Shown here: positions 1-48,831 of the stretch, piece after piece
Numbering within the stretch: the stretch's first letter is position 1
How the letters are laid out: every line of letters starts with the position of its first letter
Position numbers and translations under genes: made by a program
Notes under the pieces: generated by a model
The model's database searches: none
What the model was told of the DNA's origin: nothing
What the model saw: only the letters and a program-made list of their open reading frames with translations
Assembly: GCA_964562045.1 (NCBI GenBank)
Contig: CAZLRR010000003.1
Span: 1 to 48,831, forward strand
Length of the DNA stretch: 48,831 bases
Source: an uncultured Methanosarcinales archaeon
GTDB lineage: Archaea; Nanobdellota; Nanobdellia; Woesearchaeales; UBA583
Reading direction: 5' to 3'

Positions 1-567
1 TGGTTATTATATTGAAGAAGAGGGTGTTCTAAATTTAGCTTATTGCTTTTGAAATTAGTTAAAAAGAATAATTATTGAGTTTCATTAAGTTCTAAATTTA
101 GCTTATTGCTTTTGAAATGTAGGTAAGTATGCAATAATTTCATAGGGTGAAGTTCTAAATTTAGCTTATTGCTTTTGAAATAAATATGGTATTAGGAGAA
201 AACAACAACAATAATGCGTTCTAAATTTAGCTTATTGCTTTTGAAATAAGATTCAAGCAATTAAACTTGGAGTTAGCATAAAGTTCTAAATTTAGCTTAT
301 TGCTTTTGAAATCTAATATTCAGACTCCTGAGGATGTTGAGAGAAGTTCTAAATTTAGCTTATTGCTTTTGAAATTAGTAGATTAGGGCGATACTTTATC
401 TTGGTAGTTCTAAATTTAGCTTATTGCTTTTGAAATGAAGTTGCGGGAAATACTGCAATAATTAAGCCGAAAAGTTCTAAATTTAGCTTATTGCTTTTGA
501 AATTTCGCAATCACTTTTATAGTTCCTGGATTCAATCGTTCTAAATTTAGCTTATTGCTTTTTATGT
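1..567 (+). CRISPR. CRISPR array: 9 copies of the 30-bp repeat GTTCTAAATTTAGCTTATTGCTTTTGAAAT, with 8 complete spacers (31-37 bp) plus a partial spacer at the window edge
   Basis: Identical repeats at 26-55, 89-118, 152-181, 218-247, 283-312, 346-375, 407-436 and 474-503. The repeat at 538-567 has 3 mismatches in its last 5 nt (degenerate terminal repeat). All spacers are unique. Orientation is inferred from the ...TTGAAAT 3' end and from the degenerate repeat lying at the right end. The array runs off the left edge. Confidence 0.95.
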
Positions 568-708
568 CCACTTTAAAAACTCAAGGTTCTCTTTCCATAA
601 TCTTAACTACTAAATAATAAATTAATTTTATATGATGAAATACTAAATTTTTATTATGATAAATTATAATAGTATTAAATTGGATAATTCTTTTAAGGTG
701 ATTTTAAA

Positions 709-2418
709 ATGAAACTAACAATAAATGGAACAGAGTTTGAATTTGAGCAAGGAAAAACTATTCTTGAAGTAGCTAGAGAAAATGGTTTCAAAATCCCTAC
801 ACTTTGTCATATCAAAAATTTACTAACTCCGGGAGCTTGTAGAATGTGCGTTGTTGAAGTTGAAGGTGCAAGAACTTTAATTCCTTCTTGTTCAACTCCT
901 GCTGCTGATGGAATGAAAATTAATACAAACACTAAAAGAGTTTTAGATTCTAGAAAAACAAATTATCAATTTTTAATGGCATCTCACCCAGATTGTTTAT
1001 CTTGTGGGAAAAATAATAAATGTGAGCTGCAAAAAATTGGAAGTAATTTAGGAATTACAGAAAGAATTTTTGAGAAAAATATTGAAAGAAAAGTTGATGA
1101 CTCTGCGCCCGCATATATTCGTAATAATGACAAATGTGTTTTATGTCAAAGATGCGTGAATATTTGTGATAAAATTGTTGGAGTTTCAACTCTTGGTTTA
1201 ATTGGGAGAGGACATGAAACAAAAATTGGAAATGCATTTGACAAATCAATTATGGACTCGATTTGTATTGAATGTGGACAGTGTGTTCTTCATTGCCCAA
1301 CAGGTGCTCTTTTAGAGAAAAGAAACATAGATGATGTTGTAAAAGAAATCTCAAATCCGGAAAAATTTGTTGTAGTTCAAACAGCCCCAGCAGTTCGTGC
1401 AGCACTTGGTGAAGAGTTTGGAATGAGCGCAGGAAGTTTAGTTACTGGAAAAATGGTTGAAGCTCTAAAAAGATTAGGTTTTGATAGAGTACTCGATACA
1501 ACTTTTGGAGCTGATTTAACTATTATGGAAGAAGGGTTTGAACTTCTTGAACGAATTGAAAATGGAGGAACTTTGCCACAATTTACTTCATGCTGTCCGG
1601 CATGGGTTAAATTTGTAGAAGGATTTTACCCTGAGATGATTCCTCACCTTTCAACTTCAAAAAGTCCACATCAAATGCTCGGAGCGATGATAAAAGCGCA
1701 TTATGCTCAAAAATATGGAGTAGAAGCAAAAAATATCGTGAATGTTTCAATTATGCCTTGTACTGCAAAAAAATTCGAATCACAACGAAATGAAATGAAT
1801 GCAACAGATGGACTTTTAGATATAGATTATGTTTTAACTACTAGAGAACTTGGCCAAATGATTAAAGAAGTAGGACTTGATTTTGTAAATTTGCCAGAGA
1901 GTAATTTTGACCCACTCGGAGAAGGAACTGGTGCAGGAGATATTTTTGGAGCAACTGGAGGAGTTATGGAGGCAGCTCTTCGTACAGCATACGAAGTTAA
2001 AACTGGTAAGAAACTTGACAAACTAGAATTTGACCAAATCAGAGGAAACAAAAAAGTTAAAGAAGGAAAAATCTGGTTTGGAGAAAAGGAAGTTCGGTTT
2101 TTAGTTATTGCAACTCCAAAAGAAGCAATTCCCTACATTGAACAAATTAAGAAGGGTGAATCACCATATCAATTTATTGAGGTTATGACTTGTCCAGGTG
2201 GTTGTATTGGTGGTGGTGGACAGCCAATCCCAACTAATGAAGAAATTGTTGAAAAACGAATGCAAGGACTCTATAACTCGGATGCTTCAAAGGTTTTACG
2301 TAGAAGTTATGAAAATCCAGTTATTAAAGCTTTATACGATGAGTTTCTTGGAACTCCATTATCGGAAAAAGCTGAGAAGTATTTACATACAAGTTATGTG
2401 AAGAGGAAGGAGTATTAA
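709..2418 (+). CDS. hydA: [FeFe]-hydrogenase catalytic subunit, M3 (CpI-like) architecture
   Basis: 569-aa ORF with SD-like AAGGTGA about 7 nt upstream. It has an N-terminal 2Fe-2S ferredoxin-like Cys pattern, HPDCLSCGKNNKCELQ (His-ligated 4Fe-4S) and two CxxCxxCxxxCP motifs. All three H-cluster signatures are present: FTSCCPAW, MPCTAKKFE and EVMTCPGGCIGGGGQP. Confidence 0.9.
   Translation: MKLTINGTEFEFEQGKTILEVARENGFKIPTLCHIKNLLTPGACRMCVVEVEGARTLIPSCSTPAADGMKINTNTKRVLDSRKTNYQFLMASHPDCLSCGKNNKCELQKIGSNLGITERIFEKNIERKVDDSAPAYIRNNDKCVLCQRCVNICDKIVGVSTLGLIGRGHETKIGNAFDKSIMDSICIECGQCVLHCPTGALLEKRNIDDVVKEISNPEKFVVVQTAPAVRAALGEEFGMSAGSLVTGKMVEALKRLGFDRVLDTTFGADLTIMEEGFELLERIENGGTLPQFTSCCPAWVKFVEGFYPEMIPHLSTSKSPHQMLGAMIKAHYAQKYGVEAKNIVNVSIMPCTAKKFESQRNEMNATDGLLDIDYVLTTRELGQMIKEVGLDFVNLPESNFDPLGEGTGAGDIFGATGGVMEAALRTAYEVKTGKKLDKLEFDQIRGNKKVKEGKIWFGEKEVRFLVIATPKEAIPYIEQIKKGESPYQFIEVMTCPGGCIGGGGQPIPTNEEIVEKRMQGLYNSDASKVLRRSYENPVIKALYDEFLGTPLSEKAEKYLHTSYVKRKEY
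2272..2418 (+). repeat. Left copy of a 147-bp direct repeat (the in-frame, functional 3' end of hydA)
   Basis: Aligns without gaps to 3939-4085, 128/147 identical by hand count. Positions 2281-2346 differ at only 1 site. Confidence 0.9.
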
Positions 2419-2421
2419 AAA

Positions 2422-2481
2422 AACTTTTGTCGGACAATAATGTATTTATATATACATTATTGACATACAAAAGTTTATAAA
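2422..2481 (+). promoter_or_regulatory. 24-nt imperfect inverted repeat overlapping the TATA block of abiEi (candidate AbiEi operator and/or hydA terminator)
   Basis: AACTTTTGTCGGACAATAATGTAT (2422-2445) pairs with ATACATTATTGACATACAAAAGTT (2452-2475), 9+11 paired positions around a 4-nt internal mismatch. AAGTTTATAAA (2471-2481) ends 21 nt before ATG 2503. Confidence 0.55.
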
Positions 2482-2502
2482 TAAAAGAAAACATTAATCT
2501 TT

Positions 2503-3213
2503 ATGGAGTTTTTAAAATTCATAAAAGAGTTAAAAAAATATAATTTAACAATATTTACAACAAATGATATTGTAAAAATAACAAATCAAAATAAAAATAC
2601 AGTAAATCATTTCATAAAAAATCAAGTTGAAAAACAAAACATATTTCAATTAAAAAAAGGATTTTTCTCTGTAAAACAAATAGAGAACAAATATTTATAT
2701 TCAAAAATCTTCAAAAACACATATATCTCACTTAATTCTGCATTAGAATTTTATTCTATAACAACCCAGAGATATAATAATTTAGAACTAATTTCTGAAA
2801 AAGAATTAAAATCAACCAATATTAATGATACACAAATTAACATAATTAAATCTAAACATTATTTTGGATTTGAAAAACACGAAATCGAAGATAATCAAAC
2901 AATATTTGTTGCAAATAAAGAAAAATTATTAATAGATTGTCTTTTAAACCTAAAAATGGTATATTTATCAGAGATTATGAATTTCATAAAACAAACAAAA
3001 TTTAATATTGAAAGGCTCCAAAACTACCTTAAACAAATCAATTCGGCATCATTAAACAAAAGAATAGGATATTTATTAGAATTAAATAAAATTAGTATTA
3101 ATTTAGAAATAAATAATAAATATGAACTATTGAATACAAATTTAAAAAATAATGAATTAAGAAAAAATAAAAAATGGAAGTTAATAATAAATGAGGATTT
3201 AGAAAATGAATAG
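2503..3213 (+). CDS. abiEi: AbiEi-like antitoxin / transcriptional regulator (COG5340-type)
   Basis: 236 aa. N-terminal wHTH-like segment and a TYISLNSALEFYSITTQ region typical of AbiEi. The stop overlaps the start of the next gene by 8 nt. Confidence 0.65.
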   Translation: MEFLKFIKELKKYNLTIFTTNDIVKITNQNKNTVNHFIKNQVEKQNIFQLKKGFFSVKQIENKYLYSKIFKNTYISLNSALEFYSITTQRYNNLELISEKELKSTNINDTQINIIKSKHYFGFEKHEIEDNQTIFVANKEKLLIDCLLNLKMVYLSEIMNFIKQTKFNIERLQNYLKQINSASLNKRIGYLLELNKISINLEINNKYELLNTNLKNNELRKNKKWKLIINEDLENE

Positions 3214-3943
3214 AGAGGAACTAAGCGAATATAAAGCAAAAATGGGATATAATCTTGGTCAATTAGAATTAGATTATTATCATCATAAAATACTTGAAAT
3301 ATTATATAAAAAATATAACACATTATATTTTAAAGGTGGAACTTGTATGCAAAAATGTTATGGTTTGAAAAGATTTTCAGAAGATTTAGATTTTAATTAT
3401 ATTGATATAGATATTGAAAAATTAATAGAATATATAATCAAAGAATTAGATGTTGAGACTACACTTATAAATAGATATGAAACAAAATTTGGGATTAGTT
3501 TTGTATTAAAAATTAAAGGAATATTGTACACAGGTGCAGAAAATAGTTATTGCAGAGTAAGTTTAGATTTTAGAAAAGATGATACATATTTAGATACAAA
3601 AAAACTAATTATTCGTCCAATTTATAATGATTTAGACAATTATTTTTTACTTGCATTAAATGAAGAAGAAATTTTTGCTGAAAAAGTCAGAGCAACCATT
3701 ACTAGATATAAAGCAAGAGATATATTTGATTTAGTTGAATTATTATATAAGAATGTTAAAATAAATTATGAATTGATAAATCTGAAATTAAAAACTTATG
3801 ATTTAAAATATTCTAAAGATTTGTTATTGGAGAAGGTAAAAGAAAAAAAGGAAATATATCAGAAAGAAATTGGTAAATTAACTGATGTTTATTCTTCATT
3901 TGAAGAGTCTTTCGAATTAATTAATGAGAAGTTTGAATTATAA
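3206..3943 (+). CDS. abiEii: AbiEii / DUF1814 nucleotidyltransferase toxin
   Basis: 245 aa with the hallmarks FKGGTCMQKCYG and RFSEDLDF. It is translationally coupled to abiEi. Confidence 0.8.
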   Translation: MNREELSEYKAKMGYNLGQLELDYYHHKILEILYKKYNTLYFKGGTCMQKCYGLKRFSEDLDFNYIDIDIEKLIEYIIKELDVETTLINRYETKFGISFVLKIKGILYTGAENSYCRVSLDFRKDDTYLDTKKLIIRPIYNDLDNYFLLALNEEEIFAEKVRATITRYKARDIFDLVELLYKNVKINYELINLKLKTYDLKYSKDLLLEKVKEKKEIYQKEIGKLTDVYSSFEESFELINEKFEL

Positions 3944-4085
3944 TTCTGATGCTTCAAAGGTTTTACGTAGAAGTTATGAAAATCCTGTTATTAAAGCTTT
4001 ATACGATGAGTTCTTGGGCGAGCCTTTGTCTGAGAAAGCTGAGAAGTATTTGCATACAATTTATGTTAAAAGGAAGGAGTATTAG
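3939..4085 (+). pseudogene. Displaced promoterless copy of the last 48 codons of hydA (right direct repeat)
   Basis: Translates as YNSDASKVLRRSYENPVIKALYDEFLGEPLSEKAEKYLHTIYVKRKEY*, versus ...GTPLSEKAEKYLHTSYVKRKEY* in hydA. There are 19 nt differences, only 2 of them non-synonymous. It has no upstream hydA body. Confidence 0.85.
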
Positions 4086-4597
4086 GATTTTTTAAAAGAA
4101 TAATTTAAATTTAACAATAAAAATAATATTAATCCAAATAATATATAAATTAAACAAAAAGTTAAATAAGTTGTTCCAAAATTTTCTTTAGTAATTTCAT
4201 TGTATCTACAAGTAAACTTACTTAAAATTAATATTGGTTCAACAATTAATATTAAAGTTAATAAAAGAATTCCAGTACTAACCTTATTTTTAAAAAAATC
4301 ATTACTTAAATTGTCTTTATGCTTCTGTAAGTCTAAAGCAACAGAAACTCCTTCTTTTGTTATTGTATATACATTCTGAATATTTTTCCCAGCAAACATT
4401 TTTTCATATTTAAAATATCCTAAATCTTTAAAATATGAAATAAATTGATGAAAATCTAGATCATCATAAATCTGATTTCCAATTCTATGTTTTTCTTTAT
4501 TAGTTTTATGTGAAAAAATAATTTGAGGTTTATTTTCAAATAAATATAATAATATCTCTTTCCAATTTAATACCATTGGATATTTCTTTTTTGTCAT
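4082..4597 (-). CDS. Hypothetical protein: soluble N-terminal domain (possible wHTH) plus C-terminal TM helices
   Basis: 171-aa ORF with an ATG start and hydrophobic C-terminal segments (GILLLTLILIVEPILIL, LTFCLIYILFGLILFLLL). The stop overlaps the hydA remnant. Confidence 0.55.
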   Translation of the reverse strand: MTKKKYPMVLNWKEILLYLFENKPQIIFSHKTNKEKHRIGNQIYDDLDFHQFISYFKDLGYFKYEKMFAGKNIQNVYTITKEGVSVALDLQKHKDNLSNDFFKNKVSTGILLLTLILIVEPILILSKFTCRYNEITKENFGTTYLTFCLIYILFGLILFLLLNLNYSFKKS

Positions 4598-4598
4598 T

Positions 4599-4793
4599 TT
4601 AAAATTTTAACCTCCCTAAAATACCTACAAACCCAAGTATTAAAAATAATACTGCAAAGAAGATTGCAAAACCTATTGCAAAGTTACCAAAACCTTGACT
4701 TATATTCAGGAATTTTAATGCAATTCCTGCCACAAATAGGACTCCAATTAGTCCACTACCACCCATTCCTAAAATTTTTACAGCTTGTGCCAT
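4599..4793 (-). CDS. Small two-TM membrane protein
   Basis: 64 aa, Gly/hydrophobic-rich. It lies 1 nt upstream of the next gene on the same strand (operon-like). Confidence 0.5.
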   Translation of the reverse strand: MAQAVKILGMGGSGLIGVLFVAGIALKFLNISQGFGNFAIGFAIFFAVLFLILGFVGILGRLKF

Positions 4794-4966
4794 ATAATAA
4801 AAAATAATTATAAGTATATAAAATTTTGCTTTTTATCGGAAATTTAGAGAAACCCTCCGTTCAAACCACCCATATCTCTAAAAAACATAAAACTTCTATT
4901 ATAAAGTAGCTTTGTCTCGAAATAATTAAGACAAATTTATAAATACTGAACTCTTAGTATTTATTT

Positions 4967-6001
4967 ATGACACAATCAAGAGAAATCTTGAGTAATATCG
5001 TAAAAGTTCTATCGGGACAAGAAAAAAATATTCTTGAAATAGCAAAAGAAACAAATATTGGTTGGGAAACTGCAAAATTAAACTTAGAAAAATTAGAAGA
5101 TTTAGGATTAGTAATTAAAACTGAAAAAGGAAAATATTTTGCCATTTCAAAAAAAAATCATAAAACATATTTCAAATTACCTATTAAAGAAGATATAATT
5201 AAAAAAGTTGAATCCTATTATGGACAAATAGTTAAATTGTGGGAAAAACTATACAATCAAAAACCTTCAAAACTTCAAATAACAAAAGTTTTAGCAGAAT
5301 TAAACAAAAATAAAAATTTAGAACTTCCTTTTGGTTGGTATCTCTATGGGCAATGCTGTGCAGTCATTTATAATGAAAAATTAGACTATGTCCCAAATTC
5401 AGATTACGAAAAAGAATTACTCCAAATCATACCAAAATATCTAAATAATCCAATCAAAAAACATTATGAAACATTCCCTAAAGATTCATATAATTTAAAA
5501 CAAGAAATCTTCGCACAACTCTGGAATCTTCAAGATTTGAGAAATACTAAACTTTTTGAAAAAGTTAAAGAATTTATGAAAGCCATTCTTTTAGATAAAG
5601 AAAAAATTTCGGATGATGCCCTAGATTACACAACAGAATTACTTTCTATTCTATATGAGTTAAAAGCAAATAACATTGAAATAACAGAAGAAATAAAGGA
5701 CCAAATAGATACATCTTTTAAAGAAATATGGAAACTTATAGGTTATGATTACTTTAAAGAAAGTTTTGCAGAGACAATAGATAAAAACATCTTGGATGCT
5801 TGTTTCAATAATGATAAAGAAAAACAAAAAGAAGAAATTATTATGCAATTATCTATGTTACAATCATATATAGAAAACTTAGAAATAAAAGATTCTCCAT
5901 TTGAAAAATTAAAAGAAAAAATAAACAATCCAGAAATAGATAAAAAAAATACAAATTTAAAATCTGAAAACGAAAAGCTATTCAATGATTTTGGCTTATA
6001 A
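4967..6001 (+). CDS. Hypothetical protein with an N-terminal wHTH
   Basis: 344 aa. ILEIAKETNIGWETAKLNLEKLEDLGLVIK resembles a winged helix. A TATA block (4933-4943) lies 23 nt upstream of the ATG. Confidence 0.65.
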   Translation: MTQSREILSNIVKVLSGQEKNILEIAKETNIGWETAKLNLEKLEDLGLVIKTEKGKYFAISKKNHKTYFKLPIKEDIIKKVESYYGQIVKLWEKLYNQKPSKLQITKVLAELNKNKNLELPFGWYLYGQCCAVIYNEKLDYVPNSDYEKELLQIIPKYLNNPIKKHYETFPKDSYNLKQEIFAQLWNLQDLRNTKLFEKVKEFMKAILLDKEKISDDALDYTTELLSILYELKANNIEITEEIKDQIDTSFKEIWKLIGYDYFKESFAETIDKNILDACFNNDKEKQKEEIIMQLSMLQSYIENLEIKDSPFEKLKEKINNPEIDKKNTNLKSENEKLFNDFGL

Positions 6002-6395
6002 TTTCTTCAGGCAAAGAAATTGGAATCTGAGTTTCAATTTTCAAAAAATGTTTTAAATTTCTTGTAACAATACTTTCTGCACCGGACTTTTCCGCTAAAA
6101 CAACATGCAATGCATCATCAGCATCACCTTTGGAAAGATTTTTTGCTTTTATCAGATCTTCTTCATCGTGAATAACTTTAATAATTTTGGGTTTTAATAA
6201 AGAAAAAATTCCCCTGTTTGGAGTTATATGATTAGATAACTCTTTCAAAGTCCAAGAAGATATAATAATATGATGTTTACAGGAAATTGCTTGTAAAAAT
6301 AAAGAATTTGCAGAATTAGACAAATCCCTATTACTCAGATTTTTTCTATCCAAAATTGCATCCAAAAATATGTTTGTATCCAAATAAAGCTTCAT
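5982..6395 (-). CDS. PIN-domain nuclease (VapC-like), with no adjacent antitoxin gene
   Basis: Motifs MKLYLDTNIFLDA, TLKEL and DADDALHVVLAEKSGAESIVTRN. I moved the start from TTG 6473 to ATG 6395, which lies 22 nt downstream of a TATA block. The last acidic position appears to be Asn. Confidence 0.7.
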   Translation of the reverse strand: MKLYLDTNIFLDAILDRKNLSNRDLSNSANSLFLQAISCKHHIIISSWTLKELSNHITPNRGIFSLLKPKIIKVIHDEEDLIKAKNLSKGDADDALHVVLAEKSGAESIVTRNLKHFLKIETQIPISLPEEIISQNH

Positions 6396-6417
6396 AATTA
6401 TTTTTTGAGAAATTTGG

Positions 6418-6448
6418 TTTAAAAAACTATCTGATGAAGTGAGTAGAA
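6418..6448 (-). promoter_or_regulatory. Upstream element TTCTACTCACTTCAT + 5 nt + AGTTTTTTAAA (promoter of the PIN gene)
   Basis: On the minus strand the 15-mer is at 6434-6448 and the BRE/TATA block at 6418-6428, followed by a 22-nt spacer to ATG 6395. This is one of four copies. Confidence 0.7.
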
Positions 6449-6545
6449 TTTTATAGTCCATTATTAAGTTCAATATCCTTCAAACTTTTCTTACAAAAGT
6501 TTCATAAAACAAAATTTTATAAAACTAAATTTCTTTTCCATTATT

Positions 6546-7436
6546 ATGACATTCGTAAAATACCCAAAAATAAAAAGGCTTGATGATAAAGAAAATCAAA
6601 ATCTATTAAATGAAAAAGATCTAATAATCACAGAAAAACTAGATGGCTCTAACCTTTGCATTTGGAAAGAAAACCAAAAAATAAAAATTGCTAAAAGAAC
6701 CTCAGAAATTGAATTTACAGATAAACAATTTATGCCTTTTTGTAGCTGGGTAAAAAAACAAAAATGGGAATTTTTAGAAGACAATATTTACATATATGGA
6801 GAATGTTTAATAGGAAAAGAAACACAAACAGGAAAAATCACTCCGATAGGCAGAATAACATACAAAAATCTAGAATATTTTGTAATCTTTGACATATACA
6901 ATGGAAATTCAAAAAGATGGTTAAAACCTAAATCAAAAGAATGGAATGAAATATTTAAAAAATTTAAAGAAACAAATAATTCGCAGCTAAATCAAGTACC
7001 AATACTTGAAGAAAATATTTCAATAAATAATGAAGAAGAATTGAACAAACACTTAAAAAAATCAAACTGGTGCAAAGATTCAAACATTGAAGGAATAGTA
7101 ATAAAAAAATATTTTGAAAATGGAAAAATCCAATTTGCAAAATTAGTCACAAAAGAATTCAAAGAAGTAATAAAAAGAAAACCTAACCCAAAAGGAAACA
7201 AAATAGAAGAAATTGCAAAATCTGTAATTACAAAAGCAAGAATAGAAAAAATATGTAAAAAAGAAAACATAAATTGTGAGAAAGATTTTGGAAAACTAAT
7301 CAAAGAAACAATAAAAGATGTTTTTGACGAAGAAGAATCCTATCTACAAGAATTATCTTGGAAACTTTTCAAAAAAGAATTTGGTTCAATCCTGCCCAAA
7401 ATCATTAAAGAAACATACAAAGAATCTAAAGTTTAA
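6546..7436 (+). CDS. ATP-dependent RNA ligase, Rnl2/PF09414-like
   Basis: Nucleotidyltransferase motifs occur in order: TEKLDGSN (I), FVIFDIY (III), EGIVIKK (IV), FAKLVTKEFK (V). Confidence 0.75.
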   Translation: MTFVKYPKIKRLDDKENQNLLNEKDLIITEKLDGSNLCIWKENQKIKIAKRTSEIEFTDKQFMPFCSWVKKQKWEFLEDNIYIYGECLIGKETQTGKITPIGRITYKNLEYFVIFDIYNGNSKRWLKPKSKEWNEIFKKFKETNNSQLNQVPILEENISINNEEELNKHLKKSNWCKDSNIEGIVIKKYFENGKIQFAKLVTKEFKEVIKRKPNPKGNKIEEIAKSVITKARIEKICKKENINCEKDFGKLIKETIKDVFDEEESYLQELSWKLFKKEFGSILPKIIKETYKESKV

Positions 7437-7547
7437 TTATTAAATAATTAATCAAATTACTAAAGTCAACACACCCCATAACGCTCCAACCTTTCTCAAA
7501 CCAGAATAACAACAAAACTTTATAAAGACATATGAATTTAAAATCAT

Positions 7548-7865
7548 ATGAACTGTCATTCATACAATACATTCTTTGAAGTAATTGCAAATAAAACACG
7601 TTTAAAGATACTAGAAACTCTATCTAAAAAACCACTTTCAGTATCTCAAATTTGCGAAAAACTCGAAGAAGAACAATCAAAAATTTCCCACAATCTAAAA
7701 AAACTTTATGACTGTAATTTTCTCGAAGTTGAAACCAAAGGAAAACAAAGAATTTACACACTTAACAAAGATACAATTTCCCCTCTAATGGAACTTGTAA
7801 AAAAACACATTCAATATCATTGTCCAAAAAATTGTCAATGTGGAGGTCAAAAATGCAAAAAATAA
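7548..7865 (+). CDS. ArsR/SmtB-family transcriptional regulator with a Cys-rich C-terminal tail
   Basis: Motifs TRLKILETL and SVSQICEKLEEEQSKISHNLKKL. The tail is HCPKNCQCGGQKCKK. Confidence 0.8.
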   Translation: MNCHSYNTFFEVIANKTRLKILETLSKKPLSVSQICEKLEEEQSKISHNLKKLYDCNFLEVETKGKQRIYTLNKDTISPLMELVKKHIQYHCPKNCQCGGQKCKK

Positions 7866-9034
7866 TTTACTTCGACAATGGTGCAACAACAAAAATTGCT
7901 CCTGAAGTATTAAAAGAAATGCAACCATATCTCACATCAAAATATGCAAATGCATCCAGCCAATACTCTCTTGCAGAACAAAGCGCACAAGCAATAAAAA
8001 AATCAAGAGAAAAAATTGCAAAATCAATTCATGCTAAACCCGAAGAAATAATCTTCACATCAGGAGGAACCGAAAGCAACAATTTCGCACTCAAAGGTTT
8101 ATGGTTCAAACAGCAAGAATCAAAAACAGAAAAAAACCACATAATCACAACAAAAATTGAGCACGATAGCATATTAAATGTCTGCAAATGGCTAGAAACA
8201 CAAGGCGCAAAAATAACATACCTTAATGTAGACAAACACGGATTTATAAATAGCGAAGACATAAAAAATGCAATAACTCCTAAAACTTTCCTTGTCTCAA
8301 TCATTCACGCAAACAACGAAATTGGAACAATACAAGATATGGAAAAAATAGGACAAATTTGCAAAGAAAAAAATATATTATTTCACACAGATGCCTGTCA
8401 AAGTTTCACAAAAACATACCTAGATGTCAAAGAAATGAACCTTGATTTAGTATCATTAAACGCACACAAAATCCACGGACCAAAAGGAATTGGTGCACTC
8501 TACATAAAAAAAGGAACACAAATAACGCCACTCCAACACGGAGGAGGACACGAATTCAAATTAAGAAGTGGAACCGAAAACGTTCCCGCAATAACTGGCT
8601 TTGGAAAAGCAACAGAAATCATCTCAGAAAAAGATATTGAAAACATAGAAAAACTCCAGAAATATCTGATAAACGAACTTCTTAAAATACCAAAAGTCGA
8701 ACTCAACGGACCTCCACTTGGAGAACATAGACTCTGCAATAACATTAATGTAACATTCACAAACATAGAAGGAGAATCAATTTTATACCTTCTTGAAATG
8801 GGGGGAATCTGCACCTCAACAGGTTCAGCCTGCATGTCAAACACCTTAGAACCAAGTCATGTATTAAACGCTATTGGAATAAGCCATTTGAAATCAAACG
8901 CCTCACTTAGAATTACAATAAGCAAATACACAACAAAAGAAGAAATAGATGAATTTCTACAAGTAATCCCCGGTATAGTTCAAAAATTAAGAGCAATGAG
9001 TCCAATAACACAAAAAGAAGAGGAAGAAAACTAA
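7853..9034 (+). CDS. iscS: Cysteine desulfurase (NifS/IscS type)
   Basis: Motifs IYFDNGATT, SLNAHKIHGPKG (PLP Lys) and TSTGSACMS (catalytic Cys loop). GGAGGT lies 4 nt upstream of ATG 7853. Confidence 0.9.
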   Translation: MQKIIYFDNGATTKIAPEVLKEMQPYLTSKYANASSQYSLAEQSAQAIKKSREKIAKSIHAKPEEIIFTSGGTESNNFALKGLWFKQQESKTEKNHIITTKIEHDSILNVCKWLETQGAKITYLNVDKHGFINSEDIKNAITPKTFLVSIIHANNEIGTIQDMEKIGQICKEKNILFHTDACQSFTKTYLDVKEMNLDLVSLNAHKIHGPKGIGALYIKKGTQITPLQHGGGHEFKLRSGTENVPAITGFGKATEIISEKDIENIEKLQKYLINELLKIPKVELNGPPLGEHRLCNNINVTFTNIEGESILYLLEMGGICTSTGSACMSNTLEPSHVLNAIGISHLKSNASLRITISKYTTKEEIDEFLQVIPGIVQKLRAMSPITQKEEEEN

Positions 9035-9035
9035 A

Positions 9036-9434
9036 ATGGAATACAACAAATACTCAAAAATTGTAATGGAAAACTTCATGAACCCGCAAAATATCGGCGT
9101 ACTAAAAACTCCTGACGGAACAGGAAAGGTCGGAAATCCCAGATGTGGAGACATAATGCAAGTTCAAATAGAAGTTGAAAAAAACAACGAAGGAAAAGAA
9201 ATAATCAAAGACATAAAATTTCAAACTTTCGGATGCGCTGCCGCAATAGCCACAAGTTCAATGATAACCCAACTTGCAAAAGGAAAAACTTTAGAAGAAG
9301 CAAAAAACATCACAAACCTCGATGTTGCAAAATCTCTTAAAGGTCTTCCTCCAATAAAAATGCACTGCTCAAATTTAGCAGATAAAGCTCTCAAAAAAGC
9401 AATAGAAGATTACGAAACAAAAAATAGTAATTGA
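9036..9434 (+). CDS. iscU: Fe-S cluster scaffold IscU/NifU N-domain
   Basis: GNPRCGD, FQTFGCAAAIATSS and MHCSNLA supply the three conserved Cys. Confidence 0.9.
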   Translation: MEYNKYSKIVMENFMNPQNIGVLKTPDGTGKVGNPRCGDIMQVQIEVEKNNEGKEIIKDIKFQTFGCAAAIATSSMITQLAKGKTLEEAKNITNLDVAKSLKGLPPIKMHCSNLADKALKKAIEDYETKNSN

Positions 9435-9550
9435 TTAGGTTCAAAAAGAAATTTGGATTTTAATTCTATCTTTGGTTGCAAAAACGAAGTTTTTGGAAAG
9501 GTTTGGGGACAGAATGTAAAATTAAAACCAAATTTCTACAAAACCTAATC
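9433..9550. repeat. 118-nt element closed by an interrupted 9+9-bp inverted repeat with an internal perfect hairpin (MITE-like or structured RNA)
   Basis: GATTAGGTT (9433-9441) pairs with AACCTAATC (9542-9550). GAAATTTGG (9448-9456) pairs with CCAAATTTC (9528-9536). The internal hairpin is CAAAAAC-GAA-GTTTTTG (9479-9495). Confidence 0.5.
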
Positions 9551-9628
9551 AATTACAAAAATAATAAAATCTCAACAAAAAAGTAAATACAAACAAATAT
9601 AAAACAAAACAAATAAAATAAATTAAAA

Positions 9629-10081
9629 ATGAAAAGAACAAAAGAAATACCAAATAAAACAAACTGGACATTTTGGATAGTTTCAATACTAGTTGTAGCA
9701 GGACTAATTTTTCTAGCATCAACTCAAAAAGAAGAAAATAAAATAACAATTTTAAAAAACACAGCACAAACTACTGGAGAAAATCCAACAGTTCTAACTT
9801 TCTTCTACCTAGATAATTGTCCACATTGCCATGTCGAAATTGACTTCTTAGTAGAAGAAATAATTCCAAATTATCCAAATGTTAAAATTGAACCTTACGA
9901 AATCTCTACACCCGAAGGTAGAGCAGCATATCTAAAAGCAGCACAAAACAATCCAAAACTTGACCCAAATAGACCAGCAACACCAGTTACAATTGTTGGA
10001 GATGAGACAATAATCGGATTTGGGGGCTCTCAAACAACAGGAATAAAAATAATTGAAATGATAGAAAACGCTCAAAACTAA
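9629..10081 (+). CDS. Membrane-anchored thioredoxin-fold protein (CPHC active site)
   Basis: N-terminal TM helix (WTFWIVSILVVAGLIFLA) and FFYLDNCPHCH. Confidence 0.6.
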   Translation: MKRTKEIPNKTNWTFWIVSILVVAGLIFLASTQKEENKITILKNTAQTTGENPTVLTFFYLDNCPHCHVEIDFLVEEIIPNYPNVKIEPYEISTPEGRAAYLKAAQNNPKLDPNRPATPVTIVGDETIIGFGGSQTTGIKIIEMIENAQN

Positions 10082-10088
10082 ACAGAAA

Positions 10089-10940
10089 ATGGAAGACACA
10101 AATCAAAATCCAAAACCCAACAAACCTTTCTACAAAAGAAAAAGATTTTATTTAATAATTATTCTTCTTATATTCTTAGCTCTAGGAATTTTCTACGCAA
10201 AAAGTTTTCAGGAAACTCTTGAAGATCCAGAAAAAATTAAAACCTCCTCACTTCTTTTTGCATCAGCAGTCCTAGGATTTTTAGATGGATTCAACCCTTG
10301 CGCAATGTGGGTTTTGATTTATCTAATAACACTAGTTTCAACGCTTAAAGACAAAAAAAAATTGTACGTTATTGTTGGAACTTTTGTAATAACTGAAGCA
10401 ATTATGTATTTCTTTGTACTTGCGGGATGGTTGACACTATTTAACTTCATTGGATTTTCAAGATATTTAATGTTTGGAATTGGGGCATTTGCAATACTCT
10501 TTGGTCTCAAAAGCCTTCAAGATTTCATAAAACAAAAAGGCCAAATGGTATGTAAAGTAACAGATTTCAAAAAAAGACAAGAAACAATGTCAAGAATGCA
10601 AAAATTAGTTCATTCCCCTCTAACTTGGGTAACAATACTTGGTATAATTGCTCTAGCAGTAACAGTTAATTCCTTTGAATTTGCATGTTCATGGCAACTA
10701 GTTTCAGTCTTTACACAAATGCTCTCAGTAGCAGACATCTCAACGGCATCAAAATACTTTTACATTCTAGTTTATGACTTCTTTTTCATGCTAGATGATT
10801 TCATAATATTTGCTCTTGCAGCAATGGCAATAGACACACCAATAATGGATAAATATGCAGGTCTTTCAAAACTTTTAGGAGGAATTATAATGATTGCTCT
10901 TGGAATAATATTACTTTTCTTCCCAAATCTATTAATCTAA
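10089..10940 (+). CDS. Polytopic membrane protein, CcdA/DsbD-like thiol-disulfide transporter
   Basis: GFLDGFNPCAMWVL sits in the first TM region and a second membrane Cys occurs in FEFACSW. It is adjacent to the thioredoxin-like gene. Confidence 0.45.
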   Translation: MEDTNQNPKPNKPFYKRKRFYLIIILLIFLALGIFYAKSFQETLEDPEKIKTSSLLFASAVLGFLDGFNPCAMWVLIYLITLVSTLKDKKKLYVIVGTFVITEAIMYFFVLAGWLTLFNFIGFSRYLMFGIGAFAILFGLKSLQDFIKQKGQMVCKVTDFKKRQETMSRMQKLVHSPLTWVTILGIIALAVTVNSFEFACSWQLVSVFTQMLSVADISTASKYFYILVYDFFFMLDDFIIFALAAMAIDTPIMDKYAGLSKLLGGIIMIALGIILLFFPNLLI

Positions 10941-11869
10941 TTTTCTGTATTTTCCATAGGAGATTTATCTAAAGCAACATTTCTATAAAAATCAACAATC
11001 CTATCTCTTAAGGAAGAACTAAACTCTGGACCCAAACCATAATAATTTCTAGCCAAAAAAATCTGAGAGTCTACATGTTTATCAAAATCTCCACCTAATC
11101 TTCCCATTGCCCAAGAATTAATTGGGAAACAGTCTCTCATTTCACCAATTTGTCCTGAAACTTCGTTTGCTACACCAACTTCATTGTCATAATCAGAAGT
11201 GGAAATTGGAATCCCAAAATGTAATCTAACCTCTCCTTTATTTCCAAAAAAACCTCTCTTCATATGATAAGTATCTTCTCCTTGTATTTTAATCCTTTCA
11301 CTCCCCCCAGATTTTGCTCTTTCTTCAAGCAAACTTTGAGCTGCCATCAAACCAACCGTAGGTTCAAATTCATAAGAAACTCTTGTAGGAACAATAACTC
11401 TTGAGCTTTTCATTCTATTTGTTAAACCTTTAATTATTGAAGGATCAGTTTTCGAAATTCCATCTTTCGCTCTCCCCGGAGATTGAGCAATCCAAATATT
11501 TCTTCCTGAATCTAAAGTCTCTCGTATTCGTTTATAACTTCTTGCAATTTCTATACCCGTTCTACCAAAAACAATTGCTCCCGCAGAATTTAAAACTCTT
11601 TTAGCATCAGGATGTTCATATAAATTATTTCCAATAACAAAAACTGGAATTGAACCTAAACCATATCTATCAAATACTGAATATCCTGTCAAAGCACCAT
11701 CAAACACAATATTTTGATGATTTGTCATAAAAACTATGCCTTGCTCTTGTTCCATTACTTCTTCAAGACCTGACTTATCTCTAAAACCAAAACTAAATTT
11801 ATCTCCAACAACCCTATCAATTATTCTTTTCCACTCCCCAATAATTTTATTTGAAACTGACATATTCAT
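10937..11869 (-). CDS. GPAT/LPLAT-superfamily acyltransferase (PlsB/PlsC-like)
   Basis: Motifs TNHQNIVFD (block I-like, one extra residue between H and D), GAIVFGR (II), SPGRAKDG (III, cf. PlsB EGGRSRTG) and IVPTRVSYE (IV). Confidence 0.55.
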   Translation of the reverse strand: MNMSVSNKIIGEWKRIIDRVVGDKFSFGFRDKSGLEEVMEQEQGIVFMTNHQNIVFDGALTGYSVFDRYGLGSIPVFVIGNNLYEHPDAKRVLNSAGAIVFGRTGIEIARSYKRIRETLDSGRNIWIAQSPGRAKDGISKTDPSIIKGLTNRMKSSRVIVPTRVSYEFEPTVGLMAAQSLLEERAKSGGSERIKIQGEDTYHMKRGFFGNKGEVRLHFGIPISTSDYDNEVGVANEVSGQIGEMRDCFPINSWAMGRLGGDFDKHVDSQIFLARNYYGLGPEFSSSLRDRIVDFYRNVALDKSPMENTEN

Positions 11870-11931
11870 AAATTCAAGAATTGATAATATATTAAAAACT
11901 TTTTTAAATAAACTTGTTTTGTTAATTTTAA

Positions 11932-12357
11932 ATGGATGGACTGGAAATAGCAGTTGAAGGAAAAATTCGTAAACCTAATAACACAGAAAATTTTAGATTC
12001 TTAGTTGGAATTCTTGGAACTCAAGACGAAAAATTAAGATTAGATGGAAATTATTCTTACATAAAAAATTTATTAAGAGATTACTATGAAGAAAACTGGC
12101 AAGTCTCAGGAGAAGACTTCGACCAATATTTAGCATGTAAAGAACATAGTGGAAGTTTTACCAGAGAACCTTTTTGCTTCGGGAATCTTCAAGACCCCGA
12201 AAACTTATTCCCCTATGATTTTCAACGTCACTGGCTTTTTAATAGAAAAGGTAACTGGATTTATCAATTATCAGATAAACAAACTCAAATTACTCATAAT
12301 GGAACAATTTATGTCCCAAAAACTTCAATTCCCAGAGCAATAAGAAAAGCAGCATAA
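11932..12357 (+). CDS. Hypothetical protein
   Basis: 141-aa ORF with an ATG start and no recognised motif. Confidence 0.5.
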   Translation: MDGLEIAVEGKIRKPNNTENFRFLVGILGTQDEKLRLDGNYSYIKNLLRDYYEENWQVSGEDFDQYLACKEHSGSFTREPFCFGNLQDPENLFPYDFQRHWLFNRKGNWIYQLSDKQTQITHNGTIYVPKTSIPRAIRKAA

Positions 12358-12396
12358 TAACAAAAATCTTATAAAATATCAATTTTATTAATTCTT

Positions 12397-13434
12397 ATGA
12401 AAAACTATGTTATAGAAAAACAAGTAAAATCCCCAGAAGAAATTATTAAAGAATTACCTCTCTCAAAAGAATTAGAACAGAAAATAAAAAAAGATATTCA
12501 AGAAATAAAAAAAATCATTGATGGAAAAGATGATAGGAAAATTTTAATTATTGGACCTTGTAGTGCATGGCCAGATTCGGCAGTTATTGAATATGCTAAA
12601 AAACTTAAAAAAATTGAAGAAAAAGTTTCAAACAAAATCAAGATAATTATGAGAATTTATACACAAAAACCTAGAACAAATCTTGGTTGGACTGGACCCG
12701 CAAATCAACCAGACCCAGTAAAACCTGCCAATATTGAGAAAGGAATAATTTATTGTCGTAAGATGATGCTTGAAGTTTTAAAAATCGGACTTCCTATTGC
12801 TGATGAAGCACTTTTCACTCACAATGAAGGATATTTTCAAGACATTCTTTGTTGGCAAGCAATCGGTGCAAGATCAACAGAAGATCAAGAACACAGAATT
12901 TACGCCTCAATGCAAAATGTCCCAGTCGGAATAAAAAACCCAACTTCTGGAGATATGAAAATTGCAATCAACTCCATAGTTGCTGCAAAAAATCCACATA
13001 CTTTTCTTCTAAATGGAAAACAAATTAGAACTTTGGGCAATCCTCACGCCCATTTAGTTTTAAGAGGAGGAGCAGGAAAATCAAATATTATGCACAACGA
13101 TTTAATAGAAACAATTTCAAAATTAAAAGAAATAAACTCAAACTCAATAATCATAGACTTATCTCACGATAATTCAATAGACCCCGCAACATGTAAAAAA
13201 GACCCGCTATTTCAACCTCAAGCACTCGAAGGAGTTTTACATAACATGAAACTCGAACCTGAAATTAAAAAACATGTAGTAGGTTTTATGGTTGAGAGTT
13301 TTATCAAAACTGGAAGACAAGACATTTCAGACCAGATGGATTTAGAAGGTCTCTCAATTACTGATGCTTGTATTGGGTGGGAGAAGACTCAGGCTTTGAT
13401 TTTTGAACTATTTTCTGCGCTTCAAACTGTTTAG
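12397..13434 (+). CDS. aroG: 3-deoxy-7-phosphoheptulonate (DAHP) synthase, class I (bacterial AroF/G/H type)
   Basis: Motifs IIGPCS, YTQKPRTNLGWTGP (cf. KPRT..GWKG) and LSITDACIGWE. Confidence 0.85.
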   Translation: MKNYVIEKQVKSPEEIIKELPLSKELEQKIKKDIQEIKKIIDGKDDRKILIIGPCSAWPDSAVIEYAKKLKKIEEKVSNKIKIIMRIYTQKPRTNLGWTGPANQPDPVKPANIEKGIIYCRKMMLEVLKIGLPIADEALFTHNEGYFQDILCWQAIGARSTEDQEHRIYASMQNVPVGIKNPTSGDMKIAINSIVAAKNPHTFLLNGKQIRTLGNPHAHLVLRGGAGKSNIMHNDLIETISKLKEINSNSIIIDLSHDNSIDPATCKKDPLFQPQALEGVLHNMKLEPEIKKHVVGFMVESFIKTGRQDISDQMDLEGLSITDACIGWEKTQALIFELFSALQTV

Positions 13435-14041
13435 ATTGCTCATAATTTAAAACATGTTTTCTAGGCATTTTTTCCACAATACCTATATACTTCAAATATG
13501 TCTCATTAACATCCCTTCCTCTCTCATCTTTACTTAATTCATACTTCTGAATAACTTCTTCTCCACCAATTTCAACTTTTCGATATAAAACTGATTCATA
13601 AACACCACCTGAATTCTCTTCTGAAACAAACATATAACTTTCATCTGGCACCCGAATAGACTTTCTCTGATACAAAGTTAGTTCACTCGTAATTCCATAA
13701 ACCAGCCCCCCAACAATCCCAATAATAGCCAAATTCTCCCAGTCAAAAACCATTCCAACCAAAGTTTCCTTTCTTTTTCTTCTTGCTTCTTCTTTTCTAA
13801 GTTTTGCCTCTAATAGCTCCCTTTCCTTAGCCTCTCTCTCCTCGGCAAGTTTTCTTTCCCTTTCTTCAATTTCTCTTTTCCTTGCTTGAGCCTTTCTTTC
13901 CATCTCTTCTTTATTCTTTCTTACCTTCTCCTCGTACTCCCTTTTTTTTCTTTGATGTTCTAAAAATCTTTCTCTTTTTCGATTCATATTTCTAAATTCT
14001 TCATCTTTCTTCCTTCTTGTTCTTGTAGTATCAAAATCCAT
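13358..14041 (-). CDS. Hypothetical single-pass membrane protein with an Arg/Lys/Glu-rich N-terminal coiled coil
   Basis: 227 aa with a TM helix (LAIIGIVGGLVYGI). The 3' end overlaps aroG by 77 nt, convergently. Confidence 0.55.
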   Translation of the reverse strand: MDFDTTRTRRKKDEEFRNMNRKRERFLEHQRKKREYEEKVRKNKEEMERKAQARKREIEERERKLAEEREAKERELLEAKLRKEEARRKRKETLVGMVFDWENLAIIGIVGGLVYGITSELTLYQRKSIRVPDESYMFVSEENSGGVYESVLYRKVEIGGEEVIQKYELSKDERGRDVNETYLKYIGIVEKMPRKHVLNYEQSKQFEAQKIVQKSKPESSPTQYKHQ

Positions 14042-14540
14042 TTTTATTTTCCTCGCCTTTTTTTACTATCGACAATTCCCCGCTTTGTTTATCCTCAGCA
14101 AAATGGTAAATCTGGCCAAGATAATTTATACCAATAAGATTATCATTTTTAACTACAGGCACCAGATATTGATAGGTAAGAGAATTTGAAAAAGTATTTC
14201 TTGGAGAAACTTTTGGAACATAATTAATATCTTGTGAATTTTTATACGCCAAAATCAAATAAAATGTTGTAAGTGCTGAAATGGCAATGAGATTAACAGT
14301 TCTCTTAAAATTCAAAAATGATGGAGGGTTATAAAGTTCAGTAACTTTTGAAGAAATTGCTCTCAAAACCTGAGATCTTCGAGGATTATCTCTACCTATA
14401 GCTCTTGTACCACTTTGAACTTTTTCTATAACGCCAGTTAGACTCTCATCAAGTTTTCCTTTTTCAATTGAATTAAAAAGATCTTCAATATCCTCTTGAG
14501 TAATTATTCCTTCCAAACCTATCTCTGTATCATAGCCCAT
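14031..14540 (-). CDS. Hypothetical single-pass membrane protein
   Basis: 169 aa with a TM helix (LIAISALTTFYLILA). It overlaps the downstream ORF by 11 nt (operon). Confidence 0.55.
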   Translation of the reverse strand: MGYDTEIGLEGIITQEDIEDLFNSIEKGKLDESLTGVIEKVQSGTRAIGRDNPRRSQVLRAISSKVTELYNPPSFLNFKRTVNLIAISALTTFYLILAYKNSQDINYVPKVSPRNTFSNSLTYQYLVPVVKNDNLIGINYLGQIYHFAEDKQSGELSIVKKGEENKNGF

Positions 14541-14659
14541 TTTTTCCAGATAAATATATAGTAATTTAATATATATAAATCCCCCAAGTCAAAAGTTTGT
14601 GAATCTGTTAAAAATTTCCAGAGATTTTATACAAGATGACAAAATCAGAAAAAAATAAA

Positions 14660-14690
14660 TTCTACTCAGTTCATACCTCAGTTTTATAAA
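14660..14690 (+). promoter_or_regulatory. Upstream element TTCTACTCAGTTCAT + 5 nt + AGTTTTATAAA (uvrB promoter)
   Basis: The 15-mer is at 14660-14674 and the BRE/TATA block at 14680-14690, followed by a 21-nt spacer to ATG 14712. Confidence 0.7.
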
Positions 14691-14711
14691 TTCATAGTTC
14701 TTAAAAATATT

Positions 14712-16634
14712 ATGAAATTCAATCTTAAGTCTGAATATAAACCTGCGGGAGGGCAACCAGATGCAATAAAAGAAATTGTAGAAGGTTTCAAAAAAGGAAA
14801 AACTCATCAGACTCTAAGAGGAATTACTGGAAGTGGAAAAGGTTTTGTTATGGGGCAAACAATTTCTAAACTAAATAAACCAACATTAATTCTAGCACAC
14901 AATAAACTACTCGCAGCACAATTATATCAAGAAATGAAATCTCTGTTTCCAAACAATAGGGTTGAATATTTTATTTCATATTATGACTATTATCAGCCCG
15001 AAAGTTATGTTCCAACAACTGACACTTACATTGAAAAAGAAGCTACAATAAACCAAGAAATTGAAAAAATGAGACTGCGTACATTTTCCTCTCTTTTAAC
15101 TAGAAGTGATACAATTATTGTTGCATCAATTTCATGTATTTATGGTGCGGGAAATCCTGAAGACTATGAAAAACTCTCCGCAGAATTTGTTCTAGGAAAA
15201 TCTTATTCACGTTCTCAAATAATGCTAGATTTAGTTAATATGATGTATGAGAGAAATGACACAGCACTTGAAGAAGGAAGATTTAGAGTTAGAGGAGATA
15301 CTATTGATATAATTCCAGCGTATGAAAAAAACATTTACAGAATTGAACTTTTCGGAGATGAAATTGAAACAATTACTGAAATAGATACAGTTACTGGAGA
15401 TAAAATTTCAAGTCTTGATAAAATTAGAATTTTCCCCGCAAAACAATTTGTAGTGCCACAAGAAAAACAAGAAAGAGCAATCGAGATGATTAAAGCAGAA
15501 CTTGAAGAAAGAGTAAAAGAGTTAGGAGTACTTGAGGCTGCTCGGCTTAAACAAAAAGTTAAATACGATTTAGAAATGATTGAAGAAATGGGATATTGCA
15601 CAGGAATTGAAAACTATTCCAGATATTTCGATGGCAGAAAAGAAGGTCAGCCACCTTTTGTTTTACTGGATTATTTTCCAAAGGATTTTTTGTTAATTAT
15701 TGATGAATCTCATCAAACACTACCTCAATCAAGAGCAATGTATAACGGAGATAGAAGTAGAAAAGAGAATTTAGTTAATTTTGGTTTTAGACTACCCTCA
15801 GCATTTGATAATCGTCCATTAAAATTTAACGAGTTTGAGAACTATTTTAAAAATGTTTTATTTGTTAGTGCAACTCCAGGAGATTATGAAATTGAGCATT
15901 CAGATTTTGTTACTGATTTAATAATTCGTCCAACGGGATTACTTGACCCGGAAATCGAAATCAGAAGTAGTGAAGGACAAGTTAAAGATTTGATTTCTGA
16001 AATTAGAAAAGTTGTGGATATTGGAGATAGAATTCTAGTTACAACACTCACAAAAAGAATGGCAGAGGATTTAACTTCTTATCTTGCAAAAGCCAAAATT
16101 AAAGTTAGATATATGCACTCAGATATTGATAGTTTAGATAGGATTGAATTAGTTCGAGATTTAAGGGAAGGGAAATTTGATGTTCTGGTTGGAATAAATT
16201 TACTTCGTGAAGGTTTAGATATTCCAGAGGTGAGTCTTGTTGCAATTCTTGATGCAGACAAAGAAGGTTTCTTGCGTGATGAGAGAAGTCTTATTCAAAC
16301 TATTGGAAGAGCCGCTAGAAACGAAAATGGTAGAGTTATTATGTATGCCGATTATATGACTAAATCTATTGAAAATGCTGTAAAAATTACTCGTGAGAGA
16401 AGAAAAGCTCAAGAAGAATTTAACAAGAAGCATGGAATTATTCCTAGAACTATAAGTAAGAAAATTGCTGAGAAGAAAAGAGAAGTTAAAGGAACTAAAC
16501 ATATTGCAAAAGTCGATTTAGAAAAAGAAGTTATCGAACTTGAAGCTGAAATGCGAAAGGCTGCTGACGGACTTGATTTCGAAAGAGCAATTTCTCTTCG
16601 AGATAAAATTGAAGAGATGAAAAGAAGTTTGTGA
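14712..16634 (+). CDS. uvrB: Excinuclease ABC subunit B
   Basis: 640 aa. Motifs GITGSGKGF (Walker A), YYDYYQPE and IIDESHQT, plus a C-terminal UVR domain (LDFERAISLRDKIEEMK). Confidence 0.95.
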   Translation: MKFNLKSEYKPAGGQPDAIKEIVEGFKKGKTHQTLRGITGSGKGFVMGQTISKLNKPTLILAHNKLLAAQLYQEMKSLFPNNRVEYFISYYDYYQPESYVPTTDTYIEKEATINQEIEKMRLRTFSSLLTRSDTIIVASISCIYGAGNPEDYEKLSAEFVLGKSYSRSQIMLDLVNMMYERNDTALEEGRFRVRGDTIDIIPAYEKNIYRIELFGDEIETITEIDTVTGDKISSLDKIRIFPAKQFVVPQEKQERAIEMIKAELEERVKELGVLEAARLKQKVKYDLEMIEEMGYCTGIENYSRYFDGRKEGQPPFVLLDYFPKDFLLIIDESHQTLPQSRAMYNGDRSRKENLVNFGFRLPSAFDNRPLKFNEFENYFKNVLFVSATPGDYEIEHSDFVTDLIIRPTGLLDPEIEIRSSEGQVKDLISEIRKVVDIGDRILVTTLTKRMAEDLTSYLAKAKIKVRYMHSDIDSLDRIELVRDLREGKFDVLVGINLLREGLDIPEVSLVAILDADKEGFLRDERSLIQTIGRAARNENGRVIMYADYMTKSIENAVKITRERRKAQEEFNKKHGIIPRTISKKIAEKKREVKGTKHIAKVDLEKEVIELEAEMRKAADGLDFERAISLRDKIEEMKRSL

Positions 16635-16645
16635 AACTATTTTCT

Positions 16646-17368
16646 TTACCGCAAAACTTCACTCTCAATACAATATTTAAATGCACTCATTTCTCGAGGT
16701 GTTCTTAATTCATATTTAAATCCAGGAAACTCTGTCCTCAGCCAAAAATCTCTTTCTTTTCCGCTCTCCAAAGTTAGTGATGTGCAATCTTCATCAAAAA
16801 CTAATCTAATCTCCAAACCAGAATTTGAAACAAAATCCCTTAACTCTTCTTCTGCACTGATAAAATCAGTATCAACTTCATATCTCGTAAGAGTATCAAC
16901 CTCTAAAAAACCATCAAAATCAATTCCAGGAAAAAGACCTGCATTAATTGCATCCCAAAAACATTTCATAATTATTGTTCTATGATTTCCTCCTCCATCT
17001 ACATAACAACCACCAGAATTAACTTGAGACAAAAAAAATTTTTCGGGGTGTTGTTTAAAATAAGAGGAAGGATTTCCAAAAAAATAATCTAAATTATCCC
17101 CTCTTTTAAGTAAAACCTGATTCCAAATACATCCAATATAATCACCATGAGTTGTTCCTACAATCTCATCAATATAAACTCTTTTGTTTTTCAAAAAATC
17201 AATCCTTCTAGCATACTTAATATAATCCAAAGCAGCCTTACTTACTCTTACTCCACCATCCCCAACAACTCTATCATTATCTGCATCAAAACTTCTAATT
17301 CTTTGAGATGAACTCTCCATTCCAGAAATTTTTCTTCTCATCTCTCCAAATCTTTCTAATGCATCCAT
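16646..17368 (-). CDS. Hypothetical protein; possible ParB/Srx-fold (weak)
   Basis: 240 aa. YVDGGGNHRTII resembles the DGxHR motif of ParB/DndB-type domains but has extra Gly residues. Confidence 0.5.
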   Translation of the reverse strand: MDALERFGEMRRKISGMESSSQRIRSFDADNDRVVGDGGVRVSKAALDYIKYARRIDFLKNKRVYIDEIVGTTHGDYIGCIWNQVLLKRGDNLDYFFGNPSSYFKQHPEKFFLSQVNSGGCYVDGGGNHRTIIMKCFWDAINAGLFPGIDFDGFLEVDTLTRYEVDTDFISAEEELRDFVSNSGLEIRLVFDEDCTSLTLESGKERDFWLRTEFPGFKYELRTPREMSAFKYCIESEVLR

Positions 17369-17443
17369 ATAAAATAGTAACCAATGTTAATTTAAAAACC
17401 ATTCCAACACCTTTATAAATTTAGAACTACTATCCATAATACA

Positions 17444-18232
17444 ATGCAAGATTGGAGTAACGAAGATTTTAGAAATTTTACCTTTTCTTTTAGAAATCCT
17501 ATAAAACCAACCCCAATTAGAGTTTCAACTGATTTAAATGAGTTCGAAAATTCCATTCTTTTAGCTTACCTTTTTGAAAAAAGTGCAAATGTTGAATTAA
17601 TAAATCTACCTGCACTTGAGAAAACTTTGCAAAACTTACACTCAGAATCTCCAGAAAAACCAGAACTTCCATGTAGGTTAACTTATGAAGATAACTTACA
17701 CGAGATTGCCGAAGTTCTAAGTCAATATTACTCTGATAGATTTTTTAGAGCAAGACTCGATATCCCTGATTTCCCTGGAATTATCACCGCCAAAAAAAAG
17801 CCAATGAAAATAACTCTTCCTAATGGAGAAGAAATCCCATACACTCTAATAACTGAAGAATCAAGTGCAAATTATCCACTAACTTATTCAGCATTTTCAA
17901 CAGACACAGAAATATTTTTGAGAGAAAATGCCCAACTCTATGTTTCAATTCTTGCGCAAAATCAAGAAGTACCACCAGAAATAATTAAACAATTACCTCT
18001 TGTCCCAATAGCACATGAAATTTGCGAGAGAAGAAACGAAAAAAACGGATCTAATCCAAAATCTCTTACAGATAGAGAATTGTTAAGTGAAACAGACTCT
18101 AGAAAATTTTTGGTCATTGACAATGGAGTCTCAGAAGAAGTTTACTCAACATATCACTCCCTTCTTGCAAATAGAAATAGAGAAAGACCAAACCTTTCTC
18201 AAATGATACAAAATCTTAATTTTGATCCTTAA
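17444..18232 (+). CDS. Hypothetical protein
   Basis: 262-aa ORF. A TATA block lies 24 nt upstream. No recognised motif. Confidence 0.6.
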   Translation: MQDWSNEDFRNFTFSFRNPIKPTPIRVSTDLNEFENSILLAYLFEKSANVELINLPALEKTLQNLHSESPEKPELPCRLTYEDNLHEIAEVLSQYYSDRFFRARLDIPDFPGIITAKKKPMKITLPNGEEIPYTLITEESSANYPLTYSAFSTDTEIFLRENAQLYVSILAQNQEVPPEIIKQLPLVPIAHEICERRNEKNGSNPKSLTDRELLSETDSRKFLVIDNGVSEEVYSTYHSLLANRNRERPNLSQMIQNLNFDP

Positions 18233-18531
18233 TCTCCCTTTAAAGTATGAATTAATTGAATTACTGGTTTAAGAATTTCAACTCTTCTTCTACCTAAATC
18301 TCTAACCTCGGAGTTATCTTCAGTTCTTAAATCTTGCTTACTTGCCCCAAAACCTGTCTGTGTTTCTGAAGGCAACTGTGAATTCCTTGCAAATACTCCA
18401 AACTCTTCTAAAAATCCATCCGCGATTTCATTAAATCTAGACATATTTCCTGCACTAAATGCAGTCATCATCGCACTTCTTCTACTCTCAACGTCACGAG
18501 AATAAAGTTCTATTGTATCTTGTCCTACCAT
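18229..18531 (-). CDS. Hypothetical protein
   Basis: 100-aa ORF with an ATG start. It overlaps the previous gene convergently by 4 nt. Confidence 0.45.
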   Translation of the reverse strand: MVGQDTIELYSRDVESRRSAMMTAFSAGNMSRFNEIADGFLEEFGVFARNSQLPSETQTGFGASKQDLRTEDNSEVRDLGRRRVEILKPVIQLIHTLKGD

Positions 18532-18597
18532 TTAACAACTCTGGAAACTATTACTTTTTAATATTTATTATAAACAAAAAGTAACAAACAAAAGAAT

Positions 18598-21500
18598 TTA
18601 TTCTCTCTTCTCTGACCATGCAAAATAACCAAGCAGCATTCCCAAAGTTAAAAGAGCTGAAACAAATCCTCCGAAAGGATACTCCGAAGATGGAGTTGAA
18701 GAAGAACTTCCTGTGCTATCCCCACCGCCACTTGGAGGTTCAGCAGCCATACCCAAAATAGGGACAGAATCCGTAATAACATTATTGTATCCGTTTGAAT
18801 CACAGATCGTATAAATAATACCCTCATCTACAACAGTGTGATTTTGAGTAGAATTAGAACAAATATGATCTCCCCAACGATTTCCCACCTCTCCACCAGA
18901 AAGCATCACATCAGGATCGAAATTTACAACATCTGTCTGGCTCACTTTTGTTCCATCAGGAATAGAATTTCCATACATCAATACACTCTTCAATCTAAAT
19001 AAATAAATATCATCTGTAATATTATTATTTCTAATTACAGCAGATTTATTATAAGCATTTGAACTTGAGTACAAATAAATATCCCTTACCGAAGAACTCA
19101 AAAATGTAATATTACTAATCTCAACATCCAGCTTATTTGCAGAAGTTGAATAATAGTAAACTCCATTACTAAAATCATTTATAACTCCATTTCTAATGCT
19201 TATGTTTTCAATCGGCACGCTATTTTGTATCTCTACTCCATTATAAGAACCTCCTCCGTTCATAGTATATCCTCCAAGATCTAAAATTAGATTGCTTTGA
19301 TAAAAATTAAAACAATCATTTGAACAAGTTTGATCCTGTGTTAATCTCAAAGTTAAAGGGTTAGAGAGAACATTGTTCTGAATAAGAGAGAGAGGAGTGT
19401 TTCCAAGCCCAATAACTGTATCAGGAAGTACTACGACATTACCATAAGTAGTCATATCAAACTCTCCAACATTAAATCCGCTTCCAGAATTCAATAAAAG
19501 ATGATTTATCCTGTTAAAAGTAATCTTGTCAACACTAAATCCTCCACCAGAAAAACTAACATCGTCCAGATAAGAAACATAAAGATGCTTTTGTGGATAA
19601 ACATTATACATATTCAAATCCCTATCATAACTCATACTAGAACTATAAAAATAAATATCATAGTTTGTATTTCCAGAAAAAACAATTGTAGAAATATTAA
19701 TATTTATTGGAGTACTACCAGAAGAACTTGAATACTGTATTCCCCTATCAAATCCATTGATATAACCATTTTTAATTGTTGAACCTAATACTTCTGCATT
19801 ATACACTTGCACACCATAATCACCTGAACCTCCATCTCCTGAAAGAGTTTTCTGATTCAAATCCAAAATTAAATCTGATTGATAAAGAATAAATCCATCA
19901 TAAGCAACAGAATAATCATCTCTTAACAAAATCTTCAAAGGATTTTCAAAAGTGTTATATCTAATATAAGAATTCGCCAAATCCTGAACAAGAATTTCAG
20001 TTGAAGCCTGATTAGTTACATACGTATTAAGAAGGTCAAATTCCCCAGTAATATCTATTTCAAAAGTCTTACTCAAATCAAAATTCCCCACCTGTGACAA
20101 ATCTAAACTCCCAAAATCAATATAAGTCTGGTTAATTGCGACAGTTTTTATATAATCAAATTCACTTCTCCCATCAAAATCACAATTGGTAATTGTTACA
20201 CTTTTATCATAATCCTTATTCCCCCCACTAAACCTTAAATCACGCAAATTATTTCCTACGAAATTCACATTCTCAAAACTAAAATCCCCCGAATAATTGC
20301 CTGTCTGTTCATATCTGAAAGCATACCCGAAATTAGTTATTGTTCCGTTTTTCACAACCACCGAATTTACACCACTTAAAGAACTAACAGATATTCCTGA
20401 GGAGGTAGTTCCTCCCGTCCCAGACAAAGTGTTTCCACCTAAATTGAGAATTGTATTAGAAGGATATAATGTAAAGCAACCATTTGAAGTCTGATCATTT
20501 TTCAAAACTATTTCTAAAGGGTTTGAATATAAAACTCCTGAAATTTGCGAGCTACATAAATCTCCCAAATATAATTTAAATTCAGGATTAAATAAAACAT
20601 TTTTATTTGGACCCTGAAGCGTAATGTAAGTAGTTAAATTTATAAAATTAGAGTTTGTAAAATCAGTAGTCTCAATATAATAAATATATGCTCTATTCGC
20701 ACGAAGTTCTGCCTGATTAAGAACAAAATTATGCAAGTATCTAACAAATAAATTCCCCGAGAGAGAAGTATCTCCAGTAATTGTAACTCCAGAATCAGTT
20801 CCAAGCGCACTCGGAGCAATATAAATATCTGAATCAATATTATTAGTAAAACTTATACCATCAATAGTAACTTTTGGAGCACTCTCAGACCAAACCCCAT
20901 AATTGAAATTATTAATTGTACCATTTTTAATAACTACATCTTTTGGTGAATTCGACAAAGAAAAAGCAAAATTTGTGCCAGCTCCAGAAATAGTATGCCC
21001 ACCCAAATCAATAGTTAGACCATCCTGATAGATATAGGTACATACTGAGGAATCCGAATCATCTTGAGTTAGTAAAAGATAAGGATCACTTGAATACACA
21101 TATCCGCTAAAAAGTGAATCACAAACTCTACCTGTTTTCATTTGCAGTGCAGCAGGGTAATTTACTGTTGCAGATGTTGGCCCCTGCATATGAATACCTC
21201 CTGCAGAATTTAGATTTGTAACCGCAGAAAAATCAATGGTGTCAATATAATGCAGATAAAGGCTAGACATCTCAAGATTTGACTGATCAATAGTTAGGCT
21301 ATTAAGGTAAAGAATATAAATCTGACCAGTAAAAGTACTATCTCCGGTTATTATCATACTACCACCTGAAGGCATAGTAGTCTTACTAATATAAACATCA
21401 TAACTTGCACTATTTACAATATCAACATTATCGAGAGTAAAACCTGGAGAATAATCATAACTATAGATTCCTGAATCAAAATTGTTTATGACACCGTTTT

Positions 21501-21759
21501 TTATAGTAACACCAACTCTACTGCCCCCAAATAATACTCCTCTATTCGAGCCCGGACCAGTTAACGTGTGGCCATTCAAATCCAAAATTATATTGTCAGC
21601 TAAAATACTAAAACAATTTCCAGTTGCAGTAATATCCTGAGTCACAACATAAGTTTCTCCGGCTACATTAAGATTTTGACAAGTATCTATATTCGTAAGA
21701 GCAAAAACAGAAGGAGTAAATGCAATTAGCAAAAAAATCAAAAATATCTTAAATTTCAT
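18598..21759 (-). CDS. Large surface protein with five parallel beta-helix (NosD/CASH-like) modules, a signal peptide and a C-terminal anchor
   Basis: Signal peptide MKFKIFLIFLLIAFTPSVFA. Five roughly 190-aa repeats each contain L(D/N)LxGxT(L/I/M)xGxG ... (V/I)(K/R)NG(V/T/Y)IN(N/D/G)F. A Ser/Gly/Thr linker is followed by YPFGGFVSALLTLGMLLGYFAW-SEKRE. Confidence 0.8.
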   Translation of the reverse strand: MKFKIFLIFLLIAFTPSVFALTNIDTCQNLNVAGETYVVTQDITATGNCFSILADNIILDLNGHTLTGPGSNRGVLFGGSRVGVTIKNGVINNFDSGIYSYDYSPGFTLDNVDIVNSASYDVYISKTTMPSGGSMIITGDSTFTGQIYILYLNSLTIDQSNLEMSSLYLHYIDTIDFSAVTNLNSAGGIHMQGPTSATVNYPAALQMKTGRVCDSLFSGYVYSSDPYLLLTQDDSDSSVCTYIYQDGLTIDLGGHTISGAGTNFAFSLSNSPKDVVIKNGTINNFNYGVWSESAPKVTIDGISFTNNIDSDIYIAPSALGTDSGVTITGDTSLSGNLFVRYLHNFVLNQAELRANRAYIYYIETTDFTNSNFINLTTYITLQGPNKNVLFNPEFKLYLGDLCSSQISGVLYSNPLEIVLKNDQTSNGCFTLYPSNTILNLGGNTLSGTGGTTSSGISVSSLSGVNSVVVKNGTITNFGYAFRYEQTGNYSGDFSFENVNFVGNNLRDLRFSGGNKDYDKSVTITNCDFDGRSEFDYIKTVAINQTYIDFGSLDLSQVGNFDLSKTFEIDITGEFDLLNTYVTNQASTEILVQDLANSYIRYNTFENPLKILLRDDYSVAYDGFILYQSDLILDLNQKTLSGDGGSGDYGVQVYNAEVLGSTIKNGYINGFDRGIQYSSSSGSTPININISTIVFSGNTNYDIYFYSSSMSYDRDLNMYNVYPQKHLYVSYLDDVSFSGGGFSVDKITFNRINHLLLNSGSGFNVGEFDMTTYGNVVVLPDTVIGLGNTPLSLIQNNVLSNPLTLRLTQDQTCSNDCFNFYQSNLILDLGGYTMNGGGSYNGVEIQNSVPIENISIRNGVINDFSNGVYYYSTSANKLDVEISNITFLSSSVRDIYLYSSSNAYNKSAVIRNNNITDDIYLFRLKSVLMYGNSIPDGTKVSQTDVVNFDPDVMLSGGEVGNRWGDHICSNSTQNHTVVDEGIIYTICDSNGYNNVITDSVPILGMAAEPPSGGGDSTGSSSSTPSSEYPFGGFVSALLTLGMLLGYFAWSEKRE

Positions 21760-21820
21760 AATAAGTTAGAGAACACTAGTTTTTAAAACATTTGTCTTCA
21801 CTTCACCTGTTAAAAACTTA

Positions 21821-22747
21821 CTAATATAGCTTTTTCAAAAAACTCTTAATTTCATCAACTGATTTCAACTGATGAATTTTCTTTGGATTAAAAGGTCCCT
21901 TAACTCTTACATCTTTCATCATCCAAAAAACATGCTCACGCACCTCATTTACAGATTTACGATTTTCATACCTTTCATACAACTCAATAAAACTCAAAAT
22001 TTCTCTTAAAACATTCTGATTATTTTTCACAAAATTTTTATTAAAAACCCACGGAGAATGCATTGCCTTTCGTCCAATCATAATACCATCACAACCACTC
22101 TTTTCAAGCATCTCAAGTCCTTTTTCATATGAATCAACATCCCCATTAAAAATCACGGGCAACTCTTTTACGGCTTCTTTAATTTGTTTCTGAATTAGCC
22201 AGTTAGACTTCCCACCATATTTTTGCTGAGCCGTTCTACCATGAACCGCCAAAGCAGAAATTCCACATTCCTTTAACTGCTTTGCAAGTCTAACTCCGCA
22301 AATAGATTGATCGTCCCAACCAATTCTAATTTTCACAGAAACGGGCTTTTTAACAACTCCTACAAGAGATTTTACAATATCAAGAAGTTTATCCTGCTCT
22401 TTCAAAAGTGCTGCTCCTTCTCCTCTTGCTAAAACATCTGGCAAAATACACCCAGAATTAAAATCAATAATATCTGCAAACTCCTCAACTAACTTTGCTG
22501 TCTTTAAAATTTTATCTTTATCAGCTCCAGAAATCTGAACAGAAACTGGCCTCTCTTCCTCTCTAATATTTAAAAATTTCTTAATTTCTTCTTTTGTTTT
22601 GTTGTAGTGAAGATTTGAATTAATCATCTGAGTATAGATAAGTCCACAACCATGTTTTTTACATAACAACCTGTATGAAGTGCAATTTACTGCTGCCATT
22701 GGTGCTAGTACGAACGGAGTTTTTATTTGAATATTTTGAATTTTCAT
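21821..22747 (-). CDS. dus: tRNA-dihydrouridine synthase
   Basis: Motifs FVLAPMAAVN, DFNSGC, VSVKIRIGWD and LAVHGRT. Confidence 0.85.
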   Translation of the reverse strand: MKIQNIQIKTPFVLAPMAAVNCTSYRLLCKKHGCGLIYTQMINSNLHYNKTKEEIKKFLNIREEERPVSVQISGADKDKILKTAKLVEEFADIIDFNSGCILPDVLARGEGAALLKEQDKLLDIVKSLVGVVKKPVSVKIRIGWDDQSICGVRLAKQLKECGISALAVHGRTAQQKYGGKSNWLIQKQIKEAVKELPVIFNGDVDSYEKGLEMLEKSGCDGIMIGRKAMHSPWVFNKNFVKNNQNVLREILSFIELYERYENRKSVNEVREHVFWMMKDVRVKGPFNPKKIHQLKSVDEIKSFLKKLY

Positions 22748-23772
22748 TTTTTATTTTCAAGTACAAGAATATGCCTTGTCATACTTCGGTTTATGTAATG
22801 GTCAATTTTTTTAATTTGTTTGAAATATTTTCTTGCCAAGTCTTCAAATTCAACAAAATTTGCATAAACTACAACCATTCGTTTTCCTTTCTTTAAATAT
22901 TTTTTTGCATTCTTTAAGAAATTCTCATACAAATCTATTCCTAATTTCCTACAACATCTCCCATAAGGAATATCAGTTACAATTCCATCAACAGTATTAT
23001 CTTTTAGAAATTGTGTTGCTGAATCAGCTAAAATTCGAAAGTATTTTGCTTCAGGAAAATAATGCTCAATATTTTGTTTCATATATTTTAAATCATTCCA
23101 CGAAATATCATTTCCAATAACCTCGAATTTCATATCAATTGCTTCCAAAAGAATTCCTCCAATTCCACAAAAAGGATCAAGAACAATTCCATCTTTTAAT
23201 TTTAGATAATTTATACAGATTCTTGCAAGATCAGATTTTAAAGTATAAGGCATTTTAACTGGACGAAATTTAGGCATTCTTTGAATGTAATCTTTCTCAT
23301 TTTCATAAAGCTTTTGAGTTAAATAAACATTCTCTCCTCTCTCTTCAAAAATATAATTTATTTCATAATCTGGATTTTTTAAACTAACTTTAGGATTTTT
23401 TAAACTATCCCAAATAGGTTTTGCAAGTTCTCTCTCCTCAAACCCGGATTTCTCAGCTTTAGGCCTAACTCCCTTATTTCGAACTACAAAAGTTTTATTC
23501 TCAAGATATGAAAAATCTAAATCTTTAGCTAAATCTAATGGATTTTTTCCTTCATTTAAAACAATCCCAAGATAGTTTGTAAAAGTAAGTCTTCTTAATA
23601 GTTGATGAGTTGGTTCAATTATATTTTGGCTTTGAAAAGAATAAACTCTATTCTCTATTTGTTTTAGAATAATTTTTTCATCAAAATAAGTTTCCCACAA
23701 AGTTTCAAATTCAAAAGTTGCAAGATCTTTGTTTGTTCCCTTAAGAACCAGAATATATTTTAATTTGTTCAT
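22744..23772 (-). CDS. trm11: THUMP-domain tRNA (guanine-N2)-methyltransferase, Trm11-like
   Basis: SAM motif VLDPFCGIGGILLEA and catalytic TDIPYG. ATGA overlap with dus. Confidence 0.7.
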   Translation of the reverse strand: MNKLKYILVLKGTNKDLATFEFETLWETYFDEKIILKQIENRVYSFQSQNIIEPTHQLLRRLTFTNYLGIVLNEGKNPLDLAKDLDFSYLENKTFVVRNKGVRPKAEKSGFEERELAKPIWDSLKNPKVSLKNPDYEINYIFEERGENVYLTQKLYENEKDYIQRMPKFRPVKMPYTLKSDLARICINYLKLKDGIVLDPFCGIGGILLEAIDMKFEVIGNDISWNDLKYMKQNIEHYFPEAKYFRILADSATQFLKDNTVDGIVTDIPYGRCCRKLGIDLYENFLKNAKKYLKKGKRMVVVYANFVEFEDLARKYFKQIKKIDHYINRSMTRHILVLENKK

Positions 23773-23805
23773 CTAAATTAAATAAGTTTGATTTGTTTAA
23801 AAAGA

Positions 23806-24429
23806 TTAGGCACTCTTTAATCTTTTCTCTAACGCAGGAATTCTACAATAAAGTTGATAAACATCATATCCTTGAGCTCCATTATTCATATAAAAAGCAA
23901 TTCTCGATTGAAGTTGAGAAATAGGATTATTTTCTAAAATTGAAGAGAGATAACTTGAGTCAATAAATAAATGTCTATATTGAGTGTCAATTTCTGCGGC
24001 ATAATCAACAACTCGTGCATATTGGCTTTTTAGGGTACTTGAAGCCTCAGCTATAACTCCTGTAGAGAAAGTATTTAAATTCTGGTTATCTTCGGCATTA
24101 TTACGTAATTGTCCATACTCCTCAATATATTCATCCATGAGAATTTGAAATCTTTCTATAAGTACTCTAACCGCTCTAACTTGTGGTGAAGATGTTGTTT
24201 CAAAGACAAAAGACAATCTCTTTCTCATATGATTTCTATGTTGATTTAATTTAAGAGAAAAAGAACTCTGGAGATTTAATGCTGCATCTTCAAGATTTCG
24301 AAGATATTGCCTTCGGATAATATTTGTTAAATCAACAATTTGCTCTGCTTGAGTATTAGAAATTACCATCCTAAATAAAATACTTAATATCTCTATATAA
24401 AGCTTTTTAGAAAAAGAAGTTGTGTTCAC
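23806..24429 (-). CDS. Hypothetical helical protein (third gene of the unknown cassette)
   Basis: 207 aa with a GTG start at 24429 (the alternative ATG is 24369). No recognised motif. Confidence 0.5.
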   Translation of the reverse strand: MNTTSFSKKLYIEILSILFRMVISNTQAEQIVDLTNIIRRQYLRNLEDAALNLQSSFSLKLNQHRNHMRKRLSFVFETTSSPQVRAVRVLIERFQILMDEYIEEYGQLRNNAEDNQNLNTFSTGVIAEASSTLKSQYARVVDYAAEIDTQYRHLFIDSSYLSSILENNPISQLQSRIAFYMNNGAQGYDVYQLYCRIPALEKRLKSA

Positions 24430-24441
24430 TTAAACTAAAGA

Positions 24442-25026
24442 TTATTTTTTAGTTTTCAAAAAAAGTTCATAACAATCTTTTATATTAAAAGTGCTTATTC
24501 CGTCATGTCTTTTCAACTCTTTTGGAATATCACTAATATCATATTTCTCAAATTTCTTTAATATTTCTTCCTTATTAATATAATTTTCAATAACTTCACA
24601 AAAATCATAATGATATAATAATCTAAATTCATATATATTCAATAAAAAAAAATAAAAAGAAATAACAATAGTTAAAAATAAAAAAGATTCAATAAACATA
24701 TTTTGTAAAAGGTTCCAATAGCTAAATATCATTAAACAAAAAATAAATAAAACAATTAAAACAATTGAAATGAAAAATCTCTTTCCCATTTTTGCAACAA
24801 TTTTTCTATAATACTTTACATCATTATTAATTTTTGTGCGAACATTATCAAGTCCCTCAATTGTTAATTTATTTTTATTATCTTCTAATTTTTTATCACT
24901 CTCATCTTTTTGTTTATTCAAATCAGCATTTAAATTTGACAAAGAAAAAAAAATTGTATTTAAACCTAAAAAAAACAAACTAAGACTTACAATATTATAT
25001 ATTCCGCCAAATAGTTCAACTAACAT
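24442..25026 (-). CDS. Hypothetical multi-TM protein with a charged loop and a soluble C-terminal tail
   Basis: 194 aa. TM segments include IYNIVSLSLFFLGLNTIFF, FFISIVLIVLFIFCLMIF and FLFLTIVISFYFFLL. Confidence 0.6.
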   Translation of the reverse strand: MLVELFGGIYNIVSLSLFFLGLNTIFFSLSNLNADLNKQKDESDKKLEDNKNKLTIEGLDNVRTKINNDVKYYRKIVAKMGKRFFISIVLIVLFIFCLMIFSYWNLLQNMFIESFLFLTIVISFYFFLLNIYEFRLLYHYDFCEVIENYINKEEILKKFEKYDISDIPKELKRHDGISTFNIKDCYELFLKTKK

Positions 25027-25528
25027 TTTTGCTTTTTAATTTCATCATATCAAAAATTCCATTTAATAATATTGTAGTCGTTCGATCATTAAAATTAACA
25101 TTTGCTTTTCTATCAGTTTTCACCTTCCCATGCGCTTCTTCATATCTATAAATTTTATCATCAACAATAGTAAAGTGATTGGCAGAAATATCTCCATTTA
25201 ATACTCGGATTTCAACATTTTTAGAATTACTTATTTTTGTTTTGGGTTCTTTATCAGAAATAATCTCTATCTTTACATTATCATTTAAAGCCTTATTAAT
25301 TGCAGATTTAACATATGGGTCTTCATAACACTCATTATCAAGACTCCCAGTATAAATCTTTATTTTTTGTCTTGCTTTTGAAAACATAAGAGTTAATAAG
25401 AATTTTGCATGTAAAATACTACAATTCGAAATATTTAAATCCTTAGAATCATCACTTGCCTGCATAGCAATTTCATAATAATCCCTTGATAACCTATAAT
25501 CTTTTTTTAATTTTTCAAAGTCAATCAT
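25016..25528 (-). CDS. Hypothetical protein, weakly PLD/Nuc-like with a degenerate HKD
   Basis: 170 aa. The order KIKIYTGSL ... NVKIEII ... NHFTIVDDKIY ... ANVNFN recalls a PLD fold, but the HxK Lys is Thr. Confidence 0.5.
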   Translation of the reverse strand: MIDFEKLKKDYRLSRDYYEIAMQASDDSKDLNISNCSILHAKFLLTLMFSKARQKIKIYTGSLDNECYEDPYVKSAINKALNDNVKIEIISDKEPKTKISNSKNVEIRVLNGDISANHFTIVDDKIYRYEEAHGKVKTDRKANVNFNDRTTTILLNGIFDMMKLKSKNVS

Positions 25529-25699
25529 TTTAAGCCTAAAACTAATCTACCATGATAAGTATTTGAATCTTTATAAATATAACTCACCAGATTAATCACA
25601 TTTAGTTTTTAATATATATTTCTAGTAAATCACTTTAAATAACTTTGTTTCTACTTCAAAAAGTAAAAATTAATATTACACAGAAATTAACGAATAAAG

Positions 25700-25793
25700 A
25701 AGCTTTGACCCAACTACATTTCGTGAACTCAAAGCAATCAAAGATTGCTAAGCCTTCACTCCACTACTTTTCGTGAAGTTTTAGCAATTTTTT
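25700..25793 (+). other. Two tandem ~50-nt degenerate units with stem-loops, ending in T6 (candidate small RNA; strand uncertain)
   Basis: CCAACTACATTTCGTGAAC (25710-25728) matches CCACTACTTTTCGTGAAG (25761-25778). Stems are GCTTTGA/TCAAAGC, GCAATC-AAA-GATTGC and CTTCAC/GTGAAG. A T-run lies at 25788-25793. Confidence 0.3.
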
Positions 25794-25794
25794 G

Positions 25795-25860
25795 CTGTGG
25801 CGCGGCATTTGAATGCGCAGTGTATATTCATACACAAACATTCAAATAACAAAGCCACAG
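25795..25860. other. 66-nt three-segment hairpin immediately downstream of the ABC operon (possible terminator or 3' structure)
   Basis: CTGTGGC (25795-25801) pairs with GCCACAG (25854-25860). ATTTGAATG (25807-25815) pairs with CATTCAAAT (25839-25847). GTGTAT (25820-25825) pairs with ATACAC (25830-25835). Confidence 0.5.
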
Positions 25861-25877
25861 TGAAAAAGGGCAAAACT

Positions 25878-27068
25878 TCACTCATCTCGCAAATTATCGG
25901 CAGGATTTGTATGAGCAGCCTTTAAAGCAGGATAAGTCCCAAAAAGCATAGCCATAAACGAAGTCACAACCAAAACAATTCCAAAAAACATCCAATCAAA
26001 ATTAATTGGAACATTATACCCTAAACCCGTAACCCAAAAAGAAATAATTTCAGCCAAAAAATAAGCACCTAAAAAACCAACAAATGCCCCCACCAAACCA
26101 AGCATTCCACTCTCAAAAATAAAAATATTTCGAATATCCTGATTAGTTGCACCCAAAGCTTTCATAACCGAAATCTCATTAATCCTCTCTAAAACATTAG
26201 AATACATCGTATTCATAACATTAATTCCTCCAACAAGTAAAGCAATTGAAGAAATAAATGAAATAATCCCCGTCAAAAGTCCAAGAATCTGGTTAAACTG
26301 CTCCAAAACCTGAGTTGGCGATGTAACCTCATACTTCTTCTCCTTCCCATTCGGATTAAGTTTTCTCTCAATAGCTTCCTGATTAGCCTCTAAATCCGCA
26401 CCCTCCAAAAAACTAATCCTAATTCCCGTATAACCATCGTCACCCTCCAAATTATTCACATCATCAATACTCATAAGCATACTATTATCAACAAACAAAT
26501 CACCTCTCTCCTCAATAATACCTATCACTCGAAAACTCCTATCCTGAATCTGAATAGAATTTCCAACAGTAAGTTCCCTCGAAAATGCATCCTTTGCAGT
26601 CTTTGCACCCAAAACCACAACCCCCGAATCAGTAGACCTTAAAGTTCTTCCCTCACTAACCTCAATACCTAAATCCTCATTAATTTCATCAAGATACTCA
26701 CTCCCATAAGAAACCGTAGTAATCACAGCTTTCTCCCTTCCATATTCATACTGGCCCGTATAAAATTTCATGGGCGCAACATACACATAATCTCTTGCAA
26801 CCTGTTTTATCCTTGCAATCTCCGTATCAGTCAAAGTTGCATCTCCTCCCGGATTTCCCGCATTTCCAGCCGGTTGAACTCCTAAAACATTCACACCAAA
26901 AGAAGTAAACTGCTCAGAAATTGCATTAGTCAATCCTTGAGACACAAAAATAAAAAATACAAAAGTAAAAATACCAATAACAATACCTGAAATTGTCAAA
27001 AGAACTCTCTTTTTCTTCTCAAGCATGTTCCGAACTACAAATCCGTAAATCTCAAATAAACTAATCAT
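25878..27068 (-). CDS. ABC transporter permease, MacB/FtsX type
   Basis: N-terminal TM helix, large extracytoplasmic domain and a C-terminal FtsX-like 3-TM region (VMKALGATNQDI). Confidence 0.85.
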   Translation of the reverse strand: MISLFEIYGFVVRNMLEKKKRVLLTISGIVIGIFTFVFFIFVSQGLTNAISEQFTSFGVNVLGVQPAGNAGNPGGDATLTDTEIARIKQVARDYVYVAPMKFYTGQYEYGREKAVITTVSYGSEYLDEINEDLGIEVSEGRTLRSTDSGVVVLGAKTAKDAFSRELTVGNSIQIQDRSFRVIGIIEERGDLFVDNSMLMSIDDVNNLEGDDGYTGIRISFLEGADLEANQEAIERKLNPNGKEKKYEVTSPTQVLEQFNQILGLLTGIISFISSIALLVGGINVMNTMYSNVLERINEISVMKALGATNQDIRNIFIFESGMLGLVGAFVGFLGAYFLAEIISFWVTGLGYNVPINFDWMFFGIVLVVTSFMAMLFGTYPALKAAHTNPADNLRDE

Positions 27069-28249
27069 TTTCTCAATGTATCTACAATTTTTAAACTTGA
27101 AGCTTGCTTAGCTGGCAAAAATCCAGATATCGCCCCAACCAAAAAACTAAACGCAAGTAAAGCAATAACCAACCACAAATGAATCGTAATCTCCAAAAAC
27201 TCAAACCCAAAACTCTTCGCCCACACTTCAAATCCAAGAGCAGCAAAAGTTCCAAAAATAATACCTATAACTCCACCCAAAAAACCAAAAACTCCTGCCT
27301 GAAAAACATAAATAAAAAACACATCAGAATTTCTAGCCCCAATAGCCTTCATAATTCCAATCTCCTTAGTCTTCTCAGTCACAATAACATACATCGTATT
27401 AACTATTCCAACTCCACCAACAATTAAAGAAACCAAAGCAATTCCTCCAAGAGTCAACTGCACAATATCTAAAATATTATTAAACTGCTCCAAAACCTGA
27501 GCCTGAGTAATAACCTCTACACTATCTTTTCCAAGCTTATTTTCCAAAACAATCTGCAAATTCTCTTTTGCCAAATTAACCTCATAACCCTCAACAACTA
27601 CTGCATAAACAATACCTACATTATCATCCTCACCATACGACTCCCTTATAGTATCAATATTAACATAAATATTTCTATCATCTTCGGGATTTCCAAGAGA
27701 CTCTAAAATTCCTACAACCTTATACTTCTGTTCATTTATAACAATATTAGAGCCAATTCTAACATCTTTTCCAAAATAATCCTCTGCCACTTTAGGCCCA
27801 ATAACAACTGAAGTTTTCTCATTACTCTTTGGAATTCTTCCCTCCCGAACATCGATATTAAACTCGTCAAAAAAATCTTGATTAATTATCGAACCGAGCA
27901 CCATACCTCGCTTAAACTCATTTCCATATTGCACTTGCACACTCCTAAAATAATACGGATAAGCTTTCTCAATATATGCTCTAGACTCAATCAAATCAAC
28001 TTCATCATCAGTTAAACCTTTTGTCTGTGAAGCACTTGTAAAACTAGTCGTTGCAGCACTCACATACAACTTATTTCCTCCCAGCTGTTCAAACTGTTTC
28101 TCAATAGAATTCTCAAAACCTTCACTTACAAGAATAATAACAAAAATTGCCATAATACCTAAACTTATAGCTATCAAAGTCAAAAGAGAAGAAAACTTTC
28201 TATTTTTGATATCCTTAAATACAAGTCCGATATAATCTGCATAAGCCAT
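27065..28249 (-). CDS. ABC transporter permease, MacB/FtsX type (paralogue)
   Basis: Same architecture as its neighbour (IMKAIGARNSDV). ATGA overlap with the downstream permease. Confidence 0.85.
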   Translation of the reverse strand: MAYADYIGLVFKDIKNRKFSSLLTLIAISLGIMAIFVIILVSEGFENSIEKQFEQLGGNKLYVSAATTSFTSASQTKGLTDDEVDLIESRAYIEKAYPYYFRSVQVQYGNEFKRGMVLGSIINQDFFDEFNIDVREGRIPKSNEKTSVVIGPKVAEDYFGKDVRIGSNIVINEQKYKVVGILESLGNPEDDRNIYVNIDTIRESYGEDDNVGIVYAVVVEGYEVNLAKENLQIVLENKLGKDSVEVITQAQVLEQFNNILDIVQLTLGGIALVSLIVGGVGIVNTMYVIVTEKTKEIGIMKAIGARNSDVFFIYVFQAGVFGFLGGVIGIIFGTFAALGFEVWAKSFGFEFLEITIHLWLVIALLAFSFLVGAISGFLPAKQASSLKIVDTLRK

Positions 28250-28277
28250 TATAATAAAATAGAAATAATTTATTCAA

Positions 28278-29486
28278 TTATTTATTATGTTTTTTACCTT
28301 TCTTATATCCTCTCTTTCTTCCTACAACATATGCAAGAACAATAAGGATTAAAGCAATAACATATGTCCCAAAACCAGCACCACCAGAAGTAGCACCATT
28401 AAGACCAAGTTCAGCAAGTTTACCAGAACTATAAATTTTAATCGGAACACTAAATTCTTTTGATTCTTCATTATTATAACTATCAAGATATTCTGCTTTT
28501 ACATTAATCAAATCAACATCAGCACTTGAAACAAAAATTTCTGTCTGGACTGTTTGAAAATCATCCGGATTCAAATCTCCAACGTACTGGAACTCTCCCT
28601 CAATAACTTCATAACCCTCTCCAGGCAAAACTGTAATTCTAGTCCCTTTAATAGAACTAGTTCCAGGATTAGCAACATAAAAAGTATATTTTCCAGTACC
28701 TGTTGAATAAATTTCTTGTGAATCAAGTTTCAAAGACAAAATCGGTTCAGAAGAAACTCTAACACTACCAAGAATTTCTCTCTCATAAGAATTTCCAAGA
28801 CTATCTTCATAAGTTAAAGTAATCGGCAAAATATATGGTTTAGCCTCAGCATCAGGACTTGCAGTCAATTCAAACTCAATCATTTTTTGTTCATTACCTT
28901 TAATTCCTGATAAAATCTTCTCATTTGAACCCGAAGTAGTACTTAAAACTCCATCTTCAACTTCATCAAGACCTAAACTAACTACAATATTTTTTAAAGA
29001 AACTGAGTTTGTATTCTCCAATTTAATGCCCAAAGATGCAGATTTTCCTGGATTTATCTCACCAATCTCTATCTCATTCACTTGCAGAGTTGGATTAGCC
29101 TCCTCAACCAAAACATCAAACTCATATGTAAAAGCATTTCCACCTTTATTTACTCTAAATTCAACAGTATTAATTCCAATAGGTGCATTTTCAGAAACAA
29201 GTACCTTATATTTTGCAACAACAGTTGCAGAATCAATAACGCCCAAATTTTTTTGTGTATCACTTCCTGCCGCAATTTTAAAATTTTCATTCTCAATAAA
29301 AGTTAAAGTTACTGGTGAATTAGAACTTGTATCTGAAACTTTAACATTCAAATAAACAAAATTTCCTGGAGCTACTGGATCAGGGTTTTGTTCTGATAAA
29401 ATAACATTTATACCAAAAACTCCTGTCATGAAAAACAAGGATAAAAATCCTGCAATAAATAATTTAAATAAATTGTTTTGTATCAT
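28278..29486 (-). CDS. Exported beta-rich protein with a C-terminal membrane anchor (CARDB/COG1361-like), part of the ABC operon
   Basis: Signal/anchor FKLFIAGFLSLFFMTGVFG. The C-terminus is GAGFGTYVIALILIVLAYVVGRKRGYKKGKK. Confidence 0.65.
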   Translation of the reverse strand: MIQNNLFKLFIAGFLSLFFMTGVFGINVILSEQNPDPVAPGNFVYLNVKVSDTSSNSPVTLTFIENENFKIAAGSDTQKNLGVIDSATVVAKYKVLVSENAPIGINTVEFRVNKGGNAFTYEFDVLVEEANPTLQVNEIEIGEINPGKSASLGIKLENTNSVSLKNIVVSLGLDEVEDGVLSTTSGSNEKILSGIKGNEQKMIEFELTASPDAEAKPYILPITLTYEDSLGNSYEREILGSVRVSSEPILSLKLDSQEIYSTGTGKYTFYVANPGTSSIKGTRITVLPGEGYEVIEGEFQYVGDLNPDDFQTVQTEIFVSSADVDLINVKAEYLDSYNNEESKEFSVPIKIYSSGKLAELGLNGATSGGAGFGTYVIALILIVLAYVVGRKRGYKKGKKHNK

Positions 29487-29520
29487 TTTATATTTTATAT
29501 TTTATATTTTATATTTTATA
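29486..29520. repeat. Perfect heptanucleotide tandem repeat (TTTTATA)x5, i.e. (TATAAAA)x5 on the coding strand
   Basis: It fills the entire gap between the ABC ATPase stop (29516-29518) and the start codon of the exported-protein gene (29484-29486). Confidence 0.95.
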
Positions 29521-30223
29521 ATATTTTTGTATTTGGAGCATCACTAACAATTTGCCCATCCACCAAAGTAATTCTTCGATGAGCATAATGAGACAACTTA
29601 TCGTCGTGAGTAACTAATATGATTGTTTTTCCTTCTTTATGAAGTTTTTTTAAATACTCCATAACAATGTGCCCAGTTTTGGAATCCAAATTTCCAGTAG
29701 GCTCATCTGCCAGGATAATGTCGGGTTCATTAGCAAGCGCCCTAGCAATAGCCACCCTTTGTTGTTGACCGCCAGATAATTCAGAAGGTTTATTAATCAA
29801 TCTCTCAGCCATATCCAAAGTAACCAGCAACTCTTTTGCCTTATGTTTTCTATCATGTTTTGGAATTCCCTGAAAAATCATAGGAAGTTCAACATTTTCC
29901 TGAGCAGAAAGAGTTTTCACTAAATTAAATTTCTGGAAGATATAACCTATTTTTTTACCTCTAATAACTGCAAGTTCACTCTCAGTCAAATCAGAAATAT
30001 TATCTTCTCCTAAAAAAATCTCACCTTTTGAAGGATTATCCAAACATCCAATCATATTAACCGCAGTCGTTTTTCCTGAACCGGATTTTCCAATAATTGC
30101 AACAAATTCGCCCCGCCTCACACCAAAACTAAGTCCTTTCAAAGCATGAACAACATTGTCGCCCAGATGATAAGTTTTCCAAACATCCTTTAATTCAATA
30201 ACACTATTATTTTTTGTAGCCAT
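29516..30223 (-). CDS. ABC transporter ATP-binding protein (MacB/LolD type)
   Basis: Motifs GKSGSGKTT, LSGGQQQRVAIARAL, ILADEPTGNLD and VTHD. An alternative upstream ATG lies at 30253. Confidence 0.9.
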   Translation of the reverse strand: MATKNNSVIELKDVWKTYHLGDNVVHALKGLSFGVRRGEFVAIIGKSGSGKTTAVNMIGCLDNPSKGEIFLGEDNISDLTESELAVIRGKKIGYIFQKFNLVKTLSAQENVELPMIFQGIPKHDRKHKAKELLVTLDMAERLINKPSELSGGQQQRVAIARALANEPDIILADEPTGNLDSKTGHIVMEYLKKLHKEGKTIILVTHDDKLSHYAHRRITLVDGQIVSDAPNTKIL

Positions 30224-30803
30224 CTTCTTTCTCCCTGATTTTCTCCCTAACATTTTTTAATGAAGTTACAAACTTTTTAGCCATTTCATCTTCAATAATA
30301 CTAGACCTCATACAATTCTGATGATTTGCAACAAAAACCTCATATAACTTATTCTCCCCTTCCCTAGTAATCTGAACAATTTTCTCTCTTTTATTCGCAG
30401 GATTTTCCTTTCTAATTATTAACTTCTTCTCCTCCATACGATTAAGAAGACTTGAAATATTTGCTTTAGAACAAAAAATCATCTTAGATAATTTTTCCTG
30501 GGATAAGTTTTTCTGCCTGCCAAAATACAAAGTTTCAATAACTGCAAGCTGAGGCAAACTCAAATCATGTTCAAAAAGCATTTTAGTTAGAATTTCTTCT
30601 ATCATTTGAGATGTTCTAAGAACTGAAAACATGAACTTTCCGGTCAAATCTATCTCTTCACATTCTAAAATTCCATTATCCAAAATATCATCGTAATCAC
30701 TAAAATCTTTATTCCAGACCTCAGAATCCCGAATTGCTTGAAGATATTTACTGTTCATATACGAACTATTAGTATGTTGACAATTAATACCTTTTGTTTG
30801 CAC
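30207..30803 (-). CDS. MarR-family transcriptional regulator
   Basis: wHTH region LSLPQLAVIETLYF ... ANISSLLNRMEEKKLIIRKENPANKREKIVQITREG. The GTG start lies 24 nt downstream of a TATA block. Confidence 0.7.
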   Translation of the reverse strand: MQTKGINCQHTNSSYMNSKYLQAIRDSEVWNKDFSDYDDILDNGILECEEIDLTGKFMFSVLRTSQMIEEILTKMLFEHDLSLPQLAVIETLYFGRQKNLSQEKLSKMIFCSKANISSLLNRMEEKKLIIRKENPANKREKIVQITREGENKLYEVFVANHQNCMRSSIIEDEMAKKFVTSLKNVREKIREKEDGYKK

Positions 30804-30932
30804 TCCAAAGTGAAAAAATCCAAACTGTTTTATAAATCACTCACAAATGTCCCACTTTCTCTTTATAAATGTCCAAACCTACAGGAAACAAAAAGTATAT
30901 AAAGAAACATAAATGTAAATTTATCATACAAA

Positions 30933-31205
30933 ATGGTTCAAGCGAAAGCAAAAGAAAAGATTTTGTCCCGAAAACTGCTAGATAAAGTAGTTGTAAGTAA
31001 AAGCGGTAAAAAGTTCGGAGAAGTGGGAGACCTTGTATTCGATACGAAAACCGGAGAGATTATCGATTTCACTATCGTTAATCCTACAAAATATGTTAAA
31101 GACGTAACTTTGGAAAAAGATACTAATGGGGACTTTTTAGTTCCATTCCATGCAGTAATTGCAATTGGAGACTTTCTGGTAATTTCAGAAGAAGATATCC
31201 TTTAG
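30933..31205 (+). CDS. PRC-barrel domain protein
   Basis: 90 aa. VVSKSGKKFGEVGDLVFDTKTGEIIDF is typical of PRC barrels. Confidence 0.65.
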   Translation: MVQAKAKEKILSRKLLDKVVVSKSGKKFGEVGDLVFDTKTGEIIDFTIVNPTKYVKDVTLEKDTNGDFLVPFHAVIAIGDFLVISEEDIL

Positions 31206-31209
31206 ATAA

Positions 31210-31782
31210 ATGGTCGATTTCAGAGCAATAATAGATAAATTACAGGTAATACATTTTTATGATGTTATATTACCTTTCCTGCTTGTATACGTAATTGTAT
31301 ATGCAATACTTGAAAAGTCCAAAATTTTTCATGTAAGCGGAGAAGGAGCAAATAATAAACATCTAAAAACTGTGCACACTGTAATTTCTCTAGTCTTTGG
31401 TCTGTTTGCAATAGTTTCAGTTCAGACTGTAATGCATATTCAGTATTTAATCGTAAATATTGTCCTTTTCATAATATTTATACTTGTAGTACTTATCTTG
31501 CTTGCTTTTGTATTCGGAGACGAATATAAACAACTTTTATTTGATAAGGACGGCACAATAAAGAAATGGGCAGCATGGACTATCGGAATTATTATCTTTC
31601 TGGTAGCACTAGGCGTTCTGTTATATGTTACAGGCGCTTTGGCATTAATTTATGATTGGTTAACAGATTTAAATGTCAATAGTTCTGATGTAATTACAGT
31701 TATCGTAATAATTGCAATTGGATTTATCATTTATATGGTAAGTAAAAGCGGCTCTGAGGAAAATAGCAACAATAACGGCTAA
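31210..31782 (+). CDS. Polytopic membrane protein, unknown function
   Basis: 190 aa with at least 5 hydrophobic segments. It lies between two PRC-barrel genes. Confidence 0.65.
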   Translation: MVDFRAIIDKLQVIHFYDVILPFLLVYVIVYAILEKSKIFHVSGEGANNKHLKTVHTVISLVFGLFAIVSVQTVMHIQYLIVNIVLFIIFILVVLILLAFVFGDEYKQLLFDKDGTIKKWAAWTIGIIIFLVALGVLLYVTGALALIYDWLTDLNVNSSDVITVIVIIAIGFIIYMVSKSGSEENSNNNG

Positions 31783-31821
31783 AAACTAAAACTTTATAAA
31801 TAAAAAAAGGTGTTAAAAAAT

Positions 31822-32100
31822 ATGGCAAGATTCAAAAGAATAACAGACGTTTACGATATGAAGGTTTTTACAGATTCAGGATACTTCTTTGGAGAAATTG
31901 AGGAAGCCCTGATTGAAGAAAACAGAATTAAAAGCTGGAAGATTAAAGCAGTTCCAGGATCTCTTTTATCAAGTAAAGTAAAAGATGCAAAAGGAGTAAT
32001 TATCCCGCAGAAGTTTTTCAAGGCTTTTGGAGACATTATTATCATTCAAGATGTAGAATTCGGAACACCTGCTGGTGAAGACGAAGATATGAATGAATAA
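31822..32100 (+). CDS. PRC-barrel domain protein
   Basis: Motifs VYDMKVFTDSGYFFGEIEEALIEENRIKSWKI and GDIIIIQDVEF. I chose ATG 31822, preceded by AGGTG, over GTG 31810. Confidence 0.6.
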   Translation: MARFKRITDVYDMKVFTDSGYFFGEIEEALIEENRIKSWKIKAVPGSLLSSKVKDAKGVIIPQKFFKAFGDIIIIQDVEFGTPAGEDEDMNE

Positions 32101-32185
32101 ATAAAATAATCTAATATTTTAACTTATTCTTATTTCTAGTTTAATTTAAGTAACTTTTATAAATATTTAATACAAATAAAAGTAG

Positions 32186-32527
32186 ATGAAAATAGAGATT
32201 AAAAAACCAAAAATAAAAGGAATAATAAACACTGAGACTGAAATTATTTACAAATTTAAACCCTCAAAAAACACATTAGAAATATTAGATAATATATTTG
32301 AAATTTCAGATGAAGTAAATCCTCCAATATGGGAAAAATGGGTTTGTGAATACGAAAAAGTAACTAAAAAAGAAGAGATAGTATTTCTTGATCAGAAAAA
32401 AGACTTTAAAATCTATGTTATTATGACAGTAAAAAACATTAGATTAATATTATTTAAAACTAAAAAATGGGAGTCTGCACATAAACAGATAACAGAAAAA
32501 TTTGAATTTAGTTCAAAAGAAAACTAA
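32186..32527 (+). CDS. Hypothetical protein
   Basis: 113-aa ORF with a TATA block upstream. No recognised motif. Confidence 0.45.
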   Translation: MKIEIKKPKIKGIINTETEIIYKFKPSKNTLEILDNIFEISDEVNPPIWEKWVCEYEKVTKKEEIVFLDQKKDFKIYVIMTVKNIRLILFKTKKWESAHKQITEKFEFSSKEN

Positions 32528-32606
32528 TTTTTTAAAATAAAAATCAATATATATACAAACAACATACAATAAAATGTACAATTTTATTATTCTACAAAGA
32601 AAAAAT

Positions 32607-32786
32607 TTATTGAAGAATTTCAAGGATTTCTGCCTTGATTGCAGCCTTACCACCAGTTGGCACAGCAAGTACTTCATTACATTTTAAACATTTAACTTCA
32701 GTAGCTGCATGACCAAACATAATTTGTTCATTCTGACATTTGTGGCATTTAACTTTAATCCATTTATTTTTATATTCTTTAACCAT
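32607..32786 (-). CDS. rps27e: Ribosomal protein S27e
   Basis: Zinc ribbon KVKCHKCQNEQIMFGHAATEVKCLKCNEVLAVPTGGKAAIKAEILE. I chose ATG 32786, preceded by AGGTGA. Confidence 0.85.
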   Translation of the reverse strand: MVKEYKNKWIKVKCHKCQNEQIMFGHAATEVKCLKCNEVLAVPTGGKAAIKAEILEILQ

Positions 32787-32791
32787 TTTGC

Positions 32792-33205
32792 TCACCTATA
32801 TGATTTCTGCCTCTTTGCTCTCGCATGAGAGTTATTCGGTTTCTTCATTTCTTTAAACCTCGTATCAGCAACAATTAAAGCTCTGTCATAATCGATGAAC
32901 TGTTTTCTTAATTCCTCGTTGCCGGTAACTTCAACCAATGCTCTTGCAATAGCTTGTCTTACTGCATCTGCTTGTGAATTAATTCCACCACCAAAAACAT
33001 TAACTGCAATATCATACTTATCAGCTGAATCTGAAATCAATAAAGGTTCTTTAACTCTAAGTCTAACAAGCTCATTTGTAAAATATTCCTCAGGGGACTG
33101 ATTGTTAATTCGAAGTAAACCTTTTCCTTTAACAACTGTTGCTCTTGCAACACTTGTCTTTCTTTTTCCAACAGTCTGAACATTATTTTTATTTTGTTTT
33201 GCCAT
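32792..33205 (-). CDS. rps9: Ribosomal protein S9
   Basis: Motifs GKRKTSVARA ... GGGINSQADAVRQAIARAL ... ARAKRQKSYR. Confidence 0.95.
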   Translation of the reverse strand: MAKQNKNNVQTVGKRKTSVARATVVKGKGLLRINNQSPEEYFTNELVRLRVKEPLLISDSADKYDIAVNVFGGGINSQADAVRQAIARALVEVTGNEELRKQFIDYDRALIVADTRFKEMKKPNNSHARAKRQKSYR

Positions 33206-33207
33206 TT

Positions 33208-33657
33208 TTATACTCTGTTATACCCCAAACTTTTACATAAATCAACCATCTTAGTGTAATAAAATACACTATCCATATTTAATTCTGCACCCTCAACCTT
33301 AATTTTTTCAGAGTTAAGTAAAATACTTGGAACACTATTGAAACACTTAAGCCTCTTATATGCCTGAACTCCCCTCTCATTTTTATAAGGAAGCATATTT
33401 CTCATAGCTCTTCTAACTAAATCTGCTGGACTTCTGGAATAATAAGGTCCTTGCCCAACAACTTTATTAGCAATCTTGTTTTTGTATCTTTCAACCAAAA
33501 ACTTCTTTCTACCAAGGATAACAACTTCTTTACAATTAACAATTTTAACAGTCATACCTGCAAGAAGCATTTTTGCTACCTTACTACCCAGCCTACCGAG
33601 GATTAAATCTTTTCCATCGATAACTACAACATTTGTATCTTCTTTTTTAGCTGCCAT
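33208..33657 (-). CDS. rpl13: Ribosomal protein L13
   Basis: Motif VVIDGKDLILGRLGSKVAKMLLAGMTVKIVNCKEVVILG. Confidence 0.95.
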   Translation of the reverse strand: MAAKKEDTNVVVIDGKDLILGRLGSKVAKMLLAGMTVKIVNCKEVVILGRKKFLVERYKNKIANKVVGQGPYYSRSPADLVRRAMRNMLPYKNERGVQAYKRLKCFNSVPSILLNSEKIKVEGAELNMDSVFYYTKMVDLCKSLGYNRV

Positions 33658-33659
33658 TT

Positions 33660-34253
33660 TTATAATCCTTTCTCCAATTCTTCAATTTTTTCTTTTAATA
33701 TATCTAAACTTTTATTGTATACTTCTTTTGCATCTAACTGACCAAAAGGTTCAACAATTAACTCTAGAGAATTTTCATTCTCTTTCATATAAGCATGAGC
33801 TGGAGCCCATTTTGCATGTTCTCTACCTTTTCCCAAAATCGCTTTCATATTAGCTTCAACTTTTTTACCTTTAACAATTTTAGTAACTGGTATTTTTTCA
33901 TCAACTGGCACAACCTGAGGGTCATCAGATTTGATCTGACCGGAATAAACATATCCTTCTTCGTCAGCACTCAAAGCCATTTTAACCTCACAAAGTGCAC
34001 ATCCAACACCACCACAAGAACAATTCTCTTTGAAATTATATGATTTTAAATCAGTTTTCAAAGGAATAAGTCCAAGTCTGTGCGCTAGAGTCTCATCATA
34101 CAAAGGTGATTCATTCGCGATGATTTCCACATCTTCAATTGCAAAAGTTGGAACCTCGTCTAAAACGATTCTCCTAATAGCATTCACAACTGAATTGTGA
34201 GTGTCCTTAAATACAAACACAGATTTCTCGCCATCAATTTTTAAATCAACCAT
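33660..34253 (-). CDS. rpoD: DNA-directed RNA polymerase subunit D (Rpb3 homologue)
   Basis: Motif NAIRRIVLDEVPTFAIEDVEIIANESPLYDETLAHRLGLIPLK, plus the Cys cluster CSCGGVGCALC. Confidence 0.85.
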   Translation of the reverse strand: MVDLKIDGEKSVFVFKDTHNSVVNAIRRIVLDEVPTFAIEDVEIIANESPLYDETLAHRLGLIPLKTDLKSYNFKENCSCGGVGCALCEVKMALSADEEGYVYSGQIKSDDPQVVPVDEKIPVTKIVKGKKVEANMKAILGKGREHAKWAPAHAYMKENENSLELIVEPFGQLDAKEVYNKSLDILKEKIEELEKGL

Positions 34254-34264
34254 TTTGCATAAGT

Positions 34265-34876
34265 TTATACTCTTCTACCTCTTTTTCCACCCTTCTTTCT
34301 ACAACCATCATGAGGAATAGGAGTTACATCCTCGATTCTTCCAAGTTTAATACCATATCTTGTAAGCATTCTGATTGCTGCCTGAGAACCAGGACCGGGA
34401 GTTAGAGGACCATTATGACCACCAACAGCCCTTAACTTAACATAAAGCGCAGTAACACCGTTCTGGTGACAGGCTTCACTAACCATCTTAGCTGCCGCCA
34501 TTGCAACATTTGGAGATGCTTTAAGCCTATCTGATTTTGTAGCCATACCTCCAGTTACTTTAACAATAGTCTCACTACCTGAAATATCAGTTACATGAAG
34601 ATGAGTATTATTGTAGGAAGAGTAAATATGTAAAATACCCCAATTCTCGTTTGACTTCTTAACTTCTTTTTTAGGTTTTTCTTTTACTTCAACTTCAACA
34701 GATTCTTCTGTTTCAGTTTCAGTTACTTCTTGATTAACCTCAGGTTTTTCCTCTTTAACAGAAGCTTTTTTTGTAGTTTTAGTTTTCTTCTCTTCAACTT
34801 TTTCTACTTTTTCTTCTTTCTTAACCGCTGCCTTTTTAGTAGCTGCTTTTTTTGTTGTTTTCTTCTCTTCTGCCAT
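34265..34876 (-). CDS. rps11: Ribosomal protein S11 with a ~75-aa Lys/Glu-rich N-terminal extension
   Basis: The core [26 protein letters not shown] begins at about residue 79. Residues 1-75 are K/E/T/V low complexity. Confidence 0.9.
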
Positions 34877-34877
34877 T

Positions 34878-35525
34878 TTACTTCTCCACTAAAGCCTCAT
34901 TTTGTTCTTCATCATCAAGTTTTGCTTCAACCTCATCAGCATTAGGACCTCTTTTTTCAGGTTTTGGCATTACTTGTTCTTTCTGTCTCAAATCTTCAAT
35001 ATTTTCTTCCTGAAGTTTTCTCTCAGGGTGATTCTCATCAGCAAGAGATGATGTTCCCCTAAAAGAAACCATCGGTTCTTGAGCAAGTGAAACAGGATAA
35101 GAAGGAGAAGTAAACATTTTATCTCCAACAAAAACATGTCTGTGAACAATAAATTGCCTTGCCTGAGCAGGAGTTCTTGCTAATTTGTGTTTATACAAAA
35201 TATTTGATAATCTTCTCTCCAGAAGATTTCTGATTGTAATATCTAAAACTTCATCAAGTGAAGTTGCTTCAGGATTTAAGTAACCTTTAGCTTTTAGACT
35301 ATCAATAAAAGCTTTAGCCTGAGGTGAATTTTTAGTCTCAGCACTCTTATTGAAAGATTTAGCAATTTTTTTAAACTTACTAAGTAAAAGTTCAACTCTT
35401 CTAATCTCTTTCTTATTCTTAAGAGCATAATCACTCACAAGAACTCCCTCATCTACAATAGTCTGTTTATCCCATCTTTTCTTATGAGAAACAAATTTTT
35501 TTCTATGTTTAATTGGCAGTCCCAT
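34878..35525 (-). CDS. rps4: Ribosomal protein S4 (archaeal type) with an acidic C-terminal extension
   Basis: S4 domain [41 protein letters not shown]. The tail runs [12 protein letters not shown]...[12 protein letters not shown]. Confidence 0.9.
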
Positions 35526-35527
35526 TT

Positions 35528-36007
35528 TTACCTCTTACCCAGACTTTTTGCTTTCTTTGAAGCCAAAGTCTTATTTCTTCTAAAGTTAGATGCCGTTCTC
35601 TGTCCTCTTACAGGCAGACCCAGCCTAAGTCTCAAACCTCTGTAAGTCTTAAGTTTACCAAGTTTTCTCTTAAGCTGCATAAGGTTAAAGTCAATATCCT
35701 TAGTTGCGAGGTGATGATTTTCACCAGTTTCAGGATTTTTTCTGTAATTCAACATCCATTCTGGAATGCCCTTTTTCTCAGGGTTAGCCAAAAACTCTTC
35801 AATTGTTTCAATTTGTTTTTCAGACAAATCTCCAACTTTTAAATTCTTGTCTAGACCCAAAGCAACGCAAAGTGCATTTGAAAACATCTTTCCAATACCT
35901 TTAATATTAGATAGACCATGCACAAGAGTTGCATTACCGTTAATATCAGTACTTGCAATTCTTACAAAATTTGCGACACTTTCTTGTTTTTGTGCTTTTT
36001 GAGCCAT
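35528..36007 (-). CDS. rps13: Ribosomal protein S13
   Basis: Motif FVRIASTDINGNATLVHGLSNIKGIGKMFSNALC. The start is set at ATG 36007, 26 nt downstream of a TATA block. Confidence 0.9.
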   Translation of the reverse strand: MAQKAQKQESVANFVRIASTDINGNATLVHGLSNIKGIGKMFSNALCVALGLDKNLKVGDLSEKQIETIEEFLANPEKKGIPEWMLNYRKNPETGENHHLATKDIDFNLMQLKRKLGKLKTYRGLRLRLGLPVRGQRTASNFRRNKTLASKKAKSLGKR

Positions 36008-36220
36008 TTTGTAATAAAAAGAAATTAAATTTGCTTTATAAAAGTTTGCTAGTTGCAAAGTTTATAAAGAAGTTGTTGTCAAGTTTTGTACAACAAAACA
36101 GAATTTTACTTAAAATTAATGTAAGATTTAATATCCTACTGAGACTAATACAGGATTTGAAAACCCAATAAAATAAGAAAGTAAGAAAATTTTATAAATC
36201 AAATCCATAAAATTTAATTT

Positions 36221-37348
36221 ATGAAAGATAAAGATTATTTCAAAGAGATAAAAGAAATTGAAAAATTTTACACTGAAATAATCACAACACTTGATTTAAC
36301 TTTTCCAAAATGCATAAATCTGCAAGAAGAAAAACGTAAATTTTTCACTGCAAGAGTTGACGATAAATTTTATAATCCGCAATTAAAATTCATAAAAAAA
36401 GACTTTGATGAAAAAATAATTGAAAAACTAAACAATTTCAAAATCAATACATTTTTTGATAAATATGGAATTAAAAAACTATACAAAGAAAGACTTGAAG
36501 AAATCAAAAATGAAATTAAATATCAATCAATGTGGGGAAATTCACAAAACACAAAATACATTATTAAATGCAAAGGAATACCATCAAGAAAACTTCTAAA
36601 AAAAGCACAAAAATTTGCTAAAGAATATCAAAGAGTAAAAGTTCGGTTCGAAAGACTAACCCCAAGAAAAATAGGAAACGCCCTAAAAAATTATGTTAAA
36701 GAACTAACTGGAGATGAAGTTAAAGTTGAATATTTTGATATGCCCTCTAAAGTAAATATAGAACCAGCATTAAAATTAATCCAAATTAACCCAAATGAGA
36801 GATTCACATCACTTGACTTAGACAGATTAAAAGCACACGAAATTGATGTTCATTATATGAGATATTTCAACGGAAGAAATTCAGGAATCAAACTTTTAGA
36901 AAACGGAACTGCCCAGTATCTAAAAACAGAAGAAGGAATTGCAGTATTTAACGAAGATAGAGAAGGTGTGCTCTCAAAAGCTCAAATGTTTATTTATGCT
37001 GGAAGAGTTATTGCAACATATTATTGTTTAACAAAAAGTTTCTTTGAAATATTTGAAATCTTAAAAGAACATAATTTCCCCGATAGAGCCGCTTTTATGA
37101 TAACTTATCGTGCTAAAAGAAATCTTTGTGACACATCACAACTCGGAGGATTTACAAAAGATTACGTTTATTTTGAAGGTTATTTAATAATAAAAGAATA
37201 CTCAAAAAATCACGACATAAATGAACTTATGATGGGAAAAATAAAACTTGAAGACTTGAAAAAGCTAAAAAAATTCAAAAAGAAATTAATGCCAGAAGTT
37301 GTAACTTCATTTAGCGAAGAAACTCAAGAAGATATACAAGAAAGTTAA
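36221..37348 (+). CDS. DUF1704-family (MATCAP-like) putative metallocarboxypeptidase
   Basis: HEIDVH zinc motif followed by TEEGIAVF (QEGLA-like). Confidence 0.55.
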   Translation: MKDKDYFKEIKEIEKFYTEIITTLDLTFPKCINLQEEKRKFFTARVDDKFYNPQLKFIKKDFDEKIIEKLNNFKINTFFDKYGIKKLYKERLEEIKNEIKYQSMWGNSQNTKYIIKCKGIPSRKLLKKAQKFAKEYQRVKVRFERLTPRKIGNALKNYVKELTGDEVKVEYFDMPSKVNIEPALKLIQINPNERFTSLDLDRLKAHEIDVHYMRYFNGRNSGIKLLENGTAQYLKTEEGIAVFNEDREGVLSKAQMFIYAGRVIATYYCLTKSFFEIFEILKEHNFPDRAAFMITYRAKRNLCDTSQLGGFTKDYVYFEGYLIIKEYSKNHDINELMMGKIKLEDLKKLKKFKKKLMPEVVTSFSEETQEDIQES

Positions 37349-37387
37349 AACTTAAATTTATAAAAAACACAGATTTATATAATTATT

Positions 37388-38119
37388 ATGAGAACGCATG
37401 CAGAAAATCCAATGTTTAAAGTAATAGAAAAAAATGCTCACGGACATAGCCATGAGCACATGAGAGTAGACTCAACAATGACAAAAGCAATCTTTTTACT
37501 CTTTCTTGTTGTAGTTAGTGCTTTTTTAACAATTGTAAACCCAGTTGTTATGAATCTTGTTGCTAGTTTTTGGTGGATTCCAATCTTTGGAGGAATTGTT
37601 TTAGTAATCGTTGCAGCTTTTGCACCAAAAACCGCAGTAGTCATAGCGCCAGTTTATTCTGTTTTAGAAGGAGCATTTTTAGGGTTTATCACATATTTCT
37701 TTGAAATGATTTATCCAGGAATTGCACTTCAAGCAATCCTTCTAACTTTAGGTGTTGCAGTAGTAGCATTTATCGCATACAGAACAGGCCTTGTAAAAGT
37801 AACTAAAACTTTCATGAAAATAGTAATCTTTTCAACAATGGCAATATTTTTAACATATATGGTATCTTTAATAATGTCATTTTTCGGAACTACAATTCCA
37901 CTAATTCACGAATCTGGACCAGTAGGAATAATATTTAGTTTAGTTGTTGTAGCAATTGCATCACTTAACTTTATTTTAGATATTCACTTTATTGAAGAAA
38001 GCGAAAAAGCACACGCACCAAAATATCTAGAATGGTTCGGAGCAATGTCACTAATTATAACTTTAGTTTGGTTATACATAGAAATATTAAAACTTCTTGC
38101 AAAATTAAGGGATAATTAA
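37388..38119 (+). CDS. Seven-TM membrane protein, Bax-inhibitor-1/YccA-like (BaxI_1)
   Basis: N-terminal ENPMF motif, then about 7 hydrophobic helices. Confidence 0.45.
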   Translation: MRTHAENPMFKVIEKNAHGHSHEHMRVDSTMTKAIFLLFLVVVSAFLTIVNPVVMNLVASFWWIPIFGGIVLVIVAAFAPKTAVVIAPVYSVLEGAFLGFITYFFEMIYPGIALQAILLTLGVAVVAFIAYRTGLVKVTKTFMKIVIFSTMAIFLTYMVSLIMSFFGTTIPLIHESGPVGIIFSLVVVAIASLNFILDIHFIEESEKAHAPKYLEWFGAMSLIITLVWLYIEILKLLAKLRDN

Positions 38120-38124
38120 ATCCC

Positions 38125-41100
38125 CTAAACTACTTTTCTCCTACCTCTTCTAACTACAAGAAGAACAATAAGAGCACCAAGCAATGCAAGAAATATAATT
38201 ACTCCAACGGTTGCTGCAGTATTATTCTCCTCAACCCTTTCAACTTCTACATTAGTCTCAGGCGAATCGGTTTGAGTAACAATACTCAAATCCGAAATTT
38301 CTTTAATTGCAGAATGTTTCAATCCACTAATTACATAATAATCTCCATCACTCTGACACACATAATTACCTGAACTTTCTCCATTACATTCTATTAAATA
38401 TTCCTCCTCACCAGTACAATCACCCGAAAATTCAGACAATTCTCGAATCTCCATATCTTTTACACAAACATATTCGGAAAAATACATTCTTGGAATTCTA
38501 ATGGTTTTTGTTTCATTTTCCAGTTCAAGATTACTTACTACAACCGTATTTAAGTCTTCATAATACTCAACAACTGCAGCAGAATAATCATTCGTAAGAT
38601 TTTCATCTTCTAAAAACTGTACTGAAACTTTTGGATTAGGACTTCTAATCTCTACTTTATTCTTTCCATAAACTCCAGATTTTGAAACAACATAATTTTC
38701 TGCTTCAAAAACGATAACTTCTCTCAAGAAAGAACCTTCTAAATCCTCTTCAGAATCAATATTGTCAATAAGGGATATATCAACACCAGAGGAATTTTCA
38801 TCAGTGGCATTTGACAGAGAAGTCACTCCCAATTGTTCTGCAGTATTACGTGAAGAAGAACTCCTAGAACTACTTCCTCCTCCACCACCAGAGGAACCAC
38901 CACCAGAGGAACCACCACCTGATGAGTCACCACCTGATGAGTCACCACCCGAAGATCTAATAATTTCAAAACTTCTAGCTTCAAGTGATTCAGTTACATT
39001 AGAATTTTTACCATGTAAACTATAATTATATTCACCTAAAGGCAAACTCATTGTAGTGACCAAACTATTTGCTTTAGCATCATACAAACTCTTAATTTCA
39101 TTTGAATCCATAGCATGATCCAATAAAACTACTTCATCCATTGAACCATTATATCTTCCCAAAGAAGATGTAGCATAAGAACCTAGATATATCATATCAC
39201 TATGATTCTCTTTATCTTCTAAAGGACCAAAATTCGCCTCAACATCATCTTCCAAAACACCATTATAGTAAAGTTTTAATCTTTTACCATCATATGTTGC
39301 AGCAATATGTTGCCATTCTTCTGTTTTCAACTCACTTGAAAATATCGCCTCAGCAGTATCATTTTCAGTATTACCTAACAATGTAATTCCTGGACCACCT
39401 TCATTTTTAGAAGTATTCCCTAAGAAATAAGTTCCTAAAGAATCCGAATGACCAGTAATTAAACCATAACCATGTTCTCCTGAAAGAGAATCAGGGTTAA
39501 TCCACATAGCAATAGTGAAATACTCAGCTTTTGAATCGGGATCCAAACGATGATAACTATTAACACCATTATACTTTACATATTGTCCAGAAATTCCATC
39601 AACGTCTGAAAATACTACATGTTCACCACCAGATACATCTGTTGTAGCACCATCAAATACGTCAACTAAATTGTTTCCCGCCCTATTCTCAACATCAAAC
39701 CAAAACTCACTAAAGTTATGATGCTCTCCATCAATAACAGCAAACAAATATGCACTACCATTAAGACTACTATTTAAACTTCCCTTTAATGGAGCATTAC
39801 TATACTCTCCACCATTAGTTGCACTTCCAGATCCATATTTAAGACCTAAAGGTCCCAAAGGAGTTTCATTGTCATCTCCATTATCATCTCCATTATCATC
39901 TCCATTATCGTCATCATCTCCATTATCATCATCATTTCCGTCATCATCATCATTTCCGTCATCATCATCATTTCCGTCATCATCTCCACCAGAATTAACT
40001 CTCGAAAACTTAAAAGTATCTAAAACTGTTAAACCTCCATCATCAGAAGTATCAACAACAATTTTAGGTTCCTGTCCGGCAGAAAACTCATATCTACCTA
40101 AATCAACCCATTGTCCTGCATTTTCATTCTGATTAATATAAACATCATCACTACCACCTTTATGATGGATAGTCACACGAAGATTATTAGCTAAATTTCC
40201 TTCAGAACTTGAAGGGTACCACATAAACACATCCATTTCAGCATCTTCTACAAAATATGGTGCCACCACATACTTTTCAAAAGAGCCCTCAGATGCATAA
40301 TAACTATGGAATGCACCATTAATATTTGGAGAGGTAAATGAATAATCAATTACATAATCACCGCCATGGTATTGAGCATTAATCGTGTCCCTAACATTAA
40401 TTTGAATGACTTCTGAAATATCAAATTCACTTCTTGGATTATTAGACAATCTCTGATTAAACATCCAATCCCACACTTCAGGATTAGAATATGCTCTCTC
40501 CCACTCATGACCTAAATCATTATACAACGTAATCCTTAAAGGAGAATCTTCACCCTCAGAAGGAACATTAATACCTTCAGTCCAGACCCAATCATTCCCA
40601 ACATCTAAATAAGCATTCATATGAGTACTCGCAGGATTTCCTTGAGAACCCGAAAATGTACCTGGATACCCTTCATCTAAACTTGAATATGAGTCTCCAT
40701 TTGGCATCAAATTTGCAATACTATTAAAATATAATTTTGAATTTTCACTATCAATAATATCATCTGGTTGATTATGGTGTGCCCAAATAGGCATATTAAC
40801 TAAAACAGAATCCATATAACCATCACCAATATATTGACTTGAAATTGGCAGATTACATGCGATAGGCATATAGTTTCCAGAAACCAAAGCATAACCTGTT
40901 TGTCCTCCGTAACTATAACCAGACACATAAATTCTATCTCTATCAATATTATATCTTCTCATAACATTATTAACTACTCTACCAACCTCAATTTGAACGC
41001 TGTTATCATTATAATTTTCAGAAACCGAAATCTGCGGAGAGATAATAATAGCTCTTTCATCTCCATCAAAATTAACAATCTCGTCTCTTTCATTTACAAT

Positions 41101-41382
41101 CAAATAAAAAGGCCCATTAATTGACCTAGAACCATTAACTAAACCTAACGATTCCAAACTTCCATCACCCCGCTCATCTACTCCCGAAAAATGAATAAGC
41201 AAAGGAATAGATTCATTATTATAATTTTCTGGAACATACTCAACAAAACCTAAATTAACATTCTCTACTGTCCCAGCAGGATAACTTGTAATTAATGAAG
41301 GATTATTCGAAAATACTACTGAAATAAAAAATATAAAAAATCCCACACTAACAATTTTTTTAATAACTTGTGTAACACTCAT
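38125..41382 (-). CDS. Large secreted/anchored protein: alpha/beta-hydrolase (esterase-like) + Asp/Gly/Asn tract + LamG/ConA-like lectin + Gly/Ser linker + C-terminal TM
   Basis: N-terminal hydrophobic leader, nucleophile elbow SGYSYGGQ, and FTIAMWINPDS ... HIAATYDGKRLKLYYNGV ... GSMDEVVLL (LamG-like). C-terminus is VGVIIFLALLGALIVLLVVRRGRRK. Confidence 0.8.
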   Translation of the reverse strand: MSVTQVIKKIVSVGFFIFFISVVFSNNPSLITSYPAGTVENVNLGFVEYVPENYNNESIPLLIHFSGVDERGDGSLESLGLVNGSRSINGPFYLIVNERDEIVNFDGDERAIIISPQISVSENYNDNSVQIEVGRVVNNVMRRYNIDRDRIYVSGYSYGGQTGYALVSGNYMPIACNLPISSQYIGDGYMDSVLVNMPIWAHHNQPDDIIDSENSKLYFNSIANLMPNGDSYSSLDEGYPGTFSGSQGNPASTHMNAYLDVGNDWVWTEGINVPSEGEDSPLRITLYNDLGHEWERAYSNPEVWDWMFNQRLSNNPRSEFDISEVIQINVRDTINAQYHGGDYVIDYSFTSPNINGAFHSYYASEGSFEKYVVAPYFVEDAEMDVFMWYPSSSEGNLANNLRVTIHHKGGSDDVYINQNENAGQWVDLGRYEFSAGQEPKIVVDTSDDGGLTVLDTFKFSRVNSGGDDDGNDDDDGNDDDDGNDDDNGDDDDNGDDNGDDNGDDNETPLGPLGLKYGSGSATNGGEYSNAPLKGSLNSSLNGSAYLFAVIDGEHHNFSEFWFDVENRAGNNLVDVFDGATTDVSGGEHVVFSDVDGISGQYVKYNGVNSYHRLDPDSKAEYFTIAMWINPDSLSGEHGYGLITGHSDSLGTYFLGNTSKNEGGPGITLLGNTENDTAEAIFSSELKTEEWQHIAATYDGKRLKLYYNGVLEDDVEANFGPLEDKENHSDMIYLGSYATSSLGRYNGSMDEVVLLDHAMDSNEIKSLYDAKANSLVTTMSLPLGEYNYSLHGKNSNVTESLEARSFEIIRSSGGDSSGGDSSGGGSSGGGSSGGGGGSSSRSSSSRNTAEQLGVTSLSNATDENSSGVDISLIDNIDSEEDLEGSFLREVIVFEAENYVVSKSGVYGKNKVEIRSPNPKVSVQFLEDENLTNDYSAAVVEYYEDLNTVVVSNLELENETKTIRIPRMYFSEYVCVKDMEIRELSEFSGDCTGEEEYLIECNGESSGNYVCQSDGDYYVISGLKHSAIKEISDLSIVTQTDSPETNVEVERVEENNTAATVGVIIFLALLGALIVLLVVRRGRRKVV

Positions 41383-41514
41383 TTTTTAACACCACACAAA
41401 GGGAATAAAATATTGGTCTGCAATCTTTAAAAAATAGATTCTCGGCAAATTCTGCAAAAGATACAATTACGCTAGAAGAAATGTAAATTAGATACAAAAA
41501 AATGAAAATATGAA

Positions 41515-42882
41515 CTAATTTTCCTGCTTTTCAAACTCTTCTTTTGTTAGTTTTCTTCGAATCACACAATACTCATTTTTAATCTCAAACGGTACATTCA
41601 GTTCTACTAAAAAATCCACGCCACCTGAAACTTCTTCAAGTTCAACATCTTCACCACTTGACATGGGCTTTATAATTTTATCAACTTTCCACTTAAAAAT
41701 ATCTTCAGGCGTTAAGAACTCAAGCTCATCACCGACTTTAAACTTAGCACGTGTTTCAATCAAAATCTTTGATTTCTTTTTTGAAGCATCTAAAACCTTT
41801 CGAACAATCCCTGTAAAAATGTGAGTCTGATTAGAAGTTTTCTTTTCATAATTAATTGCTTCCTCTTTAGGATTGCCAAGTAAAAATCCTGGCCCAAAAC
41901 CTCTATTTGAAGTCGTATTTAATTCCTTTATGGCCCAATCAACATCAGGTTTTTTACCTGCTAAAATCTCATCAAACAATTTTCTATAAGTTCTAGCAAC
42001 AATTGCTGCATAATAAACAGACTTTGTTCTCCCCTCAACTTTAAAAGAACAAACTCCTACATTCATAAGTTCAGGCAAATGCTCAGCCATTGCATTATCT
42101 CTAGCATTAAACAAGTAAGTTCCGTTCTCATCCTCATCCATCTCCCAAAGCTCTCCTTTCCTTAGTTGCTCCTCAACATAAAAAGTACCCTCCGAAGGTC
42201 TCTTATAATCTGGCAACTGCAAAGGCTCAAAATCTTTTCCTTTATATGTTTTAAACTTAAACCTACAAGCATTATTACAAACACCCTGATTAGAATCTCT
42301 ATAATTCATATAATTAGAAAGCAAACATCTTCCAGAATAAGCCACACAATTTGAACCATGAATAAAAAACTCAAGCTCCATTTCAGGCACTCTCTTATGA
42401 ATCTCCTCGACTTCTTTTAAAGTAAGTTCTCTTGCCAAAATTACTCTTTTTATCCCTATTTTCTTCCAAAAATTAACACTCATCCAATTAACATTATTCG
42501 CTTGCACAGACAAATGAATCTCAACCTCAGGCCAATTTTCTCTAGTAATATCAATAAGTCCTGGATCAGCCATAATAAAAGCATCAGGTTTTAACTCCTC
42601 AACCATAATCTTCATCTCTTTCAAAAACAAATCATACTTAAAAGAATGCGGAAAAATATTAACCGCCAAATAAACTTTAACACCTCTCTTTTTCGCATAC
42701 GGAATAATCTTTCTCAAATCATTCATATTCATCGTAGATTTTCCACGAAGCGTAAAAGCAGGCACACCACAATAAATTGCATCAGCACCAAATTCAATTG
42801 CATATTTTGCTTTCTCCAAGCTCCCTGCCGGCATCAGAAGTTCATAATCTAACCTATTTTTATTCTTAAAACTATTTACCAT
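41515..42882 (-). CDS. Peptidase U32 family protein
   Basis: Motifs ELLMPAGSLEKAKYAIEFGADAIYCG and FIHGSNCVAYSGRCLLSNY. I preferred ATG 42882 over TTG 42888. Confidence 0.85.
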   Translation of the reverse strand: MVNSFKNKNRLDYELLMPAGSLEKAKYAIEFGADAIYCGVPAFTLRGKSTMNMNDLRKIIPYAKKRGVKVYLAVNIFPHSFKYDLFLKEMKIMVEELKPDAFIMADPGLIDITRENWPEVEIHLSVQANNVNWMSVNFWKKIGIKRVILARELTLKEVEEIHKRVPEMELEFFIHGSNCVAYSGRCLLSNYMNYRDSNQGVCNNACRFKFKTYKGKDFEPLQLPDYKRPSEGTFYVEEQLRKGELWEMDEDENGTYLFNARDNAMAEHLPELMNVGVCSFKVEGRTKSVYYAAIVARTYRKLFDEILAGKKPDVDWAIKELNTTSNRGFGPGFLLGNPKEEAINYEKKTSNQTHIFTGIVRKVLDASKKKSKILIETRAKFKVGDELEFLTPEDIFKWKVDKIIKPMSSGEDVELEEVSGGVDFLVELNVPFEIKNEYCVIRRKLTKEEFEKQEN

Positions 42883-43055
42883 ATTCAATAACCGAGGTAA
42901 CCAGACTCAGTTTATAATAAAAAGAATAAATTCCTATTTAAAAAAGTTGACCTACCGGCATAATTTATGTCTAAAAACTAAGTAACAACAGGCATTTAAA
43001 AGAAAAAACCCAAAAACGCGAAAAGTTTAAAAACAATGTTCTCTTAGGAGTTGCT

Positions 43056-43508
43056 ATGCCAAAGAAAATCGACAGGAGAAAAGACATAAATTTCCTACTC
43101 GAAAACAAGGAGTTTCGAAAACTCCAACTATACTTATATCTTGCAACAATATTTTTAATCTCAATTGTATATTTTCTAATGATAATAATCTTCTCTCAAT
43201 ACTCTCCCGTTTACGTAACAACCTTATTTTCAATCCTTGCAGGAATTTATCTAGTATTCAATAGAGACAAAATCGTTCGAATAATAAGCCTTAAAATGCA
43301 CGAATACAAAAGAAAAAACATGAAAAAAGCCAACACTGAGGGTTATAAAACAACAATGAGAAAAATTGTTCCAAGAAATAGAAAACTAAAATTAAACATT
43401 GGAAAAAAACTACCACTAAAAGAAAAACTTAGAAATTTAAAACTAAAACTTCTCTCTTCGAAAAAAAATAATAAAGAGAAAATAGAATATATCGAATTTG
43501 AGGATTAA
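43056..43508 (+). CDS. Hypothetical membrane protein with a Lys-rich tail
   Basis: 150 aa. AGGAG lies 6 nt upstream of the ATG. Two TM helices. Confidence 0.5.
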   Translation: MPKKIDRRKDINFLLENKEFRKLQLYLYLATIFLISIVYFLMIIIFSQYSPVYVTTLFSILAGIYLVFNRDKIVRIISLKMHEYKRKNMKKANTEGYKTTMRKIVPRNRKLKLNIGKKLPLKEKLRNLKLKLLSSKKNNKEKIEYIEFED

Positions 43509-43742
43509 AAAATGATATTACATATTTTTCTAGAACTTATACTTAACAATAAAGAATTAATCTGGGAAATCATGAAATATTGAATCATAACTAGAAATAC
43601 TCCGCCACAAAATGGTATATTCTAAGAATAACCAAACACAAGGTTTACTGTGGTATCAATAATCTCAAGTAAAAAGACTTTAAATAGTTTACTCTAAAAA
43701 CTTATCCACAAATCAGAAAATTTTCAAAAAAGAATAAATATT

Positions 43743-43958
43743 TTAAATTAAAGAACCGATTTCAACATCATCGTCTTCCGAATCAATTAAATCTTCTTCA
43801 ATAACCTCAGCAACATCATTAGACTGAGTTGTAGAGTCACCATCACTTGTTTCAACAGCATCAATTTGTGAACCTGTTTCGTCCTGAGAACTACAACCTG
43901 AAACAAATACCAACAATACTGCTAAAAACACAAAAACTAAATTTTTAATTTTAATCAT
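43743..43958 (-). CDS. Small acidic secreted protein / putative lipoprotein
   Basis: The signal peptide ends in the lipobox-like LVFVSGC. The mature part is Asp/Glu/Ser-rich. Confidence 0.5.
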   Translation of the reverse strand: MIKIKNLVFVFLAVLLVFVSGCSSQDETGSQIDAVETSDGDSTTQSNDVAEVIEEDLIDSEDDDVEIGSLI

Positions 43959-43999
43959 TTTAATTTTTTATCAACAATCTCTTTTTTATAATTTTGTCT

Positions 44000-45136
44000 T
44001 TACTGCGTTGTGTTTGCAAGAACAGCCAAATCTTCTTCAGATAAATTTAATTCATCAAGAACATCTTCATACTCCTCAGCTAAATCTTCCAACTCATCTT
44101 CAGACAAATTTCCAAGTTCTTCCAACTCATCTTTTTCCTCCAATATTCTTTGCTGAACTCGAGCCCTATGAGCTTCAACTCTCTCTTTTACCTGTTCCCT
44201 ATGAGCTTCAACTCTTATCTTATGTTCTCCTATTCTTTGCTGAACTCTTTCTTTATGCTCTTCAATTCTTTTATCTATATATTCTTTAGCGTTTTCTCCT
44301 CGATTTTCGATATATTCATTATGTTTTTCAATTGCAACTTTTGTAGCAATTCTCTCTTTTTGAGCCATTTCTTTTACTTTAGACCTAACCTGTTCTTTCT
44401 TTTCTTCAGGCAAGGCATTATACTTTTCTCTAATCTTTTCTTTAACTTCTTCAATAGTTAAATTTCCTTCCTCAATTTTTTCAGCAATAGCCTCTACATC
44501 AACACCATGTTTCTCAAGCATATTTCTTACTCTTTGAGCATTATGTTTATTAACTTTTTCTCTAAGTCTCTCCTTTCTCTCTTCCCAAAGTTCTTTTCTT
44601 TTCTCTTCAAGTTTTTTATGAAGTTCTCTTTTTTCTTCTTCATTTAAAGAACTCGAAACAATTTTTCTAAATTCCTGAGTTAAATCAATAGCACTTGCTT
44701 TAACATCAACAAATTGTTTTACTAAAACTTCATTATCTTGCTCATAATCGGTCTCATCAATTTCAACTAAAAGAGCTTCAAAACCTTCAACAATCTCAGA
44801 TAATCTATCATAATCAACTGACTTATTATTCTCTTTTAACTTCTCAATTATTGCATTTGAACCCTCAACATGTAACTCAATTCTTCTCTCAAGTTGAAGC
44901 ATCCTAATTTCTGCACCAAGATTTGTTGCCAAAATTTTCTCTTCATCTTCAGTAATTACTTCAACTTCTTCTTCAACTTCATCACTCTCAGAAGTGTTAG
45001 TACCATCTGAAACCTCAGATGCATTAACATCAACAGAAGAATTTATGTCCTCTGTTACATTTTCCTGCGCAAAAATACTTACTGGTAAAGCAATAAGCAT
45101 CATAAGCGCCATTAGCATTGAAACGATCCTTTTCAT
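44000..45136 (-). CDS. Secreted Glu/Lys-rich coiled-coil protein
   Basis: Signal peptide MKRIVSMLMALMMLIALPVSIFA. Repetitive RVEAHREQVKERVEAHRARVQQRI segments. Confidence 0.65.
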   Translation of the reverse strand: MKRIVSMLMALMMLIALPVSIFAQENVTEDINSSVDVNASEVSDGTNTSESDEVEEEVEVITEDEEKILATNLGAEIRMLQLERRIELHVEGSNAIIEKLKENNKSVDYDRLSEIVEGFEALLVEIDETDYEQDNEVLVKQFVDVKASAIDLTQEFRKIVSSSLNEEEKRELHKKLEEKRKELWEERKERLREKVNKHNAQRVRNMLEKHGVDVEAIAEKIEEGNLTIEEVKEKIREKYNALPEEKKEQVRSKVKEMAQKERIATKVAIEKHNEYIENRGENAKEYIDKRIEEHKERVQQRIGEHKIRVEAHREQVKERVEAHRARVQQRILEEKDELEELGNLSEDELEDLAEEYEDVLDELNLSEEDLAVLANTTQ

Positions 45137-45153
45137 TTTCGGTGCTTAATTTT

Positions 45154-45206
45154 GGCTGGAACTATTTATAAAAATTCGCCGAAACTGCCGGAACTTTAGC
45201 GGAACA
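45154..45206. promoter_or_regulatory. Four copies of a GC-rich 9-mer (GCYGRAACT-like) flanking the TATA box of the 44000-45136 gene
   Basis: GCTGGAACT (45155-45163), GCCGAAACT (45178-45186), GCCGGAACT (45187-45195) and AGCGGAACA (45198-45206). Confidence 0.35.
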
Positions 45207-45218
45207 AATGAGAAAAAT

Positions 45219-46061
45219 TCAGCTTAACTGATTATTCTTGCTAAAATGAATTTTCTTTGAATTCTCTTTTGTAACTATTTTTCTACCTGTTTGATTTTCA
45301 ATATCTCTTCTTGTATTTCCAGCAACACTTCCACCTTTTTTTGCAATAGTTTTGCTCTCTTCAAAATCTTTTGGATTCTCAACTTCTGAAAATTCTTTTG
45401 TTGTAATTTCTGCAAGCATATTTAATACTAACTCCATATTTGTCATATTATCTCTTAGATTTTCTCTTTTTAAACTTTTAAAATTCTTGTATTCTCTAAC
45501 ACTTTTACCTGACCAAGCCATAGTAATTTCGTTTGTGAGTATTGCATATTCATTAGGTTTATCAATTCCCGCCCTATTCCATTCATCAGTCAATTCTTTT
45601 CTAATATCAATTGATTTAAGTCTTTGATTTATCCATTCTTTTGAATATCCTTTTTTTGAATAATTATTCAATGCACGAGTTATAGAAATTTCTGGATCTT
45701 CAATTTCTTTAATTCTATCATCTCCAACTTGGGCAAGCCATAATTTAAATGGTTCCGCTTTCTTTGAAGGCACAGACTGAATTAGTCTTAATAATTGTTT
45801 TGTATTAGCAACATCAGTTTTGTAAAACTTTCCATCAGAGGATTGCATTTTCAGTTGGTTACAATTTGTAACCGACTGATTCCCTTCATCTAAAAGCCTT
45901 GATTTTAACACTTTCCAATAATTTCTAGCACCCTGATAATCGTTCTCTGTTAAAATTGCTATAACATCAACTATTGAAAAATACCACTCTTCTTCAATCT
46001 CATTCCATTGAACCCTTATTTTCTTATCACTAAACAATTTGATTGAATTATTTTTTGTCAT
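45219..46061 (-). CDS. dinD: Bro-N domain protein, DinD (DNA-damage-inducible protein D) family
   Basis: Bro-N pattern IKLFSDKKIRVQWNEIEEEWYFSIVDVIAIL. The C-terminal half (MTNMELVLNMLAEITTKE ... GGSVAGNTRRDIENQTG) resembles E. coli DinD as I recall it. Not searched. Confidence 0.65.
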   Translation of the reverse strand: MTKNNSIKLFSDKKIRVQWNEIEEEWYFSIVDVIAILTENDYQGARNYWKVLKSRLLDEGNQSVTNCNQLKMQSSDGKFYKTDVANTKQLLRLIQSVPSKKAEPFKLWLAQVGDDRIKEIEDPEISITRALNNYSKKGYSKEWINQRLKSIDIRKELTDEWNRAGIDKPNEYAILTNEITMAWSGKSVREYKNFKSLKRENLRDNMTNMELVLNMLAEITTKEFSEVENPKDFEESKTIAKKGGSVAGNTRRDIENQTGRKIVTKENSKKIHFSKNNQLS

Positions 46062-46083
46062 AATTATTTTTATAAAATTTACA

Positions 46084-46114
46084 TTTATAAATCTACCTAA
46101 TGAAGTGAGTAGAA
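46084..46114 (-). promoter_or_regulatory. Upstream element TTCTACTCACTTCAT + 5 nt + AGATTTATAAA (promoter of the dinD-like gene)
   Basis: On the minus strand the 15-mer is at 46100-46114 and the BRE/TATA block at 46084-46094, followed by a 22-nt spacer to ATG 46061. Confidence 0.7.
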
Positions 46115-46118
46115 AATT

Positions 46119-46751
46119 TTACTTCTTAGCATATTTCGAATAAACTTTCTTTATCGGTTTCTTGTATGTCTTTTTATATGTTGGTTTAGATGTTATTTTA
46201 TCCGTTGTTTTATTTGTTACATTAGTTGCAGTTTTAGGTTTTGAGTAAGATTTCTTAGTGGTATTTTTTACCAAATCTCCAAGAACACTCTTTTCCTGAG
46301 GCCTATTCCAAAATTTAAGTTTTTCAAAAAAGCCATATTTCTTTTTCGTTGTTTTCTCATAAACCTCAATAATGTTTTTCATAGCATCAACTCTCCCCTC
46401 TAGGTGAGATAAAATACTATCTAAAATATAATTTTTCCAATCTTTATTGAAATGATACATCGGAACAAAAAAAATACCGCATTGCTTGTAAATTCCTTTT
46501 TTGTGGTCCGCAGATTTTTTATAATTCTCATCATATTTATACATTCCAAAATATTCAATAACAATCTGATAATCTGTCAAATAAAAATCCGGATACCAAA
46601 GTTTTGTTTTATCCTCATCTTTTACAGCAATTGGAAACTCATACTCAAAATTAATTTCCTGAGCAGTTAAAAATTTTGCAATTTCAAGTTCTCCTTTACT
46701 CTTATAATTTATTCCCTTGAAAGGATATTCTCTAAATTTTTTATTTATCAT
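46119..46751 (-). CDS. PD-(D/E)xK-superfamily nuclease-like protein (Vsr/DUF559-like core) with a Lys/Thr-rich tail
   Basis: Core pattern KSKGELEIAKFL ... FEYEF ... WYPDFYL ... IVIEYFG. Confidence 0.5.
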   Translation of the reverse strand: MINKKFREYPFKGINYKSKGELEIAKFLTAQEINFEYEFPIAVKDEDKTKLWYPDFYLTDYQIVIEYFGMYKYDENYKKSADHKKGIYKQCGIFFVPMYHFNKDWKNYILDSILSHLEGRVDAMKNIIEVYEKTTKKKYGFFEKLKFWNRPQEKSVLGDLVKNTTKKSYSKPKTATNVTNKTTDKITSKPTYKKTYKKPIKKVYSKYAKK

Positions 46752-46793
46752 AATTAATTATAATTTAAATGGTATATAAAAGTTTGTTTGAAT

Positions 46794-47150
46794 TTAAAAA
46801 TTTCTAGAACCAATCCTATCAAAACACTCAAATTTAATTTCTTTATCTTTAAACACTTCCAAAACTTTATATTTGCCTTTAGTATAAACTTTATTATCTT
46901 TAATAAAATGTGTTGCTTCTAATATTTGTATTCCTGCAATAGGTCTTGATAAAACTCCTCCGCCCTTAGTTTCAATTAAAGGAATTTCTCCAAATAGCCA
47001 ATAATTTCTTTGATCTACTTTCAAAAAATCATAAACTTTTCCTTCTTCTAAATTCTTTGGAATACATTCTTCTTCTTTTCTATTTCCTTTTTCAAACTCT
47101 TCGAAATTTCTCAAAGCTAAATCTGGATTAAATTCAACATTAATTCCCAT
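46794..47150 (-). CDS. Hypothetical protein
   Basis: 118-aa ORF with an ATG start. No recognised motif. Confidence 0.5.
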   Translation of the reverse strand: MGINVEFNPDLALRNFEEFEKGNRKEEECIPKNLEEGKVYDFLKVDQRNYWLFGEIPLIETKGGGVLSRPIAGIQILEATHFIKDNKVYTKGKYKVLEVFKDKEIKFECFDRIGSRNF

Positions 47151-47181
47151 AATAAACTTAAAAATCTAAACTTTAAAAAGT

Positions 47182-47949
47182 TTAGTATTCAAAATCATCA
47201 TTGAGTGAAATAAAATTAGACTGTCCCATCTGCTCTTTTATCAAATACTTTCTTGCAACAAGAGTTGCGATATTTCTAGAAACTGAAGATTTAGGAATAT
47301 GCATTTTTGATTCTATTTCTTTTTGAGTTTGTTTTCCCCCTGTTTTTATGATTTCAAGGATTTGTTTTTGACGCTCAGTTAAAATTTCATATTTGATTTT
47401 CTCTTTTCCTGATGAACTTTTTTTTGTAAGAGATTCATGCTTTTCTAAAAGAGTTTTATTGCTATAATTTACTTTAAACATAAGTCCAACAACAATTAAA
47501 GCAATCATAATAAAAAGCCCTGCAAGAATCAAAACACCCGAAGAATAAAAACTTCCTGAAGAAAAACCAATCGTATATTGAATTTGAATATTCAAATTTT
47601 GGTTACTTGCAAGCCCAATAATTTTAATTCTCTCACCTTCCTGAGCAATACGAAAATTCTTAGTTGTTTTAACATAATTTATATTCGCATTTTCGGGCAA
47701 AATTACTTCATAAATGTATTCATCAAAAACTTCAGAAGAACTAATATTCAAAAGCCAAAACTCACCTTTTTTTGAGGTGAAATTTTGAGTCTGTGAAAGA
47801 TTTTCAAAAGAAGGAGAATTTGTAACACCATCAATTTTAACAAGTCCAGAAGAATCAACATCAAAAGTTAAATCAGCATAATAACCTTGTGCAAATACTG
47901 AAAAAGTCGTTAAAACAAATACAAATAGAAAGATTGTCTTTCTTATCAT
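47182..47949 (-). CDS. Membrane-anchored wHTH regulator (signal peptide, extracytoplasmic domain, TM, cytoplasmic MarR-like wHTH)
   Basis: Signal peptide IFLFVFVLTTFSVFA, TM helix VLILAGLFIMIALIVVGLMF, and wHTH LTERQKQILEIIKTGGKQTQKEIESKMHIPKSSVSRNIATLVARKYLIKE. Confidence 0.65.
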   Translation of the reverse strand: MIRKTIFLFVFVLTTFSVFAQGYYADLTFDVDSSGLVKIDGVTNSPSFENLSQTQNFTSKKGEFWLLNISSSEVFDEYIYEVILPENANINYVKTTKNFRIAQEGERIKIIGLASNQNLNIQIQYTIGFSSGSFYSSGVLILAGLFIMIALIVVGLMFKVNYSNKTLLEKHESLTKKSSSGKEKIKYEILTERQKQILEIIKTGGKQTQKEIESKMHIPKSSVSRNIATLVARKYLIKEQMGQSNFISLNDDFEY

Positions 47950-48018
47950 TAGTTTAGTACCACTTTATACTTTAAAAAGATTACTAATATTTATAAATAG
48001 TAAAATTACAGAAAAAAC

Positions 48019-48342
48019 ATGAAGAAAAAATTGTCCAATATTGAATTGATGAGTTTAATAATTATAATTTTTTTGCTGTTGATAATTGTCCTTTTACTCA
48101 AACATAATTCGAACGAATTTTCTATTGTAGAAGGGCGTGTTGTTCAGGTTTATGAACCTACAAATGGAATAATTGTTGGAGTGACAGAGATTCTAGAAGC
48201 CTCAGAAATCCAACCACAAATTGGAGAAGAACTTTATATCCATAATCTTGATAAAAAATATGAAAGAGGAGACACAATAATTTTTACTTATGAAGAAAAA
48301 GAAATTAATATTCTTAAAGTCAAAAAACCAACATTTGAGTAA
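48019..48342 (+). CDS. Hypothetical N-terminally anchored protein
   Basis: 107 aa with a TM helix (LMSLIIIIFLLLIIVLLL). A TATA block lies upstream. Confidence 0.5.
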   Translation: MKKKLSNIELMSLIIIIFLLLIIVLLLKHNSNEFSIVEGRVVQVYEPTNGIIVGVTEILEASEIQPQIGEELYIHNLDKKYERGDTIIFTYEEKEINILKVKKPTFE

Positions 48343-48346
48343 ATTT

Positions 48347-48377
48347 TTCTACTCATTTCATAGCCAAGTTTTTTAAA
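48347..48377 (+). promoter_or_regulatory. Upstream element TTCTACTCATTTCAT + 5 nt + AGTTTTTTAAA (promoter of the DUF1016_N gene)
   Basis: The 15-mer is at 48347-48361 and the BRE/TATA block at 48367-48377, followed by a 22-nt spacer to ATG 48400. Confidence 0.7.
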
Positions 48378-48399
48378 GGGAAAAAATAAAATTAATTCT

Positions 48400-48747
48400 A
48401 TGATAGAAAAATCAAATTATAAAAAACTAATTTCTGAGGTGAAAAAAATAGTACTACTCTCGAAATCAAAAATATATTCAACAATAAATATAACTTTAGT
48501 TAAAACTTATTATAAAATTGGTAAATATATTCTAAGTTACTTAGAAGAAAATAAAGAAAATGAAAACATATTTTTTGAAAAGTTAACAAAAGAATTAAAG
48601 TCTGATTTGGGCAAAGGATTTTCAAGATCTAATTTAATTTATATGAGATTATTTGCTAAAAAGTATGATAGTCAGACACTGTCTGACCAGTTAAGTTGGT
48701 CACATTATGTTGAACTTTTAAATATTGGGGTGAGATTAGAAAAATGA
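48400..48747 (+). CDS. YhcG/DUF1016 N-terminal-domain protein lacking the PD-(D/E)xK C-terminal half
   Basis: Motifs YYKIGKYIL, FSRSNLIYMRLFAKKY and LSWSHYVELL. The ORF stops after 115 aa. Confidence 0.6.
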   Translation: MIEKSNYKKLISEVKKIVLLSKSKIYSTINITLVKTYYKIGKYILSYLEENKENENIFFEKLTKELKSDLGKGFSRSNLIYMRLFAKKYDSQTLSDQLSWSHYVELLNIGVRLEK

Positions 48748-48831
48748 ATCAAAAATTAAAACTTGACAAATCATTTTTTGGACAGATTAATTGTTTGAAA
48801 ATTCAATTATCAAGACAAAACGACTGTTATT
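48744..48831 (+). CDS. 5' end of an ORF running off the window (MNQKLKLDKSFFGQINCLKIQLSRQNDCY...)
   Basis: ATGA start/stop overlap with the preceding gene. It is open to the window end. No motif. Confidence 0.25.
   Translation, partial: MNQKLKLDKSFFGQINCLKIQLSRQNDCY

Follow-up and report, generated by a model that had tools for sequence, protein, structure and literature searches.

Among genomic islands and prophages, those that target tRNA and tmRNA genes insert at the 3′ end, carry a replacement for the gene end and encode a tyrosine integrase, and the repeats that bound them are usually near-identical. DPANN archaea have tiny genomes with few recognisable mobile-element genes, and to our knowledge almost nothing is known about the movement of defence genes between them.

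Two other kinds of locus are relevant to gene 3′ ends. At Rhs, CdiA and T6SS effector loci, C-terminal displacement has been described and is proposed to proceed via homology-facilitated illegitimate recombination (Kirchberger 2017, PMC5361080; for C-terminal displacement also Jackson 2009, PMC2935791, as cited in PMC5361080). Streptococcal CIMEs are small, cargo-only elements flanked by direct repeats at the 3′ terminus of a conserved gene, whose reading frame they preserve; they are defined by att sites for integrases of a known family and were detected in tandem with ICEs or IMEs (PMC7563491).

The locus described here lies in a stretch of 48,831 nucleotides from a DPANN archaeon of the Nanoarchaeota/Woesearchaeota type (the whole stretch analysed, hereafter the 48.8-kb window). 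As at Rhs, CdiA and T6SS loci, a homology anchor in a conserved portion of the resident gene stands beside non-homologous DNA, a new 3′ end comes with a companion module, the old 3′ end is orphaned but kept downstream, no integrase was detected in the window and the exchange appears to be one between related lineages. At those loci, however, the new tip is a different toxin domain and variation is the point, whereas here the replacement terminus, with 2 of 48 residues changed, is nearly synonymous and brings an unrelated AbiE module to the gene of a metabolic enzyme in a DPANN archaeon. With CIMEs it shares small size, cargo without recombination genes, bounding direct repeats where a conserved gene ends and a preserved frame; unlike CIMEs, the locus has yielded neither an integrase nor a partner element or att family in our searches, and its repeats are 147 bp long, coding and mosaic. 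As in tRNA and tmRNA islands, the new 3′ end of the gene comes with the element, whose far side is marked by a displaced partial copy, but the target is protein-coding and the window has yielded no integrase.

Organisation of the hydA locus

The target gene, hydA (709–2418, plus strand), is intact and encodes a 569-amino-acid group A6 [FeFe] hydrogenase, as identified by Pfam and NCBIfam profiles. HydA matches Fe_hyd_lg_C (1.6e-93) and Fe_hyd_SSU (2.3e-22) of Pfam, its small-subunit-like C-terminal domain is complete (residues 512–566, covering positions 2–56 of the 56 of the Fe_hyd_SSU profile), and its score of 813.8 bits against NCBIfam FeFe_hydrog_A6 (NF040763), for which the cut-off is 765, places it in group A6. 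The functional final 48 codons of hydA and their stop form the left repeat (tail A, 2272–2418, plus strand). The right repeat (tail B, 3939–4085, plus strand) has the same length, and the comparison with a related locus (below) together with its match to Fe_hyd_SSU point to it as the displaced native terminus of hydA. The 53-amino-acid open reading frame that contains tail B (3924–4085) matches Fe_hyd_SSU at 5.3e-19, a warning for annotation, as a stranded piece of 48 codons is thereby called as a small-subunit domain of a hydrogenase.

The repeats are spaced by 1,667 bp, which is also the length of the inserted unit when it is delimited by the breakpoint (2346–4012, plus strand; 2419–4085 is equivalent in register). 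The GC content of 2419–3938 is 20%, compared with 35% in hydA. An earlier note on this DNA had described the cargo as a two-gene AbiE module and nothing more, and PADLOC confirms the identities of abiEi (2503–3213, plus strand) and abiEii (3206–3943, plus strand), as Pfam does for abiEii. As it had also observed, the stop codon of abiEii (3941–3943) falls within the opening codons of tail B. The right flank is marked by an ancestral neighbour, a convergent gene of 171 amino acids (4082–4597, minus strand) with a weak wHTH match and a hydrophobic C-terminus, homologues of which are P0122 (60% identity) and P0123 (65%, named ‘Nanoarchaeota archaeon’).

Divergence between the two hydA termini

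The alignment of 2272–2418 with 3939–4085 is ungapped, with 128 of 147 positions identical and 19 substitutions, and both copies read in frame as 48 hydA codons followed by a stop (TAA in tail A, TAG in tail B); 16 codons differ, of which just two alter the amino acid (T to E and S to I). These counts reproduce those of the earlier note in all but one respect: the single difference that it reported in 2281–2346 should be two (at 2319 and 2346), and it is 2281–2345 that has one. Third codon positions account for 15 of the 19 differences. When 19 substitutions are placed at random, they change the amino acid of 13.2 codons on average, and two or fewer changes were seen in 0 of 50,000 trials; dN/dS between the tails is 0.054. 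Private changes were polarised with the related locus L089 as the third lineage, the stop-codon change being left out for tail B. Tail B then has five silent changes and one replacement (P = 0.0016 under neutrality), and tail A eight silent codons and one replacement codon. Together with dN/dS, these values support the earlier claim of purifying selection on both tail A and tail B. The Thr codon of tail A (ACT, 2353–2355) is absent from the tails of all relatives compared.

The differences are distributed very unevenly. A proximal identity block (2281–2345, plus strand), of resident type in both copies, has one difference in 65 positions and includes an exact core of 38 nt (2281–2318, the same as 3948–3985) that occurs twice in the window, against an expectation of zero from shuffles (n = 100). 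The distal part of tail A (2346–2418, plus strand), apparently foreign hydA sequence that came with the cassette, differs from tail B at 16 of 73 positions (Fisher p = 1.7e-4). The repeat is thus a mosaic, and the juxtaposition of a near-identical with a diverged segment places its breakpoint at about 2319–2346, at or near the 3′ edge of the block. Private changes follow the same division, with 2 in tail A, 1 in tail B and 5 in L089 proximally versus 10, 6 and 1, respectively, distally (p = 0.0055), and of the five L089-private differences in the proximal 74 bp, the four within 2281–2345 are common to tails A and B. The earlier view that the copies derive from different lineages accordingly holds for the distal half (16/73) and fails for the proximal 65 bp, which are almost identical.

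Distal distances were tested against the rate of 7.3% for the body of hydA. Tails A and B differ at 16/73 positions (22%, P = 1e-4), with synonymous sites nearly saturated (pS 0.75), tail A and L089 at 11/73 (P = 0.017), and tail B and L089 at 7/73 (P = 0.29). Since the distance between tail B and L089 fits the body rate and tail A is over-diverged, tail B is the likely native sequence and distal tail A the foreign one. We infer a foreign origin, in the inserted DNA, for the last ~24 codons and the stop of the hydA now in use.

If instead the host's own 147-bp hydA end had been copied at insertion, in the manner of a long target-site duplication, and had then diverged in place, the near-identity of the proximal 65 bp would follow. 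Such a duplication, however, predicts neutral drift of the displaced copy, contrary to its ratio of silent to replacement changes (5 to 1, P = 0.0016); it would have to generate a distal divergence of 22% that exceeds the 7.3% separating window and L089 hydA, though L089 has no duplication; and it fits poorly with divergence so uneven along the repeat (p = 1.7e-4). This explanation is disfavoured, and we give it hardly any credence.

The empty site and the cassette junctions

The one close comparator for the occupied site is L089 (ENA contig k141_569794), the hydA of which has 92% nucleotide identity over 900 bp and is not accompanied by an AbiE cassette. L089 hydA directly abuts a homologue of the 171-amino-acid gene, with the same 4-nt convergent stop/stop overlap that tail B has in the window; 2419–3938 is without counterpart in L089, and the homology of the hydA tail stops at the stop codon. 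The empty site and the shared stop overlap together imply that 1,667 bp were inserted and that the right-hand copy is the original terminus. This empty-site comparison, which the earlier note had proposed, favours its reading of the locus as an insertion and of the incoming DNA as the supplier of a replacement hydA terminus. The sequences therefore support a history in which the cassette and one tail copy were inserted into the 3′ end of hydA and tail B is the displaced native terminus. The emptiness of L089 could reflect secondary, scarless excision.

The right flank bears on a different history, in which AbiE already lay downstream of a hydA with tail A as its native end, and a segment running from codon 522 through tail B to the 3′ part of the 171-amino-acid gene was later imported from an empty-site relative, by homology near 4490 on the right and by an illegitimate joint at TATAA just after abiEii on the left. 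The DNA from tail B to ~4490 is indeed strain-variable, including the 3′ two-thirds of the 171-amino-acid gene, and its right edge is abrupt: compared with L086, the window has 58–79% identity to the left of ~4490 and 99–100% to the right. L085, from a mixed-strain run, breaks at 4494, and the TATAA microhomology is present at the left joint. This history nevertheless requires two events, explains the proximal near-identity no better, and is at odds with the finding that distal tail B, not tail A, shows the expected distance to L089 and that the odd derived run 2346–2355 sits in tail A. The overlap between the stops of tail B and the 171-amino-acid gene is the ancestral geometry and fits native and imported DNA equally. 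On balance we judge later import of the right flank improbable.

Unitigs of two independent sequencing runs contain both cassette junctions at 100% identity, with k = 31 unable to link across the 38-bp core. The Logan unitigs concerned are L001 (2289–3977) and L002 (2368–3977), and tail B is joined to downstream DNA in one of these two runs. Unitigs break exactly at the core (L001 spans 2289–3977, L088 begins at 3956), which is compatible with either topology, and the start of L002 at 2368 implies a co-occurring variant that differs at 2367, an A/B site (run SRR11308339). AbiE proteins are recorded only in runs with the window-type allele, an accessory pattern of occurrence. These breaks would also fit an assembly artefact, in which chromosomal hydA continues through the core into tail B, the site being empty, and the cassette, together with tail A, is a 1,667-bp circle, a tandem copy or the locus of another strain, threaded in via the 38-bp core; the variant at 2367 is as expected of a circle or tandem junction. 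As exact identity between the repeats extends over 38 bp at most, however, an assembler with a final k of at least 41 would need reads spanning 2280–2319 and 3947–3986, and even under this scenario the cassette is flanked by hydA tails on both sides in the reads of two runs, such that the repeat structure and its evolutionary meaning stand. We regard misassembly as very unlikely.

Route of insertion and the AbiE cargo

No integrase or transposase domain was detected in the scanned open reading frames of the 48.8-kb window, in agreement with the earlier note, which had stated that no integrase was present. An integrase could be encoded outside the window or among the open reading frames without a Pfam match. 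An insertion sequence or transposon was considered and rejected, there being neither a transposase domain nor terminal inverted repeats of the cassette, and the repeat being 147 bp long and diverged. No related element with an integrase and no displaced hydA tail was found at 83 other hydA loci; searches for a donor lineage, recognisable by the tail A sequence (GTPLSEK) or by AbiE adjoining hydA, found none, and scans of viral and metagenome contigs found no relatives of AbiEii.

Our preference, held a little above even, is for insertion by host recombination, driven by homology in the hydA tail and without an element-encoded integrase. Homology-driven insertion is the most likely route, and an integrase acting in trans, as for CIMEs, is its main rival. 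The incoming 1,667 bp would have consisted of ~73 bp of foreign hydA 3′ end, a palindromic operator and promoter, and the abiEi-abiEii operon. One exchange would have taken place at ~2319–2346 in the hydA tail, and the other joint would lie directly after the abiEii stop, at the TATAA common to hydA codons 522–523 (shared at 2272–2276 and 3939–3943; a 5-nt A/T match is expected by chance in DNA of 20–30% GC). The new DNA would have given the working hydA its final ~24 codons and stop, and the native terminus, its fusion to the original convergent neighbour unbroken, would have come to lie 1,667 bp further downstream. This may have come about by a Campbell-type single crossover of a small circle with a hydA-tail homology arm, or by homology-facilitated illegitimate recombination. 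A simple double crossover cannot account for the duplicated 74 bp of recipient sequence, so a circular intermediate or two chromosome copies would be needed; integration of a circle implies that the homology arm was already mosaic, which calls for earlier exchanges or later gene conversion. We infer both the recombination route and the direction of transfer. Because both repeats are valid in-frame C-termini, recombination between them would excise the cassette scarlessly, a loss that the toxin-antitoxin pair would be expected to penalise through addiction.

The main rival takes the 147-bp repeats as attL and attR, with exchange inside the 38–65-bp block, and the cassette as a CIME-like element with an integrase lost or never present, moved in trans. 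Direct repeats bounding an element at the 3′ end of an intact hydA, an element-borne replacement of the gene end and a block of identity within the repeats are the classic pattern of such site-specific integration. CIMEs are 1.2–13 kb in size, carry cargo without recombination genes and have att sites at the 3′ ends of fda, rpsI, rpmG and rplL (PMC7563491), and AbiE modules are described as stabilising integrative elements (PMC3985639, PMC11062541). Against it stands the failure to detect an integrase in the window, an integrase-bearing element or displaced tail at the 83 other hydA loci or AbiEii relatives in the viral and metagenome contig scans, and it leaves unexplained why the arm 5′ of the core (3948–4012) is of resident type and the 3′ arm foreign. 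We consider site-specific integration possible, if on the whole unlikely.

More speculatively, homology-driven insertion could be extended to a view of AbiE as a recombinase-free mobile circle of 1.67 kb with a portable hydA-terminus arm, circulating among related DPANN lineages, entering and leaving via host homologous recombination alone, always with the hydrogenase intact, and held by addiction; successive rounds of integration and excision with differing crossover points would then have left the mosaic arm and the variant at 2367 (SRR11308339). We put this forward as a doubtful extension.

The locus provides a base-resolved before/after pair, the empty versus the occupied site, in which a two-gene defence or addiction module has entered a conserved metabolic gene without damage, apparently using the gene's own 3′ end as a landing pad. 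It is a clean but fairly ordinary case of a small defence cassette moving without breaking its target gene. If the homology-arm route is true, small cassettes can spread in DPANN archaea without a dedicated recombinase, and short diverged duplications of gene ends could be a search signature for such events.

The cargo itself consists of abiEi, encoding an antitoxin and transcriptional regulator of 236 amino acids (PADLOC AbiEi, 5.3e-36, residues 5–234; no Pfam or NCBIfam match), and abiEii, encoding a DUF1814 nucleotidyltransferase toxin of 245 amino acids (Pfam PF08843, 5.5e-26; PADLOC AbiEii, 3.5e-49, full length). AbiEii carries motifs I/II (GG..R..DLD at 44–62, with GG at 44–45, R56 and D60-L-D62), III (KVRATITR at 160) and IV (RDIFD at 171), following the definitions given in PMC3985639 (I/II hG[G/S]..DhD with Arg, III K..R, IV +DxxD). 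On the plus strand abiEi precedes abiEii and overlaps it by 8 nt, the bicistronic arrangement of AbiE operons; the operon is intact as read from its sequence and, by these matches, is a type IV toxin-antitoxin or abortive-infection module.

A 56-bp palindrome (2421–2476; 28-nt arms, 86% complementary, no spacer) closely follows the stop of hydA and ends 27 bp short of abiEi, has a DNA fold of −15.5 kcal/mol (z = −7.2; equalled by 0 of 200 shuffles) and overlaps a TATA-like box, TTTATAAATA, at 2474–2483. AbiEi autorepresses via inverted repeats in its promoter (PMC3985639, PMC7319586), and by analogy the palindrome is probably the AbiEi operator. In its overlapping bicistronic operon, DUF1814 toxin motifs I–IV and promoter-region inverted repeat, the module resembles the AbiE systems of Streptococcus agalactiae and Lactococcus (PMC3985639, PMC7319586), members of a family with a recognised role in stabilising mobile DNA; unlike them, it has an archaeal host, and a single 56-bp palindrome and a TATA-type promoter are predicted from its sequence. 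The nearest plasmid-borne AbiEii proteins, which are haloarchaeal, are only ~30% identical.

The repeated hydA terminus and the AbiE cassette

The gene hydA (709-2418, plus strand) is a 569-aa ORF encoding a group A6 [FeFe] hydrogenase, which scores 813.8 bits in NCBIfam (cut-off 765) and carries the Pfam domains Fe_hyd_lg_C and a complete C-terminal Fe_hyd_SSU. A direct repeat of its 3' end, proposed in an earlier note, is borne out: segments 2272-2418 (tail A, the true end of hydA) and 3939-4085 (tail B, the displaced copy) align without gaps, with identity at 128 of 147 positions. The hydA frame is kept in both copies as 48 codons plus a stop, and, as had been claimed, only two differences change the protein (T to E and S to I), among 19 substitutions in 16 codons. 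Third codon positions account for 15 of the 19, and dN/dS between the tails is 0.054; when 19 substitutions are placed at random, the encoded residue changes at a mean of 13.2 codons, and two or fewer were never obtained in 50,000 trials. An exact 38-mer (2281-2318 and 3948-3985) occurs twice in the window and in none of 100 shuffles. The range 2281-2346, described in the note as differing at a single site, differs at two (2319 and 2346); one difference is correct for 2281-2345. GC content is alike in the two tails (32.7% and 33.3%), and the native copy is therefore not identifiable from composition.

The hydrogenase gene is solitary, with no NuoE/NuoF-like partner gene adjoining, unlike the locus of a Woesearchaeota relative (L084), where a Complex1_51K gene lies upstream of hydA. 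An in-frame ATG at 3924 turns the displaced tail into a 53-aa ORF (3924-4085; Fe_hyd_SSU, 5.3e-19) that an annotation pipeline could label “iron hydrogenase small subunit”; the stretch before it shows no Shine-Dalgarno-like motif.

The AbiE module reported between the repeats is present and intact, with profile matches to abiEi (2503-3213; PADLOC AbiEi 5e-36) and abiEii (3206-3943; Pfam AbiEii 5.5e-26, PADLOC 3.5e-49, full length), which overlap by 8 nt. All four motifs defined for the AbiEii family in PMC3985639 are found in the protein (GG...R...DLD at 44-62, KVRATITR at 160 and RDIFD at 171), and the abiEii stop codon (3941-3943) does lie inside the first codons of tail B. Between the hydA stop and abiEi is a 56-bp palindrome with no spacer (2421-2476; DNA fold -15.5 kcal/mol, z = -7.2), the right arm of which overlaps a TATA-like TTTATAAATA at 2474-2483, approximately 25 nt 5' of the ATG. 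As AbiEi autoregulation is described elsewhere as acting through promoter inverted repeats (PMC3985639, PMC7319586), the palindrome is, by analogy, a putative AbiEi operator. The insert has a GC content of 20%, against 35% for hydA, and the following 3.4 kb are likewise low (20-29%). No convincing terminal inverted repeats were found on the cassette.

Original arrangement and mosaic divergence of the tails

The scan of reference genomes gave no empty site, as the closest hydA relative there is only 54% identical. The comparison with an uninterrupted locus that the earlier note had suggested was possible with the ENA contig k141_569794 (L089; 1,420 bp), on which the 3'-terminal 900 bp of a hydA have 92% DNA identity to window positions 1519-2418. 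Directly after this hydA, in convergent orientation and with the cassette missing, lies P0122, a 60% identical homologue of the 171-aa gene of the window (4082-4597, minus strand). The stop codons of the L089 genes overlap by 4 nt, a geometry identical to that of tail B and the 171-aa gene (4082-4085), which indicates that the order of hydA followed by the 171-aa gene is ancestral. Tail B is thus the native terminus, still in its ancestral setting, and the insertion amounts to 1,667 bp, comprising the cassette and one tail. As an alternative, L089 may be empty through a secondary scarless deletion in its lineage.

A displaced hydA tail was found in none of 83 other hydA loci. Eight second tail-like copies among them are the ends of full-length paralogues (about 600 codons), and another, in Thermodesulfobacterium thermophilum (L080, 13411-13512), belongs to a separate 117-codon ORF with an Fe_hyd_SSU-like end, 1.66 kb downstream of hydA, which is probably a true small-subunit gene rather than a displaced tail. 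In the more distant hydA relatives L083, L084, L090 and L091, the genes downstream of hydA are unrelated and include neither AbiE nor a homologue of the 171-aa gene.

Divergence between the tails is strongly bimodal, with 1 difference in 65 positions in 2281-2345 and 16 in 73 in the distal half, 2346-2418 (Fisher p = 1.7e-4), where synonymous sites are near saturation (pS 0.75). With L089 used as a third lineage to assign private changes, the proximal 74 bp have two in tail A, one in tail B and five in L089, against ten, six and one in the distal 73 bp (p = 0.0055). The hydA bodies of the window and L089 are 7.3% different; at this rate the 7/73 differences between distal tail B and L089 are expected (P = 0.29), whereas the 11/73 between distal tail A and L089 are in excess (P = 0.017), as are the 16/73 between the two tails (P = 1e-4). 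The distal distance between tails A and B is far too high for copies born within the window lineage. With the stop-codon change excluded, the private changes of tail B comprise five silent and one replacement (P = 0.0016 under neutrality); in tail A, eight codons changed silently and a ninth was altered at all three positions (GAG to ACT), which gives a Thr found in no relative. Duplication in situ followed by divergence is disfavoured by these selection and distance tests, and we consider it extremely improbable. On the simplest reading, the proximal half is of resident type in either tail, the cassette brought with it a foreign distal half for tail A, the point of exchange falls at ~2319-2346, and tail B accrued its divergence when it still served as the end of a functional gene. 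Rooting of the tails with the L083 outgroup was uninformative due to saturation of synonymous sites.

Sequencing support and mode of insertion

The exact AbiE proteins are recorded in two independent runs. Logan unitigs L001 (SRR29060565) and L002 (SRR11308339) match window positions 2289-3977 and 2368-3977, respectively, both at 100%, and L088 (SRR29060565) is identical to 3956-6154, so that the junctions at 2418/2419 and 3938/3939 are confirmed, together with the join of tail B to its downstream sequence. The unitig ends 2289, 3977 and 3956 coincide with break points forced at k=31 by the 38-bp exact repeat, and these unitigs therefore confirm the junctions but carry no linkage across this core; they are equally compatible with the integrated form and with an empty chromosome accompanied by a circle or tandem copy of 1,667 bp. 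As the tails agree exactly over no more than 38 bp in a row, any assembly whose final k was 41 or more would need core-spanning reads; that the arrangement is an assembly loop artefact seems to us very unlikely. The start of L002 at 2368 is away from the core boundary, implying that a co-occurring sequence in SRR11308339 differs at 2367, one of the 19 sites separating the tails. This variant could represent a recombinant junction of tail B and tail A in a circle or tandem copy, come from another strain, or be a chance SNP.

Exact-protein look-ups returned L001 and L002 only for AbiEi and AbiEii, L088 only for a 42-aa tail B fragment, and no record for complete hydA, the 53-aa tail B ORF or the 171-aa protein read from its first ATG. 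Homology searches with full-length hydA (nearest relative 71%) and its C-terminal 149 aa (nearest fragment 75%) did not turn up a donor carrying the tail A sequence, and a wobble-degenerate tail pattern had 0 matches in metagenome contigs. Scans of viral and JGI metagenome contigs gave no AbiEii relatives, and the cassette DNA had no match to phages; against plasmids, the best AbiEii identity was only ~30% (haloarchaeal plasmids).

No integrase or transposase domain is present among the scanned ORFs of the 48.8 kb, in agreement with the note. We lean towards homology-driven insertion by host recombination, in which hydA-tail sequence on the incoming DNA would have acted as the anchor, and the other joint would have formed directly 3' of the abiEii stop, at a TATAA that is also found in hydA codons 522-523. 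The weak point of this model is that 74 bp of resident sequence became duplicated, for which either a Campbell-type single crossover of a circular intermediate or a pair of chromosome copies is needed. Among described processes, the nearest is the displacement of 3' ends at Rhs and T6SS effector loci through homology-facilitated illegitimate recombination (PMC5361080). In the alternative of site-specific integration, the repeats would be att sites and the cassette a CIME-like element (compare PMC7563491) mobilised in trans; this fits the overall pattern, but a cognate integrase or partner element was not found, and we hold it to be possible but doubtful. Known kinds of process come together in this event (3'-end insertion that supplies a replacement terminus, and displacement of the C-terminus), and AbiE is a known cargo; it is unusual in its setting (a DPANN archaeon host, a metabolic gene target and no recombinase). 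The observation in the earlier note is thus confirmed and its interpretation supported, the empty site and the breakpoint being additions.

Strain variation and the surrounding window

The run SRR19844289 and the MAG GCA_048615555.1, which carry another allele of the locus, are ~100% identical to the window right of ~4490 and 58-79% identical left of it, from which it follows that a variable segment stretches from the hydA tail to within the 171-aa gene. Neither sample has the AbiE proteins, as expected of an accessory cassette. Import of tail B as a passenger of this variable segment is, in our judgement, unlikely. The boundary within the 171-aa gene is sharp; the gene is 58-79% identical in nucleotides to its other-strain versions (L086 and L087) and unalignable with that of L089. 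In its product, ~33 aa at the N-terminus are conserved, and the C-terminal part is hydrophobic and hypervariable among strains.

Regarding the organism, the window holds an archaeal S13-S4-S11-Rpb3-L13-S9 cluster, a near-identical neighbour protein is labelled “Nanoarchaeota archaeon” at NCBI, and among named relatives the closest full-length hydA comes from Woesearchaeota. A CRISPR array at 26-566, ending ~140 bp before hydA, has eight exact 30-nt repeats (GTTCTAAATTTAGCTTATTGCTTTTGAAAT), a degenerate ninth at 537-566, and spacers of 31-37 nt; no cas genes are found within the window, and the spacers have only chance matches (16 nt or fewer) to the rest of it. A 64-nt dispersed direct repeat (78% identical) has one copy in the 5' end of a minus-strand PIN-domain gene and the other in intergenic DNA just upstream of a minus-strand Bro-N gene (6392-6455 and 46058-46121). 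Proteins with Bro-N and DUF1016 N-terminal domains (45219-46061 and 48400-48747) are encoded near the window end, a region that may be viral or mobile DNA. Two ORFs are very large: one of 1085 aa (38125-41382) with Laminin_G_3 and Golvesin_C domains and tandem 12/18-nt repeats at 39854-40006, and one of 1053 aa (18598-21759) with no Pfam match. The low-GC stretch 3' of the cassette (4967-7436) has the look of a small neighbourhood for defence or RNA repair, with genes for a PIN-domain protein, an RNA ligase and a 344-aa wHTH protein whose N-terminus is weakly Csa3/CasR-like.

What the first reader, a model, noticed from the sequence alone, without database searches (positions are those of the whole stretch)
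14660..14714. 15-nt element TTCTACTCAnTTCAT at a fixed position upstream of the TATA box links uvrB to dinD-like, PIN and DUF1016_N genes: candidate archaeal DNA-damage/defence regulon
Seen directly: four promoters share the same layout. Each has TTCTACTCA[G/C/C/T]TTCAT, then exactly 5 nt, then the 11-nt block AG(T/A)TTT(T/A)TAAA, then 21-22 nt, then ATG. The four are uvrB (14660-14690, +), the DinD/Bro-N homologue (46084-46114, -), the PIN nuclease (6418-6448, -) and the DUF1016_N gene (48347-48377, +). Fourteen of the 15 positions are invariant. About a dozen other promoters I checked in the window have the TATA block at the same distance but lack the 15-mer. From established knowledge, uvrB and dinD are both LexA/SOS genes in E. 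coli, and archaea lack LexA. I know of no operator of this kind for DPANN-like archaea. My inference is that this is the binding site of an unidentified regulator, or of an alternative TFB, that co-controls repair and nuclease/defence genes.
Basis: partly seen in the sequence, partly recalled or inferred. Interest (0 to 1): 0.8.

Follow-up and report, generated by a model that had tools for sequence, protein, structure and literature searches.

The report
Shared upstream promoter box in a DPANN archaeon
Four genes of an uncultured DPANN archaeon (the repair gene uvrB, a DinD-like gene and two nuclease or defence-type genes) carry the same 15-base box at one fixed position just upstream of their core promoter, which most likely marks the binding site of an unknown regulator that switches them on together.

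Summary
TTCTACTCANTTCAT occurs exactly four times in the window, against 0 in shuffles. Each copy is followed by 5 nt, AGWTTTWTAAA, 21-22 nt and a leaderless ATG. There are no 1-2-mismatch copies, and similarity ends at the box and the TATA block, so this is not a mobile repeat.

The downstream genes are UvrB, a Bro-N protein with E. coli DinD's architecture (PADLOC PDC-S13), a PIN nuclease and a DUF1016_N protein (PDC-S02).

The organism is a Nanoarchaeota/Woesearchaeota-type DPANN archaeon. Three near-identical strains keep the sites. The closest other uvrB and Bro-N orthologues (70-76% identity) lack the box, so it is lineage-specific.

The same layout recurs in two contigs of one unrelated metagenome. 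One 2-kb contig has two such promoters, each with a degenerate second box 31-32 nt upstream. These drive an ORF6N/PDC-S05 gene and a 75-aa gene.

The box lies at -52 to -38, next to an A-poor BRE. The best reading is a transcription-factor site, probably an activator of the ara-box/TFB-RF1/EarA type.

The repair and defence theme is supported only by gene families. The regulator, the signal and the rest of the regulon are unknown. This is a new member of a known kind, of moderate interest.

The parts
14660..14674 (+). 15-nt box TTCTACTCAGTTCAT upstream of uvrB (about -52 to -38 from the ATG)
   Evidence: Exact match. Identical in three other assemblies of the same species.
14680..14690 (+). 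AG + TATA box (AGTTTTATAAA) of the uvrB promoter, 21 nt before the ATG
   Evidence: The BRE positions are A-poor (1 A in 6).
14712..16634 (+). uvrB (640 aa), leaderless
   Evidence: Pfam UvrB_inter, Helicase_C, UvrB, ResIII and UVR. 65-76% identical to Nanoarchaeota/Woesearchaeota UvrB.
46100..46114 (-). 15-nt box TTCTACTCACTTCAT upstream of the Bro-N/DinD-like gene
   Evidence: Exact match. Also present in L164/L165 of the same species.
46084..46094 (-). AG + TATA box (AGATTTATAAA), 22 nt before the ATG
45219..46061 (-). Bro-N + DinD-type C-module protein (280 aa), PADLOC PDC-S13
   Evidence: Pfam Bro-N. PDC-S13 at E 8e-128. E. coli DinD is also PDC-S13 with Bro-N. Pairwise 26% identity over 73 aa in the C-half, E 2e-5.
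6434..6448 (-). 15-nt box TTCTACTCACTTCAT upstream of the PIN gene
   Evidence: Exact match.
6418..6428 (-). AG + TATA box (AGTTTTTTAAA), 22 nt before the ATG at 6395
5982..6395 (-). Stand-alone PIN-domain nuclease (137 aa)
   Evidence: Pfam PIN_3 and PIN. No PADLOC hit.
48347..48361 (+). 15-nt box TTCTACTCATTTCAT upstream of the DUF1016_N gene
   Evidence: Exact match. Also present in L183/L184.
48367..48377 (+). AG + TATA box (AGTTTTTTAAA), 22 nt before the ATG
48400..48747 (+). DUF1016_N protein (115 aa), PADLOC PDC-S02. It is followed by an overlapping 121-aa ORF that runs past the window end.
   Evidence: Pfam DUF1016_N. PDC-S02 at E 1e-25. The downstream ORF is seen in L183 1042-1407.

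Best explanation
The 15-nt box is the binding site of a sequence-specific transcription factor that has not been identified. The box reads TTCTACTCA-N-TTCAT in this species and TTCTACTCA-N-YTCA-D across organisms.

It lies at about -52 to -38, two bases upstream of the BRE, always in the same orientation and at the same 5-nt distance from the AG+TATA block of leaderless promoters. The BRE of these promoters is poorer in A than that of other promoters of this genome.

The most likely mechanism is activation. The bound factor would contact TFB or TBP and recruit them to an otherwise weak core promoter. This would switch on together a small, lineage-specific set of genes:
- uvrB.
- A DinD-type Bro-N gene.
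- A PIN nuclease.
- A DUF1016_N gene.
- In a second organism, an ORF6N/PDC-S05 gene and a 75-aa gene.

Shown: the element, its fixed geometry, its restriction to promoters, its recurrence in a second organism, and the gene families.

Inferred: factor binding, activation rather than repression, and the signal (DNA damage or virus/mobile-element attack).
For: - The box matches exactly four times against 0 expected, and there are no intermediate copies.
- Conservation is confined to the box and the TATA block, while the spacer and flanks are at background. This points to selection on the box rather than recent duplication.
- All sites are intergenic, co-oriented with the gene, and 5 nt from AGW-TATA, with the ATG 21-22 nt further on.
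- The same box with the same 5-nt spacing occurs in two archaeal contigs of an unrelated metagenome (L135, L152).
- L135 (2 kb) has four copies of the core. They form two promoters, each with a proximal box plus a degenerate distal box 31-32 nt (three helical turns) upstream. This is typical of cooperative factor binding.
- The BRE positions hold 1.75 A against 3.25 A in 20 other leaderless promoters (one-sided Mann-Whitney p = 0.005).
[quoted passage not shown] Examples are the ara-box factor, TFB-RF1, EarA and Ptr2 (PMC5512572).
- The gene theme is coherent. UvrB and a DinD-architecture protein are both LexA targets in E. coli (established knowledge). PDC-S13, PDC-S02 and PDC-S05 are candidate defence families, and PDC-S05 is protective in E. 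coli (PMC12881386). DPANN archaea are enriched in such single-gene candidates (PMC12988326).
Against: - There is no expression, TSS or binding data, and no regulator has been identified. The five local (w)HTH proteins cannot be linked to the box, and the one structure model was unusable.
- Only 4 sites were found in about 59 kb of this species, plus 3 proximal sites elsewhere.
- The BRE argument rests on n = 4 and on an assumed A-rich optimum.
- The box is absent from the uvrB and Bro-N promoters of the nearest relatives, so there is no phylogenetic footprint beyond near-identical strains.
- 14/14 identity among the four sites is stricter than usual for factor sites.
- In L152 no ORF starts at the expected distance. 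The next ATG is 113 nt downstream, and the leader has no significant fold.
Confidence: 0.6

Rival explanations
1. The box is an operator for a repressor, following LexA-like logic. The bound factor extends over the adjacent BRE and blocks TFB/TBP until a damage or infection signal removes it.
For: - The box ends only 2 nt from the BRE, so a dimer footprint could cover it.
- The gene content mirrors SOS genes (uvrB, dinD-type).
- Potentially toxic nucleases (PIN, DUF1016) are usually kept off.
- Near-perfect sites suit tight repression.
Against: - Archaeal repressors usually overlap the BRE/TATA or the TSS rather than lying upstream (PMC5512572).
- The strict orientation and spacing relative to the TATA box, and the A-poor BRE, are what is expected of activator-dependent promoters.
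- The distal copies lie further upstream, away from the core promoter.
Confidence: 0.25
2. The box is an extended core-promoter element read by an alternative TFB or TBP paralogue, giving a dedicated general-factor regulon.
For: - The spacing to the TATA box is fixed, the orientation is single, and the sequence is all-or-none.
- The four promoters share AG immediately before the TATA box.
Against: - The box lies beyond the 6-7-nt BRE contacted by the TFB HTH.
- A 5-nt non-conserved spacer separates it from the AG-TATA block.
- L135 has additional distal copies 31-32 nt upstream, with no TATA box of their own at the right distance.
- No TFB or TBP gene is in the window.
Confidence: 0.07
3. The box is a copied promoter cassette or a remnant of a mobile element, or a recombination site for gene cassettes, with no common regulation.
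For: Three of the four genes lie in AT-rich accessory regions next to AbiE, nuclease and relaxase-like genes. The Bro-N gene is horizontally mobile, with about 70% identity across archaea and bacteria.
Against: - Similarity stops at the box and the TATA block; the spacer is at 0.17 and the flanks at 0.35-0.39.
- uvrB is a vertically inherited core gene.
- The position is fixed relative to the TATA box and the ATG.
- The box is absent from IMG/VR viral contigs in promoter layout.
- Orthologous Bro-N genes elsewhere lack the box, so it did not travel with the gene.
Confidence: 0.05

Closest known systems
Sulfolobus ara-box, P. furiosus TFB-RF1 site, M. maripaludis EarA boxes, M. jannaschii Ptr2 sites (archaeal upstream activating sequences; PMC5512572)
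   Same: These are short sequence boxes immediately upstream of the BRE/TATA. The boxes can be repeated. The promoters have a sub-optimal BRE or TATA box. Like the ara-box, this box is shared by several unlinked promoters.
   Different: - The sequence is different and the lineage is different (DPANN).
- This box is longer, asymmetric and nearly invariant, at a single fixed distance.
- The factor is unknown and activation has not been shown.
- The regulon consists of repair, nuclease and defence-type genes, not metabolism or motility.
E. coli LexA/SOS regulon
   Same: It contains uvrB and dinD. Here uvrB and a DinD-architecture gene share one promoter box.
   Different: The SOS box is a palindrome (CTGT-N8-ACAG) overlapping a bacterial promoter and is bound by a repressor. 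The box here is asymmetric, lies upstream of an archaeal BRE/TATA, and no LexA is seen in the window.
Sulfolobales Orc1-2 DNA-damage regulon (PMC6061795, listed; the ANTTTC motif is recalled from memory)
   Same: It is the only worked-out archaeal DNA-damage-responsive regulon, and it is defined by a short promoter motif.
   Different: The hexamer ANTTTC does not occur in either strand of the box. No Orc1/Cdc6 gene is in the window. The phylum is different, and that regulon does not centre on UvrABC.
Actinobacterial PafBC (RecA-NDp motif) and Caulobacter DriD, WYL-domain activators of LexA-independent damage regulons (PMC6789036 and PMC12340889, listed)
   Same: An activator site at a fixed distance from the core promoter element defines a damage regulon.
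   Different: These act on the bacterial sigma/RNAP machinery. No WYL domain was detected in the local HTH proteins.
Conserved early-gene regulatory sequence marking anti-defence genes in archaeal viruses (PMC11065993)
   Same: A shared promoter-proximal consensus ties together otherwise unrelated small defence-related genes in archaea and can be used to predict members.
   Different: That motif is viral, Sulfolobales-specific and marks anti-defence genes. The box here is chromosomal, from a DPANN archaeon, and includes a housekeeping repair gene.

Membership tests
Archaeal upstream activating sequence (ara-box / TFB-RF1 / EarA / Ptr2 type) | Site lies immediately upstream of the BRE/TATA, co-oriented with the promoter | tested here: met
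   The box lies at -52 to -38, 5 nt before the AGW-TATA block, in all 4 window promoters and 3 promoters of L135/L152.
Archaeal upstream activating sequence (ara-box / TFB-RF1 / EarA / Ptr2 type) | Target promoters have a sub-optimal BRE or TATA box | tested here: inconclusive
   The BRE positions hold 1.75 A against 3.25 A in 20 other promoters, p = 0.005. However, n = 4 and BRE strength is assumed, not measured. The TATA boxes themselves are consensus.
Archaeal upstream activating sequence (ara-box / TFB-RF1 / EarA / Ptr2 type) | A specific protein binds the site and recruits TFB/TBP, so that transcription rises | not testable with these tools
   This needs EMSA or footprinting and in vitro transcription.
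LexA/SOS regulon | Palindromic operator overlapping the core promoter | tested here: not met
   The box is asymmetric, has no inverted repeat, and lies upstream of the BRE.
LexA/SOS regulon | LexA (S24 peptidase + wHTH) repressor present | not testable with these tools
   None of the window proteins scanned matched.
LexA/SOS regulon | Regulon contains uvrB and dinD | tested here: met
   UvrB. The Bro-N protein and E. coli DinD are both PDC-S13 with the same architecture.
Sulfolobales Orc1-2 DDR motif | ANTTTC hexamer in target promoters | tested here: not met
   Reading the four boxes and their reverse complements shows no ANTTTC in the conserved part.
Mobile repeat / duplicated segment | Similarity extends beyond the core into the flanks | tested here: not met
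   Flanks are at 0.35-0.39 and the spacer at 0.17 pairwise identity, against 0.94 in the box.
Alternative-TFB promoter (variant BRE) | Conserved element occupies the BRE, directly abutting the TATA box | tested here: not met
   Eight nt (the 5-nt variable spacer plus AGW) lie between the box and the TATA 8-mer. Distal copies in L135 lie 31-32 nt further upstream.
PADLOC candidate defence families (for the controlled genes) | Full-length HMM match | tested here: met
   - Bro-N protein: PDC-S13, E 8e-128.
- DUF1016_N: PDC-S02, E 1e-25.
- L135 ORF6N protein: PDC-S05, E 3e-117.
- PIN and UvrB: no specific defence family.

The most novel reading that the evidence does not exclude
A DPANN archaeon has an SOS-like inducible regulon, switched on by DNA damage or by virus/mobile-element attack. 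In this regulon a novel activator couples nucleotide-excision repair (uvrB) to a DinD-type protein and to single-gene candidate defence nucleases (PDC-S13, PDC-S02, PDC-S05, PIN) through one 15-bp upstream box. This would be the first regulatory circuit described for DPANN. It would also be an archaeal counterpart of the bacterial damage-to-defence link.
Probability: 0.3. Interest if true: 0.75.

Novelty: new member of a known kind. Interest (0 to 1): 0.5.

Why it matters
Almost nothing is known about gene regulation in DPANN archaea, and no archaeal equivalent of the SOS regulon exists outside the Sulfolobales. A precisely defined box carrying about 28 bits gives a direct handle for three tasks:
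- Listing the whole regulon once a complete genome is scanned.
- Fishing out the regulator by DNA affinity.
- Flagging uncharacterised small genes as functionally linked to repair or defence. Candidates are the 75-aa protein, the stand-alone PIN and the PDC candidates. This is the same logic that found anti-defence genes in archaeal viruses.

The co-occurrence of uvrB with a DinD-type gene and with PDC-S02, PDC-S05 and PDC-S13 also offers indirect support that these 'guilt-by-embedding' candidates act on DNA damage or foreign DNA.

The limits are that the element is confined to a narrow uncultured lineage and that the evidence is purely sequence-based.

Tried and rejected
- **GTDB species genomes.** A scan for box + TATA gave 9 single hits in unrelated bacteria and archaea, all chance-like. 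The species itself is not in the collection.
- **IMG/VR scans.** Box + TATA gave one hit inside a coding region of a giant-virus-like contig. The CTCA variant gave none. The tandem-box pattern gave only coding tandem repeats. The box is therefore not a viral promoter motif in that collection.
- **Phylogenetic footprinting.** The nearest UvrB (70-76% identity; L159-L163) and Bro-N orthologues (70-73% identity; L166-L175) have no box. The strains at 90% identity or more (GCA_048615555.1, SRR19844289, SRR29060565) are identical across the whole intergenic region, so they are uninformative.
- **Search for uvrA of this species.** The aim was to test the NER-regulon idea. A homologue search with a relative's UvrA, followed by cluster look-ups, gave no accessions, and the one contig fetched was another organism. 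This test remains undone.
- **Extension beyond the window.** 9.9 kb past the right end (L183) holds no new site.
- **Candidate regulators.** Sequence search of solved structures and PADLOC for the 344-aa wHTH gave only weak Csa3 and Sso10a-like wHTH hits. Its AF2 model had pLDDT 41 and was discarded. The 255-aa protein is a membrane-anchored AspA-like wHTH. None of these could be tied to the box.
- **Bro-N or ORF6N as the common autoregulator.** The two proteins show no significant similarity to each other, so this was rejected.
- **RNA explanations.** There are no Rfam or tRNA hits in the window or in L135/L152. The 93-nt leader in L152 has no significant fold (z = 0.23).
- **Core TCTACTC in relatives.** It occurs at chance frequency, except in the L161 uvrC promoter repeat, which is noted but not claimed.
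Full report
**1.

The pattern TTCTACTCANTTCAT occurs exactly four times in the 48.8-kb window: at 14660-14674 (+), 48347-48361 (+), 46100-46114 (-) and 6434-6448 (-). None is expected in 100 dinucleotide-preserving shuffles. Allowing one or two mismatches adds no site. Three-mismatch matches occur at chance frequency and away from promoters.

Each copy is followed by 5 unrelated bases, then the block AG(T/A)TTT(T/A)TAAA, then 21-22 bases, then an ATG. I scored every one of 189 TATA-like sites in the window for the box at the fixed offset. Four sites scored 14/14 and all the rest 9/14 or less, so the box is all-or-none in this genome.

Anchored, ungapped comparison of the four loci gives the following mean pairwise identities:
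- 0.94 in the box and 0.89 in the TATA block.
- 0.17 in the spacer.
- 0.35-0.39 in the 100 nt upstream and in the coding sequence.

This is not a repeated mobile sequence.

**2. The genes and the organism**

Pfam confirms the four downstream genes:
- A complete UvrB (14712-16634).
- A Bro-N protein (45219-46061, minus strand).
- A stand-alone PIN nuclease (5982-6395, minus strand; the real start is the ATG at 6395).
- A 115-aa DUF1016_N protein (48400-48747).

The window is chromosomal archaeal DNA. It carries the S13-S4-S11-RpoD-L13-S9 operon. Its promoters are typical leaderless archaeal promoters, with an A-rich BRE plus TTTATAAA about 21-23 nt before the ATG.

The same species is present in NCBI MAG GCA_048615555.1 and in two Logan assemblies.

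**3. How far the 'DinD-like / defence' label is justified**

The Bro-N protein matches the PADLOC candidate defence family PDC-S13 over its full length (E 8e-128). E. coli DinD, fetched from MG1655, is also PDC-S13 (E 2e-121). It has the same architecture, a Bro-N domain followed by a C-terminal module. The two C-halves align directly at 26% identity over 73 aa (E 2e-5). The gene is a DinD-type gene in architecture and family, not merely a Bro-N protein.

The DUF1016_N protein matches PDC-S02 (E 1e-25). The PIN protein matches no PADLOC model.

Three of the four genes lie in AT-rich accessory regions, next to an AbiEi/AbiEii pair, a PD-(D/E)XK-like nuclease and HTH genes. uvrB lies among housekeeping genes.

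According to PMC12988326, DPANN archaea are enriched in AbiE, SoFic and several single-gene PDC candidates. According to PMC12881386, a PDC-S05 representative protected E. coli against T4, T5 and T7.

**4. Evidence from elsewhere**

A scan of one genome per GTDB species for box plus TATA gave only nine single, chance-like hits in unrelated taxa. The metagenome scan gave 29 hits. Two of them, both from metagenome Ga0102943, have the exact layout in AT-rich archaeal contigs.

L135 is the informative one. This 2-kb contig holds four copies of the core TTCTACTCA-NN-TCA, arranged as two promoters:
- **The ORF6N gene.** It is preceded by TTCTACTCATCTCAT, then 5 nt, ATGTTTATAAA, 21 nt and the ATG. 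A degenerate copy (TTCTACTAACCTCAA) lies 32 nt upstream.
- **The next gene, a 75-aa ORF of unknown family.** It is preceded by a perfect box with the same spacing. A second copy (TTCTACTCACCTCAG) lies 31 nt upstream.

The ORF6N protein is PADLOC PDC-S05 over its full length (E 3e-117). Its C-terminal part weakly matches the PADLOC DrmC model.

In L152 the box sits between two divergent TATA boxes on a contig that encodes Kae1. The nearest co-oriented ORF, a treble-clef zinc-finger protein, starts 113 nt downstream.

The element therefore exists in at least one other organism with the same geometry. The cross-organism consensus is TTCTACTCA-N-YTCA-D, so the second half-box tolerates variation. 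Proximal and distal pairs three helical turns apart are what cooperative binding of a protein predicts.

**5. What the relatives show**

The nearest non-identical uvrB genes (70-76% protein identity; L159-L163) and Bro-N orthologues (70-73%; L166-L175) have no box in their promoters. Strains of the same species are identical over the whole uvrB intergenic region, apart from one 2-bp indel, so they give no footprint.

The element is therefore confined to a narrow lineage. It did not travel with the horizontally mobile Bro-N gene, which is about 70% identical in thousands of archaeal and bacterial records. A further 9.9 kb of the species beyond the window end holds no additional site.

I could not reach uvrA, uvrC or radA of this organism. 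The key test of a repair regulon therefore remains open.

**6. Mechanism**

With the A of the ATG as +1, the elements lie as follows:
- TATA 8-mer: about -29 to -22.
- BRE: about -35 to -30.
- Box: -52 to -38.

The box thus ends two bases upstream of the BRE. Its centre is about two helical turns from the TATA centre.

[quoted passage not shown] Examples are the ara-box factor, TFB-RF1, EarA and Ptr2. Repressors usually overlap the BRE/TATA or the start site (PMC5512572).

The six BRE positions of the four box promoters contain on average 1.75 A, against 3.25 A in 20 other leaderless promoters of the window (one-sided Mann-Whitney p = 0.005). This is consistent with a weak BRE that needs help.

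I therefore commit to the following reading. An unidentified sequence-specific factor binds the box, and a distal copy too where one exists, and activates these promoters by recruiting TFB/TBP. My estimates are:
- About 0.85 that the box is a factor-binding cis-regulatory site.
- About 0.6 for the activator model as a whole.
- About 0.25 for a repressor.
- Under 0.1 each for an alternative-TFB element or a copied cassette.

The signal is inferred only from gene content. uvrB and a DinD-type gene are both SOS genes in E. coli, and the other members are nucleases or candidate defence genes. The likely signal is DNA damage or foreign-DNA attack, but nothing here tests that.

**7. Regulator**

Five (w)HTH proteins are encoded in the window:
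- 4082-4597.
- 4967-6001.
- 7548-7865, ArsR-type, next to cysteine desulfurase and NifU genes.
- 30207-30803, MarR-type, next to an ABC transporter.
- 47182-47949, membrane-anchored and AspA-like.

None has the box in its own promoter and none could be linked to it. A single-sequence AF2 model of the 344-aa protein was unusable, with pLDDT 41. The Bro-N and ORF6N proteins are not similar to each other, so neither is a shared autoregulator.

**8. Comparison and novelty**

The element works like an archaeal upstream activating sequence. It meets the positional criterion of that class, while the binding and activation criteria are untestable here.

It is not an SOS box, because it is asymmetric and lies upstream of the BRE. 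It does not contain the Sulfolobales Orc1-2 hexamer. It is not a variant BRE and not a mobile repeat.

It is best filed as a new member of a known kind: a lineage-specific transcription-factor box defining a small regulon. The interesting feature is the gene set, which couples uvrB to a DinD-type gene and to single-gene candidate defence nucleases in a DPANN archaeon.

I score interest at 0.5. The element is real, clean and testable, and it touches an open question, namely damage and defence regulation in DPANN. However, it is narrow in distribution, supported by seven proximal sites only, and has no functional data.

Noticed in passing
window 45219-46061 (-): The Bro-N/DinD-type protein (PADLOC PDC-S13) has about 65-74% identical full-length relatives in thousands of records, spanning Woesearchaeota, Nanoarchaeota, Flavobacteriaceae and Bacteroidia. 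This is unusually high cross-domain conservation for a 280-aa accessory protein and suggests recent, wide horizontal spread.
   Followed up: partly
L161 8288-8348 (Woesearchaeote contig Ga0129284_10002518): The uvrC promoter of a relative carries the 21-nt unit TCTCAGCCCTCTACTCTACAC repeated about 2.5 times, abutting the TATA box. The unit contains the core TCTACTC of the box studied here, but at a different spacing. It may be a diverged analogue or a coincidence.
   Followed up: partly
L161 3715-7945: UvrA of this relative is called as three consecutive ORFs (252, 450 and 708 aa). The middle one has no Pfam hit. This may be an insertion or intein-like interruption, or frameshifts.
   Followed up: no
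L135 443-670 (-): A 75-aa ORF under a perfect box promoter has no hit in Pfam, NCBIfam, PHROGs or PADLOC. It is a candidate new member of the regulon, of unknown function.
   Followed up: partly
window 2503-3943 (+): An AbiEi/AbiEii toxin-antitoxin (abortive infection) pair lies at the left end of the AT-rich region that also holds the PIN gene.
   Followed up: yes
window 46119-46751 (-): A 210-aa protein directly upstream of the Bro-N gene weakly matches PD-(D/E)XK / HNH-type nuclease models (PADLOC HEAT_CxxC_PD-DEXK at E 3e-8; PHROG HNH endonuclease at E 4e-8). It has its own box-less promoter.
   Followed up: partly
window 47182-47949 (-): A 255-aa protein appears, from reading its sequence, to have an N-terminal signal/extracytoplasmic part and a hydrophobic stretch that looks like a membrane helix. 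It has a C-terminal AspA/MarR-like winged helix, which would make it a membrane-anchored one-component regulator. It lies between the two right-hand box promoters.
   Followed up: partly
window 48400-48747 (+) and L183 1042-1407: The DUF1016_N gene is only 115 aa and lacks the usual C-terminal nuclease domain. It overlaps by 4 nt a 121-aa ORF without any family hit. This may be a split gene or a two-gene module.
   Followed up: partly
window 709-2418 (+): A full-length [FeFe]-hydrogenase large-subunit-type protein with N-terminal 2Fe-2S/4Fe-4S domains is encoded in this DPANN genome.
   Followed up: no
window 36221-37348 (+): A protein matches the MATCAP (microtubule-associated tyrosine carboxypeptidase) family at E 7e-35. 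This is an unexpected family name for an archaeon.
   Followed up: no
window about 29487-29530 (-), upstream of 28278-29486: A short tandem run (AAATATA)n fills the last 30 nt or so before the ATG of a 402-aa Pfam-less gene that heads a MacB/FtsX ABC-transporter cluster.
   Followed up: no
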